Assembly: GCA_963664545.2 (NCBI GenBank)
Contig: OY761475.2
Coordinates: 1,663,247-1,727,246 of the forward strand
Reading direction: 5' to 3'
Source of the DNA: Vicinamibacterales bacterium
GTDB taxonomy: Bacteria; Acidobacteriota; Vicinamibacteria; Vicinamibacterales; UBA8438
DNA: 64,000 bases
Both the position numbers and the translations under genes were made by a program. Within the stretch, counting starts at the first letter, position 1; the number at the start of each line of letters is the position of its first letter. The notes below the pieces were generated by a model. It was not told the origin of the DNA. It worked only from the letters and a program-made list of their open reading frames with translations, and did no database searches. Shown here one piece after another: positions 1 to 64,000 of the stretch.

Positions 1-35
1 TCGGTGGCGGCAACGGGCCGCCAGAGGCTTGAGCC

Positions 36-2756
36 ATGCCTGCGAGACTCGTTTTTCTGCTGGTTCTCCTGTCGGCGTTCATGGTCGTGCCGTCTGCGCT
101 GGACCTGCTCACGGAGTGGCTCTGGTTCAACGAGGTCGAGTACACCGGCATCTTCATGCGCACCCTCGGCGCCCGGGTGACCCTGGGCGCGGTGGCGTTC
201 CTGCTGGCGTTCGCCGGGCTGGCCCTGAACTTCCGCCTCGCCCTACGGCGGTTCACCGAGCCCTACACGCTGTTCCCCGGGAACGGCGACATCCAGGCGG
301 TGGTGCTGACCCCGCAGCAGTTGCAGCGGCTGGGCATGGCGGTCGCGGCCCTGATGGCGCTGTTCCTCGGCGCCTTCGCCTCGAACGAGTGGCTCACGTG
401 GCTGCAGTTCCAGAACGCGGTGCCGTTCGGGCAGCCGGATCCGCTGTTCGGCCGCGATACCAGCTTCTACGTGTTCGCCCTCCCGTTCATCGACCTCGTC
501 CGCTATCTCACCTTCACCGTGGTGATCCTCTCGCTCCTCGGGTCGGCCGCCCTCTACGTCATCTCGAACCAGTTGGGCATCGACCCCGCGCGCGGGCCGA
601 TCGTCGGCGACGGCGCGCGGCGCCATCTGGGGCTGCTCATCGCGGGCGTCTTCCTCCTGCTCGCGTGGGGCGCGTACCTCGACGTCCCGCGGGTCCTCAC
701 GACCCCGGCGGGGACCGTCTACGGCGCGTCGTACGTCGACGTGATGCTGCGCGTGCCCGTCTTCCGGGCGCTGGTGCTCGTCGCGCTCGTCGGCGCCGCC
801 CTCAGCGTCATCTCGGCCCTGACCCCGCGGAACCGGCCCCTGATGGCCGCCGTCGGCCTCTACGCGTTGATCTCGGTGGGCGGGAACCTCGGGGCCGTCG
901 CCCTCCAGCGCCTCGTCGTGACCCCGGACGAGCAGCAGCGGGAGGCCCCCTACCTGACCCACAACATCGCGGCCACGCGGCAGGCGTTCGGGCTCGACGA
1001 CGTCGAGGAGCGGGAGGTGTCGGGCGACGCCACCCTTTCCCTCACCGACATCGAGAACAACCGGGACACCATCGACAACGTGCGGCTCTGGGACCACGAG
1101 CCCCTGCTCGACACGTTCGGGCAGCTCCAGGAGATCCGCACCTACTACGACTTCGCCTCGGTCGACAACGACCGCTACTTCATCGACGGCGAGTACCGGC
1201 AGATCATGCTGTCGAGCCGCGAGCTCAACTCTGACAGCCTGCCCAACCGGTCGTGGGTCAACGAGCGGCTGCAGTACACCCACGGGTTCGGGGTGGCGAT
1301 GGGCCCGGTGAACCAGGTCACGGCGGAAGGGCTGCCGGTCCTGTTCATCGGCGACCTGCCGCCCACGTCGTCGGTGGACCTCGAGGTCGAGCAGCCGAGC
1401 ATCTACTTCGGCGAGCTGTCGAACGACTACGTCATCGTGAACACCGGCACCGACGAGTTCCACTACCCCGAGGGGGACGACAACGTGTCGACCCGCTACG
1501 ACGGGGCGGGCGGGGTGGCGATGCCGTCGCTGCTGCGCCGGCTGCTCTTCGCGGCGCGGTTCGGCGCCTACGAGATCCTCGTGAGCAGCCAGTTGACCAG
1601 CGAGAGCCGCATCATCTATCACCGCAACATCATCGACCGGGTCACGACCATCGCGCCGTTCCTCCGCTACGACACCGACCCCTATCTCGTGATCTCCGAG
1701 GGCCGCCTGGTCTGGATGGTCGACGCCTATACCGTCAGCGGCCGGTATCCCTACGCCACGCCGGCCTCGAACCGCGTCAACTACATCCGCAACGCCGTCA
1801 AGATCGTCATCGACGCCTACGACGGCACGACGACGTTCTACCTGGCCGAGCCCGACGAGCCGATCGCCCGCACGCTGCAGGCCATCTTCCCCGGCTTCCT
1901 CCGGCCCCTCGACGCGATGCCCGAGGATCTGCGGCGGCACATCCGGTATCCCGAGGGGCTGTTCACCCTGCAGACGGCCATCTACTCGACGTTCCACATG
2001 ACCAATCCCGCCGTGTTCTACAACCGGGAGGACCAGTGGGAGGTGCCGGTCATCGACGGCGAGCAGATGCAGCCCTACTACACGATGATGCGCCTGCCGG
2101 GCGAGCCGCGCGCCGAGTTCATCCAGATGCTGCCGTTCACGCCGCGGGGCAAGAACAACATGGCCGCGTGGATGGTCGCGCGCAGCGACGGCGACCAGTA
2201 CGGCAAGATCCTCGTGTTCCAGTTCCCGAAGCAGAAGGTGGTCTTCGGGCCGAGCCAGATCGTGGCGCGGGTCAACCAGGATCCGGACATCTCGCCGCAG
2301 CTCACCCTGTGGGACCAGCAGGGGTCCGAGGTCATCCAGGGCACGCTGCTCGTCATCCCCATCGAAGAGGCGCTGCTGTACATCCGCCCCCTGTACCTGC
2401 GCGCGTCGGGCGGGCGCATCCCCGAGCTGAAGCAGGTCATCGTGGCGTACCAGAACGAGATCGCGATGGAGGAGACGCTCGACGGCGCCCTGAGCCGCCT
2501 CTTCGGCCGGGGCGCCGGGGCGCCGCCGCCGAGAAGGCCGCCGACCGGCTCGCTGATCGCGGACGCCGGGTTCGCGCCGCCGGGGCCGGAAGCCTCGGCC
2601 GCGCCGGCCGGGGAGGGGCTGGTGTCGCAGGCCGGCGACCACTACCGCCGCGCCCTCCGCGCGCAGCGCGACGGCGACTGGGCGCAGTACGGCCAGGAGA
2701 TCGAGCAGTTGGGCGAGGTGCTCGAGCAGTTGGGCTCGGGGCCGGTCCTGGAGTGA
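36..2756 (+). CDS. UPF0182 family multi-pass membrane protein
   Basis: 906-aa ORF. N-terminal TM helices and the 'LLTEWLWFNEVEY' opening are typical of UPF0182/COG1615. Overlapping ORFs on both strands are Arg/Pro/Gly-rich shadows. Confidence 0.85.
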   Translation: MPARLVFLLVLLSAFMVVPSALDLLTEWLWFNEVEYTGIFMRTLGARVTLGAVAFLLAFAGLALNFRLALRRFTEPYTLFPGNGDIQAVVLTPQQLQRLGMAVAALMALFLGAFASNEWLTWLQFQNAVPFGQPDPLFGRDTSFYVFALPFIDLVRYLTFTVVILSLLGSAALYVISNQLGIDPARGPIVGDGARRHLGLLIAGVFLLLAWGAYLDVPRVLTTPAGTVYGASYVDVMLRVPVFRALVLVALVGAALSVISALTPRNRPLMAAVGLYALISVGGNLGAVALQRLVVTPDEQQREAPYLTHNIAATRQAFGLDDVEEREVSGDATLSLTDIENNRDTIDNVRLWDHEPLLDTFGQLQEIRTYYDFASVDNDRYFIDGEYRQIMLSSRELNSDSLPNRSWVNERLQYTHGFGVAMGPVNQVTAEGLPVLFIGDLPPTSSVDLEVEQPSIYFGELSNDYVIVNTGTDEFHYPEGDDNVSTRYDGAGGVAMPSLLRRLLFAARFGAYEILVSSQLTSESRIIYHRNIIDRVTTIAPFLRYDTDPYLVISEGRLVWMVDAYTVSGRYPYATPASNRVNYIRNAVKIVIDAYDGTTTFYLAEPDEPIARTLQAIFPGFLRPLDAMPEDLRRHIRYPEGLFTLQTAIYSTFHMTNPAVFYNREDQWEVPVIDGEQMQPYYTMMRLPGEPRAEFIQMLPFTPRGKNNMAAWMVARSDGDQYGKILVFQFPKQKVVFGPSQIVARVNQDPDISPQLTLWDQQGSEVIQGTLLVIPIEEALLYIRPLYLRASGGRIPELKQVIVAYQNEIAMEETLDGALSRLFGRGAGAPPPRRPPTGSLIADAGFAPPGPEASAAPAGEGLVSQAGDHYRRALRAQRDGDWAQYGQEIEQLGEVLEQLGSGPVLE

Positions 2757-2836
2757 CGGCGCGTCCCGGCGGCGCGACGGCCGGAGCCATCGGACGGACG
2801 CCCGCGGGAGGACGAAGAAGCCCGGAGGAGAAGGCA

Positions 2837-4141
2837 ATGCACTCGAGGAGTCTCACCGTCCTGTTGGGATTGGGAATCGTCGCCGTCGCCGCCTGCGGCG
2901 AGGCGCAGGTCCAGACGACGCCGGGCCTGCAGGCGTTCGTGGGCGCGCGCATCATCGACGGCACGGGCGCGGACGCGGTCGAGAACGGCGTGCTGGTGGT
3001 GCGCGACGGCCGCATCGAGGCGGTGGGGGCGGCCGACGCGGTCGAGGTTCCGGCCGACGCCGAGCAGATCGACGTCAGCGGCCGGACCATCATGCCCGGC
3101 CTCATCAACGCGCACGGACACGTCAACAACGTGCGCGGCCTCGAGGCGGATCCGTCCTTCTACACCGAGGAGCACGTCGAGGCGCAGCTCGGGCTCTACG
3201 CGCGCTACGGCGTGACCACCGTGTTCAGCCTCGGCGGCGACGGCCCCGCGGGCGTGGCGGTGCGCGACCGGCAGCGCACGGACCCCGACATCGACGAGGC
3301 GCGCTTCTTCCTCTCGGGGAACATCCCCACCGGCCCCTCGCCGGAGGAGGCCATCGACCAGGCCAACGCGGCCATCGCGCTCGGGTCCGACATGGTGAAG
3401 ATCCGCGTCGACGACAACCTCGGGGCGAGCACCAAGATGACCCCGGAGACCTATCAGGCGGTCATCGACACCGCGCACGAGAACGGCCTGCGGCTGGCCG
3501 CCCACATGTACTACCTCGACGACGCCAAGGGGCTGCTGGCCGCGGGCGCGGACCTGCTGGCGCACAGCGTGCGCGACGTCCCGGTCGACGACGAGCTCAT
3601 CGCCCAGCTCCGGGAGACCGGGGTCTGCTACTGCCCGACCCTGATGCGCGAGGTCTCGACCTACGTCTACGAGTCGCGGCCCGACTGGTTCGACGACCCG
3701 TTCTTCCTCAAGGAGGCGGACCCCGACGTCGTCGCCGCCCTCGAGGACCCGGCCTACCAGGAGCGCCTGCAGAACAGCCGCAGCGCGCAGACCTACAAGG
3801 CGCAGCTCGAGGTGGCCAAGGCCAACGTGAAGGCGCTGTCGGACGCCGGCATCCCCATCGCGATGGGTACCGACACCGGCCCCGCGGCGCGGTTCCAGGG
3901 GTACTTCGAGCACGGCGAGCTCGCGATCATGGTCGAGGCGGGGCTGACGCCCATGCAGGCGATCGTCGCGTCCACCTCGGACGCCGCGCGCTGCATGCAG
4001 GTCGACGGCGACCTCGGCTCGCTAGAGGCCGGCAAGTGGGCCGACTTCCTCGTGCTCGGGGCGAACCCGCTCGAGGACATCGGCAATACGCACAGCCTCG
4101 AGTCGGTGTACATCGCGGGCAACGCGGTGCCGGGGGTGTAG
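2837..4141 (+). CDS. secreted or lipoprotein amidohydrolase (metal-dependent hydrolase superfamily)
   Basis: ATG 2837 follows GGAGGAGAAGG. Signal peptide ends 'VAACG'. 'PGLINAHGHV' HxH metal motif. The upstream part of the 1253.. ORF is non-protein-like. Confidence 0.85.
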   Translation: MHSRSLTVLLGLGIVAVAACGEAQVQTTPGLQAFVGARIIDGTGADAVENGVLVVRDGRIEAVGAADAVEVPADAEQIDVSGRTIMPGLINAHGHVNNVRGLEADPSFYTEEHVEAQLGLYARYGVTTVFSLGGDGPAGVAVRDRQRTDPDIDEARFFLSGNIPTGPSPEEAIDQANAAIALGSDMVKIRVDDNLGASTKMTPETYQAVIDTAHENGLRLAAHMYYLDDAKGLLAAGADLLAHSVRDVPVDDELIAQLRETGVCYCPTLMREVSTYVYESRPDWFDDPFFLKEADPDVVAALEDPAYQERLQNSRSAQTYKAQLEVAKANVKALSDAGIPIAMGTDTGPAARFQGYFEHGELAIMVEAGLTPMQAIVASTSDAARCMQVDGDLGSLEAGKWADFLVLGANPLEDIGNTHSLESVYIAGNAVPGV

Positions 4142-4188
4142 GGGCCACCGAATTCCGCCCGCGCCCGCCCGCAGGGAAGGAGATACGC

Positions 4189-4923
4189 ATGCACCGCCAT
4201 CTGTCAGTCGCCGTGTGCGCCCTGTTGGCCGTGGGTGTACTGTCGACCGGGGCCGCCCCCGCGTCGGCGCAGCCGTCGGAACGGCTCGAACGCGTGCGCG
4301 ACGAGCTGCGCCGCGAGCGCGGCCTCCGGCGGCTGGAGGTCGCGGTCAACGGGAGCGAGGTCACGCTGACGGGACGGCTCGACACGTTCTGGCTGAAGAG
4401 CGAGGCGATAAGGCGCGCACTCGAGGTCGACGGGGTCGAGACGGTGGTCAGCGAGATCACGCTGCCGGAGGGGAGCGACCGGAGCATCATCGACGACGTC
4501 TCGCGGGCGGTCGTGAACTACCCCTGGTACACCGTCTTCGACTACCTAGACGGACGGGTCGAGAACGGGGTCGTGACCCTGATCGGCCGGGTGACGAGCG
4601 AGCGCGACAAGCGGGACGAGATCTTCGAGCGGGTGGCGAAGATACGCGGCGTCCAGGACGTGCAGAACCAGATCGTGCAGATGAGCCCGTCGTCGGCGGA
4701 CAACCGCCTCCGGAACGCCCTCGCGACGCAGATATTCAACAACATCCACTTCCAGCGGTTCGCGTCGTACAAGAACCCCCCGTTCCGCATCCTCGTCGAC
4801 CGCAGCGTCGTCACCCTCATCGGGTATGTCCCGGGCGAAATCGAGCGCCGCGAGATGGAGAACATCGCCCGGCAGACCTTCGGCGTGCTGCGCGTCCACA
4901 ACCAGCTTCAGACGATGCAGTGA
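4189..4923 (+). CDS. periplasmic BON-domain protein (OsmY-like)
   Basis: ATG 4189 follows GGGAAGGAGA. Signal peptide ends 'APASAQ'. Three BON-like blocks, e.g. 'VTLTGRLDTFWLKSEAIRRALEVDGVETV' and 'VVTLIGRVTSERDKRDEIFERVAKIRGVQDV'. Confidence 0.75.
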   Translation: MHRHLSVAVCALLAVGVLSTGAAPASAQPSERLERVRDELRRERGLRRLEVAVNGSEVTLTGRLDTFWLKSEAIRRALEVDGVETVVSEITLPEGSDRSIIDDVSRAVVNYPWYTVFDYLDGRVENGVVTLIGRVTSERDKRDEIFERVAKIRGVQDVQNQIVQMSPSSADNRLRNALATQIFNNIHFQRFASYKNPPFRILVDRSVVTLIGYVPGEIERREMENIARQTFGVLRVHNQLQTMQ

Positions 4924-7214
4924 GGCGGCTGCGCTCGGCCCGTCGTGTGCTCGGCCCGCTTGCCGCGGCCGTCGCGCTGGCCGCCGCGTGCACGCCGCAG
5001 GACGGCGGCCCCCGGCAAGTGCGCGGGACCGACGCCTCCGGCGTCGCCTATGTGGCCGACGCCGCCTGCGCCGCCTGCCACCGGGTCGAGTTCGACGCCT
5101 GGACCGGCTCGCACCACGACCTCGCCATGCAGGTCGCGACGCCCGAGACGGTCCTCGGCGACTTCGGCGACGCCGCCTTCACCCACCGCGGCGTCACCTC
5201 CCGGTTCTTCCGGCGCGGCGACCGGTTCTTCGTGAACACCGAGGGCCCCGACGGCGCGGCGGCCGACTTCGAGCTGACCCACACCCTGGGAGTCGAGCCG
5301 CTGCAGCAGTACTTGGCCCCGTTCCCCGGCGGGCGCCTGCAGAGCCTGCCCATCGCCTGGGACACCGCGCGGAACCAGTGGTTCCACCTCTATCCCGACG
5401 AACGCATCGAGCCCGACGATGCCCTGCACTGGACCGGCCGCTACCAGACCTGGAACCTGCAATGCGCCGCCTGCCACTCGACGGACCTGCGGAAGGGCTA
5501 CGACGTCGAGGCGGACACCTACGATACGACCTGGGCCGAGATAGACGTCGGCTGCCAGGCGTGCCACGGCCCCGGCGGCCGGCACGTCGCGCTGGCCCGT
5601 GAGGCCGGCGGCGTACGGGGCGCGGCGCCGTCCGGCGGGTGGGGCCTCGTCGCCCCGTTCTCGGCCGGCGACCCCGCGGCGGAGCTGGAGGCCTGCGCCC
5701 CCTGCCACTCGCGCCGCGAGCAATTGACCCCGGTGGCCGCGCACGGCGGCCCCCTGCTCGACGACTACCTGCCCGCGCGGCTGGCCGAGGGCCTGTACCA
5801 CCCCGACGGCCAGATCCTCGACGAGGTCTACGTCTACGGCTCCTTCGTCCAGAGCCGGATGCACGCGGCCGGGGTGCGCTGCTCCGACTGCCACGACCCC
5901 CACCGGCTGACCCTGCGCGCCGACGGCAACGCGGTGTGCACGCGGTGCCACCGCGAGCGGCCGGGCGACCGTTTTCCGACGCTAGCGCCGGGCCGCTACG
6001 ACACGCCCGCGCACCACCACCACGAGCCGGGCTCGGCGGGCGCGCAGTGCGTCAACTGCCACATGCCCGACCGCACCTACATGGTGGTCGACCCCCGCCG
6101 CGACCACGGCTTCCGCGTGCCCCGCCCCGACCTGTCGGCGGCCCTGGGCACCCCCAACGCCTGCACCGGCTGCCACGACGACCGCGACGACGCGTGGGCG
6201 GCCGACGCCGTCGCAAGCTGGTCCGACGCCCCCCCGCCGCCGCATTTCGCCCCCGCCTTCGCGGCCGGGCGCGCTGGCGACCCGGCGGCCGGGCCCGACC
6301 TCGCCGCCATCGCCGCCGACCGCGGCCAACCCGCGATCGTGCGGGCCACCGCCCTCGATCTGCTCCGCCCCCTCGGCCGGGCCGGCGTCGCCGCCGCCCG
6401 CGCCGCCCTCGACGACCCCGACCCGCTGGTGCGCGCGACCGCGGCGGGCGGGCTCGACGCGCTGGGCCCGCCGGCGCGGCGCGCGGCCCTCGATCCGCTG
6501 CTCGCCGACCCGGTCCGGGCGGTGCGCCTGGAGGCGGCGCGGGCCCTCGCCGAAACGTGGGCCGGCGACCCCGCGCCGACACCGGGCGACCCCCTCGCGT
6601 CCGCCGCCGCCGAGTACCTCGACGCCCAGGCCGCCGTCGCCGACATGGCCCCGGCCCGTCTCGGCCTCGGCGCCGTGCGCGAGCGCCAGGGGGCGCGCGA
6701 CCGGGCCGAGGCCGAATACCGCGCCGCCCTCGCCCTCGACCCCCGGTTCACCCCGGCCCGGTTCAACCTCGCCAACCTCCTCAACGCCCAGGGGCGCAAC
6801 CCCGAGGCGGAGACGGTGCTGCGGCGCGGCATCGACCACGACCCCGGCGAGCCCGAGCTGCACTACTCCCTCGGCCTCCTCCTCGCCGAGGAGGACCGCC
6901 TCGACGAGGTGGTCGAGAGCCTCGCCCGCGCCGCCGTCCCCACCGCCCGCGCCCGCGTGCACTACAACTACGGGCTCGCCCTCCAGCAGGCGGGACGCCT
7001 CGACGAAGCCGAGGCGGCGCTGCGCGAGGCCCGGCAGCGCGACGACCGCGACCCCGACGTGGTGCTCGCCCTCGCCCGCCTGCTGATGGACCAGCAGCGC
7101 TGGAGCGAGGCGGAAGAGCCCGCCAGCGCCCTCGTGCGGCTCGTCCCCGGTGCCCCCGGGCCGCAGCGGCTGCTCAACGAGATCCGGATCCGCGAACGCC
7201 GGAGCCGGCGATGA
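4920..7214 (+). CDS. multiheme c-type cytochrome fused to HEAT/TPR-like repeats
   Basis: GTG 4920 overlaps the BON stop (GTGA). Lipobox-like 'LAAACT'. Eight CxxCH motifs: CAACH x2, CQACH, CAPCH, CSDCH, CTRCH, CVNCH, CTGCH. The C-terminal third is TPR-like ('AEAEYRAALALDPRFTPARFNLANLL'). Confidence 0.85.
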   Translation: MRRLRSARRVLGPLAAAVALAAACTPQDGGPRQVRGTDASGVAYVADAACAACHRVEFDAWTGSHHDLAMQVATPETVLGDFGDAAFTHRGVTSRFFRRGDRFFVNTEGPDGAAADFELTHTLGVEPLQQYLAPFPGGRLQSLPIAWDTARNQWFHLYPDERIEPDDALHWTGRYQTWNLQCAACHSTDLRKGYDVEADTYDTTWAEIDVGCQACHGPGGRHVALAREAGGVRGAAPSGGWGLVAPFSAGDPAAELEACAPCHSRREQLTPVAAHGGPLLDDYLPARLAEGLYHPDGQILDEVYVYGSFVQSRMHAAGVRCSDCHDPHRLTLRADGNAVCTRCHRERPGDRFPTLAPGRYDTPAHHHHEPGSAGAQCVNCHMPDRTYMVVDPRRDHGFRVPRPDLSAALGTPNACTGCHDDRDDAWAADAVASWSDAPPPPHFAPAFAAGRAGDPAAGPDLAAIAADRGQPAIVRATALDLLRPLGRAGVAAARAALDDPDPLVRATAAGGLDALGPPARRAALDPLLADPVRAVRLEAARALAETWAGDPAPTPGDPLASAAAEYLDAQAAVADMAPARLGLGAVRERQGARDRAEAEYRAALALDPRFTPARFNLANLLNAQGRNPEAETVLRRGIDHDPGEPELHYSLGLLLAEEDRLDEVVESLARAAVPTARARVHYNYGLALQQAGRLDEAEAALREARQRDDRDPDVVLALARLLMDQQRWSEAEEPASALVRLVPGAPGPQRLLNEIRIRERRSRR

Positions 7215-7286
7215 CCGGCGGGGGAATGTCGGGATTTCTCGATCCGAAGAAGTTGCGATGCACCCGCATCGTTGTATCATTGCACC

Positions 7287-7529
7287 ATGCGAACAACCCT
7301 GACCCTTGATGATGACGTCTACCAAGCGGCGTTGAGCCACGCTCGGGCCACCGGCCAGCGACTCGGGCGCGTCCTGTCGGACATGGCACGGCAGGCCCTG
7401 CAACCCGAGCGGGCGCGCGGCAGCCGGGAGGCCAGCGGACGTTTCGCGACGTTCGACGTACCGCCGAACGCCGATGTGATCCCCGCCTCCCGAGTCCAGA
7501 GGGCCCTCGACGACGATGGAATCGTCTGA
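7287..7529 (+). CDS. vapB: type II antitoxin (VapB-like)
   Basis: Small ORF starting 'MRTTLTLDDDVYQAALSHA'. It overlaps the downstream PIN gene by 14 nt. TTG 7272 is an alternative start. Confidence 0.6.
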   Translation: MRTTLTLDDDVYQAALSHARATGQRLGRVLSDMARQALQPERARGSREASGRFATFDVPPNADVIPASRVQRALDDDGIV

Positions 7530-7959
7530 GAATCGACCGCTGCTGCTCGACGTCAACGCACTCGTGGCTCTCGCGTGGCCCAACCATCAGTTCCACCGCG
7601 CCGTCGTGGATCGGCTGCAGCGCCGCCCCGCCCCCGACTGGGCCACGTGCGTGCTCACCGAGCTCGGTTTCGTGCGGCTCTCGTCGAACCCCGCCGTGGT
7701 GGGCGTGCGCAAGACGCCCGCCCAAGCGCTCGGCGTGCTCGCCAGACTGGTCGCGGATCCCCATCACCGCCATCTGGGATCGCTGCCGCGGCTCACGCAG
7801 GTGGAAGCGCACTTCAAGCATCTGCTCGGGCACCAGCAAGTCACGGACGCCTACCTGTTGTCGGTCGCCGCGACCAACGGCGCCGTGCTCTTGACGACGG
7901 ATCGACGTCTGCAACCGCCGGCGGCGCTACGCGCACCCATCGAAGTCGTCACGCCATGA
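7516..7959 (+). CDS. vapC: PIN-domain ribonuclease toxin VapC
   Basis: 'LLLDVNALVALAWPNHQFH' N-terminal PIN motif and C-terminal 'AVLLTTDRRL'. Overlaps the antitoxin gene. Confidence 0.8.
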   Translation: MESSENRPLLLDVNALVALAWPNHQFHRAVVDRLQRRPAPDWATCVLTELGFVRLSSNPAVVGVRKTPAQALGVLARLVADPHHRHLGSLPRLTQVEAHFKHLLGHQQVTDAYLLSVAATNGAVLLTTDRRLQPPAALRAPIEVVTP

Positions 7960-8210
7960 CCGCCACGACGCGGCCTTCGCGACCGCGCTCCCTTTCAGAG
8001 GCCGAGCGCAGCCGGCAGGTCCGCCATCGAGTCGATCACCATCCCGGGCGACACCGCCGGGTGAGCAAGGTCGGCCTCGCGGAACTTGCCGGTCCTGACC
8101 AGCATCCCGAGCGCACGGGGGCCTGGGCACCGCAACACGCCCGAAACGCCGAGGCTATATCATGTCACCGCCTTGGTGACTCTGTGGTGACTCTGCGGAA
8201 GGACTGCATC

Positions 8211-9224
8211 ATGAGACGACGGACGGCGATCGGACTTGGCGTGATTCTCATCGTGGCGGCGGCGGGGTCCGCGCGGCCGGCGGCGGCGCAGCCGGCCGAG
8301 GCGGGCGGGGCGGGGGCCGTCGAGCGGCTCGACCCGCGCCTCGACGATCTCGTGGCGGCCGATGCGACGGTCGAACAGGTCGCCGACGGGTTCCAGTTCA
8401 TCGAAGGGCCGGTGTGGGTCGGTGACGCGGACGACGGCCACCTGCTCTTCAGCGACATCCCCGCCGACACCGTCTACCGGTGGTCGGAGGCGGACGGGAC
8501 GAGCGTGTTCCTCAACCCGGTGTTCCTGCCCGAGCTCGAGACCGGCGGGCAGGGCGGCTCGAACGGGCTGACCCTCGATCTGGACGGCCGCCTCGTTCTG
8601 TGCGAGCACGGCAACCGCCGCCTCGCGCGGATCGAGGCCGACGGCTCGCGCGTCACGCTGGCCGACCGCTACGAGGGCCGGCGCCTCAATAGCCCCAATG
8701 ACATCGTCTACCACTCGAGCGGCGCCGCCTTCTTCACCGACCCGCCGTACGGCCTCGCCTCGCCCGAGGCGGCCGAGCTCGACTGGAACGGCGTCTACCG
8801 CCTCGACCCCGACGGCTCGGTCCACCTCCTGGCCGACGGCCAGACCCGGCCCAACGGCATCGGGCTCTCGCCCGACGAGCGCACCCTCTACGTCGCCAAC
8901 TCGGACGGCGCGGCCCGGCAGTGGGTGGCCTATCCCGTCGACGACGACCTCGGGGTCGGCGCCGGCCGCGTGCTGCTCGACCTGACGGATAGCGCCGACC
9001 GCGGCGTGCCCGACGGCTTCGCGGTCGACTCGTCGGGGAACCTGTGGGCGAGCGGCCCCGGCGGCATCGTGGTCATCAGTCCAGAGGGCGATCATCTCGG
9101 CACCGTGCGGCTGGCCGAGCAGCCCGCGAACGCGGCGTTCGGCAACGACGGCACGACCCTCTACATGACCGCGCAGACCGGCCTCTACCGGGTCCGCACC
9201 CGCGTGGAGGGCCTGATGCCCTGA
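8211..9224 (+). CDS. SMP-30/gluconolactonase/LRE family protein (secreted)
   Basis: ATG 8211. Signal peptide ends 'ARPAAAQ'. 'FIEGPVWV...LLFSDIPADTVYRW', 'NSPNDIV' and 'PNGIGLSPDERTLYVA' are beta-propeller signatures. Confidence 0.85.
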   Translation: MRRRTAIGLGVILIVAAAGSARPAAAQPAEAGGAGAVERLDPRLDDLVAADATVEQVADGFQFIEGPVWVGDADDGHLLFSDIPADTVYRWSEADGTSVFLNPVFLPELETGGQGGSNGLTLDLDGRLVLCEHGNRRLARIEADGSRVTLADRYEGRRLNSPNDIVYHSSGAAFFTDPPYGLASPEAAELDWNGVYRLDPDGSVHLLADGQTRPNGIGLSPDERTLYVANSDGAARQWVAYPVDDDLGVGAGRVLLDLTDSADRGVPDGFAVDSSGNLWASGPGGIVVISPEGDHLGTVRLAEQPANAAFGNDGTTLYMTAQTGLYRVRTRVEGLMP

Positions 9225-9377
9225 CGCCGACAAGCCCATGCGAACCAGCTCGACGACAACTGGTTGGGCCGCCGACCGGGTGCTGCTTGTGCGTGTTGAC
9301 CGTACTCGGCCGCTGCCGGGTACGGTCAACCAGCCGCCGTTGCGCGAACCGGGGCGGTGCGCTACGATCGGCGCATC

Positions 9378-9614
9378 ATGAAGATCTCGATCAGCTACTG
9401 CAAGGTTTGAAACTACCTGCCCAAGGCCACCAGTCTGGCGGCCGCGATCAAGGATGCAACCGGCGTCGAAGCCGATGTGGTGGTCGGCGGGCGCGGACAG
9501 TTCGACGTCGTCGCCGACGGCGAACTGATCTTCTCGAAGCAAAAGGAGCAGCGGTTCCCCGAGCCCGACGAGGTCATCGGAGCCCTGCGTTCGCTCGCGG
9601 TCCCCACCGCGTAG
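9378..9614 (+). CDS. SelW/SelT/SelH (Rdx-fold) family selenoprotein with in-frame TGA at 9408-9410
   Basis: ATG 9378 to TAG 9612-9614 reads MKISISYCKV-U-NYLPKATSLAAAIKDATGVEADVVVGGRGQFDVVADGELIFSKQKEQRFPEPDEV... It has a CxxU redox motif and the 'G.F.V..DGELIFSK...RFPE' family block. It is absent from the ORF track because of the TGA. Confidence 0.75.
9425..9443 (+). promoter_or_regulatory. candidate bacterial SECIS hairpin
   Basis: GGCCACC-AGUCU-GGCGGCC: a 7-bp stem with one A.C mismatch and a GU-containing loop. It begins 14 nt 3' of UGA 9408-9410. Confidence 0.35.
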
Positions 9615-9658
9615 CTCTCCGCGAGCGCCCACGCCGTCGGCGCTTGGGGTCGAAGTGC

Positions 9659-9761
9659 GTCATAATGCGGGCGGACGCGGCAGGGCGGTGCCGCGTCCGC
9701 CCGGGACACATGCGCCGGCCGCCTCCCCGTCATAATGCGGGCGGACACGGCAGAGCGGTGC
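9659..9761. repeat. two 33-nt direct repeats (9659-9691 and 9729-9761)
   Basis: 'gtcataatgcgggcggacRcggcagRgcggtgc' occurs twice, 70 nt apart, in the intergenic region between the SelW-like gene and sorA. Confidence 0.8.
9669..9702 (+). terminator. strong GC hairpin downstream of the SelW-like gene
   Basis: Perfect 14-bp inverted repeat gggcggacgcggca / tgccgcgtccgccc with a 6-nt loop. There is no U-tract, so its role as a terminator is uncertain. Confidence 0.4.
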
Positions 9762-9829
9762 TACGCCGGTTGCCGTGGCGCCGCAGCATCGGCTTCGAAT
9801 CGACGGCGGACCAAGGGGGTGGCTCGGCC

Positions 9830-11062
9830 ATGGCGCACCGTGAACGATCGGCAGACTCCTCTCGACCGCGGCAAACGGGCCTGACCCGCCGGGAAGTGCT
9901 CGCCGGGACGGCCGGCGCGGTGGGGGCGGCGGCGGTCCCCGCGGCGGCGCAGCAGGCCATCGAGACCACCCGGCGGCCCGGGCCGCTGCCGAGCGAGCGC
10001 GGGCGGCGCTCGCCCTTCGTGGACCCGCGGCGCGACCCCAGTTCGACGTCGTCGCGCACGCCGCTGCAGGACCTGCGGGGCACCATCACCCCGGCCGACC
10101 TGCACTTCGAGCGGCACCACGGCGGGGTGCCCACGGTCGACCCCGACCGCTACGAGCTGCTCGTGCACGGGCTCGTCGACCGCCCGACCATCTTCACGCT
10201 GGACGACCTGAAGCGCTTCCCCGCCACGTCGCGCATCTGCTTCCTCGAGTGCTCGGGCAACCTCCGCCGGGGCGGGCCGGAGACTCTTCCCCAGATGGTG
10301 TGCGGCCTCACGAGCCAGACCGAGTGGACCGGGGTGCTGCTGTCGACGGTGCTGCGCGAGGTCGGCGCGCAGGCCGCCGCCACGTGGTTCCTCGCCGAGG
10401 GGCAGGACGCGGCGGTGATGACCCGCAGCGTCCCCATGGAGAAGGCGTTCGACGACGCCATGCTCGTCTACGCGCAGAACGGCGACGCCCTCATGCCCGG
10501 CAACGGCTATCCCGTGCGGCTGCTGCTGCCGGGGTGGGAGGGCAACGCCAGCGTCAAGTGGCTGCGCCGCATCGAGCTCGCCGACGGCCCGTTCATGACC
10601 CGCGAGGAGACGTCGAAGTACACCGACCCCCTCGGCGACGGCAGCCGCTCGCGCCAGTTCAGCTTCGTCATGGACGCGCGGTCCATCATCACCGACCCCG
10701 CCTTCCCGCGCGTCATCGAGCCCGGCTGGCACGAGATCCGCGGGCTCGCCTGGAGCGGGCGCGGCCGCATCGCCCGCGTCGACGTCAGCACCGACGGCGG
10801 CGCGACGTGGCGGGAGGCGGAGCTGCAGGCGCCGGTGCTGCCGAAGGCGCACGTGCGGTTCCGCGCGCCGTGGCGCTGGGAGGGCGGCGCGGCCGAGATC
10901 ATGAGCCGGGCGACCGACGAGACCGGCTACGTCCAGCCGACCTGGGAGGCGCTGGTGGCCGCACGCGGAATCGGGACCCGGTATCACTGGAACCCCATCA
11001 CGTCCTGGACCGTGGACGCCGACGGGCGGGTTCTGTTCGGGGCGGAGAGGCTGCGGTCATGA
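9830..11062 (+). CDS. sorA: sulfite dehydrogenase/sulfite-oxidase-family molybdopterin subunit
   Basis: ATG 9830. TAT signal 'LTRREVLAGTAG'. Mo-ligand Cys motif 'CFLECSGNLRR'. C-terminal dimerisation-domain-like region. Confidence 0.85.
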   Translation: MAHRERSADSSRPRQTGLTRREVLAGTAGAVGAAAVPAAAQQAIETTRRPGPLPSERGRRSPFVDPRRDPSSTSSRTPLQDLRGTITPADLHFERHHGGVPTVDPDRYELLVHGLVDRPTIFTLDDLKRFPATSRICFLECSGNLRRGGPETLPQMVCGLTSQTEWTGVLLSTVLREVGAQAAATWFLAEGQDAAVMTRSVPMEKAFDDAMLVYAQNGDALMPGNGYPVRLLLPGWEGNASVKWLRRIELADGPFMTREETSKYTDPLGDGSRSRQFSFVMDARSIITDPAFPRVIEPGWHEIRGLAWSGRGRIARVDVSTDGGATWREAELQAPVLPKAHVRFRAPWRWEGGAAEIMSRATDETGYVQPTWEALVAARGIGTRYHWNPITSWTVDADGRVLFGAERLRS

Positions 11063-11715
11063 CGCGGACGACAATGTCGTGCGGGCCCGGCGGCCCGGCA
11101 CCTGGAGGCGCGGACCGAACCGCGGGCGGCGCCCGGGCGGGACGCACCGGCAGCACGCGGCGGCGACGCATGCGCTGGCTACTGGGACCGGCGCTCCTGC
11201 TGGTAGGCATCCCGGGGGCGACGGCGGGGCAGGCGCCCGAAGAGACCGCGGCGGGCCCGCTGGGGCTGGGGCGCGCCGCGACGGCGGAAGAGATCGCCGC
11301 CCTCGACATCGACATCCGGCCCGACGGCGCCGGTCTGCCCCTCGGCGGCGGCACCGTCGCCGACGGCGCGCCCGTCTGGGACCGCGCGTGCCGCGCATGT
11401 CATGGACCGGAAGGCGAAGGCGGCATCGCCGCCCCCGTCGTCGGCCGCGACCCGGCCGCGCGCCCGCCCACCGTCGGCAACTACTGGCCCTACGCCACGA
11501 CCCTGTACGACTACATCTACCGCGCGATGCCGGGCAACGCCCCCGGGACGCTGACCCCGGACGAGGTGTACGGGCTCGTCGCCTGGATCCTGAACAGGAA
11601 CGACATCATCGACGACGAGGCGGTGATGAACGCCGCCACCCTGCCCGACGTCGTCATGCCCGCGCGAGACCGGTTCGTCCCGGACGATCGCCTCGGGAGC
11701 GACGCGGTTCGCTGA
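11059..11715 (+). CDS. sorB: monoheme cytochrome c subunit of sulfite dehydrogenase
   Basis: ATG 11059 overlaps the sorA stop (ATGA). Single 'CRACHG' heme motif. ATG 11170 (MRWLLG signal peptide) is an alternative start. Confidence 0.75.
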   Translation: MTRTTMSCGPGGPAPGGADRTAGGARAGRTGSTRRRRMRWLLGPALLLVGIPGATAGQAPEETAAGPLGLGRAATAEEIAALDIDIRPDGAGLPLGGGTVADGAPVWDRACRACHGPEGEGGIAAPVVGRDPAARPPTVGNYWPYATTLYDYIYRAMPGNAPGTLTPDEVYGLVAWILNRNDIIDDEAVMNAATLPDVVMPARDRFVPDDRLGSDAVR

Positions 11716-11878
11716 ACCTGCCAAGAGAGCCCGCGGGTGAGGCTTCGGGTCTGCACCGAAAGCGGGAGCGCACCACCTGGACCCGCGTCGAGCGGACGCG
11801 AAACGCGCAATCACGCCGGGTGCATCGCGGTGCGAACGCCGCAGGAACTTCGTCACGGGCCGAGGGCCCGCCACCTCG

Positions 11879-12817
11879 ATGCCGAGTCAGGCACCCCGCG
11901 CGATGCCACCCGAGGTGGCGAGTCGACACCGGGCGCTCCCGCGAACCACCGCGGTCCTGATCGCCCTGTCGCTGGCGGGCGCTCCATGGTCGCCGCCGGA
12001 GGCGGTGCCGCAGCCAGTCGACGCGGCGACGCGGCCGCCCCAGACACCCGTGCAGCCGGCGTCCGAGCCCGAGATCGGCCAGGAGGGCAAGAACGTCCCC
12101 TGGGTGCCGACGCCCGACGTGCTCGTCGACGAGATGCTGGAGATGGCGGAGGTCACCGCGGACGACCTCGTCGTCGACCTCGGCTCGGGCGACGGCCGCC
12201 TCGTCATCGCGGCGGCCCGACTCGGCGCGCGGGCCGTGGGGGTCGAGCTCGAGCCGAACCTCGTGGCCCTGTCGGAGCGCCGCGCGGCCGAGGCGGGCGT
12301 GTCCGACCGGACCGAGTTCGTCGCCGCCGACCTGTTCGACTTCGACCTCTCCCCGGCCACCGTGGTCGCGATGTTCCTGCTGCCGGACATCAACTACCGG
12401 CTGCGGCCCGCCCTCTTCGACCTGCGCCCGGGCACCCGCATCGTCTCGAACACCTGGGATCTGCGTGGGTCCGAGACCGACCCCGACGCCCCCGGCTGGA
12501 CCCCCGACGCCACCGTGGTGCTCGACCCGTGCCCCACGTGGTGCACGTCTCTGCTGTGGATCGTCCCCGCGAAGGTCGGTGGAAACTGGCGGATGGACGT
12601 CGGAGAACTGGTGATCGAGCAGCGCTTCCAGGAGGTGTCCGGCGAGCTCCAGACCGCGGGCGGGACCGTCCCGCTCACCACCGGCCGGCTGCGCGGCGAG
12701 GAAATCAGCTTCGAAGCCGGCGGCATCTCCTACACGGGCCGGGTCGCCGGGTCGACCATGAGCGGCACGGCGCGGACGCCGGCCGGGGTCACCGAGTGGC
12801 GCGCCGTCCGGCGCTGA
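11879..12817 (+). CDS. class I SAM-dependent methyltransferase
   Basis: Motif I 'VVDLGSGDGRLVIAAA', then 'AVGVELEP' and 'FVAADLFDFD'. Hydrophobic N-terminal segment. Confidence 0.75.
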   Translation: MPSQAPRAMPPEVASRHRALPRTTAVLIALSLAGAPWSPPEAVPQPVDAATRPPQTPVQPASEPEIGQEGKNVPWVPTPDVLVDEMLEMAEVTADDLVVDLGSGDGRLVIAAARLGARAVGVELEPNLVALSERRAAEAGVSDRTEFVAADLFDFDLSPATVVAMFLLPDINYRLRPALFDLRPGTRIVSNTWDLRGSETDPDAPGWTPDATVVLDPCPTWCTSLLWIVPAKVGGNWRMDVGELVIEQRFQEVSGELQTAGGTVPLTTGRLRGEEISFEAGGISYTGRVAGSTMSGTARTPAGVTEWRAVRR

Positions 12818-13028
12818 GTCCCACCGCGCACGCCGACGCCGCCCGGCCGCGCGGCGCCGTGCTTCTCGTCGCCCCCGTGTGAGCCGGATCAACATCCCCT
12901 TGCAGTCTGCTCGCACGCGAGGGCGGGCGAGGTCGGTACTGTCGCCGAATATCGCCGAGCAGACCGACCAACCGCGCAAGACAACGGGTCGCGTCGGCCA
13001 ATGCGCTTCGTTCAGCTTGGCGAATCCG

Positions 13029-13907
13029 TCACCGTTCCTGCCTCGCCTTGACGACCAGATAGACCCCCAGGACGACCAGCCCCATCGGCCACCAGCTTGC
13101 CAGCCAGTAGAGCGGGAGCCCGAACAACGTGTTCGACAGCAGGAGGAGGCCGAACGCGATCAGCGCTACGCCGCCGCCTTCCGACACCCGGATTTTCGGC
13201 ATCGAGGCGTTCATGTCCGGCAGCTTGATGCCCTGCACGCCGTCGATGGCGAGGTTGTAGAGGGTGGCGCGTTGGACCGCATCGACGATGTTGTAGATGA
13301 CGAAGAACCCCAGGAAGATCGAGAGCGCCGGATAGAAGAGCCTGATCGGCGAGAACGGAGAGGCGAACTGATAGGGACCGGATGCCAGCAGGGCGATGGT
13401 CATCGCGAACACGGCGATATGGATGAAGCCGAGCGCGTAGTAGCCGACATAGATCTGCCCGATGCCGGGCATGAGCGACAACAGACCCGCGAGGAACGGC
13501 GACTTGCGCTGCAATCGGGGCATCGCGCCCTGCATGCCCGCGGGAACGGGCTGGCCGGCGGGGGGCGGATACGGCGCGGCGGACGCCGGCGGTGGCGGGG
13601 GCGGCGGCACATGGGCCTGTGCAGCCGGGGCCGCACCCGCCGGCGACTGCGCAGCCGGGGCTGAACCCAACGGCGACTGCCCGGCCGGTGCGGCACCTGA
13701 CGGCGCGCCCGCGGCCGGTGCGGCACCCGCCGACGCGCCGGGGGCCGGAGCCGCGGGAGCCGACGGAGAGGCGGGAGCCGCGGGGGCGGGGGTCGCGGCG
13801 GCCGGCGGGACCGCCGGGGACGGGGACGTGGCGGTCTCCGGCGATCGCGCGGCGGAAGGCGTCGAGGACGCAGCCGGGGCGTCCCCGTGCTCGGGGGAAC
13901 CGTTCAT
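13029..13907 (-). CDS. membrane protein with Pro/Ala-rich N-terminal region
   Basis: ATG 13907 overlaps the anti-sigma stop (ATGA). About 150 aa of P/A/S low complexity precede 4-5 hydrophobic helices ('LMPGIGQIYVGYYALGF'). Confidence 0.6.
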   Translation of the reverse strand: MNGSPEHGDAPAASSTPSAARSPETATSPSPAVPPAAATPAPAAPASPSAPAAPAPGASAGAAPAAGAPSGAAPAGQSPLGSAPAAQSPAGAAPAAQAHVPPPPPPPASAAPYPPPAGQPVPAGMQGAMPRLQRKSPFLAGLLSLMPGIGQIYVGYYALGFIHIAVFAMTIALLASGPYQFASPFSPIRLFYPALSIFLGFFVIYNIVDAVQRATLYNLAIDGVQGIKLPDMNASMPKIRVSEGGGVALIAFGLLLLSNTLFGLPLYWLASWWPMGLVVLGVYLVVKARQER

Positions 13908-14887
13908 GGTTTGCTCCTTTCGGCCGGACGCGATGCGTCGTCGGTGGCCGTGGTGGAAAATGACGGGGATAGCAGCTCGGCGAGCATGGCGCCCGCGTCC
14001 CGGCTCAGCGAACGCAGCGCGTCCACGCCGCCGAACACGTCGCGGTCTTCCAGCGCCTGGGCGAGGTCACGCCAGTGCCGGCCCAGGTCGGGCGCCGCCG
14101 CCGCGACCCGGCGGTACCAGGGAGCGGCGAACCGCTCCGCGGCACCGCTCACGTCGTGGGCGACGCGCACGGTCCGCTCGCTCACCGCGGCGATCGCCCG
14201 GTTGACGGACGCGACGGAATCGGCGCCCGCGTCGCGCGCGACGGACACGCCCTGCTCGATCAGGATCCGCGCCTCGACCGCGGTGGTCCGTAGCGGCGAC
14301 CACGACGCGCCGAAGACCAGCCAGAACAGGAGGGCCGCGACGTAGCCGGCCTCCCAGGCGATGCGGGGCCTCGTCAAGAGCCGCCGGGCGGCGTCGCGCC
14401 ATCGGCGCGGGCGGGCCGGACGCGGGAACGAGTACCATCCGGCCGCCGCGGGCCGGCTCGCCGCCCGCCCGTGCGTGCGCGCGAGCACCGCGTCGACGAG
14501 CTCGAACGGCGGCGGCATCTCCGCAAACGCCGGCAGCTCGGCACCCAGCCGCGCGGCGGCGTCGGCCAGGGTCGCGCAGTCGGCGCAGTGATCCAGGTGC
14601 GCCTCGACGAGCCGGCGTTCGACGGGGCCGAGCGCGCCGTCGAGAAGGTCGCCCAGGCTTGCGCGCGCCCGCTCGCAGGGCCGCCCGCTCGTGCGCGACA
14701 GGATGGCGTCGGCGAGATCGCCGGGGGCCTCGGCCGGCCGGCGTCCGGATGCCTCGCTCAGCAGCGCGTAGACTTCCCCGCACCGGGGACAGTCGGCGGC
14801 GTGCGCCGCCGCCCGCGCTTGCTGGTCCGCGGCAAGATCGCCGGCGAGCAGCTCGTCGAGGCGCTCGTCGAACCAAGAGCAGCTCAT
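13904..14887 (-). CDS. anti-sigma factor with two zf-HC2 motifs
   Basis: ATG 14887 overlaps the sigma stop (ATGA). H-x3-C-x2-C occurs twice ('HAADCPRC', 'HLDHCADC'). One TM helix, 'AGYVAALLFWLVFGASW'. Confidence 0.75.
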   Translation of the reverse strand: MSCSWFDERLDELLAGDLAADQQARAAAHAADCPRCGEVYALLSEASGRRPAEAPGDLADAILSRTSGRPCERARASLGDLLDGALGPVERRLVEAHLDHCADCATLADAAARLGAELPAFAEMPPPFELVDAVLARTHGRAASRPAAAGWYSFPRPARPRRWRDAARRLLTRPRIAWEAGYVAALLFWLVFGASWSPLRTTAVEARILIEQGVSVARDAGADSVASVNRAIAAVSERTVRVAHDVSGAAERFAAPWYRRVAAAAPDLGRHWRDLAQALEDRDVFGGVDALRSLSRDAGAMLAELLSPSFSTTATDDASRPAERSKP

Positions 14888-15477
14888 CGGCCACCTCCGG
14901 CGCGGGACGCCTCGCCGTAGGAGGGGTCGATCGCGACGACCTGCCGCGCCAGCTCCAGCCGCGCGCGGTGCGCGCGGGACTTCACCGTCCCGACCGGCAG
15001 CCCCAGCATGCCCGCGATCTCGCCGAGCTTCAGCCCCTGGATGTCCTTGAGCAGGATCACCTCGCGGTTCGCGCCGTCGAGGCGCTGGAGCGCCCGGTAG
15101 ACCAGCCGCCGGCGCGCGTCGGTCAGCCACGCCTGCTCGGGGTCCGGCGCGGCGTCCCGCGGCGCCGCGCCGGCGGCGGCGTCGGCCCGCAGGTCCTCCG
15201 CCGGGGGCCGGGCCTTGCGCCGACGAAGCTCGTCGATGCAGAGGTTGCGAGTGATGCGCAGCAGCCACGCCATGAAGCGGTCCCCCTCGAAGGAACCCAG
15301 TTGCCGGTAGGCGCGCACGAACGCCTCCTGCGCGACGTCGCGGGCATCCTCGACGCTGCCCAGGTAGTGATAGGCCAACCCGTAGACCCGCCCCTGGCTG
15401 CGCCGCACCAGCCATTCCCAAGCAAGGTCGTCGCCCTGCCGGCACCGCTCGACGAGCGTCGCCTCGTCAATGTCCAT
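14884..15477 (-). CDS. ECF-type RNA polymerase sigma-70 family factor
   Basis: ATG 15477. Region 2 'DVAQEAFVRAYRQL' and 'FMAWLLRITRNLCIDELRRR'. Region 4 'LKLGEIAGMLGLPVGTVKSRAHRAR'. Confidence 0.9.
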   Translation of the reverse strand: MDIDEATLVERCRQGDDLAWEWLVRRSQGRVYGLAYHYLGSVEDARDVAQEAFVRAYRQLGSFEGDRFMAWLLRITRNLCIDELRRRKARPPAEDLRADAAAGAAPRDAAPDPEQAWLTDARRRLVYRALQRLDGANREVILLKDIQGLKLGEIAGMLGLPVGTVKSRAHRARLELARQVVAIDPSYGEASRAGGGR

Positions 15478-15532
15478 CGACAATCCGCGTCTCCGGCCCG
15501 CCCGGCTCGGTCTGTTCCGGGCTCTGTGGAGA

Positions 15533-15560
15533 AGAACGCAGCCGGCCGGAAAAGGTTCGC
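15533..15560 (-). promoter_or_regulatory. candidate ECF-type autoregulated promoter
   Basis: The minus strand reads GCGAAC-N16-CGTTC about 55-80 nt upstream of the sigma start. This resembles the GGAAC-N16/17-CGT ECF consensus. Confidence 0.3.
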
Positions 15561-15642
15561 GGACCCGTGCGCGCGGGAAGGAGGAAGCGCGCAACGCCAG
15601 GACGCAGCCTGCACCGCCGCGCGGTCAAGGGATAACGTCCCG

Positions 15643-16026
15643 TCAGACGCGGGCGAGCTGAGGCAGGTGATCGAAGTGCTTGTCCCGGGCGTGCAGCACC
15701 AGATTGTGCTGCAGCACGAGGGCCGCCAGCCACATGTCATTCGTGGGAATCGGAGTACCCTGGCTTCGGAGCTGCAGGTACACGGCGGCGTAGTGGTGGG
15801 TCGTCTGGTCGTCCGCGTACAGGACACGCACGCCGTTCTTCAGGAGGAAACGCCGGAGAAGCCGCTCGTTCTCCGCGGCGCGCCGCCCATGGGCGAAACC
15901 GGCTCGAAGCTCGCCAAGCACGACGAACGGCAGCAGGACCTCTTCGCACGACTCGAGGACCGTCAAGGTCACCGCGACGCCCTTGCAGAGATCGACGTAG
16001 CGATTCGTGTCGAGCGCGACCCTCAT
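15643..16026 (-). CDS. vapC: PIN-domain toxin VapC
   Basis: 'MRVALDTNRYVDL' acidic PIN start and 'TNDMWLAALVLQHNLVLHARDKHF'. ATGA overlap with the upstream antitoxin. Confidence 0.8.
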   Translation of the reverse strand: MRVALDTNRYVDLCKGVAVTLTVLESCEEVLLPFVVLGELRAGFAHGRRAAENERLLRRFLLKNGVRVLYADDQTTHHYAAVYLQLRSQGTPIPTNDMWLAALVLQHNLVLHARDKHFDHLPQLARV

Positions 16027-16265
16027 CTCCAGAGATCCTCATCCGGCTCGTCCTGCGCGGCGAGCGCCGACTCGACGGCCTCGTCGGCCTCCCACGCGCC
16101 GGCCACGTCACCCAGATCCCGGCGCTTTCTCGGCGCTTCCGTGACTCCCGCGCCCGCCGCTAGCGCGTCGACGACGACCTCGTTGAGGCTCTTGCCGGCG
16201 GCCCGCGCACGCGCGCGTAGGGCGTCATCGACGACGGCGGGGATGTTGCGGATGGTGTACTGCAT
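16023..16265 (-). CDS. RHH/Arc-type antitoxin (FitA/VapB-like)
   Basis: ATG 16265. 'MQYTIRNIPAVVDDALRARARAAGKSLNEVV' ribbon-helix-helix start. The ORF upstream of this Met is not protein-like. Confidence 0.65.
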   Translation of the reverse strand: MQYTIRNIPAVVDDALRARARAAGKSLNEVVVDALAAGAGVTEAPRKRRDLGDVAGAWEADEAVESALAAQDEPDEDLWR

Positions 16266-16399
16266 GCGTCCAGTATAGGCAGTGCATACCGGTTTAGCAA
16301 GCAGCCAGTGGCGATCCCGGCTCTGACACGATAGCGATGAGCCTCTCCCGCAGCCGCAGAGAACCCGCCCGCAAGGGAGGGAGCCGCAGCCGGGCACCG

Positions 16400-18331
16400 T
16401 CAGGCCGGCCCGCGCCCGGAATCGACGAGGGCGGTGACCGCGGCCGCGATGTGGCGGGCCGAGATGCCGAAGCGGTCGAGCAGCTCGGTCGGCTTGCCGC
16501 TACGGGGCACGTCGCGCACCGCGAGGCGGTGGACGGCGATGCCGTGCGGGGCGACCGCGTCGCTCACGGCGTCGCCCAGGCCGCCGGCCGCGTAGTGGTC
16601 CTCGACAGTGACGAGGCGGCCGCCGGTGGCGCGGGCGGCTTCGACGAGGCCGTCGGCGTCGATGGGCTGCAGGCAGTAGGCGTCGATGACCCGGATACGC
16701 ACGCCGGCTTCTTCGGCCAGGGTGTCGCAGGCGGCGAGGGCCTCGAAGACGGTGACCCCCGCCGCGACCACCGTGCACGCGTCGGCGTCGCTCCCGCGCA
16801 GGGTCTTGGACCCGCCGATGGGGAACGCCTCGTCGGCCGCGTAGACGACCGGGGTCTTGGGGCGCGAGGTCCGGAGGTAGGTCATGCCGTCGTGCGCCGC
16901 CGCCGCCGCGACCAGCGCCGACGTGCTGACCGCGTCGCACGGATAGAGCACCACGCAGCCGGGCACCGCCCGCATCATCGCGAGGTCCTCGAGGGCCATC
17001 TGCGACGGCCCGTCCTCGCCGATCGACACCCCGGCGTGCGAGCCCGCGAGCTTCACGTTGACGTTGCCGATGCCCCCCATGCGGATGAAGTCGGCGGCGC
17101 GGGTGAGGAAGGCGGCGAACGTCGACGGGAAGGGGACCGCGCCGCGGCTCGCGAGGCCGAGGGCCGCGCCCACCATGACCTGCTCGGCGATGTGGGTCTG
17201 GTAGAAACGCTCCGGATGCCGCTGCTCGAACCGGTCGCTGAAGGTTGAGTTCTTGACGTCGGCGTCGAGCGCCACGACCCTCGGGTCAGCCGCCCCCAGC
17301 GCGGCCAGCGCCGCACCGTAGGCCTCGCGCGTCGCGACCTTGGCGCTGAGCTCGTACGCCGGCAGACTGAGCGCCGAAGGCGAGGGGGCCCGGCCGGCCC
17401 GCGCCGGCGGGGCCGGAATCGGCAGGGCGGGGACCGGCACCTCCGAGGCCGACGCCGGGACGCCCGGCCCGCCGAGCTGCCCTTCCAGCTCTTGCAGGGC
17501 GCGATCGAGGTCGTCCCCCTTGAACGGCTTGCCGTGCCAGCCGTCGCGCCCCTCGGCGAAGGAAACGCCCTTCCCCTTAAGGGTGCGCGCAAGAATCATC
17601 GTCGGCCGCCCGGCGGTGCGCGCAGCCTCGTCGAGCGCATCAAGCAGAGCCGCGAGGTCGTGCCCGTCCACCACCAGCGCGTGCCAGCCGAACGCCTGCC
17701 ACCGCCGCTCGTAGGCCTCGATGTCGTGCCCCCACTGCGTGGCCCGGCTCTGCCCGAGGGCGTTGACGTCGGTGATCGCGCACAGGTTGTCGAGCCCGAA
17801 CGCGGCGCCGGCCTGCGCCGCCTCCCACACCGAGCCCTCGGCCGACTCGCCGTCGCCGAGCAGCACGTAGGTGCGGTAGGCCGACCCGATGCGCCGCGCG
17901 TTCAGGGCGATGCCCACCGCCGCGCAGATGCCCTGCCCCAGCGACCCCGTCGCCACGTCGACGAACGGCAGCCGCGGGGTCGGGTGACCCTCCAGATCGG
18001 AACCGATCTCGCGCAGCGCCGCGAGCTCGCCGCGCCCGATCGCCCCCGCCTCGGCCCACGCCGCGTAGAGCACCGGCGCCGCGTGTCCCTTCGACAGCAC
18101 GAAGCGGTCGTTGTCTTCGTGGTCCGGGTCGCGCGGGTCGAACCGCATCTGGCCGAAGAACAGCGCCGCCATGATCTCGGCGGCGGAGCAGCAGCTCGTG
18201 GGATGGCCGCTCCCCGCCCGGCTCGTGGCCCGGACCGACTCGATGCGGAGCCGGGTCGCGACGTCGCGCAGCGCGGGAAGGGTGGAGCGATCGGTGGACA
18301 CGGTGCCTCCAGAAACGGGGGAGTGTACCAC
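16400..18331 (-). CDS. tkt: transketolase
   Basis: 643 aa. 'SGHPTSCCSAAEIMAALFF' and ThDP motif 'LLGDGESAEGSVWEA'. Pyrimidine-binding and C-terminal domains are present in one polypeptide. Confidence 0.9.
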   Translation of the reverse strand: MVHSPVSGGTVSTDRSTLPALRDVATRLRIESVRATSRAGSGHPTSCCSAAEIMAALFFGQMRFDPRDPDHEDNDRFVLSKGHAAPVLYAAWAEAGAIGRGELAALREIGSDLEGHPTPRLPFVDVATGSLGQGICAAVGIALNARRIGSAYRTYVLLGDGESAEGSVWEAAQAGAAFGLDNLCAITDVNALGQSRATQWGHDIEAYERRWQAFGWHALVVDGHDLAALLDALDEAARTAGRPTMILARTLKGKGVSFAEGRDGWHGKPFKGDDLDRALQELEGQLGGPGVPASASEVPVPALPIPAPPARAGRAPSPSALSLPAYELSAKVATREAYGAALAALGAADPRVVALDADVKNSTFSDRFEQRHPERFYQTHIAEQVMVGAALGLASRGAVPFPSTFAAFLTRAADFIRMGGIGNVNVKLAGSHAGVSIGEDGPSQMALEDLAMMRAVPGCVVLYPCDAVSTSALVAAAAAHDGMTYLRTSRPKTPVVYAADEAFPIGGSKTLRGSDADACTVVAAGVTVFEALAACDTLAEEAGVRIRVIDAYCLQPIDADGLVEAARATGGRLVTVEDHYAAGGLGDAVSDAVAPHGIAVHRLAVRDVPRSGKPTELLDRFGISARHIAAAVTALVDSGRGPA

Positions 18332-18368
18332 GGCGACGCCTCCAGCGCCGGCCGCGCGGGGCCGTACG

Positions 18369-19874
18369 TCAACGCAGGGAAGAAGACACGCCCGACACCG
18401 CGTCGCAGGCGAGGACGTAGCTCGCGCCGTCGAGGCCCAGGCCGCGGTACGCGGGGGTCTGGCGCGCGAGGGTGCGGCGCGCGAAGTCCAGATAGGCGGG
18501 TTCCTCGGCGAGGTCGGTGAGGCGGGCGAGGACCGTCGCGGCGCGGCAGTTGAGGTCGAGGGGGTGGACGGGTTCGCGTAACAGGCCGACCGGCGCGTCG
18601 GGCCCGGTCAGCGTCGGGTCGCGGTCGAGGAAGCCGCCGGCGTCGTCCCACAGGGCGTGGCGGCAGTAGGCCATCAGCTCGCGGGGCATGTCGAGATAGA
18701 CGGGCTGGCCGGTGGCCTCGTAGAGGTCGAGCAGCGCCGCGCTCGCCAGCACCTGGTCGGCGAGGAGGCCGCGGGGGGCCGCATCGCCGGTGGCGGCGTG
18801 CCCGACGCCGGCACCGCGCTCGTAGGTCGCCCCGACCACCCGGTCGACCGACTCGGCCGCGAACTCGAGGAGCGAGCGGTCGTCGAGCACCGTCGCGCCG
18901 TGCACGTAGGCCGAGGCCATGACCGCGGTGGCGTCGGTGTAGACGGTCCGGTCGACGGCCCCCGCCCCCGGCGCCGGGGAATGCCCGGGCCGGTCCGGGT
19001 CGGGCGCCCCGCGCTGGCTGGCGAAGAAGCCGCCGTCGGGGTCGGCCAGGGTCGCGTGCACGAAGCGGACGAGGGCGCGCGCGCGGTCGGCGTAGTCTTC
19101 GCGCTCGAAGAGCGTCGACGCGGTCAGGTAGAGGTCGAGGAGGCGCGCGTTCGGCAGGAGCAGCTTCTCGGGCGCGGGTTCCGACCAGTCGCGGCCCGCG
19201 CAGTAGCGGAAGAAGCCGCCGTCCACGGGGTCCCACAGGCCGCCGCCGGCCATGGCGTCGAGGGTGCGGGTGACGACGCGGGTCAGGCCGGGGTCGCGGG
19301 TGCGGCGGCACAACCGCAGGGCGTCGGCGAGGGCGTCGGCCTCGACCCGCTTGGGGCCGGCGCCGAAGCCGGCCCAGGTCTCGTCGAACCGCGCCGTCAG
19401 CAGATCGCGGAGCCACCGCCCGGCGTCGTCGTCGAGCCCGGCGCCGTCGGCCGCATGGCCGTCGATCTGACCAACGCCGGCAGTACGATCCGCGCGGGCG
19501 TCGATGTCGGCGCGCCGCGCGGCGAACGCCGCGGCCACGTCCGCCAGCACCTGCGTCAGGGCGTCGGCGTCGAGATAGGCGCCGCCGCCCAGCAGGTCGC
19601 CGTCAGGCGTGAGGAACGCGGTGGTGGGCCAGCCGTCGAGGGTGTAGCGCGCGCTGACGTCGGGCCGGCGCTCGGCGTCGACCCTCACCGGCACGAACCG
19701 GCCGGCCACGAGTTGTACGACGCGCGGGTCGCGGAAGCTGAACCGGTCCATCTCGGCCGTCCACCGGCACCACGCGGTGCCGACGAACAGCAGCATCGGT
19801 TTCTGTTCCGCCGCCGCGCGGGCGAAGGCGTCGGCCCCCCAGTCGAGCCACCCGATCGATTCCGCCGCAGGCAT
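18369..19874 (-). CDS. thioredoxin-domain protein (DUF255/YyaL-like)
   Basis: ATG 19874. 'KPMLLFVGTAWCRWTAEMD' thioredoxin-like N-domain, with the second Cys of the usual CxxC replaced by Thr. Followed by an alpha-toroid-like repeat region. Confidence 0.8.
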   Translation of the reverse strand: MPAAESIGWLDWGADAFARAAAEQKPMLLFVGTAWCRWTAEMDRFSFRDPRVVQLVAGRFVPVRVDAERRPDVSARYTLDGWPTTAFLTPDGDLLGGGAYLDADALTQVLADVAAAFAARRADIDARADRTAGVGQIDGHAADGAGLDDDAGRWLRDLLTARFDETWAGFGAGPKRVEADALADALRLCRRTRDPGLTRVVTRTLDAMAGGGLWDPVDGGFFRYCAGRDWSEPAPEKLLLPNARLLDLYLTASTLFEREDYADRARALVRFVHATLADPDGGFFASQRGAPDPDRPGHSPAPGAGAVDRTVYTDATAVMASAYVHGATVLDDRSLLEFAAESVDRVVGATYERGAGVGHAATGDAAPRGLLADQVLASAALLDLYEATGQPVYLDMPRELMAYCRHALWDDAGGFLDRDPTLTGPDAPVGLLREPVHPLDLNCRAATVLARLTDLAEEPAYLDFARRTLARQTPAYRGLGLDGASYVLACDAVSGVSSSLR

Positions 19875-19945
19875 GCGGACAATGTACGGCAACCGCCGTT
19901 GCCGGGCCGCGCCAACCGCGGTTTCCGCGACACGGCGCAACGCGG

Positions 19946-20353
19946 CTACGGGTTCGCCTGGGCCAGCAGCAGCTCGTACATCCGGTCGATACGCTCTCCG
20001 CCACTCTCGATCTTGCGATCCAGCTCCGCATGGGCGGCCCGGTTCTCCGCTTGCGCAGCCTCGATCAGCGCGCGGTTCTCCGCCTGCGCGGCTTCGATCA
20101 GCGCGCGGTTCTCCGCCTGCGCGGCTTCGATCAGCGCGCGGTTCTCCGCCTGCGCGGCTTCGATCAACGCCCGGTCCTCGGCCTTCGCAGCTTCGATCGA
20201 CGCCCGCATCTCCGTCCGAACGGCGTCTATGGACGCCTGTACGTCGGCCGTGAATCCGGCCGCCAACGAGACCATGCCGACCACCAGGAGCCCGACCGCC
20301 GCCATCGCGGCGACGACCGCCGCTCCGGCATTCACCCATTCACGCTTGAACAT
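19946..20353 (-). CDS. membrane-anchored coiled-coil protein with 11-aa tandem repeats
   Basis: ATG 20353 (MFKREW). One TM helix, then 'RALIEAAQAEN' x4 with degenerate flanking copies. Lies between the OsmC-like and thioredoxin-like genes on the same strand. Confidence 0.55.
   Translation of the reverse strand: MFKREWVNAGAAVVAAMAAVGLLVVGMVSLAAGFTADVQASIDAVRTEMRASIEAAKAEDRALIEAAQAENRALIEAAQAENRALIEAAQAENRALIEAAQAENRAAHAELDRKIESGGERIDRMYELLLAQANP
20037..20234. repeat. 33-bp tandem repeat, about 6 units (3 near-identical core units)
   Basis: Unit 'gcgcggttctccgcctgcgcggcttcgatcagc' at 20070, 20103 and 20136, with degenerate units either side. In frame within CDS 19946-20353. Confidence 0.9.
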
Positions 20354-20455
20354 CGCTCCACCTCCCCGACGCGGGCGCGACGCCCCGTCGCCGCGCCGCC
20401 GCCATTCCAGAGACATGCCAGAAGCATGCCGGGCGACGGCGACCCGGTCAGGGGA

Positions 20456-20926
20456 TCACTCCTCCGTGATGTCGGCGTCGATGTCGAGGTCGATGCAACC
20501 GCGCACGCTGTTGGCGGCGGGGCACTTCGTCGCGTGCGTGTCGACCGCCCGCTGCGCCTTCTCCAGGGTGCCGGCCGGGACGCGCAGGCGGTACCGCACG
20601 CGGATGGTCGTGATGCGCAGCACGTTGTCGATGGCCTGGATGTCGCCCTCCACGCTGGCCTGCAGCTTGTCCTTCGGCGCCGGGATGTCGCGCACCTCCA
20701 GTGCGCGTGCAAGGGTGCCGAGCAGTCAACCGCCGACGGCGCCGACCATGTAGTCGAGGGTGGCCGGCACGTCCTCGGGCGGCTCGACGCCGTAGAACGC
20801 CTTGATGCCCCCGTGGACGCCGAACCGAATCGGCTCGTCGAAACCCTCCAGATACGCGTGCCGCAGCGGACCGCCGATACGCTCGATCCGCAGCTTGCTC
20901 GTGTGCACCACTGCTGTTTCTGCCAC
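20456..20926 (-). CDS. OsmC/Ohr-family peroxiredoxin-like selenoprotein with in-frame TGA at 20726-20728
   Basis: Track ORFs 20456-20695 and 20726-21235 share a frame and are joined only by one TGA. The read-through gives '...LDYMVGAVGG-U-LLGTLARALEVRDI...HATKCPAANSVRG'. U sits where OsmC/Ohr has the peroxidatic Cys. GTG 20926 follows GGAGGA. Confidence 0.75.
20689..20707 (-). promoter_or_regulatory. candidate bacterial SECIS hairpin
   Basis: The mRNA reads CGCGCAC-UGGAG-GUGCGCG, a perfect 7-bp stem. It starts 18 nt 3' of the UGA at 20726-20728. Confidence 0.4.
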
Positions 20927-21384
20927 CAGATTCCTCCGTGCGCCCGCGCCTGGGAGCCCGCGGAAAGTCCCCGCTTGCGTCGGGACCGGCGATGCGTCCC
21001 GCGCCTCGCCGCCCCGCCGGCGCCTTCGGGCGCGGTGCGGAGCGGGAGTTCGCCGCGGGCTCCCGGCGTGCACCGACATGGCCGGGGCTAGCCCGGAGAG
21101 CCCCGCGCGTGCGCCCCCGGCTCCCGCGGGCTCCCGCCCCGGCGCCTCTGAACCTGATGCTACAATTTTCGGTCCGCGTACACCAAGGGCCGATGTCCGC
21201 ACCCTCACCCGGCGGTCCGCCGACTCCCCCGTCACCGGCTGCGCCCAGCGACGTTCATCGACCCGCCCGGCGGCTGGTCGACGGCGAACGGGCCGATGGC
21301 CCTGCCGAGGCGGCCGGGCCGCGGGGGCGGGGGCCGTCCGAGCCGTCCGAGCCGCCTTCCCCGTCGCCGCCCGCCCTCGGCGAC

Positions 21385-22818
21385 ATGGACGCGGCGGCGT
21401 TCCGGCGGGCCGGCCACGAACTGGTCGACTGGATAGCCGGCTATCTCGAAGAGGCCGAGCGCTACCCGGTGCTGTCGCGGGTGAAGCCCGGCGAGGTCCG
21501 CGGCGCCGTGCCCCCGGCCGCGCCCGACGCCGGCGAGCCGTGGAGCGCCATCCGCGACGACGTCGAACGCATCGTCGTCCCCGGCCTCACCCACTGGAAC
21601 CATCCCGGGTTCTTCGCCTACTTCGCGATCAGCGCCAGCGGCCCCGGCATCCTCGCCGACTTCCTGAGCGCCGCGTTCAACGCCCAGGGCATGCTGTGGC
21701 GCACCTCCCCGGCGGTGACCGAGCTGGAAGGGGCGGCCCTCGGCTGGCTGCGGCGCCTGCTCGGGCTGCCCGACGGCTTCGAGGGCGTCATCTACGACAC
21801 CGCGTCCATCTCGACCCTGCACGCGCTGGCCGCGGCCCGGCAGGCGGTGCCCGAGGTGCGCGAGCGCGGCCTCGCCAGCCGCCCCGACCTCCCGGCGCCG
21901 CGCATCTACTGCTCAGAGCACGCCCACTCGTCGGTCGACAAGGCGGTGATGACGCTGGGGCTGGGCCACCGCGGGCTGCGGCGCATCCCCACCGACGAGC
22001 GCTTCCGCCTGCGCCCCGACGCCCTCGCCGCCGCCGTCGACGAGGACCGGCGGAACGGGATGACGCCGCTCGCGGTGGTCGCGACCGTGGGCACCACCGC
22101 GGTCACCAGCGTCGACCCGGTGCCGGCCATCGCCGAAGTCTGCGCCCGCGAGGGGCTGTGGCTGCACGTCGACGCCGCCTACGCGGGGGCGGCGGCCATG
22201 GTGCCCGGCCACGAGGACACGCTGGCGGGGTGCGACCGCGCCGACTCGTTGGTCGTGAACCCCCACAAGTGGCTGTTCATCCCCTTCGACCTCAGCGCCC
22301 TCTACTGCCGCCGCATGGACCGGCTGGAGGAGGCGTTCGCCCTGACCCCCGACTACCTGCAGACCCGCGAGCCGGGGGCGGTGCGCAACCTCATGGACAC
22401 TGGCGTGCAGCTCGGGCGCCGCTTCCGCGCCCTGAAACTGTGGATGGTGCTGCGCTACTTCGGGGCCGACGGCATCCGCCGCCGCCTCGCCGAGCACATG
22501 CGGCTCGCCCGCGTCTTCGCGGACTGGGTGGACGCGGACAACCGCTTCGAGCGCCTCGCCCCCGCCCCATTCTCGGTGGTCTGCTTCCGCGCCAACCCGG
22601 CCGAGCCGGCCGGCGACCTCGACGACCTGAACGCGCGCCTGCTCGACGCCGTCAACGCCACCGGCGAGGTCTTCCTGTCGCATACGCGGCTCGACGGCCG
22701 CTTCGCCCTGCGCCTAGCGGTGGGGCACATCCGCACCGAGGAACGTCACGTGCGGCGCGCGTGGGACCTGCTGAACGAGCACCTGGACCGGCTTCATCAG
22801 GGCCCGCGGCCCGCCTGA
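21385..22818 (+). CDS. group II PLP-dependent (aromatic-L-amino-acid-type) decarboxylase
   Basis: 'MDAAAFRRAGHELVDWIAGYL' and 'THWNHPGFFAYF', plus PLP-Lys motif 'VVNPHKWLF'. Upstream in-frame ATG 21193 would add a Pro-rich extension. Confidence 0.85.
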   Translation: MDAAAFRRAGHELVDWIAGYLEEAERYPVLSRVKPGEVRGAVPPAAPDAGEPWSAIRDDVERIVVPGLTHWNHPGFFAYFAISASGPGILADFLSAAFNAQGMLWRTSPAVTELEGAALGWLRRLLGLPDGFEGVIYDTASISTLHALAAARQAVPEVRERGLASRPDLPAPRIYCSEHAHSSVDKAVMTLGLGHRGLRRIPTDERFRLRPDALAAAVDEDRRNGMTPLAVVATVGTTAVTSVDPVPAIAEVCAREGLWLHVDAAYAGAAAMVPGHEDTLAGCDRADSLVVNPHKWLFIPFDLSALYCRRMDRLEEAFALTPDYLQTREPGAVRNLMDTGVQLGRRFRALKLWMVLRYFGADGIRRRLAEHMRLARVFADWVDADNRFERLAPAPFSVVCFRANPAEPAGDLDDLNARLLDAVNATGEVFLSHTRLDGRFALRLAVGHIRTEERHVRRAWDLLNEHLDRLHQGPRPA

Positions 22819-22846
22819 CGATCTGTGCGATAGCTGAAGGGGCGGC

Positions 22847-23296
22847 TCACGCCGGCGGCGCGGTCAGGCGCCAGCGCTCGACCCACGCCTCGTCCACCCG
22901 CTCCACCGCCACCAGTCCGTTCACCGGGAACGGCGGCAGGCCCTCGTCCCCGTCCAGCAGGCGGCGCAGCAGCCGGTCGAGGTGAGGCATGTGGCCCACC
23001 AGCATCACGTCGCGCGTCTCGACCTCCAGCAGATCGGCGAGCCGCGGGGGGTCGCCGGGCTGCGCCCACCGCGTGGCCGTGAACTCGGCCAAGGGGTTGC
23101 AGGCTCGCCAGTACGCCTCGGCCGTCTGCCGGGCCCGCAGCTTGCCGCTGTGCCAGACGGCGGCGGGGCGCACCCCCCGCGCCGCCGCCTGAGCGGCCAA
23201 GGCGTCGGCCTGCCCGCGGCCGCGGGGGGACAGTGGCCGCTGAGGATCTTCCGCGGGCCCGAGCGCGTCTCCGTGATGAGCGAGATAGAAGAACAT
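22847..23296 (-). CDS. SixA-like histidine phosphatase
   Basis: 'YLAHHGDA...PLSPRGRGQA...LRARQTAE...LVGHMPHL' matches the SixA/histidine-phosphatase layout. The Arg of the RHG motif is replaced by His. Confidence 0.7.
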   Translation of the reverse strand: MFFYLAHHGDALGPAEDPQRPLSPRGRGQADALAAQAAARGVRPAAVWHSGKLRARQTAEAYWRACNPLAEFTATRWAQPGDPPRLADLLEVETRDVMLVGHMPHLDRLLRRLLDGDEGLPPFPVNGLVAVERVDEAWVERWRLTAPPA

Positions 23297-23378
23297 CGGC
23301 CGACGGTCTGAGGATGGCGCGGCCGGCGTTCCGGGTCAACCCCGGGGCGCGCCGGCATCCGCGATATGATCGCCCGCC

Positions 23379-24686
23379 ATGGACCTGTTCAGCTCGGTAG
23401 ACCCGGTCGCGGCCATCTCCCTCGGCGGCCTCGCAGTGGCCATCATCGTAAGCTGCACCATCCGGCTGCACGTCGGCTTCCTGGCCATCTCGCTGGCCTG
23501 GCTCGTCGGCGTCTACGCCGCCGGCATGAGCGCGCGCGAGGTGATGGCGGGCTTCCCGGCTCGGCTCTTCCTGACCCTGGCCGGGGTCACCCTGCTGTTC
23601 TCGATGGCCCAGCTCAACGGCACCCTCGACCGGATCGCCCACCGCGCCGTCAGCTACGCCCGCGGCAACGTCGGCGTCATGCCGATGATGTTCTTCCTGC
23701 TCGCGTTCCTCCTCGCGTCGATCGGGCCCGGCAACATCGCCTCGACCGCGATCATCGCCCCCATGTCGATGGCGGTGGCGGGGCAGGTGGGGGTGCCGGC
23801 ATTCCTGATGGCGATCATGACGGGCATGGGGGCCAACGCGGGGTCGCTCTCGCCCATCGCGCCGACCGGCGTCATCGTGAACGGGGTGATGGAGCAGTTC
23901 GGGATGGGCGGTTACGAGGTCTACAATTACCTGAACAACATGATGGCGCACACCGTGGTGGTGTTCACCGCCTACTTCGCCTTCGGCGGCCTGAAGCTGC
24001 TCGGCCGCTACCACGAGGGCGCGGTGGACGTGCCGTCGAGCGACGGGAGCGGCGACGCCAGCGACAGCGGCGGCCCGGTCACCTTCACGCGGACGCACCT
24101 TGTCACGCTCGCGGTCATCGCCACCCTCATCGTCAGCGTCATCTTCTTCGACGTCGACGTCGGGCTCGGGGCGTTCGCGGGGGCGGTGCTGCTGAGCCTG
24201 CTCAAGGCGGGCGACGAGCTCGAGGCGGTGAAGATCATGCCGTGGCGGGTCATCATGATGGTGTGCGGGGTGACCGTGCTCATCGAGGTGCTCGGCCAGA
24301 CCGGGGGGCTCGACCTGTTCACCGACCTCATCGAGCGCCCCGCGGCCATCGCCCCCACGTTCATCATGGCCGCGTCGACCGGGTTCATCTCGATCTACAG
24401 CAGCACGTCGGGCGTCGTGCTGCCCGCGTTCCTCCCCACCGTGGCTGAGCTCGGGCAGCGGCTGTCGGTCGAGCCCATCGCCCTCGCCTCGGCCATGAAC
24501 GTCGGCGGGCACCTCGTCGACGTCTCGCCGCTGTCGACCCTCGGCGCCCTGTGCATGGCGGCCGCGCATCCCAGCGTGGACACGCGCGACCTGTTCAACA
24601 AGCTGATGGCGTGGGGCCTGTCGATGACCGTCGTGGGGGGGCTGGTGTCGTGGCTGCTGTTCAGCGTGCTGGGCATCGGGGTGTAG
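23379..24686 (+). CDS. ion-transporter-superfamily permease (ArsB/NhaD/CitMHS-like)
   Basis: 435 aa and highly hydrophobic, with about 12 TM segments and a central hydrophilic loop. Substrate not assignable. Confidence 0.65.
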   Translation: MDLFSSVDPVAAISLGGLAVAIIVSCTIRLHVGFLAISLAWLVGVYAAGMSAREVMAGFPARLFLTLAGVTLLFSMAQLNGTLDRIAHRAVSYARGNVGVMPMMFFLLAFLLASIGPGNIASTAIIAPMSMAVAGQVGVPAFLMAIMTGMGANAGSLSPIAPTGVIVNGVMEQFGMGGYEVYNYLNNMMAHTVVVFTAYFAFGGLKLLGRYHEGAVDVPSSDGSGDASDSGGPVTFTRTHLVTLAVIATLIVSVIFFDVDVGLGAFAGAVLLSLLKAGDELEAVKIMPWRVIMMVCGVTVLIEVLGQTGGLDLFTDLIERPAAIAPTFIMAASTGFISIYSSTSGVVLPAFLPTVAELGQRLSVEPIALASAMNVGGHLVDVSPLSTLGALCMAAAHPSVDTRDLFNKLMAWGLSMTVVGGLVSWLLFSVLGIGV

Positions 24687-24748
24687 GGGCGCGCGGTAGA
24701 GGGAGCGGCCCGGCGGACACCGCAGTCGGTGAAACGTGGAGGCATCGG

Positions 24749-25510
24749 ATGAGAACACGCCTGACGTACGCGGCACTGGTCGGCCTGTTGCTGATTCCCG
24801 GCGTCCGCGACGCCGCCGCGCAGGTCATGCGCTGGCAGGTCGACGGCGAGACGCGCCAAGCCATCGTCCACGCTCCCGCTTCCACAGCACCGGGCGGGTC
24901 TCCGCTGGTCCTGTCGTTCCACGGGTTCGGCGACAACGCGCAGAACTTCCAGTACACGAACCTCCACGTGGCGTGGCCCGAGGCGATCGTCGTGTACTTC
25001 CAGGGACTGCCGACGCGCCGCGGCCTCCCCGGATGGCAGGTGGAGCCCGGCGGCGGCAACCGCGACCTCGCGCTCGTCGACGCGGCCCTGGCGTGGCTGC
25101 GCGAGCGGTACAACATTGACGACGACCGCATCTACGCGACGGGGTACTCGAACGGCGGGATGTTCACCTACCTCCTCTGGGCGGAGCGTCCCGGCGTTTT
25201 CGCCGCGTACGCGCCGGTGGCGGCCCGACTCCGCGCTTCGGTGCGGCCCGTCGAGCCCCGGCCCGTCTTCCACGTGGCCGGGGAGAGCGACCGGGTGGTC
25301 CGCTTCTCCGATCAGGAAGCCGCGATAGCCGTCGCCATCGACGTGAACGGAGTCGACGCCGCGACCGGGTGCGGAGTCGGCTGCACGGTGTACGGAGCCG
25401 ATACGGCGGTGCCGGTCGTGACCTGGATCCATCCCGGTGCCCACGTCTACCCGCGCGGGACCAGCGAGCGGATCGCTTCCTTCTTCCGCCGGCATTCCCG
25501 CGAGCCTTGA
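24749..25510 (+). CDS. secreted esterase (PHB-depolymerase/LpqC-like)
   Basis: ATG 24749 follows GGAGG. Signal peptide. 'LVLSFHGFGDN' and nucleophile elbow 'GYSNGGMF'. Confidence 0.75.
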   Translation: MRTRLTYAALVGLLLIPGVRDAAAQVMRWQVDGETRQAIVHAPASTAPGGSPLVLSFHGFGDNAQNFQYTNLHVAWPEAIVVYFQGLPTRRGLPGWQVEPGGGNRDLALVDAALAWLRERYNIDDDRIYATGYSNGGMFTYLLWAERPGVFAAYAPVAARLRASVRPVEPRPVFHVAGESDRVVRFSDQEAAIAVAIDVNGVDAATGCGVGCTVYGADTAVPVVTWIHPGAHVYPRGTSERIASFFRRHSREP

Positions 25511-25602
25511 CCGCACCGAGGAAGATGCCGGCGGGACGTCAGGGCGGACCCCTTCGCGACCCTCCCGGGGCGCTCGGCGGCGCCCGGGACGCCGCGCCCC
25601 GC

Positions 25603-26556
25603 ATGATTCGCGAGCCGATCACCGGCCCGCGAGCGTGGACCCGCCGCACGATTCGCGAGAGCGACTGGCGGATCGCACTGCCGTCGCGTTGCCTCGACGA
25701 GATCGAGCGCCTCGCGCGCACTCTCCAGCGCGACCCGGTGCCGACCTGCCTGCTCGACCCCGCGGACTACGAACTCGACGCCTGCCGCGGACTGTTGCGC
25801 GAAGTGCGCCGGCGCCTTGATGAAGGCCCCGGCGTGGTCGTGGTGGACCGGATTCCCATCAAGGAACTCGCCGGCCGCCCGCAGATCGAGGCGGTGTTCT
25901 GGCTGCTCGCGGCGATGGTCGGCCGCCCCGTGGTCCAGACGCGCGACGGCGAGATCCTGGTGGAGGTCACCGACACCGGCGTGAAGAAGCGCATCGGGGT
26001 CCGCGGCTACCGCACCAACGTCGCGCAGCCCCCGCACGTCGACAACTCCTTCAACCACGCGCCGCCCGACCACGTGAGCCTGCTCTGCCTGCGCGCCGCC
26101 CGCGAGGGCGGGGCGAGCCGCTTCGTGAGCTTCTACTCGGTCCATAACGCCCTGCTCGCCGAGCACCCGCGGCTACTCGAACGCCTCTACCGCCCCTTCC
26201 ACCAGGACCGGCAGGGCGACTTCTGGCCGGACGAGCCGCAGACCGTGTTCTTCCCCGTCTTCGAGCTGCGGCCCGACCTGCGCTGCCGCTACACCCACTT
26301 CACCATCCCGGCCGGCTACGAGACGGCGGGGGTCGAGATGGACAACCTGACGCGGGCCGCCTTCGAGACGATGACCCGCGTGGTGCAGGACCCGGACCTG
26401 TGCTGCGAGTTCACCCTCCGGCCGGGCGAGCTTCACTTCGTGAACAACCGCTGGTGCGGCCACGGCCGCACCGCCTACGTCGACGATCCGGAACGAAGGC
26501 GCCTCATGCTGCGGCTCTGGCACCGCGACGGCGGGTCGCGCCGCTACCGCGGCTGA
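25603..26556 (+). CDS. TauD/TfdA-family Fe(II)/2-oxoglutarate dioxygenase
   Basis: ATG 25603. 'QPPHVDNS' HxD iron motif, 'ASRFVS' and a C-terminal 'CGHGRTAY' region. Confidence 0.8.
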   Translation: MIREPITGPRAWTRRTIRESDWRIALPSRCLDEIERLARTLQRDPVPTCLLDPADYELDACRGLLREVRRRLDEGPGVVVVDRIPIKELAGRPQIEAVFWLLAAMVGRPVVQTRDGEILVEVTDTGVKKRIGVRGYRTNVAQPPHVDNSFNHAPPDHVSLLCLRAAREGGASRFVSFYSVHNALLAEHPRLLERLYRPFHQDRQGDFWPDEPQTVFFPVFELRPDLRCRYTHFTIPAGYETAGVEMDNLTRAAFETMTRVVQDPDLCCEFTLRPGELHFVNNRWCGHGRTAYVDDPERRRLMLRLWHRDGGSRRYRG

Positions 26557-26559
26557 ACG

Positions 26560-26790
26560 CTGCGGCCGCCCCAGCATCCACTGGCCCGTCCCTGCCGACG
26601 GAAGGTCGGTGCACCACCTCGGCCGGATCCGGTAGGCGCGAAGGCGCCCGGCGAGTTCCTTCAGCAGCCTCGACTTGCTTCTGAAGTTCACGATCTTCCA
26701 GCGCACGGCAACGGGCACCAGCTTCGGCAACAGATGGCATAGAGCGGCCTCGGCCGACGGTTCTTCGACCAGCACCTCCAGGCGGGGCAT
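26560..26790 (-). pseudogene. DUF4276-like gene remnant (N-terminal part only)
   Basis: 'MPRLEVLVEEPSAEAALCHLLPKL...FRSKSRLLKELAGRL' resembles a DUF4276 start. Similarity fades after about 55 aa and the ORF then runs antisense into the TauD gene. The 3' limit is approximate. Confidence 0.4.
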
Positions 26791-27032
26791 CAGTCCGGCT
26801 CGGCCAAGGGGTCGCCATGCTCGAAGTGCCCCTCCATCCAGAGCTCGCCGAGCTCGGCGCCTTCATCCATGAACGCCTTGATGCCCGGCATCTTCGAGAC
26901 GCGATGAGCCTGCGTGTAGCCGTCGCGACCGCGGGAGAGCACGCGTACGTCCTCCGGCCGCAGCCCGTCGATGAAGTACGGCGAGTGCGTGGTGACGATG
27001 AGCTGCCCGCGCTCCGCCGACTGCAGGGGCAT
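26790..27032 (-). pseudogene. C-terminal remnant of an ABC/AAA_15-21-type ATPase
   Basis: 80-aa ORF with 'QLIVTTHSPYFIDGL' (H-loop region). No Walker A/B part lies upstream. ATGA overlap with the DUF4276-like start. Confidence 0.5.
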
Positions 27033-27063
27033 CGCGAGACGATCATAGCGCCTGCGCGCAACC

Positions 27064-27624
27064 TCACCGATAGGGGTCGGCGCGTCGGCCCGGCCGCTTA
27101 CGCAGGTAGCGGTCCACGAGACCCCACGCGATCAACAGCGGCATGAGCCACATCGCCGCGAAGATCGCGATGCTGTTCCGTCCCGGCCCCGCGAGGAGCC
27201 GGCCGATCTGGTCGCGGAACGGGTTGTCGCTCACCACGTAGTTCCAGGTCGACGCCGGGCCCTTGATGCCCACCCCCCCGAGATCGACGCGGCCGCCGTC
27301 GGCGCGCACGGCGTCCAGCTCGCCGCGCACCGCGTCGTCCATCTCGACCTCCATGTGTTCGTAGAGGTCGACGGCCTCGTCCGTGAAGCGCTTCAGCGGG
27401 TCCTGCTGGCCGAGCTGGACGAGGTGGATGCCCTCGCGGAGGTCGGCGCAGCGGGCGAGATGCTCGGCCCAGGCCCGGTCGAGGTGGTGCAGGGTCACCG
27501 CGACCTCCGCCCGGCGCACCGCCTCCTCGCCGCATGCCTCGACGAGCGCGCGGTACCGACCGGGCACGTCGGGCCAGACATCGGGCGCGGCCGAGCCGTG
27601 CAGCAGCGCCTGCCGGCGGTCCAT
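27064..27624 (-). CDS. SecA C-terminal (helical scaffold/wing) fragment with a C-terminal TM helix
   Basis: 'FRIRRTLSRYSGIVEQQRRHLMDRRQALL' and 'HLDRAWAEHLARCADLREGIHLVQLGQQDPLKRF' match SecA HSD/HWD blocks. Homology starts near 27695, where the decarboxylase gene ends. No motor domains are present. May be a pseudogene. Confidence 0.55.
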   Translation of the reverse strand: MDRRQALLHGSAAPDVWPDVPGRYRALVEACGEEAVRRAEVAVTLHHLDRAWAEHLARCADLREGIHLVQLGQQDPLKRFTDEAVDLYEHMEVEMDDAVRGELDAVRADGGRVDLGGVGIKGPASTWNYVVSDNPFRDQIGRLLAGPGRNSIAIFAAMWLMPLLIAWGLVDRYLRKRPGRRADPYR

Positions 27625-27695
27625 GAGGTGCCGGCGTTGCTGCTCGACAATCCCGCTGTAGCGTGAGAGGGTGCGGCGGATCCTGAAGGATCGAC

Positions 27696-29105
27696 CTACT
27701 GCGACGACCGAGCCGCGGCCTCCCGGCCGAGGCGCTCGATGGCCTCCAGGGTCTCGCGGACATCGTCCCACGTGGTGGAGTGGTTGATGACGCACATGCG
27801 GAGCGCGAAGCGGCGGCGGAGCAGGGTCGACGATATGAACGCGCGCTCCTCCCAGAACACGCGGGCGAGGACCCTCCGGTTGATGCGGTGCAGCGCCCGC
27901 TCGCCGGCGGCCCCGCCGCGGGGGTTGACGCGGAAGCAGACGATGCCGAGCGAGGCGGGCGTCATGAGCTCCAGCATGGGGCTGTCCGCGACGTAGCGCG
28001 CGGCGCGCTCGGCCAGCTCGATGCCCTTGGCCACCGCGCCGCGGAACACGGCGAGGCCGAAGACCTGCACCGACATCCATATCTTGAGGGCGCGGTCGCA
28101 ACGGCTCAACTGCAGCCCGCGGTCGGTTTGGTTCGCGTGGTTCGCGCCCCACACGGAGTCCTGCAGGACGTCGTGGCGGATGGCGAAGGCGCGTTCGAGC
28201 GTCCGGACGTCCTTGACGAGCAGGCAGCCCGCCTCGTACGGCTGGAAGAACCACTTGTGCGGGTCGAGGCCGATTGAGTCGGCGCGCTCGATGCCGCGCA
28301 GCTTCGGCACGCCCGCGTCGGTGAGCCGCGCGAAGCCGCCGTGCGCGGCGTCGACGTGCAGCCAGACGCCGCGCGCCGCGCAGTACTCGGCGACGGCGTC
28401 CAGCGGGTCGACGGCACCGGTGCTGGTGGTGCCGGCATTGGCGCAGACGGCGATGGGGTTGCGGCCGGCGGCGCGGTCCTCATCGACCGCGGCGGCCAGG
28501 GCCGCCGGGTCGAGGCGGTAGTCGTCGCCGGACGGCAGCACGCGCAGGTGGTCGGGGCGGACGCCGATGATGCGCGCGGCGCGGATCTGCGCGCCGTGGC
28601 TCTGGTCGCTCATGTAGACGGTGGGCCGCGCCGGGTGTCCGGCCGCCTCGCGGGCGGCCACGAAGGCGTCCAGCGCCGCCGCCGAGCCGCCGCTGGTCAG
28701 GATGCCGCCGGCCGTCTCGGGGTAGCCCATCCAGCGCCGGAACCAGTCGAGGACGACCGCCTCGAGCTGGGTCGGGCCGCTCGCGGTCAGCCACGTGGCG
28801 GCGTTGACATTGAAGCCGGTCGCGAGGAACTCGGCCAGCACCCCCGGCCATGTCGGCTCCGACGGTATGAATCCGAAGGCGCGGGGGTGGTCGTGGCGCA
28901 TGATCGGCGAGAGGACGTCGCGCACCGCGCGGTCGATCACCTCGCGCGGCGGCCGGCCGGTCTCGGGGGGATCTTCCAGCAGCCGTTCGCGGAGGTCCTG
29001 CTTGAACTCGCCGTCCCAGGCCCCGTCGTCGGCCAGCCGCCCGCTCCGCTCGACGAGAATCTCGGTCACGTGGTTCGCGAGCTCGCGCATGAGATCGGGC
29101 GGCAT
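27696..29105 (-). CDS. group II PLP-dependent decarboxylase
   Basis: ATG 29105. 'HPRAFGFIPS', 'LTSGGSAAAL' and PLP-Lys motif 'IGLDPHKWFFQPYEAG'. The 961-aa track ORF is an upstream shadow extension. Confidence 0.85.
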   Translation of the reverse strand: MPPDLMRELANHVTEILVERSGRLADDGAWDGEFKQDLRERLLEDPPETGRPPREVIDRAVRDVLSPIMRHDHPRAFGFIPSEPTWPGVLAEFLATGFNVNAATWLTASGPTQLEAVVLDWFRRWMGYPETAGGILTSGGSAAALDAFVAAREAAGHPARPTVYMSDQSHGAQIRAARIIGVRPDHLRVLPSGDDYRLDPAALAAAVDEDRAAGRNPIAVCANAGTTSTGAVDPLDAVAEYCAARGVWLHVDAAHGGFARLTDAGVPKLRGIERADSIGLDPHKWFFQPYEAGCLLVKDVRTLERAFAIRHDVLQDSVWGANHANQTDRGLQLSRCDRALKIWMSVQVFGLAVFRGAVAKGIELAERAARYVADSPMLELMTPASLGIVCFRVNPRGGAAGERALHRINRRVLARVFWEERAFISSTLLRRRFALRMCVINHSTTWDDVRETLEAIERLGREAAARSSQ

Positions 29106-29215
29106 CCGAAGACCGTGCGTCACGGGATTCGCTCCAGGCGTCCGCGGAGGGAGACCGCGGGCGGGCCCCCAAGGCATCCGAGTGCGAACGATAACATTAA
29201 CCCATCGCGCAGCGC

Positions 29216-30532
29216 TCACATCAGCCCGACCAGCCAGAGCGACAGGGACGGGACCGCGATCAGCAGCAGCAGGCGCAGGATGTCGGCGATCCAGAAGGGC
29301 GCGACGCCGCGGAAGATGGTGTTCAGCGGCACGTCGGGCAGGACGTTGCGCAGGACGAACACGTTGAGGCCGACGGGCGGGGTGATGAGGCTGATCTCGG
29401 TCGCGACGACGACCACGATGCCGAACCAGATGAGGGCCGCGTCGGGGGTCGCCAGGGCGGTCGAGGCGAAGTCGAGCTCGAACATCAGGGGGGCGAAGAC
29501 GGGGACGGTGAGCAGAATCATCGACAGGCTCTCGAGCACGCAGCCGAGGACCAGGTAGATGAGGACGATGCCGGCCATCACCACCCAGGCGTTCACCCCG
29601 AGGGAACCGATCCACGCGGCCAGGGCCTCCGGCAGTCCGGCGAAGTTGATGAAGTTCGAGAAGATCTCCGCGCCGATGAGGATCGCGAAGATCATCGCCG
29701 TCGTCCGCGCGGTCTGGACGCACGCGTCGAACAGCCGCCGGGCGGTCACGCCGCCGGCCAGCGCGGTGATGCCCAGGGCGGCGCCCGCGCCGACCCCCGC
29801 CGCCTCGGTGGGCGTGAACAGGCCGCCGTAGATGCCGGCCAGGATGAGGACGAACAGGCCGGCCACCGCCGCGACCCCGAAGCGCTCGCGGGCCGAGAAC
29901 GGCTCGCGGTGCTCGGTGCGCGGGGCGGCGGCGGGGTTCAGGCGGACCACTACCGCTACCGCGCCGACGTAGAAGACGACGCCCACGATGCCCGGCACCA
30001 CGCCCGCGATGAAGAGCCGGCCGATGTCGGCCTCGGTCAGCAGCCCGTAGACGATGAGGATGACGCTCGGCGGAATCAGGATGCCCAGCGTGCCCCCCGC
30101 CGCGATCGAGCCCGCGGCCAGGCTGTCGGCGTAGCCGTAGCGCCGCATGGACGGCATGGCGACCTTTGACATCGTGGCGGCGGTGGCGAGCGACGAGCCG
30201 CACACGGCGCTGAACCCGCCGCAGGCGACCACCGAGGCCATGGCGAGCCCGCCCCGCACGCGTCCGAGCAGGGCGTTGGCGGCGGCGTACAGGCCGTGGC
30301 TCACGCCCGAGATGGTGAGGAGGTTGCCCATCAGGATGAACAGCGGCACGACCGACAGCGAGTAGGAGAGGCCGGTCTCGAAGGCGACGTTCCCGACCAT
30401 CGCCCAAGCCGCGGGCCAGCTCCGGAGCAGGGCGAAGCCGACCGCGCCGACCGCGGCCATCGCGAACGCGATGGGCACGCGCAGGAAGACGAGCGCGAGC
30501 AGCGCCGCGAAGCCGAGCAGGGACGCGGTCAC
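29216..30532 (-). CDS. dctM: TRAP transporter large permease
   Basis: 438 aa. 'LRVPIAFAMAAVGAVGF' and 'VVPLFILMGNLL' are typical DctM. GTG start at 30532. Confidence 0.9.
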   Translation of the reverse strand: MTASLLGFAALLALVFLRVPIAFAMAAVGAVGFALLRSWPAAWAMVGNVAFETGLSYSLSVVPLFILMGNLLTISGVSHGLYAAANALLGRVRGGLAMASVVACGGFSAVCGSSLATAATMSKVAMPSMRRYGYADSLAAGSIAAGGTLGILIPPSVILIVYGLLTEADIGRLFIAGVVPGIVGVVFYVGAVAVVVRLNPAAAPRTEHREPFSARERFGVAAVAGLFVLILAGIYGGLFTPTEAAGVGAGAALGITALAGGVTARRLFDACVQTARTTAMIFAILIGAEIFSNFINFAGLPEALAAWIGSLGVNAWVVMAGIVLIYLVLGCVLESLSMILLTVPVFAPLMFELDFASTALATPDAALIWFGIVVVVATEISLITPPVGLNVFVLRNVLPDVPLNTIFRGVAPFWIADILRLLLLIAVPSLSLWLVGLM

Positions 30533-30745
30533 GAGGCGCTCCCGGCGGCGGCCGGCGTGTCGATGCCGGGCGCGTCGCCATAGGCGCGGGTCACGAGCTT
30601 GGCGACGGCGGGCAGGCCGCCGAGCACGGCGAAGCCGAGCAGGGACGCGGTCATGAGGCGCTCCCGGCGGCCGGCGTGTCGATTCCGGCCGCCTCGCCGT
30701 CGGGGCGGGTCACGAGCCTGGCGATGGCGAGCAGGCCGCTGAGCG
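30505..30745. repeat. tandem duplication (about 120-bp unit, diverged) of the dctQ 3' end / dctM 5' start junction
   Basis: 'gaagccgagcagggacgcggtcaYgaggcgctcccggcgg..ccggcgtgtcgat.ccgg' occurs at about 30510 and about 30630. It creates a 41-codon chimeric ORF (30529-30654) reading 'MTASLLGFA...GIDTPAAAGSAS'. Confidence 0.8.
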
Positions 30746-31172
30746 CCGCCATGCCGGCCGCGAACCAGCCGAGGGGCGCGAGCGGCACCAGCAGCGCGTC
30801 GGTCACCGCCTCGTCGTCGGCCAGCCGCGCGCTGTAGACGGCGAGCCGCCACGCGATCACCCACAGCGCGGCCGTCGACGCGAGGCCGCCGAGCCACACC
30901 ATCGCGGTCCGGACGCGGGGCGGCGAGGCGTCGTGGAGCGCGTCGACGGCGACGTGCTCTCCCGTCATGGTCGCGAGCGGCAGGGCCGCGAAGACGAGCG
31001 CCCCGAGCATCAGCTCGGTGAGTTCGAAGGCGCCGGGCAGGGGGGCGGTGAGGACGTAGCGGCCGACGACGTCGACCACCGTGAGCGCCGCGAGGCCCAT
31101 CAGCAGGAACGCGCAGCACCCGCTGAGCCCGAGGTCCAGCGCGCGCGGCAGCGAAGTCGTGGAGGAAGGCAC
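30651..31172 (-). CDS. dctQ: TRAP transporter small permease
   Basis: 173 aa with four hydrophobic helices. 'VVDVVGRYVLTAPLPGAFELTE' is typical DctQ. Confidence 0.8.
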   Translation of the reverse strand: MPSSTTSLPRALDLGLSGCCAFLLMGLAALTVVDVVGRYVLTAPLPGAFELTELMLGALVFAALPLATMTGEHVAVDALHDASPPRVRTAMVWLGGLASTAALWVIAWRLAVYSARLADDEAVTDALLVPLAPLGWFAAGMAALSGLLAIARLVTRPDGEAAGIDTPAAGSAS

Positions 31173-31176
31173 GGCG

Positions 31177-32229
31177 CTACCTGCCCATGCCGGTGCCGCG
31201 GCGCAGGGCGGCGAGCGCGGCGCGGCCGTCGTAGCCCCGCGTCGCCACCCGCGCCACCCACCGGGCCTCGTGCTCGCGCGCGCGCGACCGGATGGCGTCG
31301 AGCATGGCGGGCGGCGCGTCGTAGATGTCGATGCCCGCCGCGCGGATGGCCTCGACGGCGCGCGCGTCGGCGTCGTTCCACGCGCGGCCGACCCGCTCGG
31401 CCAGCGCCTCGCCCGAGACGGCTTCGATGGCGGCGCGGTCCCGCGCGGAGATCTTCCGCCACGCGGCCTCGTTGGCGACGACGTACCAGGTGGTGTTGTA
31501 GATGCCTCCCGGCACCCGCATGGCGTAGCGGAGGTGGGGGGTCAGGCGGAAGGCGGTCGTCGCCTCGTAGGTCATGGTGAGGCCGTCGATGACGCCCCGC
31601 GAGAGCTTCTGGTAGACGTCGCCGCTATCCATGAACAGGGTCGTCGCGCCGAGCCCGTCCATGAGGTCGGCGACGTAGCCGCCGGGGGTGCGGATCTTCA
31701 GCCCCGCGAGGTCGGCGGGCCGCTCGATGCGCCGGACGTTGTTGTAGAGGATGCCGGGGCCGTGGACGAAGAGGCCCAGCAGCTTGACGCCCTCGTGCTC
31801 GGCCTCGGCGTCGAGCCTCCCAGCGTACACCCGCCAGAACGCCCGCGAGCCCGCCGCCGCGTCGTCGCCGATGAACGAGAACTGGGCGAAGCGCGACCGC
31901 GGGAAACGGTTGTCCCGCGTGAACGAGTGGAGGCCGTAGGTTAGATCGGCGATGCCGTCGACGGCCAGATAGTAGTGCGACGGCGGCGAGCCGAGCGGCC
32001 TCGCCAGCAGGCGCACCGTCACCCGGCCCTCGGTCACCTCCTCGATCTGCTCGATCCAGGGCACGAACGCGTTGGCGACGATGGGGTGCCGCGGCGGCAG
32101 CCACGACGACATCACCAGCTCGGTCTGCTCGGTCTGCTCGGTCTGGGCGCCGGCCCCGGCCGCGAAGGCCAAGCCGGCCGCGAGCGCCAGCAGGGCCGCT
32201 CGCCCCCGGCCGGTGCGCCGGCTCGTCAC
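31177..32229 (-). CDS. dctP: TRAP transporter substrate-binding protein
   Basis: GTG 32229 overlaps the upstream stop (GTGA). Signal peptide 'LALAAGLAFAAGAGAQ'. DctP-like body. Confidence 0.85.
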   Translation of the reverse strand: MTSRRTGRGRAALLALAAGLAFAAGAGAQTEQTEQTELVMSSWLPPRHPIVANAFVPWIEQIEEVTEGRVTVRLLARPLGSPPSHYYLAVDGIADLTYGLHSFTRDNRFPRSRFAQFSFIGDDAAAGSRAFWRVYAGRLDAEAEHEGVKLLGLFVHGPGILYNNVRRIERPADLAGLKIRTPGGYVADLMDGLGATTLFMDSGDVYQKLSRGVIDGLTMTYEATTAFRLTPHLRYAMRVPGGIYNTTWYVVANEAAWRKISARDRAAIEAVSGEALAERVGRAWNDADARAVEAIRAAGIDIYDAPPAMLDAIRSRAREHEARWVARVATRGYDGRAALAALRRGTGMGR

Positions 32230-32765
32230 TTGTCGAGCTCCTTCCGGTGCATCCAGGCCGCGTGCTGCGGCGCGCGCTTCGTCTCGGACCACTCGCGGAG
32301 CATATCCCACTTCACCGCGTCGAGCCTGGCCAGCAGGGCGTCCTCCTCCGGGTCGGGGCACGCGAGCTCGATGCGGTGCCCGTTGGGGTCGAAGAAATAG
32401 ATCGAGTGGAAGATGGCGTGGTCGGTCACCCCGAGCACGTCGACGCCGTTGGCCTCGAGCCGCGCTCTGAACGCGAGCAGGGTCTCGCGGTCCTTCACCT
32501 TGAACGCGATGTGCTGGACCCACTCGGGGGTGTTGGGGTCGCGCCCCATCTCGGGCTTCGTGGGCAGCTCGAAGAAGGCGAGCACGTTGCCCTGCCCGGC
32601 GTCGAGGAAGACGTGCATGTAGGGATCGGGCTCGTGCGTCGACGGGACGCGGTCTTCGGCGATCGCCAGCACGAAGTCCATGTTGAGGTTCTTCACGTAC
32701 CAGTCGACGGTCTCCTTGGCGTCCCGGCAGCGGTAGGCCACGTGGTGGATGCGCTCGAGCTTCAT
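32226..32765 (-). CDS. VOC (glyoxalase/extradiol dioxygenase) family protein
   Basis: 'MKLERIHHVAYRCRDAKETVDWY...HIAFKV...IYFFDPNGHRIEL' is the paired beta-alpha-beta-beta-beta VOC signature. Confidence 0.8.
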   Translation of the reverse strand: MKLERIHHVAYRCRDAKETVDWYVKNLNMDFVLAIAEDRVPSTHEPDPYMHVFLDAGQGNVLAFFELPTKPEMGRDPNTPEWVQHIAFKVKDRETLLAFRARLEANGVDVLGVTDHAIFHSIYFFDPNGHRIELACPDPEEDALLARLDAVKWDMLREWSETKRAPQHAAWMHRKELDK

Positions 32766-32781
32766 CTCGGTCCTCTCTCGG

Positions 32782-33012
32782 TCAGTCGTCGCCCCGCGCG
32801 CCGCTCCCGCCGTCGGGGTCGGTCGGCGATCCGGCGAGCCGGAACGCCTCGCGCAGGACCTGCCGGTCGCCGATGTGGTTGGCGAGAATCAGCACGAGGC
32901 GGGCGTTAACGGCGTCGCTCTCGGCCTTCGACCGGCCCTCGTGCAGCGACAGCAGTTCTTCGTAGAAGCCGTCCGGGTCACCGATGTTCGGGTCCGTGCA
33001 GAGCTTGGTCAT
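32782..33012 (-). CDS. DUF2783-like small protein
   Basis: ATG 33012 overlaps the monooxygenase stop (ATGA). 'DPDGFYEELLSLHEGRSKAESDAVNARLVLILANHIGD'. Confidence 0.6.
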   Translation of the reverse strand: MTKLCTDPNIGDPDGFYEELLSLHEGRSKAESDAVNARLVLILANHIGDRQVLREAFRLAGSPTDPDGGSGARGDD

Positions 33013-34640
33013 GCCGGGCGCCCCACCGCGGTGCGCAGCGCCCGCGCGACCGCCGCCTCGTCGAACGACGTCCAGCGCGCGGCGACGTGCTGGTCGGGAC
33101 GGATCAGGTAGACGGCCGAGGGCGCGTCGCCCAGATACCGCTCGCGCAACGCGTCCGAGGGGGCCGCCGCGGCGTCGAGGCGCAGCCCGTCGACCGGCAG
33201 CCCGTCGACCTCGAGACGGCCGGGCGCCGGGGCGTCGATGGCCAGGAGCCGGAAGCAACCGCCGAGGGCGTCGACGAGCCAGCCGTCCCCGAGCGGCGCG
33301 TCCGACGCCGGCGCGCCGGGGCGCGTCCGCCGCGGCAGGGCGGGGTCGTCGGGGCCGTTCAGCGGCGAGCCGTCGTGCACGCACGGCACGGACAGGCGGC
33401 CCGAGTTGACGAGGGGCCGCGCGAACGGCAGGCCCTCGGACAGGTCGAGCACGGCGTCGCGGAAGAGGCGGCTCGTCTCAGACTTGGGGGTGATGAAGTC
33501 GGTCGACCGCGTCGAGGCGACGAGGTTCTCGTCGGCGGCCTGGATGCGCTCGTGGTCGTACGTGTCGAGCAGCCGCTCTGGCGCGCGCCCCTCGATGACG
33601 AGCTTGAGCTTCCAGCACAGGTTGTCGGTGTCCTGGAAGCCGCTGTTGGCGCCGCGCGCCCCGAACGGCGACACCTGGTGGGCCGAGTCGCCGGCGAAGA
33701 TCACGCGGCCGTGCCGGAAGCGCTCCATGCGGCGGCACTGGAAGGAGTAGACCGACACCCATTCGAGTTCGAAGCGCACGTCGGGGCCGAGCATCGCGCG
33801 CAGCCGGGGGACGACATTCTCGGACTTCTGCTGCTCGTCGCGGTCGACGCCGCGGCCGAGCTGGAGGTCGATGCGCCAGACGTGGTCGGGCTGCTTGTGG
33901 AGCAGCGCCGACTGCCCCCGGTTGAACGGCGGGTCGAACCAGAACCACCGCTCGGTCGGGAAGTCCGCCTCCATGACGACGTCGGCGATGAGGAAGTTGT
34001 CCTCGAAGACCCGGCCGACGAAGTCGGCACCGAGCATGCGCCGCACCGGCGACCCCGCCCCGTCGCAGGCGAGGAGCCAGCCCGCCTCGAGGCGGTACGC
34101 GCCCTCCGGGGTGTCGACCTCCACCCCCACCCCGTCGGGGCGCGGGTCGACGCCGACGACCTCGTGGCGTCCCCGCAGCTCGACGGGCTTGCCGAGTCGC
34201 TCGAGCGCGCGCAGCCGCTCGACGAGGTACTGCTCACAGTAGTACTGCTGCAGGTTGACGAACGCCGGCCGCTTGTGCCCCGCCTCGGGCAGCAGGTCGA
34301 ACCGGTAGACCTGCCGGCGGTCGAAGAAGACCTTCCCCGTGCTCCAGGTCACGCCCTTCTCGACGAGGCGGTCGCCGCACCCCAGCCGGTCGAGGATCTC
34401 CAGGGGCCGCTTGGCGAAGCAGATGGCGCGCGAGCCGCCGCTCACCCGGTCGTTGTCGTCGAGCACCACGACTGGCACGTCCTGCTGCGCGAGGTCGATG
34501 GCCGCGGCCAGCCCGATCGGACCCGCGCCGACCACCACGACGGGATGGAACGCGACGGGGTCGGCGTCCTGGTCCGGCGACCGCCGGTAGGGGTAGAGCG
34601 GCGGCGGGTCGGACGCCGCGGCGGTGCCGCTGCTAGCCAT
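33009..34640 (-). CDS. FAD-dependent aromatic-ring hydroxylase (MhpA/PheA-TfdB type)
   Basis: 'VVVVGAGPIGLAAAIDLA' dinucleotide fold, 'RVIFAGDSAHQVSPFGARGANSG' FAD motif and a thioredoxin-like C-terminal domain. Confidence 0.9.
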   Translation of the reverse strand: MASSGTAAASDPPPLYPYRRSPDQDADPVAFHPVVVVGAGPIGLAAAIDLAQQDVPVVVLDDNDRVSGGSRAICFAKRPLEILDRLGCGDRLVEKGVTWSTGKVFFDRRQVYRFDLLPEAGHKRPAFVNLQQYYCEQYLVERLRALERLGKPVELRGRHEVVGVDPRPDGVGVEVDTPEGAYRLEAGWLLACDGAGSPVRRMLGADFVGRVFEDNFLIADVVMEADFPTERWFWFDPPFNRGQSALLHKQPDHVWRIDLQLGRGVDRDEQQKSENVVPRLRAMLGPDVRFELEWVSVYSFQCRRMERFRHGRVIFAGDSAHQVSPFGARGANSGFQDTDNLCWKLKLVIEGRAPERLLDTYDHERIQAADENLVASTRSTDFITPKSETSRLFRDAVLDLSEGLPFARPLVNSGRLSVPCVHDGSPLNGPDDPALPRRTRPGAPASDAPLGDGWLVDALGGCFRLLAIDAPAPGRLEVDGLPVDGLRLDAAAAPSDALRERYLGDAPSAVYLIRPDQHVAARWTSFDEAAVARALRTAVGRPA

Positions 34641-35589
34641 CGCCCTGCAGCTCGGCCCACATGCGGCGGTCGCGCTCGGCCGTCCAGATGCGCGGGGTGT
34701 CGATGCCGAACGCCTCGTCGTAGGCGCGGGCCACGTTGAACGGGAGGCAGTGCTCGTAGATGGCGTAGTCCGAGAACAGGGGATCGCAGGCGGCGCGGCA
34801 CGCCTCGAACGCCTCCTTCAGGCTGCCGCGCCGCCCGGCGACCTGCGCGACCGGGTGATACGTGCCGGTCAGGAAGTCGGCGGTCAGGTTCAGCGCCTCG
34901 CGGACCCGGTTCGGCCCCACGAGGGCGTCCCCGCGGCCCGGCATCAGCGCGTCGGGCTCGAAGTCGCGGACGGCGTCGAGCGTCGCCGGCCAGTCGCGGA
35001 AGTGGGCGTCGCCGCAGTAGCAGGCGGACCGGTACTCGACGATGTCGCCGCTGAACATGACGCGCGCGTCGGGCACCCAGGCCACGATGTCGCCGGCCGT
35101 GTGCGCCCGGCCGAGCCAGAGCAGGTCGACGCGGCGGCGGCCGAGATACACCGTCATGCGGTCGCGGAACGTCACCGTCGGCCACGTCAGCCCGGGAATC
35201 GACTCGGCCGCCCGGAACAGCCGCGGGAAGCGCGCGTACTCGCTGTCCCAGTCCTCCTGCCCCCGCTCCTGGATCATCGCGCGGCAGGCGTCCGACGCGA
35301 TGATCGCGTCCGCCCCGTAGGCCGAGGCGCCGAGCACCCGCACCGCGTGGTAGTGGCTGAGGGTGACGTACTTGATCGGCTTGTCGGTGACGCCGCGCAC
35401 GCGGTCGATGACCTGCCGCGCCATCACCGGCGTGGCCTGGGTGTCGATCACCATCACCGAGTCGTCGCCGACGATGACGCCGGTGTTGGGGTCGCCCTCG
35501 GTGGTGTAGGAATAGAGGTCCCGGGCGATCTCCGAGAACGTGACTTTCTTCTCGGTCAGGTCGCCCGTGGACGCGAAGGCTCTGGGCAC
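34633..35589 (-). CDS. MBL-fold metallo-hydrolase
   Basis: GTG 35589 follows GAGAGGA. 'VTLSHYHAVRVLG' is a variant of the HxHxDH region. 'AHTAGDIVAW'. Confidence 0.75.
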   Translation of the reverse strand: MPRAFASTGDLTEKKVTFSEIARDLYSYTTEGDPNTGVIVGDDSVMVIDTQATPVMARQVIDRVRGVTDKPIKYVTLSHYHAVRVLGASAYGADAIIASDACRAMIQERGQEDWDSEYARFPRLFRAAESIPGLTWPTVTFRDRMTVYLGRRRVDLLWLGRAHTAGDIVAWVPDARVMFSGDIVEYRSACYCGDAHFRDWPATLDAVRDFEPDALMPGRGDALVGPNRVREALNLTADFLTGTYHPVAQVAGRRGSLKEAFEACRAACDPLFSDYAIYEHCLPFNVARAYDEAFGIDTPRIWTAERDRRMWAELQGDG

Positions 35590-35716
35590 CGCGTTGTCCT
35601 CTCTGGTTTGGCAGCCCGTGGCGCTTGTCCCGCCGCATGCGACCGGAAGGCTCTGGGCACCCGCGTTGTCCTCTCTCGCTGGCAGCCCGCGGCGCAGATC
35701 CTGCCGCATGCGACCG
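35576..35716. repeat. about 70-bp tandem duplication covering the RBS and start codon of the MBL gene
   Basis: Unit 'gaaggctctgggcacc(c)gcgttgtcctctct...ggcagcccg.ggcgc...c.gccgcatgcgaccg' at 35576-35645 and 35646-35716. Confidence 0.8.
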
Positions 35717-35864
35717 GCGTGCACCCGGCCCGCTGGCGTTGCTCCGTCGAATACGCCCGCTTGTCTCCTTCGTCGCGTCTTGTCGGGCGGGCGCCTCGGC
35801 GGTCCGCCGGCGCCCGCGGGGCGCGGTGCAACGCGACGCTCCGCCGCGGCCAGCCGGAGTCCTG

Positions 35865-37160
35865 TCAACGACGCTCGTTCCACGATGCCCGGTCCGGAGC
35901 CGGCAGCACCGTGCCGGCGCAGGCGCCGAAGCCGATGCGGTGGCCGTCGCCCTGGGCCCAACCGCGCAGGGTCATCGTATCGCCGTCCTCGACGAAGCTC
36001 CGCGTCTCTCCCGTGTCCAGGGTGATCGGGTCCCTGCCCCCCCAGGTCAGCTCCAGCAGCGACCCGTACTGTCCGCGCCCGGGGCCCGAGACCGTCCCAG
36101 ACCCCAGCAGGTCGCCCACGTTCATCCGGCAGCCGCCGACGGCGTGATGGGCGAGCTGCTGCGCCGACGAGTAGTACATGTGTCGATAGTTGGTACGCGC
36201 GATCTTCGTGGCCGCGTCCGCCCCCTCGGGCCGCATGTCCACCTCGAGCGCGATGTCGTACAGCATCGGACCCGGCTCGTGGAGATACGGCAGCAGCGGA
36301 TGCTCGCGGTCGGGCGTCGCCACCCGGAACGGCTCGAGCGCCGCCTTCGTCACGACCCACGGGCTGATGGACGTCGCGAACGCCTTGGCCTGGAACGGCC
36401 CCAGCGGCTGGTACTCCCATGCCTGGATGTCGCGCGCCGACCAGTCGTTGAGGAGCACGTAGCCGAAGATCATCCCGTCGGCCTCGGCCACGCTCACCGG
36501 CCGCCCCCTGGGGTTGGCGGCGCCGACGACGGCGCCCAGCTCCAGCTCGATGTCGAGGCGGCGGCTCGGACCGAAGCGCGGCAGGTCGCCGCCGGGGGGC
36601 TTGGTCTGGCCGAGGGGTCGCCGCACGTCCGTCCCGCTCACCACCACCGTCGACGCGCGTCCGTTGTAGCCGATGGGGATGTGCAGCCAGTTGGGCGGCA
36701 GCGCGTTCTCGGGGCCGCGGAACATCGTGCCGACGTTGAACGCGTGCTGCCGGCACGCATAGAAGTCGGTGTACTCGGCGACCGCGAACGGCAGCGCGAG
36801 CCGGACATCGCGCAGCGGCACGAGCGCGCGGCCGCGTAGGGTGGCGTCGCGCTCGAGCCGCGGGTCGCCGCCCGCCGCCAGCAACTCAGTGAGCCGCGCC
36901 CGCACGGCCGCCCAGGCCCCCGGCCCGAGGGCCATGAAGTCGTTCAGCCCCGGCGCGCCGAACACCGGCACCGACCCGCCGGCGTCGAGCACCCCCTCCG
37001 CCTCGAGCACGGCCAGGTCGAGGACCGCGTCGCCGATCGCCGCCCCGCACCGTAGCGCCTCCGCCCCCCGGCCGAACGCGCCGTAGGGCAGATTCTGAAT
37101 CGGGAAGTCGCAGCCGGGCTCGTTGGCCCGGTCCAGCCAACTCTTCAGCGGCAGAGTCAT
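35865..37160 (-). CDS. fahA: fumarylacetoacetase
   Basis: 431 aa. 'FPIQNLPYGAF' N-terminal domain and FAH-fold C-terminal domain ('YTDFYA', 'GDLLGSGTVSG'). Confidence 0.9.
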   Translation of the reverse strand: MTLPLKSWLDRANEPGCDFPIQNLPYGAFGRGAEALRCGAAIGDAVLDLAVLEAEGVLDAGGSVPVFGAPGLNDFMALGPGAWAAVRARLTELLAAGGDPRLERDATLRGRALVPLRDVRLALPFAVAEYTDFYACRQHAFNVGTMFRGPENALPPNWLHIPIGYNGRASTVVVSGTDVRRPLGQTKPPGGDLPRFGPSRRLDIELELGAVVGAANPRGRPVSVAEADGMIFGYVLLNDWSARDIQAWEYQPLGPFQAKAFATSISPWVVTKAALEPFRVATPDREHPLLPYLHEPGPMLYDIALEVDMRPEGADAATKIARTNYRHMYYSSAQQLAHHAVGGCRMNVGDLLGSGTVSGPGRGQYGSLLELTWGGRDPITLDTGETRSFVEDGDTMTLRGWAQGDGHRIGFGACAGTVLPAPDRASWNERR

Positions 37161-37515
37161 CGCAGTGCGCCGTGTTCCCGTGACGGTGGTTCCAGCCCGC
37201 CAATCGTCGCCTGACGGCTCCGCTCGGCACCCAACCCAATCCTACAGGAGTCCGCGCCGTTCTACGGCCCAGACCCCTGGCGCTGATCGGCGTGCGGGCG
37301 GTCCGATCCGGGTTCCCGGAACCGTGGACCGGCCGCCCCGGCCTGGGGACTGTCGGCCTTACCCGCGCCGACAATCCCGACGACGCAGACGGTGACGCTC
37401 TGGTCGTCGAACCCGCCCGCCAGCCGAGCCCAGCCGCGCCGACCGTTAGCGGCGCGCAGGCGCTGCCGCGCAGTCGTGGTAGCGTTGAGCCGGCGCGGCC
37501 CGGCACGGACGAGAC

Positions 37516-39627
37516 ATGAACCACGGCGAGATCGTCAGCTTCATCTGGGGGGTGGCCGACCTCATCCGCGACACCTTCCGGCGCGGCAAGTACCAGGACG
37601 TCATCCTGCCCCTCACCGTGCTGCGCCGGCTCGACTGCGTGCTGGCCCCCACCAAGCGGAAAGTGCTGGCCGCCCAGGCCCGGTTCAAGGGCAGGCTCGA
37701 CAACCCGGAGGGGCAGCTCGAGCGCGCCTCGGGGTTCGCGTTCTACAACACGTCGCGCTACGACTTCGAGAAGCTGCTCGCCGACGCCCCCCACGTCGCG
37801 CAGAACCTGCGCCACTACATCGCCGGGTTCAGCCCCAACATGCGCGAGGTGCTCGAGAAGTTCGACTTCGACAACACCATCTCGAAGCTCGACGAGTCGG
37901 GGCTGCTGTTCCAGGTCGTGCAGCGGTTCGGCGACCCCCGGGTCGACCTGCACCCCGACGCGGTCGACAACGCCGCGATGGGCACCATCTTCGAAGAGCT
38001 CATCCGCAAGTTCAACGAGGCGCTGAACGAGAACCCCGGCGAGCACTTCACGCCGCGCGACGTCGTCCACCTCATGGTCGACCTGCTGCTCGCGGGCGAC
38101 CGGCGGCGGCTGCGCACGAAGGGCGTCGTGCTCAGCGTCTACGACCCGTGCTGCGGCTCGGGGGGCATGCTCACCCTCGCCAAGGAGCACGTCACCGCGG
38201 GGGAGACCCGCGACGGCGCGCGCCGCGCTCCCGCCGTGAACCCCGGCGCCGACGTCCACCTGTTCGGCCAGGAGGTCAACCCCGAGACCTTCGCCATCTG
38301 CAAGGCCGACCTCTACATGAAGTCGGAGGACGGCCGCGACGCCGAGCGGGTCGTCTTCGGCAGCACCCTCTCGAACGACCGCCACGCCGGGCGCGGCTTC
38401 GACTACATGATCGCCAACCCGCCCTACGGCAAGGACTGGAAGCGCGACGTGGACACGGTGCGCGCCGAGCACGACCGCGGCGCGGCCGGCCGCTTCGGGC
38501 CGGGCCTGCCGCGCATCAGCGACGGCCAGCTCCTGTTCCTGCTGCACATGCTCGCGCACATGCGGGCGCCGGCCGAGGGCGGCTCGCGGGTCGCCATCAT
38601 CATGAACGGCTCGCCGCTGTTCACCGGCGACGCGGGCAGCGGCGAGAGCGAGATCCGCCGCTGGATCCTCGAGAACGACCTGCTCGAGGCCCTCATCGCC
38701 CTGCCCGAGCAGCTCTTCTACAACACCGGCATCGCCACCTACGTGTGGGTCCTCACCAACCGCAAGCGGCCCCGGCGGCGCGGCCGCGTCCAGCTCATCG
38801 ACGCCACGTCGTTCGGGCGCCCGCTGCGCAAGAGCCTCGGCGACAAGCGCCGCGAGGTCGCGTTCGACCGCAAGCAGGACATCGTGCGCCTGCTCGCCGG
38901 CTTCGACGACGGCGCGACCCGCCCCGTCGAGCGCGACGGCGGAGAGCGCGACACCGTCGTCAGCCGCGTCTACCCCGCCGCGCACTTCGGCTTCCGCAAG
39001 ATCACCGTCGAACGCCCGCTGCGGCTCGACTTCCGGGCCAGCCCCGAGCGCATCGCGCGCCTCGACGACCAGCGCGCCTTCGCCAACCTCGCCGTGTCAC
39101 GCAAGCGGGGGGCCGCCCGGGCCAGCGCCGAGGCGGCGGCCCGCCGGCAGCAGGCCGCGGTCCGCGCCATGCTCGGCCGCCTGCCCGACCGGCTCTTCCT
39201 CGACCGGGCGGCTTTCGACGACGCGCTCTCCCACGCCGCCCGCGACGCCGAGCTGAAGCTCGCCGCGCCCCTCCGCAAAGCGATTCTCTCGGCCCTGTCC
39301 GAACGCAACCCCGGAGCCGAGGTCTGCCGCGACCGCGACGGCCGCCCCGAGCCCGACCCCGAGCTGCGCGACACCGAGAACGTGCCCCTCGCCGAGGACG
39401 TCGAGTCGTTCTTCGCCCGCGAGGTCAAGCCCCACGTCCCCGACGCCTGGATAGACACGGACCGCCGCGACCCCCAGGACGGCGGGGTCGGGCTCGTGGG
39501 CTACGAGATCAACTTCAACCGCTACTTCTACGAGTACCGCCCGCCCCGCCCCCTGGAGGACATCGAGGCCGACATCCAGCGGGTGGAGAAGGAGATCGTG
39601 GAAATGCTGCAGGAGATGTCGGGGTGA
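37516..39627 (+). CDS. hsdM: type I restriction-modification methyltransferase subunit (long form)
   Basis: 'IVSFIWGVADLIRDTFRRGKYQDVILPLTVLRRLD' HsdM N-domain, 'VYDPCCGSGGML' motif I, 'MIANPPYG' motif IV and 'GYEINFNRYFYEY' C-terminal block. Confidence 0.9.
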   Translation: MNHGEIVSFIWGVADLIRDTFRRGKYQDVILPLTVLRRLDCVLAPTKRKVLAAQARFKGRLDNPEGQLERASGFAFYNTSRYDFEKLLADAPHVAQNLRHYIAGFSPNMREVLEKFDFDNTISKLDESGLLFQVVQRFGDPRVDLHPDAVDNAAMGTIFEELIRKFNEALNENPGEHFTPRDVVHLMVDLLLAGDRRRLRTKGVVLSVYDPCCGSGGMLTLAKEHVTAGETRDGARRAPAVNPGADVHLFGQEVNPETFAICKADLYMKSEDGRDAERVVFGSTLSNDRHAGRGFDYMIANPPYGKDWKRDVDTVRAEHDRGAAGRFGPGLPRISDGQLLFLLHMLAHMRAPAEGGSRVAIIMNGSPLFTGDAGSGESEIRRWILENDLLEALIALPEQLFYNTGIATYVWVLTNRKRPRRRGRVQLIDATSFGRPLRKSLGDKRREVAFDRKQDIVRLLAGFDDGATRPVERDGGERDTVVSRVYPAAHFGFRKITVERPLRLDFRASPERIARLDDQRAFANLAVSRKRGAARASAEAAARRQQAAVRAMLGRLPDRLFLDRAAFDDALSHAARDAELKLAAPLRKAILSALSERNPGAEVCRDRDGRPEPDPELRDTENVPLAEDVESFFAREVKPHVPDAWIDTDRRDPQDGGVGLVGYEINFNRYFYEYRPPRPLEDIEADIQRVEKEIVEMLQEMSG

Positions 39628-39674
39628 GAACCGTCTTCCGGGCGGTTTCGACGCTTCCCCTCTTCTGATGCCGG

Positions 39675-40148
39675 TTGACATTCCGCCGACACAACATTAT
39701 CCTTGTGTCTGTGCTTCCGGACTTCGACCCGACGACCGGGTACCTCCCGCCCGGCGTGCACCCCGCAGCCTGGATCGAAATCCGGCCAACGTTCGGGACC
39801 AACATGCATCGCAACCGACTCCTCGACGGCATGGAACGCGCGTTTCGCAACCTCGCCGACGCCGGTTGCCGCAGCGCACTTCTTGATGGCAGCTTCGTCT
39901 CCACGACCTCCTTCCCGAACGACTACGACGTCGCGTGGGACACTGTCGGCGTAGACCCTTTCCTCCTCGACCCCGTACTGCTCGACATGACGAACCGCCG
40001 CGCAGCGATGAAGACCAAGTACGGCGGCGAGTTCTTCCCGGCGTCAGGTCTAGCCGCCCCTGGAATCCGTTTTCGCGAGTTCTTCCAAACCGATCGAGAC
40101 GGCATCGCCAAGGGCCTCGTCGACATCAACCTTGGGACCCTGCCATGA
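39675..40148 (+). CDS. DUF6932-like minimal nucleotidyltransferase-fold protein
   Basis: 'LPDFDPTTGYLPPGVH...' and 'LLDGSFVSTTSFPNDYDVAW' (GS...D.D NTase-like). The track start is TTG 39675. In-frame GTG 39705 or 39711 is more likely. Confidence 0.55.
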   Translation: MTFRRHNIILVSVLPDFDPTTGYLPPGVHPAAWIEIRPTFGTNMHRNRLLDGMERAFRNLADAGCRSALLDGSFVSTTSFPNDYDVAWDTVGVDPFLLDPVLLDMTNRRAAMKTKYGGEFFPASGLAAPGIRFREFFQTDRDGIAKGLVDINLGTLP

Positions 40149-40639
40149 TCACTAACGAACGACAGTACCGAATCACCAGCGCGGAGGCTGACAAATTCCA
40201 AAGGACGCTTGAGCGACTCCAAACTTCCGATGTAGGTCGCGCAGACGTCCATCCGCGCCTAGTTCAGGCCGAGCGTGACGCCCTGGAGAGCCAACTTCAG
40301 GACCTCCGCGACGAATTGGAGCAGTACCAAGCCCTCAAGCGAGGCGACGTATCAAAAATCGAGGTTGATTCTTTCGACGGCTTGGGGTTAGGTCTGATCA
40401 AGGCCCGGATCGCTTCCGCGCTGAGCCAAAGAGCCCTTGCCGAACGGCTCGGCCTCAAGGAACAGCAGATTCAGCGCTACGAAGCCGAATTCTACGCCTC
40501 CGCGAGCTACAAGCGCCTCCAGCAGGTCGTGCAGGCTCTCGGCATCACCATCCGTAAAGAGATTCTCCTTCCACACTCCACACTCCACACCGCTTCGCAT
40601 GCCCGGTCTCCTAAACAAGCCGAGACAGGTCGGCCTTAA
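40145..40639 (+). CDS. XRE-family HTH protein with N-terminal coiled coil (putative antitoxin/regulator)
   Basis: ATG 40145 overlaps the upstream stop (ATGA). 'LIKARIASALSQRALAERLGLKEQQIQRYE' is an HTH_XRE motif. Confidence 0.7.
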   Translation: MITNERQYRITSAEADKFQRTLERLQTSDVGRADVHPRLVQAERDALESQLQDLRDELEQYQALKRGDVSKIEVDSFDGLGLGLIKARIASALSQRALAERLGLKEQQIQRYEAEFYASASYKRLQQVVQALGITIRKEILLPHSTLHTASHARSPKQAETGRP

Positions 40640-40767
40640 CATCAACATCGAGAGCTACGAGGCAGTTTTCACGTGTTCTCGGCCGGCGGAGGCGGCGGTG
40701 GAGGCGGGGGGAGGTGGAGCGGGGACGTTCGGCGGCCGACTCAGACCGCCGCCTTGTTTGCTCTGTG

Positions 40768-41271
40768 CTACGGCGAGGCGGCATGCTGTTCCCCGGTGAC
40801 CTTGAAGGCGGCCCTCGTACAGAGGACGTTGGTCCTGTTGCTGACTGGAACCTGTTCGTCCATGGGCGCGGTCGCCCGCTCGAAATGCCGGAGGAGCTCC
40901 CGGTTGCGGCACCGAATCCCGGCGTCCGTGGACTCGGGCGAGTCCACGTCCAGCCAGAGTTCCCGCCACTCGGTCTCGAGGACGTTGCACTCCCTCTTCG
41001 TGGAGTTCAACACGGCGATCTTGGTCGCGTAGTCGAGCATGAAGTCGACCGCGATCAGGACGGCGATGGCTAGGCCGAAGCCGATCCGCCAGTGTCCGCC
41101 GATCGCGTCGAGGAACGTCGCCATGCTGCCCGACGCGGCGACCAGCAGGCCGAGGCGGATGAACAGATGACGCACGCGGTACTGCGACCCCATCGCCTCC
41201 GCGTAGCGGGCCACCCTCGACACGTCCAGCAGATCGTTCCAGACGGCGCGGCGGGTCGCCTCCGTCACCAT
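40768..41271 (-). CDS. orphan 2-TM protein (possibly SLATT-like effector)
   Basis: ATG 41271 follows GGAGGGAAGG. N-terminal helix, two adjacent TM helices ('LFIRLGLLVAASGSMATFL', 'IGFGLAIAVLIAVDFML') and a helical C-terminal tail. No family confidently recognised. Confidence 0.5.
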   Translation of the reverse strand: MVTEATRRAVWNDLLDVSRVARYAEAMGSQYRVRHLFIRLGLLVAASGSMATFLDAIGGHWRIGFGLAIAVLIAVDFMLDYATKIAVLNSTKRECNVLETEWRELWLDVDSPESTDAGIRCRNRELLRHFERATAPMDEQVPVSNRTNVLCTRAAFKVTGEQHAASP

Positions 41272-41509
41272 GGCCTTCCCTCCCCGGGTCCGCGATCCAG
41301 AATACCACCGTCCGCCGACGGAAGCGCAGAGCGGCAGAGCGGTGGTGGGGGGCCACGACGGAGTCGGCGAACGCCGCCCGGTCCGTCCGACGGTACGGAT
41401 TGGGGGAGTTCGCCCGACTCCGGCGATGAGGGATGACCTGATTTGCATACAACTAAAAATATCTGTCGACGATTTGCGGCAGCGGCCCGCGCTGCGCTAT
41501 GCTTGAGCG

Positions 41510-42166
41510 ATGCCTGAACCGAATCGTCGGCAGACAGACGCGATTGCCGACATTTCGATGCCGCCCCCGTGGCCCGCCGCGGCCGGCCTGCGGGACCTCG
41601 GCGCCCTGACCTTCTTCCGGGCGCGCGACGCCGCCGACCGGGGCGTCGACTCCCGGGCGCTGCGGCGGCTCGTGCACGAAGGCGCCGTCGAGCGCCTCGG
41701 CCGCGGCCTCTACCGCCGCGCCGACGCCGAGATCACCGAGCACCACACGCATGGCGCCGTGTCCGCCCGCGTGCCGGGCGCGATCATCTGCCTGCTCACG
41801 GCGCTGAACATACACGAGATCGGCACCCAGCTTCCGGCGCAGGTCTGGATCGCCATCCCGCACAAGGCGCGCACGCCCCGCGTCCCGTCCCTGCCGATCC
41901 GCATCGTCCGCTTCTCCGGGGCGGCGCTGCGGTACGGCGTCGAGGAGGCCGATTTCGAGGGCGTCCCCGGCCGAATCACCAGCCCCGCCCGCACCATCGT
42001 GGACTGCTTCCGCCTCCGCCGCCTCGTGGGCCTCGACGTCGCTCTCGAGGCGATCCGCGACGCGCTCTTCGACGGCAAGACGACTCCCTCCGAGATTCTG
42101 CGCGCCGCAGAGGCCTGCCGGGCGCTGTCGCTGGTTCGCCCCGTCCTCCACACCCTGCTGGCATGA
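41510..42166 (+). CDS. abiEi: AbiEi-family antitoxin (type IV TA)
   Basis: 'FFRARDAADRGVDSRALRRLVHEGAVERLGRGLY' wHTH and 'ICLLTALNIHEIGTQLP'. An AT-rich stretch lies upstream at 41441-41470. Confidence 0.8.
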   Translation: MPEPNRRQTDAIADISMPPPWPAAAGLRDLGALTFFRARDAADRGVDSRALRRLVHEGAVERLGRGLYRRADAEITEHHTHGAVSARVPGAIICLLTALNIHEIGTQLPAQVWIAIPHKARTPRVPSLPIRIVRFSGAALRYGVEEADFEGVPGRITSPARTIVDCFRLRRLVGLDVALEAIRDALFDGKTTPSEILRAAEACRALSLVRPVLHTLLA

Positions 42167-43116
42167 CCGCGAAACGCCCGCCCCGCGACGTGCCCGCCTC
42201 CGTGCGCGCCCGCCTCCGCAATCTCGCCCGGCGGCGGGATGTCGACTTCACTCTCCTGCTCGGGCGCTACGCGGCCGAGCGGTTCCTGTACCGCCTCTCG
42301 GCGTCCGACGAGATGCACCGGTTCACGCTCAAGGGCGCGGCCCTCTTCCGCGTGTGGGCCGACGAGGAGATGCGGCCGACCCGCGACGTGGACTTCCTCG
42401 CCGCCGCCGACCACGCCGGCGCCCGCGCCGCCATCGAGGCCATGTGCGCCGTGCCCTGCCCCGACGACGGCGTTCTCTTCGACGCTGGCGCGCTCCGCAT
42501 CGACGCCATCCGGGTCGACCAGGCGGACGGCGGCCTGCGCGTGCGGCTCCCCGGCGCGCTCGGCAACATCCGCCTCTCTCTGCAGATGGACATCGGGTTC
42601 GGCGACGTCGTCACGCCCGCGCGCGAGCTGCGCGACTATCCCACCCTGCTCGACCTGCCGGCCCCGCGCCTGTGGACCTACCCGCGCGAAGCCATGGTCG
42701 CCGAGAAGTTCCACGCGATGGTGAGCCGCGGCGAGACCAACTCGCGCGTCAAGGACCTCTGGGACATCGCGTGCCTCGCCCGCCGCTTCGCGTTCGACGG
42801 CGAGACGCTGCGCGGCGCCGTCGCGGAGACGTTCCGCCGCCGGGGCAACACGTTCTCGGCCGACAGGCCGTCGGCGCTGCGCCCCGCCTACTACGAGGAC
42901 CCCGTCCGCCGAGAGCGCTGGCGCGTGCTCCACCGGCAAATCCCGACCGGCGCCGACGGGCCGACCCGGCTGGCGGACGCCGGCGTCGAGCTGGCCCGTT
43001 TCCTGGGGCCGCTCTGCGACCGCCTGATCGAGGGCGCGGCGTTCCCGCAGACCTGGCCCGCCGCCGGGCCGTGGCGGCCGGGGGGTGAGGCTCCGACGGA
43101 GGGCGAAGGGCCGTGA
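42163..43116 (+). CDS. abiEii: AbiEii/AbiGii nucleotidyltransferase toxin
   Basis: ATG 42163 overlaps the abiEi stop (ATGA). 'FTLKGAALFRVW...RPTRDVDFL' and 'MVAEKFHAMVSRGETNSRVKDLWDI'. Confidence 0.85.
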   Translation: MTAKRPPRDVPASVRARLRNLARRRDVDFTLLLGRYAAERFLYRLSASDEMHRFTLKGAALFRVWADEEMRPTRDVDFLAAADHAGARAAIEAMCAVPCPDDGVLFDAGALRIDAIRVDQADGGLRVRLPGALGNIRLSLQMDIGFGDVVTPARELRDYPTLLDLPAPRLWTYPREAMVAEKFHAMVSRGETNSRVKDLWDIACLARRFAFDGETLRGAVAETFRRRGNTFSADRPSALRPAYYEDPVRRERWRVLHRQIPTGADGPTRLADAGVELARFLGPLCDRLIEGAAFPQTWPAAGPWRPGGEAPTEGEGP

Positions 43117-44483
43117 CCGAGGTGGCCGACCGGATCGAGGCGGCGCGACCCGACCGATTCCGCCGGTACCCCGAATACAGGGAGTCCGGCGTCGATTGGC
43201 TCCGCGAGGTCCCCGCGCACTGGCAGATGAAGCGGCTCAAGGCCGTCGCCGCGGTGCAGTTGAGCAACGTGGACAAGCACTCAGAAGAAGGTCAAGTTCC
43301 GATCAAGCTCTGCAACTACGTCGACGTGTACTACAACGACGTCATCACGGCCGATCTCGACTTCATGAACGCCACCGCCACACCCGCCCAGGTACGGCGA
43401 TTCCGGCTCCGCGCCGGCGACGTGATGATCACCAAGGACTCGGAGTCCTGGACGGATATCGCGGTTCCCGCCGTCGTGGCGGAGGACCTGCCGGACGTGC
43501 TCTGCGGATACCACTTGGCGCACATCAGGCCGGCCGCCGGCCTCGATGGCCGGTTTCTCGCCCGCCAGTTCGCCGCGATTGGCGCGCGGGACCAGTTCCA
43601 CGTTGCGGCGAACGGCATAACGCGGTTCGGCTTGGGCGGGGACGCCATCCGCGGCAGCCTCTTTGCGATCCCGCCGATCGACGAACAACGCGCCATCGCC
43701 GATTTCCTCGACCGCGAGACGGCGAAGATCGACGCGCTGGTGGCGAGGAAGGAGCGGCTGATCGAGCTGCTTCAGGAGAAGCGCGCGGCTCTCATCACCC
43801 GCGCCGTCACCCGGGGCATCGATCCGGTCGCCGACGCAAGCACCACTGGATCGCCTGCGTTTCCTGTGATTCCGAAAGACTGGAACTTGTGGAAGATACG
43901 ACGACTTGTTCGACGGGTGAAACGCCCGATTGTGGTCAGGCCGGACAGGGAATACCAAGAAATCGGCATCCGTTCATGGGGCAAAGGTATCTTCCACAAA
44001 GAACCCGTCAGAGGTGCTCTGCTGGGCGAAAAGAGCGTGTTTCGGCCCGAACCCGGTGATTTCGTATTGAACATCGTTTTTGCGTGGGAGGGTGCCGTCG
44101 CGGTGGTGTCCGAGCATGAGACGGGGATGATTGCGTCACATCGTTTCCCAACATTTCGGCCGTCCGAGCACGCAGACCTAGACTACCTGTTGATGGTGCT
44201 TCAGAGTGACCAGGGTCGTCGGTTGATGGAGGTCAATTCTCCGGGAGCGGCGGGACGCAACAAGACGCTCAGGATAGGCCAATTCCTCGACGAGGAAGTT
44301 CCGCTTCCAGACATAGAGGAACAACGAGCGGTCGTTTCAGCGTTCAGAGAGGAGGAGAGGCGACTTTTTACTCTGGCCGTCACAGTTCGCCAAGCCATCG
44401 ACCACCTCAAGGAACTCCGCATCGCCCTGATCTCCGCGGCGGTCACCGGCAAGATCGATTTGCGGGAGGCGGTGCCGCGATGA
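43113..44483 (+). CDS. hsdS: type I restriction-modification specificity subunit
   Basis: GTG 43113 overlaps the abiEii stop (GTGA). Two TRD halves, each ending in the conserved helix ('EQRAIADFLDRETAKIDALVARKERLIELLQEKR' and 'EQRAVVSAFREEE...LKELRIALISAAVTGKIDL'). Confidence 0.85.
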   Translation: MTEVADRIEAARPDRFRRYPEYRESGVDWLREVPAHWQMKRLKAVAAVQLSNVDKHSEEGQVPIKLCNYVDVYYNDVITADLDFMNATATPAQVRRFRLRAGDVMITKDSESWTDIAVPAVVAEDLPDVLCGYHLAHIRPAAGLDGRFLARQFAAIGARDQFHVAANGITRFGLGGDAIRGSLFAIPPIDEQRAIADFLDRETAKIDALVARKERLIELLQEKRAALITRAVTRGIDPVADASTTGSPAFPVIPKDWNLWKIRRLVRRVKRPIVVRPDREYQEIGIRSWGKGIFHKEPVRGALLGEKSVFRPEPGDFVLNIVFAWEGAVAVVSEHETGMIASHRFPTFRPSEHADLDYLLMVLQSDQGRRLMEVNSPGAAGRNKTLRIGQFLDEEVPLPDIEEQRAVVSAFREEERRLFTLAVTVRQAIDHLKELRIALISAAVTGKIDLREAVPR

Positions 44484-44670
44484 GCTTCGAGCCGAGCTTC
44501 ACCGTCACCCACGCTCTGTCCGGGAGCGAACCGGCGGAACGCCGCAGCGGGACCTGCGGGTGCCTGTGGGGAAGGGCCTGTTGGTCGAAGCGGTACGGGG
44601 CCGACTGGGGCCGACGGACCCGACACGACAACTACCAGTCTGTCCGACGGCCCGCTGAGATCGCGACCGG

Positions 44671-44703
44671 AGCTGTGACAAGCTGTGACATCGAGCTGTG
44701 ACA
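44671..44703. repeat. three direct copies of the 10-mer AGCTGTGACA
   Basis: Copies at 44671-44680, 44681-44690 and 44694-44703, in non-coding-looking DNA between hsdS and the IS66 fragment. Confidence 0.7.
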
Positions 44704-45077
44704 TGCTCCGGCGACCGACGGTCAGGCGCAGCCGGGGCCGTCACCCCGCCGCCGTTCTCCTCACCTTGATCCGACCGTACAGGCTCACGCCGTGCGCGGC
44801 GGCGGGAAAACGCGGCGCGCTGCTGAAGGTCGGAGCCGAGCCGGAGGTTGAGGGTGCCCGAAAGGGACGCCGCGGCCGCGACGGGCGGCTCGTCCTCGCC
44901 CTCGCCGAGGGCCCCCAATTCGCGAGCGCCCTCACGTCCGCATCACGGGGCTGACCGGACTCGGCAAAGAGCTCGCTCGCGCCCGCGCCCAGCCGCCACC
45001 GTCATGGCCGACTTCATCGGAACGCAGCGGCCGTCCGATGTGCGGACGGCGTAATTGGTTACCGTGGTGGGCGTCTG

Positions 45078-45903
45078 CTACGGCGCGGGGCCTTGCAGGT
45101 CGGGTGCGACGGTGGGCGACGGAGAGCGAAGCAGGCCCACGATCACGGCGTGGGGATTGTGCTGGCGTTGGCAGGCGGTACGGATGACAGAGGCGAGTGT
45201 CTGCTGGGTGGCCGCGCCGCGCCAGGAGCGATTGCCGCCGCACACCTTGCGGGTGACGACGGCGGGGCGAATGGCCTGTTCGGCGCGCCAGTTGGTGGCG
45301 TCGACGGCGGGGTTGCGCAGGAACGTGAACAGGGCCTTCCATTCCGTGGTCAGGTGCTTCGCGAAGCAGCGCACGTCGGCCAGCGGGCCTGGGTGGAGCA
45401 GTCGTCGGGCGAGGCGGCCGGCCAGGGCTTCCAGCGCTTCGCCGAGGTCGTCACCGGACAGCTCGCCGGCGCGGGCGTCGTCGCGCAGGCGAAGGGCCTG
45501 CTTCAACAGGGCGTGGATGTCGGCGGCGATACGGCTGCGGGGATGGTCCCGGCACAGAATCCGTCCCCGGCGCAGCACGTGGGCGAGGCACGTCTGATGC
45601 GTGGCCCGGGTGAAGCGGCGATACGGCGCCCAACCGTCGCGGATGAGCACGCCGTCGAAGTCCGGCCCCAACAGGTGGACCGCTTCCTCGTAGCCTCGTC
45701 CCGGCAGAATGGCGTAGACGGTCGTCTTCTCCGCGACGCCCGCCCAGAGCCACTGCAGGTGGCCGTCCACCTTCCACCCGGTTTCATCCGGGGTGACCAC
45801 GGGGCTGTTGCGAAGCTGGCGCCGCAGTTCGCTATAGGTCGGTTCGGCGCGGCGGGCGGCCCGATGCACGGCGCGGACGAGGCCGCTCGGACTGACTGGT
45901 AGC
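45078..45903 (-). pseudogene. IS66-family transposase, C-terminal part only
   Basis: 'VVTPDETGWKVDGHLQWLWAG...VLIRDGWAPYRRF...QTCLAHVLRR' are IS66 TnpC blocks. The N-terminal part of the transposase is absent, cut at the IS21 left end. Confidence 0.7.
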
Positions 45904-46036
45904 GGCAACATGAAAAGGGACCCTGTGGCCACTTGAAAAGGGACCCCCCTGAGCACTCGGAAAACAGCGATTCCCTGGCGATGATGGACGGGGCGAGACA
46001 GGGTCGTCTCGTCGGCCGAGCCAGGAGGACGCGGAG

Positions 46037-47518
46037 GTGATCAGGATGTTCCAGTGGGCCCAGATCCGCCACATGCATCTGGTGGAGGGTGTGCCGAAGA
46101 AGGAGGTCGCCCGGCGGTTGAAGCTCGACGTCAAGACGGTGCGGCGGGCCATCGGCCGGCCGACGCCGCCGGTGCGGAGGTCGCCGCCGCGGCCGAGCAG
46201 CCTCGACCCGTGGCGGGAGCGGATCAGGCGGTGGCTGCGCGAGGAGCCGCGGGTGACGGCGAAGCGGATTCGGCGGTTGCTGCTGCCGTTGGCGGGACCG
46301 GTCCCCGCGCGCACGGTGCGGCGCTACGTCGCGGAGCTTCGGGCGGCCGTGTCGCCGAAGGAGGCCTTCGTGCACCGGAGCACCGAGCCCGCGCACACGA
46401 TGGAGGTCGACTTCGGCGAGTCGTGGGTCGACATCGCCGGCGTGCCGTGCAAGGTGAAGTACCTGGTGGCGACGCTGCCGTTCTCCAACGCGTATTTCGC
46501 CAAGGCGTACCCGGTCGAGCGGCTCGAGTCGCTGCTCGACGGCATCGAGTCGGCGTTCCGCTACTTCGGGGGCCTCGTGGACCGCGTCGTCCTCGACAAC
46601 ACCTCGCTGGCCGTCAAGGCCGTGTTGGCGGGCCGGGACCGGGCCGAGACCGAGGCGTTCGAGGCGTTCCGGGGCGGATATCCGTTCCGGGCGGAGTTCT
46701 GCGCGCCGGCCAAGGGCTGGGAGAAGGGTTCCGTGGAGACGGGCGTCAAGTATGTCAGGAACCTCGTGTTCCGGCCGCGGCTGGCGGTCGAGAGCTGGGC
46801 GGCCCTCAACGCGGCGATCATCACGGAGCTGGAGGCCGACCTGCCGACGCGCCAGCTCGAGGACGGGCGTCCGGTCGGGGAGGCGCTGGCGGAGGAGCGC
46901 CGGCGCCTGCGGGCGATGCCCGCGCACCTTCCCGACACCTGCCGCGTCGTCGCGCGGGTGGCCGACAAGTTCGGACACGTCCGCGTGGACCGCGTGACGT
47001 ACTCGGTGCCGATCCGCCACGCCTACCGGCCGGTGTGGGCGAAGCTGTATCACGACCGGGTGGCGGTCGCGGTCGGCACCGAGGTGGTCGCCGAGCATCG
47101 GCGGGCGTTCACGCGGGGCGCGAAGGTCCTCGACGCGCTTCACGTGCTGCCGTTGCTGGAGCGCAAGCACCGGGCGGTGGCCGAGGCGACGGCGCTTCGC
47201 GACTGGCGGCTGGCCCCGGTGTGGCAGCGGGCGCGGACCGAGCTGGGGAGGCACACCCGCAAGCCCGACCAGGAATGGGTGCGGATGCTGCGGCTCATGG
47301 AGACCCATCCGGCGCCGGCCGTCGAGCGGGCGGTGACGGCCGCGCTCGAGCGCCATTCGCCGCGCCTGGAGACGGTGCGGCTCATCCTCCGGCAGCAGGA
47401 GGCCGGCCCGCCGCCGGTGTGCCCGCCGGTCGCGGGCGTGCGTCCGGAGCTGGCGCGGATCGCGGTGCCCGCGCCGAGGCTGTCGGCGTATGACGCGCTG
47501 GTGGAGGGCCCCCGCTGA
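46037..47518 (+). CDS. istA: IS21 transposase IstA
   Basis: HTH 'GVPKKEVARRLKLDVKTVRR' and a DDE core ('MEVDFGES', 'VVLDNTSLAV', 'GWEKGSVE'). ATG 46046, 8 nt after GGAGG, is the likelier start. Confidence 0.9.
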   Translation: MIRMFQWAQIRHMHLVEGVPKKEVARRLKLDVKTVRRAIGRPTPPVRRSPPRPSSLDPWRERIRRWLREEPRVTAKRIRRLLLPLAGPVPARTVRRYVAELRAAVSPKEAFVHRSTEPAHTMEVDFGESWVDIAGVPCKVKYLVATLPFSNAYFAKAYPVERLESLLDGIESAFRYFGGLVDRVVLDNTSLAVKAVLAGRDRAETEAFEAFRGGYPFRAEFCAPAKGWEKGSVETGVKYVRNLVFRPRLAVESWAALNAAIITELEADLPTRQLEDGRPVGEALAEERRRLRAMPAHLPDTCRVVARVADKFGHVRVDRVTYSVPIRHAYRPVWAKLYHDRVAVAVGTEVVAEHRRAFTRGAKVLDALHVLPLLERKHRAVAEATALRDWRLAPVWQRARTELGRHTRKPDQEWVRMLRLMETHPAPAVERAVTAALERHSPRLETVRLILRQQEAGPPPVCPPVAGVRPELARIAVPAPRLSAYDALVEGPR

Positions 47519-48315
47519 TGGCCGCCACGATTACCGAGCCCCCGCACCTGGCCGCGGACCTGAAGGCGCTGCACCTGTCGACGGTCGCGTCACAGTGGCG
47601 GCCCCTGGCCGAGCAGGCGGCCCGCGGGCGTCAGGCGCCGGCCGACTACCTGGCGGAGCTGGTGCACCTGGAGGTGACCGGCCGCCGGGAGCGCCGCATC
47701 CAGCGCCGCATCCAGGACGCCCGCTTCCCGATGCTGAAGACGCTGGACGCCTTCTCGTTCGAGGCGCAGCCGGACCTCGACCGCGACGCGGTCCTGGGGG
47801 TCTTCGACTGCCGCTTCGTCGCCGAGGCCGCCAACGTCGTGTTCGTCGGCGGGGTCGGCACGGGGAAGACGCATCTGTCCATCGCCCTGGGGATGGCCTG
47901 CTGCCAGCACGACTACCGGGTGCGGTTCGTGACCGCGGCCGAGCTGGTCACCCTGCTCGTCGAGGCGCAGCAGCAGGGCCGTCTCGCCCGCAAGCTCGCC
48001 CAGCTCGCCCGCTACGACGTAGTCCACGTCGACGAGCTGGGCTACGTCCCGCTCGACAAGACCGGGGCCGACCTGCTGTTCGGGTTCATCAGCCAGCGCT
48101 ACGAACGCCGGAGCCTGGTGGTGACGACGAATCTGCCGTTCGCGCGCTGGTCCGAGGTCTTCCTCGACCCGACGGCGGCCGCCGCGGTCATCGACCGGGT
48201 CGTGCACCACGCGACGGTGCTGCAGACCACCGGCGACAGCTTCAGGCTGCGGGCCGCCAAGCGGAAGCGGGCGCCGGCCGGGGTGCCGAGCGCCAGTCAC
48301 CGGCCCGTTACGTAA
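47518..48315 (+). CDS. istB: IS21 helper ATPase IstB
   Basis: ATGA overlap with istA. Walker A 'GGVGTGKTHL' and Walker B 'VVHVDELGY'. Confidence 0.9.
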   Translation: MAATITEPPHLAADLKALHLSTVASQWRPLAEQAARGRQAPADYLAELVHLEVTGRRERRIQRRIQDARFPMLKTLDAFSFEAQPDLDRDAVLGVFDCRFVAEAANVVFVGGVGTGKTHLSIALGMACCQHDYRVRFVTAAELVTLLVEAQQQGRLARKLAQLARYDVVHVDELGYVPLDKTGADLLFGFISQRYERRSLVVTTNLPFARWSEVFLDPTAAAAVIDRVVHHATVLQTTGDSFRLRAAKRKRAPAGVPSASHRPVT

Positions 48316-48330
48316 CGGCGAGGAGTAGTC

Positions 48331-48621
48331 GTGGCGTTGACGAACGCGGAGCGGCAGGCGCGTTACCGGGCGCGTCGGAAGGCCGGCGAGTCCCGGCTTC
48401 GGTACCGCCGGCCGGTGGACCGGCGGTCGCGACCCCAGCAGTGGCACGACGCAGTGCAGACGCTGCTGACGCTGCAGGACCAGTATCGGGCGTGGCAGGA
48501 CGCCTTGCCGGCACCCCTCGCCGGGTCCGCGACCGCGGCGTTGCTCGAGCAGGTCTGCGAACTCGACCTGTCGGTCCTGGAGGCAGTCGAGCTTCCCAGG
48601 GGGTTCGGGCGTGACCGCTGA
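48331..48621 (+). CDS. hypothetical 96-aa protein carried inside IS21
   Basis: ORF between istB and the right IR. Basic N-terminus 'LTNAERQARYRARRKAGE'. No family recognised, and coding status is unproven. Confidence 0.4.
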   Translation: MALTNAERQARYRARRKAGESRLRYRRPVDRRSRPQQWHDAVQTLLTLQDQYRAWQDALPAPLAGSATAALLEQVCELDLSVLEAVELPRGFGRDR

Positions 48622-48896
48622 ACCGCCGGCAACAAGCTTCCGGTTGGTGGCTACGACCCGGCGCTGTCGGGCCCATCAGCATGACCGTGTGCTCGCCGGC
48701 GTCAAGGCGCGTCGCTTCGCTCCGCCCCCGCTTCGCGGGGCTGACGGCCTTGACGCCGGCTGCGCGCACGGTCCCGGGCTGGTCTGCCCGACAGCCCCAC
48801 GGAACGCTCAGCCAGGAGGGCCCGGAAATGTGATGTGTTGAGGAGAATTGGGGGGTCCCTTTTCACGTGGCCACGGGGGTCCCTTTTTCAGTTGCC

Positions 48897-50709
48897 ATTT
48901 CCAGCTCATCAAGTACTCCGCTACGCGCCGTCTCGCTGCCGACGCCCTGTCGAGCATCCACACATCGTCTTCACCCAAGACGGTGGACCTGCCCACAGCG
49001 GAAATCGAGGCCTGAAGCTGAGCGCCATTCGCTTCAAGCAACGCCTTGAGTTCCGCCGCGCCACCCCCGCCAATGCTCCAAGGGTGTTTCCGAAAGCGCT
49101 CACGAGGCACATCCGAGGCGCTCGCGAACACGCTTTGCGAGCCTGCATGGTCGATCTGCTCGACTACCGCGGACCAGACCAGCCCCTTCGCGGGATCATC
49201 AGGTGTCGTCGGCTCGCCGCGGATTCCCATCACAGCCCGTAGGCTCCCTTCAACCGGCCGTCGGTGTCGTCCGAACATGATCACCGTCGGCGTTCCGTGA
49301 CCGGGAATGTACGCACCCGAAGTGTCCAGGACATGCGTCAGATCCCAGCGCGGAATGAACTCCTCGATCAGTTTCCTGCCGAACTCCCGCTTCATGAACG
49401 AGTTGGCCGTGATCATCCCGACGAAGCCCGACGCATCCGCGGTTCCGGACGAGGGCGCATGAGCGAGGTCGAAGAAGCGCTCTGTGAACGGTACGGCGAG
49501 CGAGTACTGCCGGTAGCAGGAGCGAAATCGCTTCCGATATTCGGCGTTGAGCGCCATATCCTTCGGCGTGATGTACGGCGGATTGCCGACCACGACATGA
49601 TAGCGCCGACCCAGAATCTCGCGGAGTGCCTCGGCGTGCTCCGTGCGGTAAACGTGGGTCAGCGGGTCGTGCTCCGGATCGAGGTACTCCTGACGTGCGC
49701 CGGCCAGACCCGGGCGTGGTCCGTGGAGCAAGGAGTCGCCCGCCGCCACGTGGAGTTCGAAGGCGGGCGCGTCGGCAAGGCGGCGCACACCAGACGCCTG
49801 GATGGCGGCGACCGATAGTCGGAAGCGGGTGATCGCCGCAGCGAAGGGATTCAGGTCGACCCCGGCTGTCTGTTCGAGCGCGCGGCCGATGCGTTCGCGC
49901 GGATTCGTGCCCGGCTCGTGCCGCGCCCACTGCGCTACCAGGCGTCGGAAGGCACCCAGCAGGAAATGGCCGGAGCCGCAGGCGGGGTCGATCAGCCGCA
50001 CCTCCCGGAACCCGAACTCCTCAATGGCGGGGTCGAGCGTACGGTCGAGGATGAACTCCTCCACGAACTCCGGCGTCTGGAGCAATGCGTACCGCTTGCG
50101 GGCGCTCTCGGACAGGTCCTGGTAGAGGTCTCCCAGGAAGCGCGTGTCCCAGACCGGATCGGTGAAGTCGTGCAGCAGGGCGCCGGAATCGGGGTCGATC
50201 CGCTGCCACAGGCCAAGGAGCCGGCCCGCGGCGTCGCCCGAGGGGGCGCGGAACTCCTCGCCGGGCTGTTCGAGCGACCAGATGGGATTGTGAGCCTCGT
50301 CGAAGATGCGGTCGGCGACGGGCAGCGCGCCCACCGCGCGAAAGACATGGAGCAGGTAGTCGCGGTCGCTCTCTTCGGGGTGCGCCCGAAAGTAGAGGGT
50401 GTGCTCGTCGAGCGCCCGCTGGCGCCGTCCGCCGGGACCGGACAGCCGCGGCGGGTCGACGAGCGCGTTGTCCTCGAGAAACCGCACGAAGACGCAGCCG
50501 AGAATCCAGCCCACCGCCACTTGGGTCAGGTGCTCGTCGCGCCAGGACTCGTAGCTCTCGGCGGTGCGTTCTTGCGCCACCGCCTCGCGGTGCACGCCGC
50601 GGAGGTGCGCCTCCAGGCCGGAATGCTCCCTGCACCGCGCCTGCAGGTCGTCCTCGAGGTCCGCCCGCAGGCGCTTCAGGTCGGCGAGCAACCGGTCTCT
50701 GTCGATCAC
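48897..50709 (-). pseudogene. PglX/Eco57I-like N6-adenine DNA methyltransferase, 3'-truncated by IS21
   Basis: GTG 50709. 'YALLQTPEFVEEFILDRTL', motif I 'LIDPACGSGHFLL' and motif IV 'VVGNPPYI'. From 48896 the reading frame continues into the IS21 IR ('WKWQLKKGPPW...') to a stop at 48808. Confidence 0.75.
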
Positions 50710-51248
50710 GCCGCTTCCTGCCTGACGCGTGCACTACCGGGATCGCCGCCGACCATGCCGTCTCCCGGCCTCGACCGGGAGGCCGGCGGCTCGCGGAGCA
50801 CGCCGAGCGTTCCGTCCGCGCAAGGGGCGCCTCGCAGCCTCACCAGGGGGCGGTCCGGCGACTCGGGCTGCGGGCCGAGCTTCTGGTTCACGCGGTCGGC
50901 CACGAGATCGAGCTGCGCCAGGATGACTCTGCCGATCACCGCGTGCGCGCCCGCCGGTACGACGACGCAGTTGGCCGGCATCGAACGATCGCCGACGCGC
51001 ACGGTCACGGGGCCAGGTACCGGGCGCTCGCGCCGGCGTCCGCCCGCGGGGACGCAGGCAATGCTGCCGACCACCGGGACGCCCAGTCGCTCCACGATGT
51101 CCTCGGGCAGCGCGAGCATCACGGCCCCGGTATCGGCAACCGCCTTGACGCGGGTCCGCCGGACGTTCGCCTCGGGCAGGTGGCGCGCCTGGGCCAGCGC
51201 TCGATCTCCGACGTTCTCCAAGTCGACGTCCGCGACGATTTTGCCCAT
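50706..51248 (-). CDS. retropepsin-like (clan AA) aspartic protease
   Basis: 'VKAVADTGAVMLALPEDIVERLG' D-T-G-A active-site motif and 'AVIGRVILAQLDLVAD'. The stop overlaps the methyltransferase GTG (GTGA). Confidence 0.65.
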   Translation of the reverse strand: MGKIVADVDLENVGDRALAQARHLPEANVRRTRVKAVADTGAVMLALPEDIVERLGVPVVGSIACVPAGGRRRERPVPGPVTVRVGDRSMPANCVVVPAGAHAVIGRVILAQLDLVADRVNQKLGPQPESPDRPLVRLRGAPCADGTLGVLREPPASRSRPGDGMVGGDPGSARVRQEAA

Positions 51249-51454
51249 GCCGGCTCTCGGTGCCCAACTTTAACGCATCGACTCCCTCGCCGTACCGCCT
51301 CGGGGTGCCGGCCGCGACGTTCCTGCATCACGATCCCCGCTCCGCCCAGCAGAGCCCCCGCCAGGTCGGCGTCGCGCCGCGACTGCACAGTTCGGCCGGC
51401 GGGCAAAACGGCCGCCGCAGCTCGTCCACGTTCTCTCGGCCCGCGTCCGCGGGA

Positions 51455-52225
51455 GTGTCGGCGTCGTCGCCGCGGGGCGGACTTTGGCACCTCGGCCGCC
51501 TCGGCGAACCACTGGACCAGCCGCCCGGCCAGCTCGGTGAGCTCGCGCCGCGTCTGCCGACGCCGCGCATGCGGCACACCTGGATGACCGCGAACCGCGG
51601 CAGGTCGTGAACCGTCCGGACGCCCATCCGCTAGACGGCGTTCAGGGAGCGGGCACTGAGCCCCATGGCCGCGAGACGGTGTCGCGGCGCGCCTGCTCGC
51701 CGCCGCCGAACGGGGGCGCCGCGCCGACGGGGTCGGTGTCGGTCGTGGGATGTGCCGCCGCGGCTCGGCCAGCGCCCGTTCGCCGCCCTCCTGCTGCCGG
51801 TCGGCACCTACCGGTGCCGCCGGGAACCCGTAGGTGGGTCGGGCCGGAAGCGCCACGCAGCTCTCCGGCCCGAGAGCACATCGCTGCTCCCCGGCCACTG
51901 GCGTCAGCCTCCCCCAGCGCCCGCATCCCACGCCTCCGCCCCCCGCCTCTGCTGGCCTTCGCTGTTCCGCGCCGGTATCATTCGACCAGAGCGCGACCAG
52001 CTTCAGTCGTCTTCCCTCCACGCCGCCACGCCACCCACACGGGAACCCGCCGCGCTCACGCGAACCGCGGCCCGACAACCGGGAAAACTGGCCATGGCTA
52101 CTTCAACGGAAAGCGCTAACAACCCTCGACGCACTTGAATAGCGCGTCTGCGACAACGCCGACAGCCACCAACCCGTCGAGACTCCACTCGCGACCAACC
52201 GCGCATCATCGCCCGCGTCACCGAA
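51455..52225. repeat. copy A of a diverged direct repeat (decayed HhH-gene 5' end, intergenic region and GHKL-gene 5' end)
   Basis: Aligns by eye with 56920-57127 plus 58529-59195. The HhH reading frame carries a TAG and a frameshift. The 'MATSTESAN' start at 52093 is frameshifted. Homology stops exactly at 52225/52226. Confidence 0.75.
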
Positions 52226-55200
52226 CTATTGTCGGCTCAACCATCCAGTGAACATCTCCTCTACCCTCCACTGAGCCAACTCACAATACCGGTCCAGCTC
52301 TGGATGTTTGGTCACAAGACGTTCCAGATCTGACGATGCTTGATCGGCCCTCGGTGGCGATGTGTCCTCCCAAACGGACGCTGCGGCGCGATAACACGCC
52401 GCCGCCAGCTCGACTTCTCCACGCTTAGTCAACAATTCGGCGACCCAGCTGCGAATGTACCCCTTGTTGAGGTTAGCGCTGCGAGCAGGATCCTCCTCCA
52501 GCAACTGGGCCGACTTCACGTAGCATGTCGACGCGTCCTCCACCTCCCCTTCCAGAAACAAACACCGACCAATGTTGCCGTAGAAGTGCGCGCCTCTATC
52601 AGAAACTCTCTCTCCAGATCGAGTAACGGATCCCAATTCCTCCCCATCCAAAAAAACCCGAAGCGCTTCTGCCACCCGCCCTCCGTCCCGCAAGGACAAT
52701 GCTAGGTTGTGCTTGGTGGAGAATGCGGTGTCCACCGAGCTAACCTCCTTCAGTTTCGCGCCGCGCTCGCCCCAGTGGATAGCTAGTTCGTATCTCTGTG
52801 TGTACCAGTAGCCGTAGCACCGAAGATCGCATAGCAGAATGTACTGTGCACTTTTTCCTGGAATTGCTCGTTCATATCGTTCCAGCAACGGTTCTGCCTC
52901 TGTATGACCAACCTGGATCATCGCAGTCAGACATCGCTCAAATATAGCGTCGAAGTGCTTGTACGCCGTGCAGGCTTCTGCCCAGTCCAGGCCCGAAAAA
53001 AGCCGTAGCCCAAGTCGGATCATCTCTTCCTGGTAGCCTCGATTCAGTAATGGTTCCCCAATCTCTTCAATGGTGTTCGTAGCTTCTTCCAGCTTGCCGA
53101 TGGTAATCTGAAGCTCTGCCTTTCTGGTCCAGTGTTCAAGGATATCATAAGATGGTTCTTTCTGTAGCAGTCCCTTGAATCGGCCGATCATACGGTCAAG
53201 AAATCCCAAAATCGCACCAACGTATTTTTCACGATCCTTCTTCGGAAATCCCGTTCTAACAAACTCGCGAATTATTGGATGCAAACCGAGAAGCGGTTCG
53301 CCCTCCGGTTGGCTTCTGGTTTCTATAAGATGAAAAGATTTCAGCGCCCTGAGAGATCTGTTTACGCGGTTAATGTTGGCCCCGGGAAGCAGATCTAGTA
53401 GTCGACTCTCGGGCTCTGGACGATCCAACTCCGCCATGGTGCGCAAGACAATACGTTGCTGTTCATTTAACATGCCCCAGATCGTTCTTGTCGTTTCCGG
53501 CAGTGTAGCTGCTTCTCTTCCAATTAGATCGAGCGCGCCACGTAGGCCATCTTTGTGGCGAAGAGCTTGCATCACCACTAGGCTTACCCATAGAGGATGG
53601 CCATTAGTCGCTTCATGCAATTCACCGGCAAGGTGATGATCTCGCTGAGGAACACCACGGGCCGCGAGTAGCTCCAGAGTGTCGGACTCCGAAAAGCCAA
53701 CCAGCGTCACTCTCAGCGCACGGGATTCATCCACCTGCACGTCAGGCCGACACGTAAAGAGGAATAAACTCCTGTGGTCGCGTGCTTGAGCCTCTGACAC
53801 GAGGACGTCGAGACCCTTTACCGGCTTAAGCGTCTCAAGATCGACATATTGATCGACGTTGTCAAAAACGAGCAGTGCCCTTCGATCGCGCAGAAGGTAA
53901 AACAAGACACCCACCACCGCCCTGATGTCGCTGACTTCGATCTGGCCAGCGTCTATTGCACCATTACTCAAGCGTTCGATGAGGCGCAACAGTTGGGTGC
54001 CGAGGCGGTCGCTCTCTTCGCGGCAGTCTCGCCAATCCCAGATACCAAAACGCGAAGTATCGGGCATTGCGTATTCCTGTAGGAAGCGTCCGGCAAGGGC
54101 TGACTTTCCTTGACCGCCGATCCCCGTGACAAAAGCGACTGGCATCGTGGACGCGGCAAGCAGTGCGATCTCCCCACTACGACCCACCCAAGGGGCAATC
54201 AGCAAGGGTCTGTCGGACTCGGGTGAAGACAGTGGTGCTGTGGGAAAATCGATCTGCACATGTACGCTACGCGGTCCGACGGAGCGTTCCGTTACGAGCG
54301 TTTGTACGCTTGCGCCAGCGGGAGCTGAAGTCGCGAGAGGATAGCTGGATTGCAGGTCGTTGAGCAGATCTGTGAATAAGGAACAACAGTCAATTCCCCG
54401 GTATAGTTGCACACGGCCGCGGCCGATGCCGGGTCGCAACGCACTCAGCAGCGGTTGGTTGTTGGCTTCGATTTGGTCACCGTCGTTTGAGTGGAACGCC
54501 CAGAGAATCTCGGGGCTACTCGTGGAGTCCGCCAACAGGTCCACGAGCGTAGTGGTAATCACGTCATCCCAACCGCCATATCCGAGGACCACGAGAATTC
54601 CAGAATTGATGACGTGAGCCAGAGAATGGCGAAGTTGGGGCCGGGGCTGAAGCAATTGTTGCGGCGTGTGGAGAGTGTCGTAGCCCCACCAGTATCCGTG
54701 GAGATGCACAATGTGAGTACCTTCAGCGACGGTCTGGCCGAGGGTGCCATCTCCCTGGAGCACGGTACGGTAGCATTGGCCGTGGTGTTTTGCGATGGCA
54801 ATTTCGATTAGAGGGTCGAAGTTTGTGGTCAGAACAGATTGACCAAACGTGTCTTTACAGGCAACGAGCAACCGACCGAAGGAGTCGACTCCCGACGGCA
54901 AGATCCAGGCGTCGGGATGTTTGTCAAGGGTGTTGCATGTGGGGGCGTCGGCATCATTGGCGGTGGTCTCAGGAAGAACGGCGGGCCATGTCTTGGCATC
55001 GAGAGCTTGCCACACTGCTGAGCGCACTACGCGGTTGACAACGTCTTGGCCACGTCTGCCGTGGAGGAACTCAAATGCGTTCTGGTATCGATGGGCGGAA
55101 TTGTCAGATAGGTGTTGTTGGAGCTCGGATTGTGCGTCGGTGTCGGCGAACTCCTTTTTGATTAGATCAATCATGCCGTCCACACCAAGCACGCCATGGG

Positions 55201-55324
55201 CACCCGGGTAATCCGGATAGGACAGGGCGGAGCCGACGAGAAAGACCACGGAGCGGTCGTTTCTGTTGGCGGCGTAGCATAGTCGGTCAACGAGGTCGGC
55301 GGAGATATGGTACCTATTCTGCAT
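52226..55324 (-). CDS. SIR2-STAND(NB-ARC-like)-TPR NTPase, Avs/AVAST type V-like antiphage candidate
   Basis: ATG 55324 follows GAGG. SIR2_2 motifs: 'VVFLVGSALS', 'VLTTNFDPLIE', 'IVHLHGYW', 'LVVLGYGGWDD'. Walker A 'VTGIGGQGKSAL' and Walker B 'ALLVFDNVD'. About 450 aa of TPR-like C-terminus. Sampled lines are about 50% GC versus about 70% in the flanks. Confidence 0.85.
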   Translation of the reverse strand: MQNRYHISADLVDRLCYAANRNDRSVVFLVGSALSYPDYPGAHGVLGVDGMIDLIKKEFADTDAQSELQQHLSDNSAHRYQNAFEFLHGRRGQDVVNRVVRSAVWQALDAKTWPAVLPETTANDADAPTCNTLDKHPDAWILPSGVDSFGRLLVACKDTFGQSVLTTNFDPLIEIAIAKHHGQCYRTVLQGDGTLGQTVAEGTHIVHLHGYWWGYDTLHTPQQLLQPRPQLRHSLAHVINSGILVVLGYGGWDDVITTTLVDLLADSTSSPEILWAFHSNDGDQIEANNQPLLSALRPGIGRGRVQLYRGIDCCSLFTDLLNDLQSSYPLATSAPAGASVQTLVTERSVGPRSVHVQIDFPTAPLSSPESDRPLLIAPWVGRSGEIALLAASTMPVAFVTGIGGQGKSALAGRFLQEYAMPDTSRFGIWDWRDCREESDRLGTQLLRLIERLSNGAIDAGQIEVSDIRAVVGVLFYLLRDRRALLVFDNVDQYVDLETLKPVKGLDVLVSEAQARDHRSLFLFTCRPDVQVDESRALRVTLVGFSESDTLELLAARGVPQRDHHLAGELHEATNGHPLWVSLVVMQALRHKDGLRGALDLIGREAATLPETTRTIWGMLNEQQRIVLRTMAELDRPEPESRLLDLLPGANINRVNRSLRALKSFHLIETRSQPEGEPLLGLHPIIREFVRTGFPKKDREKYVGAILGFLDRMIGRFKGLLQKEPSYDILEHWTRKAELQITIGKLEEATNTIEEIGEPLLNRGYQEEMIRLGLRLFSGLDWAEACTAYKHFDAIFERCLTAMIQVGHTEAEPLLERYERAIPGKSAQYILLCDLRCYGYWYTQRYELAIHWGERGAKLKEVSSVDTAFSTKHNLALSLRDGGRVAEALRVFLDGEELGSVTRSGERVSDRGAHFYGNIGRCLFLEGEVEDASTCYVKSAQLLEEDPARSANLNKGYIRSWVAELLTKRGEVELAAACYRAAASVWEDTSPPRADQASSDLERLVTKHPELDRYCELAQWRVEEMFTGWLSRQ

Positions 55325-55431
55325 GGCTTTTACCTCGCGAAGGGGAAGAAAAGCAGTTGCGGTTGTCGCGGGTGTAGCGGTGGGGTCGGGCGGATGCGGT
55401 TGGCATTCCAGCGAGGGCTCGGCTTTAGACG

Positions 55432-55453
55432 GCCGAGGCATGTATGCCTCGGC
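55432..55453. other. perfect 10-bp palindrome GCCGAGGCAT-GT-ATGCCTCGGC
   Basis: Lies about 110 nt upstream of the SIR2-STAND start, near where GC content drops. Could be an operator or the terminator of the upstream minus-strand gene. Confidence 0.4.
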
Positions 55454-55943
55454 GTCTGCCGACGGTGAAGCGGAGGCCGACCGATGCCCTTGGGGCAGCG
55501 CCGGATGCCTGACGAGGCGCAGGAGGGTAGCCCGAGCCGGTGCTGCGGCGCGGCCGGCGGGCGGCGCGCAGGGAGGTGCGCCAGTGGGTGCCGGCCTCGT
55601 GGGCGGGCGGCGCTCAACCGATCGGACTGGACAGCGCGACCGCGGCACTCCGTGCCGGTGCCATGTGGCGAGGACGACCGCGAGGTCCGCCGTGGCGATT
55701 CGGCCGCGCGTAGCGGCGGCCCCCATCGGGCGGTGGTCCGCGAGAGCCGGTGAGGCGGTGAGCGGCACACCGCTGCTGGAAGCCCCGCTGCATCCCGCTG
55801 GGGCACGTCAGGAAAGTTGGGGATTCGCGGCTGGGGCAAGGACTCGGCGGACCGGCGGATAGATGCCCGTGGGCGTCCCAGCGCGCGACTGGTCCAGCGC
55901 TTGACGCCGACGCCACACCGCTGGGGCCATCCCGCCGGCGCCG

Positions 55944-57127
55944 TCAACCGCCCGACCGGCCGTCGCCGCGTCCGCGGGCGAGGAGCTCCGACGCCGTCGC
56001 GCACTCGATGGCCCAGTCGCCGACCCGCCCGAGCCGCTCCGGGTCCGCGACCCCGGCCAGGGCGGCGGCCAGCCCCTCCGCCGCGGCCGCGTCGAACTTT
56101 CTGGCCGTCAGACGGCAGAGCAGCGCCCGCTCTTTGTCGCGCCTCCTGCTCGATGCCCTGGTCGACGCCCTGCGCCCGCCCCTGCTCGAGCCATTCACGC
56201 ACGTTCTCTTCCAGCATCGTCTAGGCCTCCTGCAACTCCGCCAGCGGCTCCCGTCCGTCCGCCGTCCGCCGGTCCGCCAACCGCAGCCCGTGGCGGAGCC
56301 ACTTCGCGAACGCCCGCGTCAAGTGGTCGTCCGGCGCCGCCCGCAGGGGGTCGATCAGCAGCTTCAGCGCCCCCGCCCAGACGCGCCGCGTCGCGCGTCT
56401 TCTCCAGGCCGACGAGCGCCGACACCCGGTTGTCCGGCGGCAGGTCCGCGTCGGACGTCCACGCCGCGTCCAGAAGATAGTATCGCCGCGACGGTTGGTA
56501 TGGTGCCAGCATCGCGCCCCCGCCGCAACCAGGTCTGCCATCTCGACCGGCGCCGTCCACGGCCGCCGGCCGTTGTAGAGGACGGCGGGCAGCACCGGCG
56601 GCAGGGCCCCCCCGTGCTCGCGGATCGCGCCGTCGGCGTCCAGCCGCTGGTAGAGCAGCGCCGTGTAGGTGAGCATGCGCACCGCCATCGCCGGGTCGAC
56701 GGTGGCCTGTAACTCGAGGAGCAGCACGAGGTAGAGCCAGTGCTCCTCGCCGAAGCGGATGCGCCACAGGAGGTCGCCGTGACGCTGCTGCAGATCTCTG
56801 CCCGCGTCGCGCAGCAGCGCGCGGGAGAGCGTGGACGAGCTGCGGCGGCTCCTTTCTGCTCGCTGGGCGGGCCGCGCAGTCGCGGCGCAACGGCGAGCTG
56901 GCGCGCGGCCCGCCTCGGCGGGAACGTCGTCGTCGGAGTGGACCTTCGGCCCTCCGGCCGCCTCGGGGAACCGCCGGGCCAGCCGCCGCACCAGCTCGGT
57001 GAGCTCGCGCCGGGTCTGGATGCCGACGCCGCGCATGCGGTTCACCTGGATGAGCGGGAACCGCGGCAGGTTGTGAACGGTGCGGATGCCCATCCGCTCG
57101 ATGGCGTTCATGGCGCGGGTGCTGAGC
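55944..57127 (-). pseudogene. Rpn/YhgA-like PD-(D/E)XK nuclease (with DUF4351 tail) behind an HhH module; multiply frameshifted and IS-disrupted
   Basis: Family blocks are spread over at least 3 frames: 'DLLWRIRFGEEHWLYLVLLLELQATVDPAMAVRMLTY...LPPVLPAVLYNG', 'APYQPSRRYYLLD', 'LTRAFAKWL', 'MLEENVREWLEQGRAQG' and 'LLCRLTARKFDAAAAEGL'. Upstream in-frame 'LSTRAMNAIERMGIRTVHNL...MRGVGIQTRRELTELV' is an RpoA-alphaCTD-like HhH. Confidence 0.6.
56920..57127. repeat. copy B (left part) of the diverged direct repeat
   Basis: Matches 51455-51665 of copy A. Interrupted by the IS4 element. Confidence 0.75.
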
Positions 57128-58528
57128 CCATAGGCGCTAACTTGTTTTCCTGACGTGGCTGGCGTATCCTGGCATGCGGAATGCATGACCGGAAGACCGG
57201 CCCGGTGGACGAGGACTGGGATGTGCTGCTGTCGTTCCTTCCGCCGGATTGGCGCGAACTGGCGCGGGACACCGGGGCGTTGAAGGGGCTGCGCAAGGAC
57301 AAGGCGGTCGACAACCTCCTGCGGACCCTCCTGCTGCACCTCGGCTGCGGACACTCGTTGCGGGAAACGGCGGTCCGGGCCCGACAGGCGCATCTGGCGA
57401 GCCTGTCCGACGTGGCGCTGTTGAAGCGGCTGAGGAAGTCCAAGGGTTGGCTGCACGCGCTGTGTGTCCGTCTGTTCGAGGAGCAGGGTCTGGCCGTCGT
57501 CCCCGGGGGCGCGTTCCAGGTGCGGGCGGTGGACGCGACGACGGTGAAGGAACCGGGTCCGAGCGGGTCGCTGTGGCGGCTGCACTACAGCGTGGGCCTG
57601 CCGTCGCTGACATGCGACTTCTTCAAGCTGACGGAGACCGAGGGACCCGGCACGGGGGAATCGTTGGCGCAGTTTCCGATCCGCGCCGGCGACCACGTGC
57701 TGGCCGACCGCGGCTATTCGACGGCCCGGGGGATTCGCCACGTGGTGGACGCGGGGGGGCGCCTGATTGTGCGTGTCAATACCGGGTCGCTGCCGCTGTG
57801 CACGGCGGCCGGTCGGCGGTTCGACCTGCTGGCCGCGGTCGGGTCGGTCACCCGTCCGGGCACCGTCCGGTCCTGGGCGACGACGGTGGAGGCCCCGGAC
57901 GAGCGGGGCGGCCCGGCGCGCGCCATTGCGGGCCGGGTCTGCGTGCTCCGCAAGTCCGCGGAAGCCATCCGCCTGGCGCACCGGAAAGCCCGCCGCGACG
58001 CCGCCCGCAAGGGCAACGAGGTGGAAGCGGCCACGCTGCGGTTCGCCGAGTACGTGATCGTCTTCACGACCTTCCCCGAGCCGCCCTTCTCCGCCGCGGA
58101 CGTGCTGGAGTGGTATCGCCTGCGCTGGCAGGTCGAGTTGGTGTTCAAGCGCTTCAAGTCGCTGGCCCAGTTGGGGCACGTGCCGAAGCGCGCGGACGAC
58201 AGCGCCAAGGCGTGGCTCTACGGGAAACTGTTCGTGGCGCTGCTGGTGGAGAAGCTGATCCACCACGCTCGCGCGATTTCCCCCTGGGGCTACGACGTAC
58301 CGGCGCCGTCGCCCCCGCAGCGCGTGGCGTGACTTCAAGTTCGTGCTCAACCAGGTCACGCGGGCCATCGAACCGCCGCTGCCGCTGGCGCGCATGCTCG
58401 CGGACTGGCGAACGATCTCCGGCGCGCTTGCCGAGCCGCCACGTCGCCGACAGCCCCAACTCTCCGCGTACTTCGGCTGGGTGGACCCGCTGGAGGACCG
58501 AGCGGCTCAAACAAGTTAGCGCCTATGG
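57128..58528 (+). mobile_element. IS4-family insertion sequence with 9-bp target-site duplication
   Basis: IRs are CCATAGGCGCTAACTTGTTT (57128-57147) and its reverse complement at 58509-58528. Direct repeat GTGCTGAGC at 57119-57127 and 58529-58537. The IR/TSD border is ambiguous by 2-3 nt. Confidence 0.85.
57181..58332 (+). CDS. IS4-family DDE transposase
   Basis: 383 aa. 'VRAVDATTVKEPG', 'HVLADRGYS' and 'YRLRWQVELVFKRFKS' (the Y-2-R-3-E-6-K region typical of IS4). Confidence 0.85.
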   Translation: MHDRKTGPVDEDWDVLLSFLPPDWRELARDTGALKGLRKDKAVDNLLRTLLLHLGCGHSLRETAVRARQAHLASLSDVALLKRLRKSKGWLHALCVRLFEEQGLAVVPGGAFQVRAVDATTVKEPGPSGSLWRLHYSVGLPSLTCDFFKLTETEGPGTGESLAQFPIRAGDHVLADRGYSTARGIRHVVDAGGRLIVRVNTGSLPLCTAAGRRFDLLAAVGSVTRPGTVRSWATTVEAPDERGGPARAIAGRVCVLRKSAEAIRLAHRKARRDAARKGNEVEAATLRFAEYVIVFTTFPEPPFSAADVLEWYRLRWQVELVFKRFKSLAQLGHVPKRADDSAKAWLYGKLFVALLVEKLIHHARAISPWGYDVPAPSPPQRVA

Positions 58529-59195
58529 GTGCTGAGCCCCCGTGGTCGCAAGCAGGGTGCGGCCACCGCCGTCCAAGGAGGGCGACCGTCAGACGCCCCC
58601 CCGCGGCCCCGTCGCGTCCATCTGCTTCGACCGTAGCGAGACCATCGGGGCGGAGCGCCGGCAGCACCGCGGCCGCGTGCGCCCGTGCGTCTGGGTGAAA
58701 GCGACGTCGGCCCCGTCGGCGCCCCGTGCCGACCCTGCCGCCGCTCGGCCTGCTCGCCCGCCCTCCTGCTACCGGGCCGGTGCCTACCGGTGCCGCCGGG
58801 AACCCGTAGGTGGGTCGGGCCGGAAGCGACACGTAGCTCTCCGGCCAGACAGCCCATCGCGGCTCCCCGGCCACTGGCGTCAGCCTCCCCTGCGTCCGCA
58901 CCCCACGTCTCCGCCCCCCCGCCTCTGCTGGCCTTCGCCGCCCCACCCCGGTATCATTCGACCAGAGCGCGACCAGCTTCCACCGTCTTCCGTCCGCACC
59001 GCCCAGACGGGGACCCGCCGCGCTCACCCGAACCGCAGCGCGACAACCGGGGGAACTGGCCATGGCAACTTCAACGGAAAGCGCGAACACCCTCGACGCG
59101 CTTGAACAGCGCATCCGCGACAACGCCGACAGCCACCAACCCGTCGAGACTCCACTCGCGACCAGCCAGCGCATCATCGCCCGCGTCACCGACGG
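58529..59195. repeat. copy B (right part) of the diverged direct repeat, running into the intact GHKL gene
   Basis: Matches about 51665-52225 of copy A, with a length difference in the middle. The strongest match runs from 'cctaccggtgccgccgggaacccgtaggtgggtcgggccggaagcg' onward. Confidence 0.75.
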
Positions 59196-60933
59196 AATCT
59201 ACCGCGAGCCCTGGGCGGCTTTCCGTGAACTGATCGCCAACGCCTACGACGCCGACGCAACCCACGTGACGATCGAGACCGGCCAACCCGATTTTCGCGA
59301 AGTGACGGTGCAGGACGACGGCATCGGCATGTCTCCCAGAACGCTCGCGTACGTCCTGACGAACATCGGCGGCAGCTCCAAGAGGACCGCCGCCGGAACC
59401 GCACTGAACACCGCGCGGGCCGACACACCCAATCTCAGCCCCGCCGGCCGCCCGCTGATCGGCAAAATCGGCATCGGCCTGTTTGCCGTCGCGCAGTTGA
59501 CCCAACACTTCCAGATCATCACGAAGGCCGCCGGTGAAAGCCACAGATTGTCCGCGACCGTACAGCTCCGCACTCACGACGAGACCAAAGCTCAGCAGCA
59601 TGACACCGAATACGTCGCGGGACTCGTCGAGATCGTGTCCCAAAGGGTTCCCGAGCACGAACAAGGCTCGCACGGTACGGCCGTGGTGCTCTACCAACTG
59701 CGCGATGAAGTGCGTCGCACGCTCCAGAGCGCCGAACTCTGGAAGGCGGCCTCCGTCGAAACTGACGGCGGTGAATCCGTTCAGAAGCCACCACAATTTC
59801 ACATTGGCCACTCCGCGAACGAGTTGGCTCCCCATCTTCCGTGGCAGGGCTCCGACAGTCCGACCGAACGGTTCCAACAGATCTTTGCCGCCACTCGAAA
59901 AGCAACCGGCGGAACCAAGTCCGCCGACCTGGACCACTTCGACGAGTATCTGCGCCTCATATGGAAACTAAGCTTGTCGCTCCCTCTGCGCTACATCGAC
60001 GGCCATCCTTTCGATCAAGATGCATCCAGCGGCCTTCATCTTCTGGAACTCCCGGAATCGGACCAAGCCCGAGAAATCAAGCTGTCTCCCCAGGAATCAC
60101 TGCGGAGCCATCTCGACCTCCGAACAGCGTGCGATACCGCCGAGATCCCGTTTTCTGTCACTCTAGACGGCGTAGAGCTCCGCCGTCCCATCCGCTTGAC
60201 AGATAAGCTCGAAAAGCCCTCCGGGGTCGGCAAGCCCGTCATGATCGCGGCGAAGCAGAACAACCCGTTTATTCCGGGTATTCTCGATCGTGCAGGCGGG
60301 CGTCTGTCGTTCGAAGCCTACCTTTACTGGAACAGCCGGATCATTCCGAAGGAAACCGTGGGAGTGCTCGTGCGTATCTGCGGGGCTAGCGGGACCCTCT
60401 TTGACCCCACCTTCTTGAACTACAAGGTCTCTGAACAAACACGCTTGCGCCAGATAACCGCCGAGATATTCGTCCATGAGGGGCTCGACAGCGCGATCAA
60501 TATCGATCGAGAGTCTTTCAACTACAGCCACCCCCACTTCTTGTTCATCCAGAAATGGCTACATAGGGCGCTTCGCCTCCTGGCCAACCGCCTGAAGAGC
60601 CTAGCCGCCCGCGATCTCGCGCGGGCCAAAGTGAAACTCCGCGGCGAGGCGCTGGCGTACGCGGTTCAAGTGTGGGCACGGCGCTTGGGTGCCGATGCCG
60701 ATCCGCCATATTCAGATCCACTTGGCGAGTCGTTGCCCGCCGCGGTCGGGGCCGCCGACGTCGATTGGCCCTCCAAGAAGATACTCGACAGTAACGGCAA
60801 ACCCGTGGGGACCGGCCGAATACGCGCGCTGGCCGCGATTTTAGAGGCGTACGGCGTCTTGTCACATCTCGCCGTCGAGGATCGATGCCGGCTCATCACC
60901 GATATAGTTCGTCTTCCCGGGACGAAATCATGA
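59062..60933 (+). CDS. GHKL-superfamily ATPase (Hsp90/MutL/MORC-like, HATPase_c_3-type) with a long uncharacterised C-terminal region
   Basis: N-box 'FRELIANAYDADATHV', G1 'VQDDGIGMS' and G2 'GKIGIGLFAVAQL', in Bergerat-fold order. The remaining about 400 aa have no motif I recognise. Confidence 0.8.
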   Translation: MATSTESANTLDALEQRIRDNADSHQPVETPLATSQRIIARVTDGIYREPWAAFRELIANAYDADATHVTIETGQPDFREVTVQDDGIGMSPRTLAYVLTNIGGSSKRTAAGTALNTARADTPNLSPAGRPLIGKIGIGLFAVAQLTQHFQIITKAAGESHRLSATVQLRTHDETKAQQHDTEYVAGLVEIVSQRVPEHEQGSHGTAVVLYQLRDEVRRTLQSAELWKAASVETDGGESVQKPPQFHIGHSANELAPHLPWQGSDSPTERFQQIFAATRKATGGTKSADLDHFDEYLRLIWKLSLSLPLRYIDGHPFDQDASSGLHLLELPESDQAREIKLSPQESLRSHLDLRTACDTAEIPFSVTLDGVELRRPIRLTDKLEKPSGVGKPVMIAAKQNNPFIPGILDRAGGRLSFEAYLYWNSRIIPKETVGVLVRICGASGTLFDPTFLNYKVSEQTRLRQITAEIFVHEGLDSAINIDRESFNYSHPHFLFIQKWLHRALRLLANRLKSLAARDLARAKVKLRGEALAYAVQVWARRLGADADPPYSDPLGESLPAAVGAADVDWPSKKILDSNGKPVGTGRIRALAAILEAYGVLSHLAVEDRCRLITDIVRLPGTKS

Positions 60934-61967
60934 CGATCGCCGACGACGTTCTGCCCGCCGAAATCGCGGATCCGGCGGTGCCTGTCCCGCTTGACCGATT
61001 GCTCCCGTGGCATCAACCCCGGAAGCAACTGGTGAGGGAGGAGCAGTGGCTCCGGCTTTCGCGACGACTTATCAAGGCGGAAAGCAGCCGGTTGGGGTCT
61101 TCCGCGCAAGGCGGCGAGCGACCGGAGATCCGGTACTTGACGCTGCCGGGGATCGACTACATCGATGTACGGCAGCTCGCCGACGTGTGTCGCGACTGGA
61201 ACTGCCGCTTGACCAGCATTGGTTTTCACGCGGGTGACGGACGAAATCCGCAGGTCGCGCGGGCGAAGTTGCGGGAAAAGTCACTGATCGACGCCGGTTG
61301 CATTACCCGTCACTCGCACACCTATGCTAGGCGGTTTGAGGACATCAGCGAGACCAGCAGCAATGCTTACCAAGATATCGAACAGCGGGGACCATTTCAT
61401 ATAGTAAATGTTGATGCGTGCGGATCGCTCGCTCCACCTACTGCGAAGCACGCCCGGCGGCTGGTCGAGGCGGTTTTTCGGGTCGTGGAGCTGCAGTTTC
61501 AAAAAACGACTGGCCGGTGGTTGCTATTTGTCACTACGGACGCCCGCCGGGAATCCGTGTCGGGAGAGACCTTGGAGAGGCTTTGTCAGACCATATTCAA
61601 GAATGCCGATGAAAACGCCGGCTTTCGCGGCGTGGCGGCTCGGCTTCTCGATCCGGGAGCGGTTGACGTCAGAGCGGCAGCGGAGAGCGCGACGGAGCAG
61701 ACCGGTCTCGCATTTCTGAAACTGTTTTCCCTAGGGCTGGCCAAGTGGCTACTGCATTTGGCGCAAGGAACGAAGCGAGAAATGCAGACACATAACTCCT
61801 ACTGTTACTCTACGACAGGTAAAGGTGACCGCAGGCCGTCGATGGCGTGCTTGGCCTTTGAGTTTCTTCCGCCGCCGCCCGGCCTTGAGGATCCCTTCGG
61901 GGTTTCCCGTGCTCGACCGACGCGGAATCCGCGGCCTGGAGCTCAGGGATCCCCTCATTTTCATTAG
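60930..61967 (+). CDS. hypothetical partner protein of the GHKL ATPase
   Basis: ATG 60930 overlaps the GHKL stop (ATGA). 'YLTLPGIDYIDV' and 'FHIVNVDACGS' loosely recall strands 1 and 4 of Rossmann-type methyltransferases, but there is no Gly-rich SAM loop. Family unknown. Confidence 0.5.
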   Translation: MTIADDVLPAEIADPAVPVPLDRLLPWHQPRKQLVREEQWLRLSRRLIKAESSRLGSSAQGGERPEIRYLTLPGIDYIDVRQLADVCRDWNCRLTSIGFHAGDGRNPQVARAKLREKSLIDAGCITRHSHTYARRFEDISETSSNAYQDIEQRGPFHIVNVDACGSLAPPTAKHARRLVEAVFRVVELQFQKTTGRWLLFVTTDARRESVSGETLERLCQTIFKNADENAGFRGVAARLLDPGAVDVRAAAESATEQTGLAFLKLFSLGLAKWLLHLAQGTKREMQTHNSYCYSTTGKGDRRPSMACLAFEFLPPPPGLEDPFGVSRARPTRNPRPGAQGSPHFH

Positions 61968-62057
61968 AAGTCAACAGAACGAGCCCTTTCCTTGACCGGA
62001 GATTTTTTCCCTGCAAGACGTTGCAAAATGTTGCCCGTCCGGGTACTATATTGACCC

Positions 62058-63242
62058 ATGCGCATGCATCAGAAACCGTCAAAGGCCGGTGCCCGACTGA
62101 TCGAGAGACGAGATCTCATGAACTTCATAACCACGTTGCACGACGGTGATTTGCATGCCAAACGCGTGCTATCGTTGGCCAATGCAACCTTGGGTGTGTT
62201 GGCGAGTGCCTCTCTCGCGATCCACGCTGTGGGACGTGGCTTGGCCCAAGCTATGGGCACGTTAACCAAGCACGGTGTGAAACAGGTGGACCGGCTCCTG
62301 AGCAATCAAGGCGTTGACGTCTGGACTTTCTTCGCCTGTTGGACGCCGTACATCGTTGGTGCTCGCGAGGAAGTGGTTGTCGCGCTGGATTGGACTAGCT
62401 TTGCCTCCGACGGGCAGGACACGATCGTGCTGTCGATGCTGACCGGCCATGGCCGCGCGACGCCCCTGCTGTGGAAGACCGTGGAGACATCGACTCTGAA
62501 GGGCAACCAGCGGCGCTACGAGTACGAAGTGCTGTCCCGGTTGCGGGAGGTACTGCCGGCTGGGGTGAGGGTTACGGTCGTCGCGGATCGGGGCTTTGGG
62601 GATTGCAAGCTGTTCTACCTGCTGACGGAGGAGCTGGCCTTCGAATACGTGATTCGGTTGCGCGGAGACATCTACGTAACGAATGCACGGGGCGACCAGC
62701 GGCTGGCGGCGGACTGGGTCGGCTCTCGGGGCCGTGCGCGCCGATTGGTGGGTGCCCGGGTGACCGATGCTCACGAATGGCCCGTGGGTGCCGTCGTGTG
62801 TGTACATGATCGGAAGATGGACGAACCGTGGTGCCTAGTGGCCAGCGACGCGAAGGTACCCACGCCGGTGTTGATCCGGTACTACGGCAAGCGCTGGGGC
62901 ATTGAAGCGGGCTTTCGGGACATCAAGGACATGCGCTTCGGGATGGGTCTGTCGTCGATGCGCGTTTCGAGCCCGGGTCGCCGAGACCGGCTATTGCTGA
63001 TCAGCGCGCTGGCCATCGCGGTGTTGTCGTTGCTAGGTGCAGCAGGCGAGCGCATCGGCTATGATCGCTGGCTGAGGGCGAACACAGTGAAGCGGCGCAC
63101 ACATTCTCTTTTTCGACAAGGTTTGATGCTGTATCACCATCTTCCCAATTGGTCCGACGACCGGGTTCGCCCATTGATGGAAACGTTCGGAAAGATGCTG
63201 CTGGAACACCGGGTATACCGAGAGGTCTTCGGCGTAATTTGA
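62058..63242 (+). CDS. IS4-family DDE transposase (element ends not identified)
   Basis: 'VVVALDWTSF', 'VTVVADRGFGD' and 'YGKRWGIEAGFRDIKD' are DDE/YREK blocks. I could not find convincing terminal IRs by eye. Confidence 0.8.
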   Translation: MRMHQKPSKAGARLIERRDLMNFITTLHDGDLHAKRVLSLANATLGVLASASLAIHAVGRGLAQAMGTLTKHGVKQVDRLLSNQGVDVWTFFACWTPYIVGAREEVVVALDWTSFASDGQDTIVLSMLTGHGRATPLLWKTVETSTLKGNQRRYEYEVLSRLREVLPAGVRVTVVADRGFGDCKLFYLLTEELAFEYVIRLRGDIYVTNARGDQRLAADWVGSRGRARRLVGARVTDAHEWPVGAVVCVHDRKMDEPWCLVASDAKVPTPVLIRYYGKRWGIEAGFRDIKDMRFGMGLSSMRVSSPGRRDRLLLISALAIAVLSLLGAAGERIGYDRWLRANTVKRRTHSLFRQGLMLYHHLPNWSDDRVRPLMETFGKMLLEHRVYREVFGVI

Positions 63243-63406
63243 CGTTGAAACGGAAAATGAGGGGATTCATGAGGGCCTGGAGATACCTCGCTCAGAGCGG
63301 CGGAGAAGGTACGCGACATGGCCGATGTCGATAAGCTCATGGCCGACGACCGCGAGCTTCGCAAGCGTATGACACGGGATCTGCGAGAGTGTCTCGAGGA
63401 GGCGGG

Positions 63407-64000
63407 CTATGAAGCTCGGGCGCTCGCGATGCTTGACGAGCTGGAGGCGTAGGCGGGCACGGAATCTTCTGCGGGAACGCTCAAGAGGGCAGAGCGTATG
63501 GAAACAGCTATCGCGTGGGCGAGCGGCGGCGGTACCGCTTGGCTCACCTGATCGATCTGCCCGGAGAGCGTTCCTTCGAGAACGTAGTCGTCCGGAAATC
63601 CCTGAAGCTGCATGGCCTCAAACACGCTTAGCCGTCGCCGGCCGTCGGGATGAACGTGCACTTCGCGGTGCCCGTAAGAAACGGTGATGCTGGGCTCGTC
63701 CCAGGCGAGCGTCTTGAAGCTACGTGCGGAAGAGTACCCCTCCTTCAGGGAGCCGTCGAAGAACCTGGACGACTTGGGGCTCATGCACCAGTGATTGGGG
63801 CGATGAGGAATGGCGTGCCGCTCAAGGCCGCGCGTGAAGTAGGCGGGCGGGGGTAGATCGCGGATTACCTCGCTTACGGTGCGTCGGCGGTCGGTGCCGA
63901 CGGGCTGCCGCCAATGTTGCGCCGCCAGAGTGTCTTTGCGGAAGGCCAACACGAAGAGGCGTTCGCGGCGTTGGGGTACGGAATGACGGACCGCGTCCGC
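63407..64000 (-). CDS. dcm: DNA (cytosine-5) methyltransferase, C-terminal part (gene continues past the window end)
   Basis: The open frame reaches 64000. 'VPQRRERLFVLAF' (motif VIII-like QRR.R), 'SVFEAMQLQGFPDDY' (motif IX) and 'QVSQAVPPPLAHAIA' (motif X variant). Confidence 0.75.
   Translation of the reverse strand, partial: ADAVRHSVPQRRERLFVLAFRKDTLAAQHWRQPVGTDRRRTVSEVIRDLPPPAYFTRGLERHAIPHRPNHWCMSPKSSRFFDGSLKEGYSSARSFKTLAWDEPSITVSYGHREVHVHPDGRRRLSVFEAMQLQGFPDDYVLEGTLSGQIDQVSQAVPPPLAHAIAVSIRSALLSVPAEDSVPAYASSSSSIASARAS

Follow-up and report, generated by a model that had tools for sequence, protein, structure and literature searches.

On the minus strand of the window, the whole 64,000-nucleotide stretch of DNA from a Vicinamibacterales bacterium that was analysed here, two apparent small genes lie in line with a single TGA codon between them. 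The question raised by this locus is whether that codon ends a protein or is translated. The original prediction was that the two open reading frames are one OsmC/Ohr-family gene in which the codon of the peroxidatic Cys is TGA and is read as selenocysteine (Sec). We find that the two apparent small genes are one intact gene for an antioxidant enzyme of the OsmC/Ohr type and, judging from sequence comparison, that this enzyme almost certainly carries Sec in place of its catalytic Cys.

One reading frame and one OsmC/Ohr domain

Translation of the minus strand bore out that the open reading frames at 20456-20695 and 20726-21235 share a frame and are parted by the TGA at 20728-20726 alone, as had been proposed; all of the coordinates in the original prediction agreed with the sequence. 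The gene is complete (20456..20926, minus strand) and runs from 20926 to 20456 as a single frame of 156 codons plus a terminal TGA (20458-20456), with one in-frame UGA at codon 67 (20726..20728), where we predict Sec at the peroxidatic position. The frame opens with a GTG (20926-20924) that stands 5 nt downstream of a Shine-Dalgarno-like GGAGGA (20932..20937, read from the sequence, same strand), and homologues start with M-(A/G)-E-(x)-VVHTS at the point matching this GTG. Around the internal TGA, the read-through product is '...ATLDYMVGAVGG-U-LLGTLARALEVRDIP...THATKCPAANSVRGCI', with U at codon 67, which reproduces exactly the peptide originally written for it.

The proposed assignment to the OsmC family held in a profile search with Cys put for U: Pfam OsmC (PF02566) scored 46.5 bits against a threshold of 27.5, over residues 56-149. 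An AlphaFold2 model from 24 family members (pLDDT 86.3, pTM 0.79) was compared with the PDB using Foldseek and is a single OsmC/Ohr domain over its full length; the top 50 PDB matches were all OsmC/Ohr-type proteins, with TMq values up to 0.80. This end-to-end similarity to OsmC/Ohr structures means that the two halves constitute a domain only when joined. The best structural match is 2onf (Ta0195, a putative OsmC from Thermoplasma acidophilum; TMq 0.80, rmsd 2.2 Å over 150 columns), with E. coli OsmC (1qwi) and several Ohr structures next in the ranking. Ohr proteins (4mh4, 4noz, 1zb9 and 1n2f) and the OsmC proteins of E. coli and T. thermophilus (1qwi and 1ukk) have the same full-length fold, at TMq 0.66-0.74. 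The model puts U67 within its long central helix (H56-78).

The alignments also place the TGA at the first catalytic Cys, with the resolving Cys in a downstream block, as originally suggested. When compared with PDB sequences using phmmer, residue 67 aligned with the peroxidatic Cys of 4mh4 and 4noz (Burkholderia Ohr/OsmC-like proteins) and of 1ukk (Thermus OsmC), and Cys135 aligned with the resolving Cys of the same three proteins. The two redox positions of the OsmC/Ohr superfamily, a peroxidatic one where the central helix starts and a resolving one in a C-P-x-S/A block, are thus both present, with predicted Sec instead of Cys at the first. Cys135, the predicted resolving Cys from alignments and Ohr/OsmC structures, is encoded at 20522..20524 (minus strand) in a 'KCPAANS' block ('KCPAANSVRG') and is invariant in family alignments A2 and A4. 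A third, often conserved Cys, Cys144 ('RGCI'; 20495..20497, minus strand), is invariant in A4 and is S, A or G in the more distant loci L116, L120 and L126. R22, D58, R79, E93 and R109 are also invariant in the family alignments. The active site of Ohr has the catalytic residues Arg18 and Glu50, and no correspondence of our invariant residues to these is implied. Two conserved N-terminal blocks, VVHTS and GVHGGIK, are specific to the family.

Conservation of the TGA and of the downstream hairpin

The TGA is found at the same codon in 80/80 related genome loci, a set biased to close relatives because the best 80 of 521 matches were taken; all are from Vicinamibacterales or Acidobacteria MAGs, are 65-96% identical, and include one locus (L100) in which the stop was seen on inspection by hand. 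An assembly error at the TGA is very unlikely given this recurrence. For a wider view of the phylum, 401 evenly sampled Acidobacteriota genomes were searched, of which 66 have a homologue. Exactly one TGA lies inside 68/71 matches from this sample, including those at 35-45% identity, and its position was confirmed in 20 of the 30 phylum loci fetched; these counts, like those for the 80 loci, overstate independence because the compared genomes are kin. Sec forms strongly predominate in this branch across the phylum sample.

Three of the 71 matches lack the stop. One (G351) was rejected as a Cys form since it covers just residues 88-156 at a contig end, and another (G245) since it is an N-terminally degenerate remnant. 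The third (G312) is a true Cys form that reads 'AAAC-LTGTL'. Among database matches, the contig DNA of P0006 has TGC at the site, making it a genuine Cys form, and the P0003 protein reads 'ITSC' there, so that Cys does align with the TGA in homologues. Overall, the database matches are N-terminal fragments ending '...AVGG' or '...AVGA', C-terminal fragments that start just past there, and a few full-length proteins. Two of the full-length proteins have 'W' at the site; in P0002 the underlying codon is a TGA that had been translated with code 4, and JGI code-4 gene calls likewise yield 'W'.

Both sides of the TGA evolve as coding sequence. In a set of 79 distinct sequences, the first, second and third codon positions had nucleotide diversities of 0.13, 0.07 and 0.45, respectively, before the TGA and of 0.18, 0.14 and 0.44 after it; because one frame shows this pattern on both sides, we conclude that both halves are under purifying selection. 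A scan of the whole window for sites with at least 12 open codons per side singled out this TGA: no other is flanked to its left and right by sequence of coding-type codon composition. Since no other TGA in the window has such a two-sided signal, TGA is not generally read through here; genome-wide recoding of TGA as a sense codon (code 4 or 25) was rejected on these grounds and because the gene itself ends in TGA. The locus has features expected of a selenoprotein gene, namely a UGA conserved among orthologues, coding sequence on both sides of it, and homologues with an aligned Cys (P0006, G312 and P0003).

A perfect 7-bp hairpin (stem CGCGCAC/GUGCGCG, apical loop UGGAG; 20689..20707, minus strand) begins 18 nt after the UGA, where the original prediction had placed it, and it has been maintained in evolution. 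A published hallmark of bacterial SECIS elements is a conserved G in a small apical loop that comes directly after the UGA (PMC1088965); the structure here is a stem-loop just past the UGA with a small loop containing G. By itself the hairpin is only mildly unusual. As a single sequence in DNA of 70% G+C, the region shows no extra stability against shuffles (fold z-score -0.69), and each strand of the window contains ~71 perfect 7-bp hairpins, so that any particular stretch of 20 nt would include one with a probability of ~2%.

It is the comparative evidence that is decisive. Across 55 distinct close relatives the stem is 99% paired, G-U wobbles included, and 0/500 shuffles reached the observed score; the outermost pair is changed from C-G to G-C in seven of the 55. 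Across 15 phylum-wide sequences that share its register the stem is 98% paired, double changes occur in four of the seven pairs (C-G/G-C, G-C/A-U, C-G/U-A and A-U/G-C), slid-register controls all collapse and again 0/500 shuffles reached the observed score. This covariation count omits four loci (L116, L117, L119 and L121) with the hairpin in a shifted register; theirs is a different hairpin, displaced by a few bases, with GG again in the loop. The loop UGG is invariant, and an Ala codon in the stem is GCA in 54/55 sequences. Third-position diversity is 0.20 in the first 13 codons past the TGA versus 0.45-0.49 elsewhere (0.49 in the remainder of the downstream half); synonymous sites within the hairpin are frozen.

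The two Cys forms with nucleotide sequence to compare differ in this respect. The G312 hairpin is degraded (-5.1 kcal/mol) and no longer has the loop GG, whilst P0006, with TGC at the site, retains its hairpin. Loss of the hairpin in Cys forms is therefore a trend from single cases and no rule, and because a Cys form can retain the hairpin, the hairpin alone is no proof of Sec decoding.

We also observed a coupled change in the protein. Arg74 to Gly and Asp80 to Gln occur together and follow the exchange of C-G for G-C in the outermost pair (window positions ~20707 and ~20689), so that '...ARAL..VRD' becomes '...AGAL..VRQ'. From these alignments, residues of the catalytic helix seem to be dictated by the structure of the RNA.

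Predicted decoding of the UGA

The genome from which the window comes (7.31 Mb, 98.5% complete) contains all four components of the Sec machinery that were sought, each scoring over its curated cut-off: a tRNA-Sec with anticodon TCA (contig C1: 2639261; 63 bits), selB (contig C1: 5176317; 338 bits), selA (contig C1: 226474; 537 bits) and selD (contig C1: 579842; 296 bits). The four are dispersed over the chromosome and unclustered. Amongst the sampled genomes that bear the OsmC-like gene, selA was found in 62/66 and the remaining four have a tRNA-Sec scoring 68-76 bits. This co-occurrence is consistent with Sec decoding and is weakly discriminating, because selA is common in the phylum (301/401 sampled Acidobacteriota genomes). 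A SelW-like gene some 11 kb from the OsmC-like gene had been offered as a further sign that the organism decodes Sec, and that gene is real: it encodes 78 residues on the plus strand (9378-9614) with a 'YCKVU' (CxxU) motif, has its TGA at 9408-9410 and matches Pfam Rdx at 59 bits. A hairpin, GGCC.CCA-GUC-UGG.GGCC, lies ~17 nt past its UGA.

The OsmC-like TGA could instead be a true stop, which would leave either a pseudogene or two separate small genes, one for a 66-residue N-terminal peptide and one for an 'OsmC family protein' of 85-89 residues whose translation starts again at a Met or Val inside the frame. Public databases do contain fragments of just this kind (for example an 'OsmC family protein' of 85 aa and 'hypothetical protein' entries of 89-100 aa), and the gene's own terminal TGA marks TGA as a normal stop in this genome. 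This reading is nevertheless scarcely credible. The identical codon is kept in 80/80 loci (the best 80 of 521) and in 68/71 phylum matches, and purifying selection acts on both of its flanks in the same frame; the halves form one OsmC domain only if joined; the TGA falls exactly on a catalytic Cys for which Cys forms are known; and a covarying hairpin follows it in a genome with complete Sec machinery. A pseudogene in particular is unlikely because such upkeep of the codon and of both halves would not be expected of one.

A UGA that is translated might still receive a standard amino acid (Cys, Trp or Gly) through a near-cognate or suppressor tRNA, with the hairpin acting as a generic stimulator of read-through. 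The inserted residue is not identifiable from sequence analysis alone, and the JGI code-4 calls do show 'W' at the site; that 'W', however, is a gene-calling artefact. We judge insertion of a standard residue to be very improbable in a genome with a dedicated tRNA-Sec of anticodon TCA and with selA, selB and selD, the more so as at least one component of the Sec machinery is present in 66/66 of the genomes that bear the gene. The hairpin has the hallmarks of a bacterial SECIS, being properly spaced from the UGA and having a small apical loop in which G residues are invariant (criteria of PMC1088965), and the site is that of a redox Cys, a typical position of Sec/Cys exchange.

Relation to known OsmC proteins and predicted function

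The original prediction pointed to OsmC-like entries in published surveys of prokaryotic selenoproteomes, and such entries exist. An 'OsmC-like protein' was listed as a selenoprotein family in the Sargasso Sea survey (Zhang, Fomenko & Gladyshev 2005; PMC1088965), where three Sec and ten Cys sequences were assigned to COG1765/YhfA with the motif UxxT; the family also appears in the GOS survey of 2008 (PMC2398784) and in reviews of 2022 and 2026 (PMC9312934 and PMC13188914). Our gene resembles these in its PF02566 domain, in predicted Sec at the first redox Cys, in a SECIS directly downstream and in having Cys homologues. It differs, as far as the published descriptions set it apart, in reading U-L-L-G-T (UxxxT, or U-x-x-G-T) where the published family has UxxT. 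In addition, Cys forms outnumber Sec forms in the published family (10 versus 3 in the Sargasso Sea), whereas the Sec form is dominant in this branch (68/71). The published example accessions AACY01145085, MBR72571.1 and MCS5647933.1 were not found among the members of the database cluster; the members that were found (MBM63285.1, MBQ00209.1, the MDP73... series and MDG2041162.1) are all fragments. Among the papers that our literature search covered, none links OsmC selenoproteins with Acidobacteria.

One of these cluster members, MDG2041162.1, a C-terminal fragment with 79% identity to our protein, is filed under Ilumatobacter sp. (Actinomycetota), which might reflect either faulty binning or horizontal transfer from Acidobacteriota.

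The best NCBIfam match of the gene was the curated PGAP model NF041052 ('OsmC_like_Se, OsmC-related (seleno)protein'), residues 53-148 aligning with profile positions 39-137, and membership was rejected on score (23.9 bits against a cut-off of 95). Seven diverse members of the branch gave 19.5-28 bits or no match, and the best matches to this model in the window's genome are other, Cys-containing paralogues, which are also below the cut-off. Membership was likewise rejected for Ohr (TIGR03561; 14.7 against 88.85 bits), OsmC (TIGR03562; 16.9 against 85.8 bits) and SACOL1771 (TIGR03563; 22.7 against 166.15 bits). OsmC-like selenoproteins as a kind have been known, as predictions, since 2005, and this Acidobacteriota branch is outside the curated models; because its scores are so far below the cut-off, it goes unrecognised by NF041052 and is annotated as fragments.

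The Cys-containing paralogues are YhfA-like OsmC proteins, at C1:7189495-7190403 (L101/L103) and C1:955811-956224 (L102), that score 66-79 bits to NF041052. At C1:7189495-7190403, two OsmC-like matches lie in one open frame of 458 codons.

This gene and hundreds of orthologues, from soil and marine Vicinamibacterales and from other Acidobacteriota, are stored publicly as two meaningless fragments. A branch-specific model would correct many annotations and raise the selenoproteome counts for a dominant soil phylum. No concept is changed: Sec in the place of a peroxidatic Cys was already established, as were the bacterial SECIS and OsmC-like selenoproteins; the main value lies in annotation and in comparisons of Sec with Cys, and the near-complete displacement of the Cys form by the Sec form is useful for asking what advantage selenium has over sulfur in OsmC/Ohr chemistry.

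As to what the protein does, we infer a peroxidase function by homology, at an identity of 13-23% to characterised OsmC/Ohr enzymes. These enzymes have Cys where our protein has predicted Sec, and the N-terminal third of our protein has motifs of its own. A somewhat unlikely alternative is that the gene encodes a genuine selenoprotein that is not a hydroperoxide reductase and has another redox role or a role in handling sulfur or selenium, like the uncharacterised OsmC relatives of the YhfA/COG1765 type. The low identity fits this, as do the failure to reach any curated peroxidase model (the scores given above for TIGR03561, TIGR03562 and SACOL1771), the VVHTS and GVHGGIK blocks, which were unrecognised in the Ohr/OsmC alignments examined, and the nature of the top-ranking structure, 2onf, a 'putative OsmC' and Cys protein of uncharacterised function with 14% identity to ours. 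On the other side, both catalytic Cys positions of Ohr/OsmC are kept in their typical sequence contexts, and Sec at a peroxidatic position is the classic use of selenium in thiol peroxidases, as is established for the selenoproteins of the GPx and Prx families.

We consider it highly probable that the locus is one functional gene for a 156-residue protein of OsmC/Ohr fold and thiol-peroxidase type, with Sec67 predicted to be inserted under the direction of a SECIS. During translation, the hairpin downstream of UGA-67 would act as a bacterial SECIS element; SelB with Sec-tRNA(Sec) would bind it and deliver Sec to the UGA in place of termination. By homology, Sec67, at the start of the long catalytic helix, would attack a hydroperoxide and be left as a selenenic acid, which Cys135 would resolve to a selenenylsulfide. 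A thiol reductant, perhaps the monothiol DUF255 protein encoded downstream, would then recycle the selenenylsulfide.

That downstream gene (18369..19880, minus strand) encodes a DUF255/Thioredox_DsbH protein with a thioredoxin fold (Pfam PF03190, 92 bits), whose active-site motif is a conserved monothiol W-C-x-x-T/S (W-C-x-x-T here) instead of CxxC. Among the related loci (the best 80 of 521), the DUF255 gene lies downstream of the OsmC-like gene in 69/80, a divergent PLP-dependent decarboxylase gene lies upstream in 71/80 and a transketolase-like gene lies past the DUF255 gene in 57/80; since the genomes are related, this conserved synteny may be merely inherited. The DUF255 protein is a possible candidate for the reductant or redox partner of the OsmC-like protein. 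A bolder reading, which we hold only tentatively and think unlikely as a whole, is of a distinct, phylum-wide and nearly obligate-Sec lineage of OsmC in Acidobacteriota, in which the SECIS would lie in the catalytic helix and co-determine its residues and the monothiol DUF255 protein would perhaps be a dedicated partner. If true, it would amount to an undescribed two-component, selenium-dependent system of peroxide detoxification.

Two smaller observations concern the same neighbourhood. At one related locus, the DUF255 motif reads 'TH*CQWT', with a stop codon at the Trp position. In the window, the OsmC-like and DUF255 genes are separated by a gene (19946-20353, minus strand) for a small coiled-coil-type protein that has a hydrophobic segment near its N-terminus and the sequence 'ALIEAAQAENR' repeated in tandem; this protein had no Pfam match, and its repeat-rich gene is inserted in just this genome and its closest kin (10/80 loci, from the best 80 of 521).

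Follow-up and report, generated by a model that had tools for sequence, protein, structure and literature searches.

Gene Content of the pglW-pglX Region

The window (the whole stretch of DNA analysed, 64,000 nt of a Vicinamibacterales genome, here G000) ends just before an intact pglW gene on the minus strand (71635–76047; positions above 64,000 are extended window coordinates). The 1470-aa open frame matches the PADLOC PglW profile PDLC02512 at positions 2–1396 of 1403 (E = 0), and its product carries NERD, kinase and RNA_pol_A_CTD domains, an architecture that agrees with PMC12839542. With this PglW, complete in its NERD, tandem kinase, HhH and C-terminal parts, and a pglX gene present at the locus as an N-terminal half instead of an intact neighbour, the right third of the window forms the downstream part of a type 2 BREX (Pgl) locus, now broken. 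The main features outside the repeat are:

45897–48904, plus strand: IS21-family element, 3008 bp (ORFs of 521 aa and 273 aa), six near-identical genome copies; truncates pglX
48905–50709, minus strand: pglX N-terminal half, PADLOC PglX profile positions 1–585 of 1189
50706–51248, minus strand: retropepsin-like aspartyl protease, copy 1; stop overlaps the pglX GTG
59062–60933, plus strand: intact GHKL ATPase gene (HATPase_c_3); its first 44 codons are the right end of repeat copy B
60930–61967, plus strand: GHKL ATPase partner gene, no Pfam family; kept beside the GHKL gene in four other genomes
61942–63273, plus strand: second IS (DDE_Tnp_1), six or seven near-identical copies; separates the GHKL partner gene from the methyltransferase gene
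63407–64000, minus strand, running past the window end: C5 cytosine methyltransferase, third conserved gene of the GHKL cassette
66267–66704 and 68414–68851 (extended coordinates, beyond the window): two further retropepsin-like protease copies

The pglX gene was split by an IS-mediated inversion. Its C-terminal half lies 545 kb away, inverted and further broken, and adjoins a partner copy of the IS21-family element (G000:C1:1163285–1166292); a weak PglZ Pfam match is found near this displaced half (G000:C1:1175855).

Between the last pglW codons and the pglX start (50709) are 20.9 kb of cargo, which four co-oriented copies of a pglW segment split into three blocks. One holds the SIR2-STAND gene with a nested Rpn gene, another a HigA-like gene together with the GHKL-partner-C5 methyltransferase triad, and the third two protease-Rpn units. 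The array includes three Rpn and three retropepsin-like protease copies. The protease-Rpn units are a recent, in-place tandem duplication (93% identical), which shows that the array is recombinationally active. No integrase domain was found in the array ORFs scanned against Pfam, no recombinase is present in the array besides the Rpn genes and the IS transposases, and no circular form was found.

The GHKL triad occurs in Acidobacteriota, Alpha- and Gammaproteobacteria and is a mobile three-gene unit. The sole ortholog of the cassette among the 21 other genomes of the genus is in G015, at an unrelated site with no PglW fragment nearby, and the right part of repeat copy B, used as a DNA query against all 22 genus genomes, matched only this G015 GHKL gene.

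A Diverged Direct Repeat around the SIR2-STAND Gene

The initial annotation had described a diverged direct repeat on either side of the SIR2-STAND gene, with one copy interrupted by an IS, and both points hold. Local alignment with the IS removed pairs copy A (51437–52224) with copy B (56906–57128 plus 58539–59192); 674 of the 903 columns are identical, which is 88% when gapped columns are left out. The repeat is about 0.75 kb long, and its copies are co-oriented and flank the insert. They differ at 12% of positions and in a gap-rich zone (A 51680–51773, B 58560–58747). The similarity is not confined to GC-rich, low-complexity sequence: blastn E-values of 1e-150 (51774–52224 against 58748–59192) and 4e-47 (51465–51663 against 56925–57129) place it far beyond GC-rich chance. 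The parts of the two copies are:

51334–51761, minus strand: PglW pseudogene fragment A, corresponding to pglW 73175–73611 (residues ~812–958), 83.5% identical; one stop and one frameshift
51774–52093, plus strand: GHKL upstream region, copy A, 86% identical to 58748–59061
52094–52224, plus strand: GHKL start relic of copy A, first 44 codons, up to the novel joint; 7 substitutions and two indels (+1 and −1)
56904–57128, minus strand: HhH piece of PglW pseudogene B, corresponding to pglW 73278–73512, 88–91% identical; left part of repeat copy B
57129–58527, plus strand: IS4-type element, 1399 bp (DDE_Tnp_1, 383 aa), with inverted ends and an 11-bp target duplication, multicopy
58539–58565, minus strand: end of PglW pseudogene B, reaching about pglW 73545 (residue ~834)
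58566–58747, no strand assigned: copy-B-specific stretch of about 180 bp, unmatched in copy A, pglW or the rest of the genome
58748–59061, plus strand: GHKL upstream region, copy B

The IS4-type element has the DDE transposase, terminal inverted repeats, target duplication (GGTGCTGAGCC, at 57118–57128 and 58528–58538) and multiple copies of a true IS. Its eight genome copies are at least 99.8% identical, and its insertion into copy B is recent.

At the right, the homology stops at 52224/59192, and a single base (52225) separates it from the SIR2-STAND stop codon (52226–52228), very nearly the exact abutment noted initially. Other DNA is thus enclosed by homology on either side, and there is one sharp novel joint (52224/52225), a layout that a single crossover or unequal exchange would leave. 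Immediately to the left of the direct homology, a segment of 82–85 bp (A 51359–51438, B 56822–56903) is inverted between the copies, and the stretch joining the PglW part to the GHKL upstream region has been replaced, being 94 bp in A and 188 bp in B. Genome-wide searches gave no informative match for the copy-B-specific 188 bp, for 55609–55936 or for the SIR2 upstream region. The ends of the repeat are microhomology joints, and no att core was found at them. Exact matches of 46–48 nt are present.

Copy A is decayed, as had been recognised from the stop and frameshift in its HhH frame; in the GHKL start, the +1 and −1 indels lead to in-frame stops. The seven substitutions in the 44 GHKL codons (three at third, three at first and one at second positions) do not separate import from in-place duplication. 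The PglW fragments and the relic GHKL start presumably have no function of their own.

The Bracketed Block

52226–55324, minus strand: SIR2-NB-ARC/NACHT-TPR (Avs-like) single-gene system, 1032 aa, low in GC
55936–56799, minus strand: Rpn (YhgA-like, Transposase_31) pseudogene B, without residues 1–123, frameshifted

The SIR2-STAND gene starts at the ATG at 55324 and not at the GTG at 55768; the longer ORF reads through the C-terminal piece of PglW pseudogene B (55492–55609). Its product matches SIR2_2 and NB-ARC above the Pfam cut-offs, and NACHT and TPR below theirs. It is predicted to be an Avs-like SIR2-STAND single-gene defence, with SIR2 effector, STAND NTPase and TPR sensor in one protein.

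The gene is foreign, as shown by its low GC (0.48–0.58 against 0.71 for the genome, in line with the initial description), by full-length homologs of 1030–1037 aa, of which those with source names belong to other phyla, and by its closest homolog, a TARA contig copy with 78% nucleotide identity. The TARA contig shares no flank with the locus past the stop codon, and so does not reveal cassette ends.

The bracketed block was initially taken for one foreign cassette. Only 3.2 kb of it (52226 to ~55440) is foreign low-GC DNA; the interval 55492–56911 consists of PglW pseudogene pieces and a truncated Rpn gene, all of local families repeated elsewhere in the array. Rpn pseudogene B is 85–89% identical to the full Rpn gene at 68971–70263 (extended coordinates), and its Pfam match begins at profile position 48, so that no complete Transposase_31 PD-(D/E)XK domain is present in a single frame.

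Four Copies of One PglW Segment

The minus-strand part of the repeat, initially read as an HhH gene 5′ end, comes from the interior of pglW: fragment A covers the RNAP alpha-CTD-like HhH region (residues ~812–958 of 1470). Nor is the repeat a unique pair, since the same PglW piece is found four times within 22 kb, as fragments A, B and D and in the intact gene. All four are co-oriented, with the fragments downstream of pglW, and tblastn of PglW against the local region gave residues 817–935 at A, 842–922 at B and 827–895 at D. The 5′ boundaries of the copies all fall at residues 812–834, in the kinase-to-HhH linker, and the starts of A, B and D are within 66 bp of one another at this domain boundary. 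Further parts of pseudogene B lie to the left of its HhH piece:

55492–55609, minus strand: C-terminal piece, corresponding to pglW 71898–72014 (residues 1344–1383), 84% identical
56788–56821, minus strand: 34-bp piece, corresponding to pglW 72322–72355, 97% identical
56825–56911, plus strand: 85-bp segment, corresponding to pglW 73194–73278, in the opposite orientation to copy A and intact pglW

Pseudogene B is collinear with pglW 71898–73545, apart from the nested Rpn gene, an 838-bp deletion and the 85-bp inversion. Its joints carry 4–7-bp microhomologies, and the 34-bp piece is joined to Rpn via CTGCAG. No short inverted repeats that would account for the 85-bp inversion were found there, only imperfect direct motifs and microhomologies.

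Identity to intact pglW drops with distance, from 92% for D to 88–91% for B and 83.5% for A, over 155–440 aligned bases. All three fragments group in the clade of the resident pglW, and relative to it A and B have hardly any branch in common. Alignments in search of a flank common to D and A/B scored no higher than shuffled sequence. Fragment D lacks the GHKL-upstream flank of A and B, so that simple copying of one unit does not explain the shared 5′ boundary.

The pglW-pglX Junction in Related Genomes

A conserved protease-HhH-GHKL locus, which had been supposed to be the insertion target, is absent from the 21 other genomes of the genus, and the conserved frame is pglW-pglX. In five related loci (G005, G015a, G006, G011 and G020) the two genes are neighbours, ~150 bp or less apart, and their junction bears insertions in four of the nine loci examined (G000, G010, G012 and G015b); in G009 a protease gene directly follows pglW. 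The G010 junction bears the G000 signature, with cargo and Rpn genes followed by diverged copies of the pglW 3′ end; its pglW repeat comprises the last 55 codons only. Tandem duplicates in G010 are 93–98% identical. Rpn genes with Transposase_31 are present at the junction in three copies in G000 and two in G010. No other species of the genus shares any of the G000 array cargo, and the predicted empty site with a single homology copy did not appear in any of the 21 other genomes, which are species representatives.

Origin of the Array

The repeat is not the footprint of a single clean cassette insertion: defence genes have piled up over 21 kb, and copies A and B mark one of the several scars that recombination has left among them. 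At least three successive intervals of the form PglW fragment, cargo, PglW fragment can be followed (A, B, D, then intact pglW), the A/B pair being one. The explanation we favour, at somewhat better than even probability, is that cargo units accumulated one by one through recombination guided by pglW-derived homology, A and B being matching ends of two related units. These ends comprise the PglW fragment, the GHKL upstream region and GHKL codons 1–44; in the A unit everything after codon 44 is gone, and the SIR2-STAND gene adjoins the break. Each round would have been a single crossover or unequal exchange that combined homology derived from pglW or from a unit at one end with an illegitimate joint at the other end, and would have added a cargo block while shifting the older, decaying PglW fragment toward pglX. 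The repeats may still be substrates for deletion or reshuffling of the SIR2-STAND block. Whether the partner unit of copy A arose by in-place duplication or was imported from a related Pgl locus is about evenly balanced. The replaced stretch of 94 bp in A and 188 bp in B needs an extra event, which counts against this stacking model, and the order of events is inferred from one genome, since no relative has an intermediate or empty state.

An in-place tandem duplication is possible, though on balance rather unlikely. Unequal exchange would have duplicated the DNA from the SIR2-STAND gene through the PglW pseudogene to GHKL codon 44 and created a single novel joint at 52224/52225; the SIR2-STAND gene and the 3′ part of the PglW pseudogene would then have been lost from the left copy, and both copies drifted to 12% divergence. 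Such a duplication yields exactly one novel joint and the observed topology, tandem duplicates exist nearby and in G010, and all PglW fragments belong to the resident clade. The pglW order in copy A is also uninverted and collinear, which leaves room for the inversion and deletion in B to be later events. On the other side, an extra deletion is required at 51280–51334, and A and B have almost no common branch. Neutral divergence of 12–14% is also comparable to differences between species of the genus (pglW of G000 and G015b are 92% identical), yet the cargo is in no other species.

A doubtful prospect is that recombination in this Vicinamibacterales lineage prefers the kinase-to-HhH linker of pglW, at which defence cargo with a pglW-derived homology arm was stacked unit after unit, possibly helped by the co-resident Rpn nucleases, with pglW staying intact and an orphan PglW C-terminal fragment left by each event. 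If so, type 2 BREX would have a gene-targeted exchange of cargo or sensor halves.

The initial reading, in which a discrete circular element of foreign DNA, with SIR2-STAND and Rpn, entered a conserved protease-HhH-GHKL locus by one Campbell-type integration via 0.7 kb of homology on the element, is improbable. Its geometry stands: direct repeats in the same orientation bracket the block, the inner boundaries are novel joints, the outer flanks continue into native context, and the 46–48-nt exact matches could support RecA pairing. The discrete foreign unit does not, one third of the supposed element being PglW pseudogene and Rpn of array families with normal high GC, and neither the target locus in the 21 congeners, nor an empty site, nor an integrase was found. 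Because the same layout recurs at B/D and at D/pglW, a single event does not account for the array. The initial alternative, cargo replacement in one of two tandem related units, comes closer to the stacking model that we favour than does a single cassette insertion.

There is a similarly small chance that the PglW sensor half (HhH, three wHTH and inactive STAND) arrived in variants that recombined at the kinase-HhH linker, each displacing the previous C-terminal half downstream as an orphan, as in Rhs/CdiA arrays, with cargo arriving along with it or later. The co-oriented fragments downstream of pglW, their common start at residues 812–834 and the extension of fragment B to residue 1383 fit this, as does the description of the PglW C-terminal half as a fast-evolving sensory module (PMC12839542). 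The surviving C-terminal pieces of B, however, are 84–97% identical to the resident gene and so do not represent a different variant, A and D are just 200–430 bp long, and the pattern is seen in one genome, G010 repeating just its last 55 codons. A mis-assembly of the repeat or block is scarcely credible, given copies that differ by substitutions and indels, unique flanks for each and a chromosome in a 7.27-Mb contig.

Comparison with Known Systems

The analysis corrects the annotation of the region: the HhH genes are PglW pseudogene fragments, the SIR2-STAND protein has 1032 aa, and the locus belongs to a type 2 BREX system that has decayed. Cargo recurs at the pglW-pglX junction in the genus, and the stacked, co-oriented PglW fragments of G000 record defence-island growth by recombination and not by a dedicated integrase. 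The shared fragment boundary, should it prove general, would suggest that modules are exchanged at the edge of a PglW domain; for now, the array is an instructive, unsurprising case of defence-island mosaicism.

Prophage e14 and phage 21 duplicate the 3′ end of their target gene icd on integration. As there, part of the target gene is repeated, directly and in diverged form, on the flanks of the insert, and the upstream gene is intact, but no tyrosine or serine integrase or att core was found here, and G000 repeats an internal domain-boundary segment and not the extreme 3′ end, which G010 does repeat. Rhs/CdiA arrays hold orphan C-terminal modules, likewise co-oriented, truncated copies downstream of an intact gene that start at about the same position. 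In contrast, the PglW fragments have decayed, encode neither alternative C-termini nor immunity genes, and alternate with unrelated defence genes.

The Rpn (YhgA-like) recombination-promoting nucleases have been described as gene-within-gene toxin-antitoxin phage defences (bioRxiv 10.1101/2023.05.02.539157). Such genes recur at the pglW-pglX junction (G000, G010), although the copy in the bracketed block is truncated and frameshifted. Defence genes within BREX loci are known from PARIS in the type 1 BREX of Salmonella D23580 and from BrxU with the pEFER BREX (PMC11341690). Here too, unrelated defence systems lie between core BREX genes and the host locus serves as the frame for the cargo. The present array differs in occupying the pglW-pglX junction of a type 2 (Pgl) locus in Vicinamibacterales, in having at least three cargo blocks separated by pseudogene copies of a flanking gene, and in that the host BREX is broken.

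The direct repeat around the SIR2-STAND block

Self-comparison of positions 50000-61000 gave a chain of direct matches (84-100% identity) between 51482-52224 (copy A) and 56944-57129 plus 58775-59192 (copy B). When the insertion sequence was removed, local alignment paired A 51437-52224 with B 56906-57128 + 58539-59192, giving 674 identical positions in 903 columns and 88% identity over ungapped columns. This fixes the boundaries of the diverged repeat of about 0.7 kb noticed in the initial annotation. With blastn E-values down to 1e-150, the similarity cannot be ascribed to GC-rich low complexity. The homology ends at 52224/59192, at the end of the low-GC SIR2-STAND gene as first described, but does not abut its stop codon exactly, as a single base (52225) lies between. 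The decay of copy A was also correctly described: one stop and one frameshift in the HhH frame, and +1 and -1 indels at the GHKL start. A detail missed in that first reading is a segment of 82-85 bp, immediately left of the direct homology, that has opposite orientations in A and B (self-comparison, blastn). Copy B is indeed interrupted by an insertion sequence, an IS4-type element present in eight genome copies at ≥99.8% identity, and therefore a recent arrival.

Features of the pglW-pglX region (positions above 64000 continue the window numbering; strand where assigned)
48808-50709, ORF, pglX N-terminal half (PglX profile positions 1-585 of 1189)
51334-51761, PglW fragment A (= pglW 73175-73611)
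55492-55609, 56788-56821, 56825-56911 (inverted), 56904-57128 and 58539-58565, PglW pseudogene B, all parts, collinear with pglW 71898-73545
56904-57128 + 58539-58565, HhH part of PglW fragment B (= pglW 73278 to about 73545)
57129-58527, IS4-type element in copy B, 1399 bp, DDE_Tnp_1 transposase, terminal inverted repeats, 11-bp target duplication
65841-66053, PglW fragment D (= pglW 73366-73575)
71635-76047, minus strand, intact pglW, an uninterrupted 1470-codon gene with NERD, protein-kinase and RNA_pol_A_CTD domains

The repeat contains fragments of pglW

The window occupies G000:C1:1663247-1727246 of a genome of 7.3 Mb and 71% GC, and a search of that whole genome with copy A located additional copies shortly past the window end. 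The 1470-codon gene found there gives a full-length match to the PADLOC PglW model (E=0), and its NERD/kinase/RNA_pol_A_CTD architecture is that given for type 2 BREX PglW (PMC12839542). The minus-strand pieces, previously taken as the 5′ end of an HhH gene, are internal fragments of pglW, and none is a gene 5′ end. The array is divided by copies of one pglW segment, four in all and all in the same orientation. At their 5′ ends they begin at residues 812, 824 and 834, which lie in the linker that joins the second kinase domain to the HhH domain, while the 3′ ends are scattered. The farther a fragment lies from intact pglW, the lower its identity to that gene (92% for D, 88-91% for B, 83.5% for A).

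Pseudogene B extends beyond the short HhH piece. Compared with pglW, it carries a truncated, frameshifted Rpn gene in place of 307 bp, and has an 838-bp deletion and an in-place inversion of 85 bp. The joints carry microhomologies of 4-7 bp, such as CTGCAG at the Rpn/pglW joint; these are a signature of illegitimate or template-switch joining, as opposed to site-specific recombination.

The pglW-pglX junction in related genomes

Of the 21 other genomes of the genus, 9 yielded a PglW. In five loci (G005, G006, G011, G020 and G015a, one of two pglW loci of G015) pglX starts within ~150 bp of the pglW stop. The junction is occupied by an IS in G012, by a HTH, M78-peptidase and DUF6791-ThiF set in G015b (the second locus of G015), and by an ABC-type ATPase, two Rpn genes and two diverged pglW 3′-end copies in G010. 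In G009, the gene directly after pglW encodes a retropepsin-like protease. The G010 junction lies at 4200-13900 of L041 (G010:C1:494000-513999); its ATPase has a weak, below-cut-off ParB_N match, and its two Rpn units are 96-98% identical, and behind each of them lies a diverged copy of the final 160-175 bp of pglW. Homology of the source genome to its relatives is lost four codons short of the pglW stop and returns ~25 bp upstream of the pglX GTG, which defines ~50735 to ~71647 (~20.9 kb) as an insertion.

An IS21-family element of 3008 bp (45897-48904; six genome copies) cuts pglX at 48904/48905. The C-terminal half of the gene lies 545 kb away, from G000:C1:1166293 onward, on the opposite strand and beside a copy of this IS in inverted orientation. 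As the flanks have the 4-bp duplication CTCA in common and the reading frame is kept when they are joined, pglX was divided by an IS-mediated inversion, which also explains why the window copy has no matching target duplication. One IS copy adjoins each half (window 45897-48904 and G000:C1:1163285-1168945), and the displaced half also carries an insertion of the IS4-type element. The Pgl locus is broken; pglW itself remains intact. An 85-bp palindromic repeat (48686-48770; also L023:17307-17388 and L024:3042-3129), close to one end of the IS21-family element, occurs at several other genome sites and, in inverted orientation, on both sides of the GHKL triad in G015; possibly it is MITE- or REP-like.

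Gene order and cargo of the array

Along the direction of pglW transcription, the intact gene is followed by an unknown ORF, a full-length Rpn, a protease, an unknown ORF, a 5′-truncated Rpn, a second protease, PglW fragment D and a HigA-like gene. There follow, in opposite orientation, a C5 methyltransferase, an IS, a partner gene, and the GHKL gene with its upstream region, then PglW pseudogene B and SIR2-STAND. The array ends with a relic GHKL start and upstream region (opposite orientation), PglW fragment A, protease copy 1 and pglX.

The two protease-Rpn units (L021:2258-3634 and 4405-5758, or 66258-67634 and 68405-69758 in window numbering) are tandem copies of 93% identity; in the one farther from pglW (66825-67628), the Rpn lacks residues 1-170. 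Rpn proteins are described as a gene-within-gene toxin-antitoxin defence (bioRxiv 10.1101/2023.05.02.539157). The retropepsin-like protease (50706-51248; L021:2267-2704 and 4414-4851; a fourth copy at G000:C1:1169289-1169708, after the displaced pglX half) is one of a multi-copy family that, among the relatives searched, occurs in this genus alone (18 of 21 congeners). The HigA-like antidote gene (L021:1418-2053; dnstrm_HI1420, HTH_3) has no evident partner toxin gene upstream, and its long ORF starts inside PglW fragment D.

The start codon of SIR2-STAND is the ATG at 55324, and its homologs, 1030-1037 aa in length, cover it completely; the preceding 148 codons of the long ORF read through high-GC sequence that includes a PglW fragment. 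Those homologs that have a named source belong to other phyla. In a TARA scaffold, a copy with 78% identity likewise forms a low-GC island with high-GC flanks, and nothing beyond the SIR2-STAND stop codon is common to scaffold and window. This closest homolog (L055 847-3953, ~84% amino-acid identity) is divided into ORFs of 801 and 231 aa.

The GHKL gene, partner gene and convergent C5 methyltransferase form a three-gene set (59062-64000, continuing to 65077), split here by an IS between partner and methyltransferase. The set is conserved in the Vicinamibacterales MAG G015, an Albidovulum MAG and two gammaproteobacterial MAGs, with GHKL amino-acid identities of 51-71% across triads in Acidobacteriota, Alpha- and Gammaproteobacteria (L056-L059). 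It looks like a restriction-modification-type module, and the conserved three-gene set suggests a system of this kind rather than a two-gene one.

Origin of the repeat

Copies A and B have in common one composite junction (PglW fragment, GHKL upstream region, GHKL codons 1-44), and so descend from a single such junction; the sole novel joint of the duplication is 52224/52225. The most likely origin is serial addition of cargo beside pglW. Units would have been added one by one next to pglW, each recombination joining one side through pglW-derived homology and the opposite side illegitimately, with older units shifted towards pglX and decaying there. A and B would then be the homologous ends of two related units, the A unit having had its GHKL cassette replaced by SIR2-STAND after codon 44.

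Two routes lead to this final order: a crossover with DNA of a related Pgl locus, or in-place unequal exchange and then deletion in the left copy. The A/B divergence of 12-14% equals between-species distances in the genus, and A and B have almost no common branch in a 155-column comparison; these data lean slightly, and weakly, towards an import or an old event. A single cassette insertion into a conserved protease-HhH-GHKL locus, as initially proposed, is not supported. The G015 copy of the GHKL triad occupies an unrelated place in its chromosome, and no PglW fragment is close to it. The original observation was sound and a recombination origin of the layout is supported, with the gene labels corrected in part.

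Comparison with known systems

Integration of the icd/e14 type duplicates the 3′ end of the target gene and involves an integrase; the present array resembles such 3′-end duplication, but the defining integrase is missing, none having turned up among the array ORFs scanned against Pfam. Rhs/CdiA arrays contain orphans with alternative C-termini, and the array resembles these as well, except that alternative C-termini, their defining feature, are absent. Defence genes inside BREX loci include PARIS in Salmonella type 1 BREX and BrxU on pEFER (PMC11341690), and auxiliary effectors at BREX loci have been catalogued (PMC12839542). The array is a fresh example of this already known mosaicism of defence islands. 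It differs from the known BREX-embedded genes in belonging to a type 2 locus, in using a pglW-pglX site that is recurrent across species, and in its stacked PglW pseudogene fragments with a common start.

Follow-up and report, generated by a model that had tools for sequence, protein, structure and literature searches.

A probable IS-inactivated copy of a three-gene GHKL ATPase module linked to cytosine-5 methylation in a Vicinamibacterales genome

The 64,000-nucleotide stretch of Vicinamibacterales DNA analysed here (the window) probably carries a three-gene module that follows restriction-modification (R-M) logic, is self-contained and horizontally mobile, and has in this copy been inactivated by an IS; we give this reading a probability of roughly 60%. 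The three genes encode a GHKL ATPase (gene 1), a partner with a methyltransferase-like fold (gene 2) and a dcm-type cytosine-5 DNA methyltransferase (C5-MTase). The module is best read as an ATP-dependent, R-M-like system that is built around cytosine-5 methylation and belongs to the "paraMORC" class. In 2008 Iyer, Abhiman and Aravind predicted from genome context that GHKL ATPases of this class are parts of R-M operons that also encode cytosine methylases and Vsr (PMC2292703); the class is itself a computational prediction. PADLOC gave no system match for the cassette, and no named, tested system of such composition was found in the literature. The view that genes 1 and 2 match no named and tested system, put forward in an earlier sequence-only reading, therefore stands, although the general class had been predicted in 2008.

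That reading took the two genes to be a defence system of their own. We compared all 21 genome loci with a substantial gene 2 homologue (24-65% identity), from Acidobacteriota, Alpha- and Gammaproteobacteria, Binatia and Rhodothermales. At all 21, a gene 1 orthologue lies directly upstream of gene 2, and a convergent C5-MTase gene lies directly downstream. More distant members (~25-30% identity) contain the trio in a different order: in L026 and L030/L031 the MTase gene comes first, then GHKL and gene 2, and in L027 a Vsr gene stands at the front. Judged by gene order, the C5-MTase is an obligate third member, and the unit comprises three genes in two arrangements. A pair acting independently of dcm is thus very improbable. 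It would draw on the ATGA overlap of genes 1 and 2 (60930-60933), which had been reported correctly and which we read as translational coupling, and on locus L029, where only these two genes are visible; however, L029 is a 4-kb contig that ends ~450 bp past gene 2, the C5-MTase adjoins the pair wherever enough flanking DNA exists, and with the IS taken out gene 2 and the convergent dcm overlap by 46 nt. ORF clustering of the 21 loci revealed no further conserved gene besides Vsr, and at L030 the trio stands alone amid housekeeping genes; the cassette is therefore self-contained. Its phyletic spread is patchy, and searches of plasmids and phages turned up no copies.

Both genes are real, since each has hundreds of homologues, and their surroundings are defence-like and apparently horizontally acquired, as had been proposed. 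GC content is 59-63% between 59 and 64 kb, as against ~70-75% over most of the window. Domain annotation places SIR2-STAND, AbiEii, a type I S subunit and an Eco57I/PglX-like MTase among the neighbours, with two DDE transposases and a C5-MTase fragment also nearby. Among the homologues the association with defence islands holds in part: defence or mobile genes occur in many flanks, but not at all loci.

In the window, gene 2 is split by an insertion sequence. Its 5' part (60930-61941, plus strand; codons 1-337), identified by family model, homologues and predicted structure, is followed by a 1,332-bp element (61942-63273, plus strand) recognised from its repeats and by comparison with relatives. 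This IS has terminal inverted repeats of ~21 bp (CTCAGGGATCCCCTCATTTTC and CTCATGAATCCCCTCATTTTC), encloses a DDE_Tnp_1 transposase ORF (62058-63242) and is flanked by a perfect 9-bp target-site duplication, GGCCTGGAG, at 61933-61941 and 63274-63282. The displaced 3' part (63283-63452, plus strand; codons 338-393 and stop) is in frame after excision and encodes a C-terminal helical region, with helices at residues 339-392 in the AlphaFold2 model. Removing the IS in silico restores a 393-aa ORF (60930-61941 joined to 63283-63452), which is 95% identical, without gaps over all 393 residues, to the intact allele P0302 of a close relative. The IS therefore lies within gene 2, after codon 337, and not between the pair and dcm, where it had first been placed. 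Likewise, the 345-aa ORF that had been taken as the complete protein (60930 to 61967) is a truncated product whose last eight residues, AQGSPHFH, are encoded by the IS; homologues are ~393-400 aa long. The element is absent from the uninterrupted relative L032, and in L033 gene 2 carries a copy of it, 98% identical, at another position.

Because the IS takes the C-terminal 56 residues off gene 2, the restriction side is most likely dead in this genome. The gene for the ATPase is intact, and that for the methyltransferase is open as far as it lies in the window. Across loci, genes 1 and 2 have been inactivated repeatedly, by three independent IS insertions and two frameshifts, with the MTase gene always intact, a bias (five events to none) that does not reach significance when target sizes are taken into account (p ~0.23). 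The recurrent knock-outs by IS suggest that the activity of genes 1 and 2 is costly or toxic.

The C5-MTase gene enters the window with its C-terminal ~197 codons (63407-64000, minus strand) and matches Pfam PF00145 at 1.9e-17; the orthologue in L032 is 351 aa long. The PCQ, ENV and QxRxR motifs are invariant in 12 orthologues, and the tail-to-tail overlap with gene 2 is a conserved feature, 37-46 nt long. The earlier suggestion that dcm might be the cognate modification gene gains support from its position beside the pair at 21 of 21 loci. A Vsr gene is present at 11 of the 21, and also at the distant locus L027. Beside dcm, the standard role of Vsr is the repair of T:G mismatches that arise when 5-methylcytosine is deaminated, and in E. 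coli MutL, whose GHKL fold gene 1 shares, stimulates Vsr. One may therefore ask whether the cassette is an accessory to very-short-patch repair rather than a defence system, with a MutL-like gene 1 and with gene 2 sensing T:G mismatches or hemimethylated sites, the two together limiting the mutational cost of a mobile C5-MTase. Vsr is the only other recurrent gene, and Iyer et al. note that such ATPases may have been recruited to mismatch repair (PMC2292703). However, about half of the loci have no Vsr gene, among them that of the closest relative (within ±10 kb), while genes 1 and 2 are present throughout, and many ordinary C5 R-M systems also have Vsr alongside. Convergent overlap with the MTase, low GC and defence-island surroundings are what one typically sees in R-M modules, and recurrent IS inactivation would be unexpected for a beneficial repair factor. 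We consider this explanation unlikely.

Gene 1 (59062-60933, plus strand) is an intact 623-aa ORF that matches HATPase_c_3 at 3e-15 and is 96% identical at the nucleotide level to its counterpart in L032. Its assignment as a GHKL protein with the three expected motifs was correct. The N-box FRELIANAYDAD (59221-59256, aa 54-65) contains the predicted catalytic Glu56 and Mg-binding Asn60, and E56, N60 and D63 are invariant in a 10-sequence alignment that reaches down to a 32%-identical homologue. Also invariant are D85, G87 and G89 of the G1 box DDGIGMS (59314-59334, aa 85-91) and G134, G137 and G139 of the G2 box GKIGIGLFAV (59461-59490, aa 134-143). The AlphaFold2 model (pLDDT 80.6) has its top Foldseek matches in MORC3, MORC2 and MORC4 (1e-11, ~520 columns), followed by Hsp90/TRAP1 and TopoVI-B, so that on modelled structure gene 1 is a GHKL plus S5/transducer ATPase of the MORC/TopoVI-B kind. 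The most conserved block outside the GHKL core is AINIDRESFNYSHPHF (60493-60540, plus strand), in which N480-S485, N487, H490, P491 and H492 are invariant in 10 of 10 sequences, the 32%-identical one included; in the model it forms a flexible loop of low pLDDT leading into a 52-residue helix (aa 491-542). We infer that this is the basic-residue "switch" loop of the transducer, with Arg483, rather than a nuclease motif, and we take it to be comparable to NLSRE/Arg380 of Hsp90 and to the switch lysine of TopoVI-B and GyrB.

Gene 2 was reported as belonging to no recognisable family, which is now outdated: it scores 258 bits against NCBIfam NF047698 (cut-off 200), and Pfam PF28273 is precomputed on every homologue. 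It is thus, by sequence, a member of the curated but uncharacterised PP_RS20740 family. Its two noted segments, YLTLPGIDYIDV and FHIVNVDACGS, had suggested a fold like that of Rossmann methyltransferases but with no Gly-rich SAM loop, and the AlphaFold2 model (pLDDT 88, pTM 0.89) agrees, with Foldseek matches exclusively to class-I MTases (E ~4e-4, TM 0.3-0.44). This resemblance is weak and appears in the predicted structure only: hhalign against the cassette's own C5-MTases was not significant (probability 0.5%). Foldseek gave no Spo11-type TOPRIM/winged-helix homology. An invariant polar cluster, comprising D76 and D79 after strand 1, N160-x-D162-x-C164 after strand 4, Q189 and K272, holds in 56 members of 23-45% identity and sits at the canonical MTase active-site position.

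It could be argued from this fold, and from structural neighbours that include StySJI HsdM and other N6-adenine-type enzymes, that gene 2 is a second, active if unusual, DNA methyltransferase, and that the GHKL protein alone restricts, as in the type II restriction enzymes HgiDII/BbrUII. Gene 1 does match PADLOC REase_II models weakly, as well as the HgiDII/BbrUII family (NF050001), but the latter match, confined to the N-terminal GHKL domain, reaches 63.6 bits where the cut-off is 550. Nor does gene 2 look like an active enzyme of this type, as it lacks the Gly-rich SAM loop, its family does not conserve the acidic residue after strand 2, and none of 51 members matches an MTase Pfam family even at E≤10. 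The gene 1 model consists of GHKL, S5 and helices, and no nuclease domain was found in it by AlphaFold2 and Foldseek. This possibility seems to us more doubtful still than a repair accessory.

Searches of genes 1 and 2 with Pfam, NCBIfam, PADLOC and PHROGs likewise returned GHKL matches and no nuclease domain, and such a domain went undetected in all three core proteins. A system that silences without cutting might be imagined, in which the MTase marks self, gene 2 recognises unmethylated (or methylated) sites and places the GHKL protein there as a clamp, and the clamp traps or compacts foreign DNA, blocking its replication or transcription. The best structural matches of gene 1, eukaryotic MORC2/3/4 ATPase modules with DNA-bound MORC2 among them, are in line with this, as MORC2 has been reported to be a DNA-compaction machine (PMC12216690), and the long terminal helix and small helical domain in the gene 1 model would suit dimerisation. 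However, such silencing has no known bacterial precedent, and that no nuclease was detected says little in itself. The invariant Asp/Asn/Asp/Lys cluster of gene 2 looks catalytic rather than like a mere reader surface, and cleavage fits the repeated IS knock-outs at least as well. MORC-like silencing is, to our minds, improbable.

For the R-M-like module we prefer, the following scheme may be drawn. The C5-MTase, on the strength of its domain and catalytic motifs, would mark host DNA at a short motif. Gene 2 would be the DNA-contacting sensor or effector subunit that engages unmethylated sites. Gene 1 would dimerise upon ATP binding, like MORC, MutL and TopoVI-B, to clamp or loop DNA, and, much as TopoVI-B drives TopoVI-A, would link the recognition of a site to a damaging step. 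For that step, our best guess is that the acidic cluster of gene 2 cleaves in a metal-dependent manner. Vsr, where present, would repair the mismatches left by deamination.

Several known systems share parts of this design. In topoisomerase VI, the B subunit joins a GHKL domain to a transducer and the Spo11-like A subunit cleaves. Gene 1 resembles TopoVI-B in its modelled structure, including the basic switch loop with the long transducer helix after it, and a GHKL protein co-translated with a separate Rossmann-like, probably DNA-acting partner makes a functional analogy; however, gene 2 is not detectably a Spo11 homologue, and the trio is tied to a DNA methyltransferase. The HgiDII/BbrUII enzymes resemble gene 1 in their N-terminal GHKL domain and length (~650 aa), and M.HgiDII is a C5-methyltransferase, but we know of no PP_RS20740-type partner for them. 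Mza, reportedly a five-gene defence system with a MORC-type GHKL ATPase (Gao et al. 2020), is likewise a multi-gene system with an ATPase of the MORC radiation. The Dcm-Vsr-MutL set of E. coli shows the same combination of C5-methyltransferase, Vsr and GHKL ATPase, but as housekeeping genes with MutL unlinked, whereas in the trio Vsr is optional and the ATPase and its partner, both mobile, are always present.

The paraMORC operons, as presented in the main text of PMC2292703, also resemble the trio, with a GHKL plus S5 ATPase with intact motifs, a cytosine methylase, often Vsr, a patchy and laterally mobile distribution, and a proposed ATP-driven looping or clamping of DNA in R-M. Most of them, however, include an SF-II helicase and/or a recognisable nuclease (RE-fold, HNH, HKD or TIR), neither of which the trio has, and that main text does not name the trio's invariable MTase-fold partner. 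An HxH motif noted there for paraMORC5 has a counterpart in the HPH of gene 1 (aa 490-492), which is only a lead. For the Vibrio cholerae GHKL-Shedu protein VcSduA (paraMORC3), experiments showed that the N-terminal GHKL ATPase is required for anti-phage defence (PMC12137116). VcSduA combines the ATPase with a C-terminal DUF4263 PD-(D/E)xK nuclease in one polypeptide and has no methyltransferase (PMC12137116), whereas gene 1, in which Pfam found no DUF4263, always comes with a partner protein and a C5-MTase.

Upstream of the cassette lies a decayed duplicate (51482-52225, plus strand) of the region preceding gene 1 and of its first ~44 codons, with an in-frame TAG and indels. The sequence-only reading spoke of a duplicated promoter and 5' end; as no sigma-70-like promoter was detected upstream of gene 1, only duplication of the upstream region and 5' end is shown. 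Compared with the duplicate, the upstream segment is interrupted by an insertion (57130-58774, plus strand) with a DDE transposase (57181-58332), and a diverged version of this segment is common to L032 and L033. The duplicate ends where the 3' end of the SIR2-STAND gene begins, from which interchangeable cargos at this locus had been proposed. This is one possible reading, but neither of the close relatives L032 and L033 has the SIR2-STAND gene, and L032 is without both IS elements as well; on these comparisons an insertion with local duplication is at least as likely.

The unit that emerges from comparison with related genomes is a cassette of three genes: gene 1, which encodes the GHKL ATPase (59062-60933, forward strand, 623 aa), gene 2, which encodes its partner, and a convergent C5 cytosine DNA methyltransferase (C5-MTase, or dcm) gene (63407-64000, reverse strand). 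With one genome taken per species, 22 loci were collected, 21 of them with a substantial gene 2 homologue (24-65% identity), from Vicinamibacterales, Alpha- and Gammaproteobacteria, Binatia, Rhodothermales and other groups. The sequence-only reading had suggested inspecting the neighbourhoods of gene 2 homologues for GHKL genes, and a full-length gene 1 orthologue lies directly upstream of gene 2 in all 21 loci; a C5-MTase gene lies convergent and directly downstream in all 21 as well. In distant members (L026, L030/L031) the order is methyltransferase, GHKL ATPase, gene 2, all co-directional, and another distant member (L027) has the same trio with Vsr in front. Linkage that is kept through rearrangement is a classic signature of a functional unit. 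The functional unit is thus three genes, with the C5-MTase locked to genes 1 and 2, and the original proposal of a two-gene defence system is contradicted by this invariable linkage.

Besides the trio only Vsr recurs, in 11 of the 21 loci, as judged by all-against-all clustering of the flanking ORFs. A fourth conserved gene, such as a helicase or a nuclease, was considered and rejected, as the clusters other than Vsr were opposite-strand shadow ORFs. In the distant locus L030 the trio stands alone among housekeeping genes. Some of the loci L004-L024 and L030 hold, no more than 7 kb from the cassette, MADS genes (mad2 in three ORFs, mad5 in two), DruE helicases and type I R-M genes; further flanks of related loci hold transposases and integrases, and some only housekeeping genes. 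No copies of the cassette were found in the plasmid and phage collections. An exhaustive profile search gave 717 representatives of the gene 2 family at the 50% cluster level, and the best-scoring 150 of these are about 380-460 aa long or are shorter fragments; none of them shows a large domain fusion. The third gene is predicted to encode a standard PF00145 C5 cytosine DNA methyltransferase: its fragment in the window, the C-terminal ~197 codons with the N-terminal half lying beyond, has a score of 64 bits (cut-off 22) and carries a QRRER motif, and the motifs PCQ, ENV and QxRxR do not vary among 12 full-length orthologues.

The ATG of gene 2 overlaps the gene 1 stop codon at 60930-60933, as had been read from the sequence alone, and in the window the gene reads as a 345-aa ORF ending at 61967. 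This ORF exists, with both motifs quoted for it previously, but it is not the complete gene, as homologue alignment and IS mapping indicate. Almost all homologues are 393-400 aa long, and the window protein ends early in the alignment because a 1,332-bp IS (61942-63273) has inserted. The element has inverted ends of ~21 bp, encodes a DDE transposase (62058-63242) and is flanked by two identical copies of a 9-bp target-site duplication, GGCCTGGAG (61933-61941 and 63274-63282). Excising the IS together with one of the 9-bp copies yields an ORF of 393 aa (60930-61941 joined to 63283-63452), which is 95% identical, with no gaps, to the intact allele P0302 of a close relative; the DNA of that relative (L032) matches the window at 96% and 93% on either side of the IS. 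The final eight residues of the 345-aa ORF are IS-encoded, and the restored 3' end overlaps the stop codon of the convergent dcm gene by 46 nt. The IS, which had been placed between the gene pair and dcm, therefore sits inside gene 2. It takes away the last 56 residues, a conserved helical region, and the window copy of the cassette is therefore most probably inactive: an IS-disrupted relic in which the ATPase gene is intact and the methyltransferase gene is open as far as the window shows.

Genes 1 and 2 have been hit in relatives as well. The IS of the window also lies in gene 2 of another close relative (98% identity over 1,337 nt; L033:6115-7451 against window 61939-63274), ~105 nt further downstream than in the window, a second and independent insertion of this element into the gene. 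The L033 contig and the intact allele come from one metagenome sample. In a Rhodothermales locus (L021:3896-6144) a ~2.2-kb insertion with an IS110-family transposase gene divides gene 1, and apparent frameshifts, which could be MAG assembly errors, occur in gene 1 of locus L009 and gene 2 of locus L023. The C5-MTase is intact in all loci examined. Five inactivations in genes 1 and 2 against none in the methyltransferase is not a significant difference given the gene lengths (p ~0.23), and this suggestive pattern would fit a costly restriction function. A different role, as a MutL-like accessory of Dcm/Vsr repair, might be read from the co-occurrence with Vsr, but we disfavour it, Vsr being optional and genes 1 and 2 having been knocked out repeatedly. 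A 38-aa gene 2 remnant covering the PFHIVNVDACGS region was also seen (L025:7001-7114), in a MAG that has a complete cassette elsewhere (L012).

Gene 1 can be assigned to the GHKL (Bergerat-fold) ATPase superfamily by its motifs and profile match. The ORF and the three motifs recognised in it at first sight hold up: the N-box (ExxxNxxD, aa 54-65), G1 (DxGxG, 85-91) and G2 (GxxGxG, 134-143) occur in this order and are invariant among homologues down to 32% identity, and Pfam HATPase_c_3 matches at 3e-15 (56.9 bits against a cut-off of 25). In an AlphaFold2 model (pLDDT 80.6, pTM 0.78) the chain passes from the GHKL and S5/transducer domains into a helix of 52 residues (491-542) and ends in a small helical part. 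The closest structures found by Foldseek are the ATPase modules of MORC3, MORC2 and MORC4 (E ~1e-11, ~520 columns), with Hsp90/TRAP1 and topoisomerase VI-B ranking next, and the model has the S5-fold transducer with a conserved basic residue by which a GHKL + S5 module of MORC/paraMORC type is recognised. The invariant R483 lies in the loop preceding the long helix. Outside the GHKL core, conservation is highest in the block AINIDRESFNYSHPHF (aa 478-493), modelled as a flexible loop directly ahead of that helix; 12 of its residues, NIDRES and HPH among them, stay unchanged even at 32% identity. Hsp90 has a switch loop, NLSRE, with Arg380, and GyrB and TopoVI-B have a 'switch' lysine. It is therefore not as a nuclease motif that we read the conserved loop with R483, which may rather be an ATP-sensing transducer loop. 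The 'DRES...HPH' block could have been a hidden HNH/His-Me nuclease, a possibility that was rejected as the primary reading because the block sits in a flexible loop just ahead of the long transducer helix, where Hsp90, GyrB and TopoVI-B have their switch loop. 

The nearest candidate in gene 1 for the MORC-specific S5 motif GhXhhpXXRhl (PMC2292703), G434-VLVRICGAS, is off pattern by eye, and we treat the protein as paraMORC-like, not as a true MORC. No nuclease domain was found in gene 1 by Pfam, NCBIfam, PADLOC, PHROGs or fold. The DUF4263 PD-(D/E)xK domain, which marks paraMORC3 (type I-D Shedu), was absent from the Pfam, NCBIfam and PADLOC results, and the model is helical only past S5; gene 1 thus falls outside paraMORC3/Shedu. 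Its matches to type II restriction enzymes are confined to the GHKL domain. The BbrUII/HgiDII family (NF050001) reaches 63.6 bits against a cut-off of 550, over residues 52-221 only, which places gene 1 outside this family too, and PADLOC gave weak N-terminal REase_II matches only (3e-8 and 1.4e-7).

Gene 2, for which the sequence-only reading had recognised no family, belongs to a curated one that has no assigned function: it scores 257.9 bits against a curated cut-off of 200 with NCBIfam NF047698 ('PP_RS20740 family protein'), and Pfam PF28273 is precomputed on every homologue. The NF047698 match covers profile positions 7-324 of 384, its C-terminus missing because of the IS. The literature found on PP_RS20740 consists of one furfural-tolerance paper, in which adaptive evolution of Pseudomonas putida KT2440 on furfural gave rise to V338F in this gene, called hypothetical there; furfural was converted better when the V338F allele was over-expressed, and no mechanism was proposed (PMC9630843).

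The restored gene 2 protein, modelled by AlphaFold2 with 51 sequences (pLDDT 88, pTM 0.89), is an alpha/beta protein with a predicted class-I SAM-dependent methyltransferase fold, seven-stranded and Rossmann-like, to which the resemblance is weak. The earlier hint of methyltransferase-like strands 1 and 4 without a Gly-rich loop gains support from this model and from the Foldseek matches. The best 50 PDB matches are all class-I methyltransferases except three GRAS-domain complexes, and include Trm5-like PH0793, PsiM, the HsdM subunit of StySJI, NNMT and HNMT; the named matches among viral models are methyltransferases or capping enzymes, among them cap and DNA adenine methyltransferases. The scores of these structural matches are low (E 3e-5 to 4e-4, TM 0.3-0.44). 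Motif I, the Gly-rich SAM loop of GxGxG type, is missing: the loop at strand 1 reads PGxDxxD and has one Gly only, and the 56 members compared share no conserved acid after strand 2. A Pfam scan of 51 family members at E<=10 gave no methyltransferase family and no recurring family; PADLOC gave no match to gene 2 at E<=1, PHROGs none, and PDB sequence searches with single-family and broad profiles nothing meaningful.

Across the 56 members (23-45% identity), D79, N160, D162, Q189, N225, F232 and K272 are invariant, as are W27, H28, K32 and R36 on the N-terminal helix, and P73, G74, D76, C164 and Y293 are nearly so. Such a cluster of conserved polar residues, placed where the active site canonically lies, speaks for an enzyme or a ligand-binding site and not for a plain scaffold. 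One may then ask whether gene 2 is a second active methyltransferase that works beside an HgiDII-like gene 1, an explanation that we disfavour, the SAM motifs being missing from gene 2 and a nuclease being missing as well. Descent of gene 2 from the cassette C5-MTase as a diverged duplicate was likewise rejected, an hhalign comparison of the two families giving a non-significant probability of 0.5%. In that non-significant alignment C164 falls on the catalytic Cys of PCQ, which we do not count as evidence.

A modification enzyme locked to two co-translated genes, in a cassette that is mobile, patchy, low in GC and often found among defence genes, leads us to propose that the genes and their arrangement obey the logic of restriction-modification. 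Strict linkage of a methyltransferase gene to the candidate restriction genes was found in 21/21 loci and in the distant relatives, in two gene orders; a recognisable endonuclease was found neither by sequence nor by fold. According to this proposal, Dcm-type methylation would mark self DNA, and gene 2, as a methyltransferase-fold protein, would be the DNA-contacting sensor/effector of unmethylated sites. A dimer of the GHKL-transducer protein would spend ATP on clamping or looping DNA and so license a damaging step, much as TopoVI-B drives TopoVI-A and in line with the paraMORC role put forward by Iyer et al. 2008. Where Vsr is present, it would repair 5mC deamination damage. Beyond the linkage, folds and motif conservation found here, we infer a physical complex, its sensitivity to methylation and the nature of the damage, for which metal-dependent cleavage by the acidic cluster of gene 2 is our best guess. 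The lack of a detectable nuclease and the MORC2/3 structural matches of gene 1 would also suit a nuclease-free epigenetic silencer, in which the C5-MTase writes the self mark, the repurposed methyltransferase-fold protein flips and inspects the cytosine, and the MORC-like GHKL clamp traps or compacts unmarked foreign DNA. Such silencing is without bacterial precedent and we consider it improbable; if true, the link between MORC and DNA methylation known from eukaryotes would have a forerunner in prokaryotes.

For the restriction-modification reading there is a computational precedent, since GHKL + S5 'paraMORC' ATPases were predicted in 2008 in R-M operons with cytosine methylases and Vsr (PMC2292703), and the paraMORC3 branch (GHKL-Shedu, VcSduA) has since been validated (PMC12137116). 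Neither cassette protein matches a system-specific HMM of PADLOC-DB v2, including Mza, MADS and the PDC/HEC candidates. As had been surmised for the pair, the literature, PADLOC models and annotation gave no named or tested system composed of a GHKL ATPase, a PP_RS20740 protein and a C5-MTase, and we rate the trio as an unnamed variant within the predicted paraMORC R-M class, not as categorically new. If the reading holds, the trio would be a compact and widely dispersed restriction-type system, present in several phyla, in which a MORC/TopoVI-B-like ATPase and a methyltransferase-fold protein make up the 'restriction' half, without a recognisable nuclease. Finding how it harms unmethylated DNA would be the first experimental test of the 2008 prediction of prokaryotic MORC relatives in R-M, would give the orphan family PP_RS20740/PF28273 a function, and could show how a MORC ATPase became tied to DNA methylation before eukaryotes.

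The surroundings in the window agree with the lower GC and the defence neighbours first described. GC is 59-63% over 59-64 kb against about 70-75% across most of the window, and the neighbours comprise a SIR2-STAND gene, AbiEii, a type I specificity subunit, an Eco57I/PglX-like methyltransferase, two DDE transposases and the C5-methyltransferase fragment. A second, decayed copy of the 5' end of gene 1 is real: the segment 51482-52225 matches 56944-57129 and 58775-~59195 at 84-94%, takes in the first ~44 codons of the gene, is broken by indels and an in-frame TAG, and runs right up to the 3' end of the SIR2-STAND gene (52226-55768, reverse strand; SIR2_2 + NB-ARC/NACHT + TPR, 1,180 aa). The promoter that this copy was said to share stays an assumption, since no sigma-70-like promoter was detected upstream of gene 1 by a scan that is uninformative in 72% GC DNA. 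The duplicated 0.74-kb segment bracketing the SIR2-STAND gene suggests that this gene is a recent insertion accompanied by local duplication. The gene has the lowest GC of the window (52-58%) and is absent from the two close relatives.

Judged against the duplicate copy, a second insertion (57130-58774) interrupts the region upstream of gene 1; its DDE transposase lies at 57181-58332 and its left end near 57131 (GGCGCTAACTTG...). The duplicated left segment (56221-57129, reverse strand, and 51482-51663) encodes a protein N-terminus with a helix-hairpin-helix-like …MNAIERMGIRTVHNLPRFPLIQVNRMRGVGIQTRRELTELVRRL…, which by eye resembles the C-terminal domain of RNA polymerase alpha; the ORFs around it have no Pfam match. 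The Eco57I/MmeI-type (PglX-like) methyltransferase ORF (48808-50709, reverse strand, 633 aa) aligns only to the N-terminal ~555 codons of its 1,223-aa orthologue in L032 (80% nucleotide identity); truncation or recombination at the 3' end of the window ORF is probable. Beside a 374-aa ORF without a family lies one with the C-terminal domain of a Mu transposase (46037-47518, forward strand), and the pair may be another mobile element in the island. The GC maximum of the window, 80%, is reached over 1 kb at 6001-7000.
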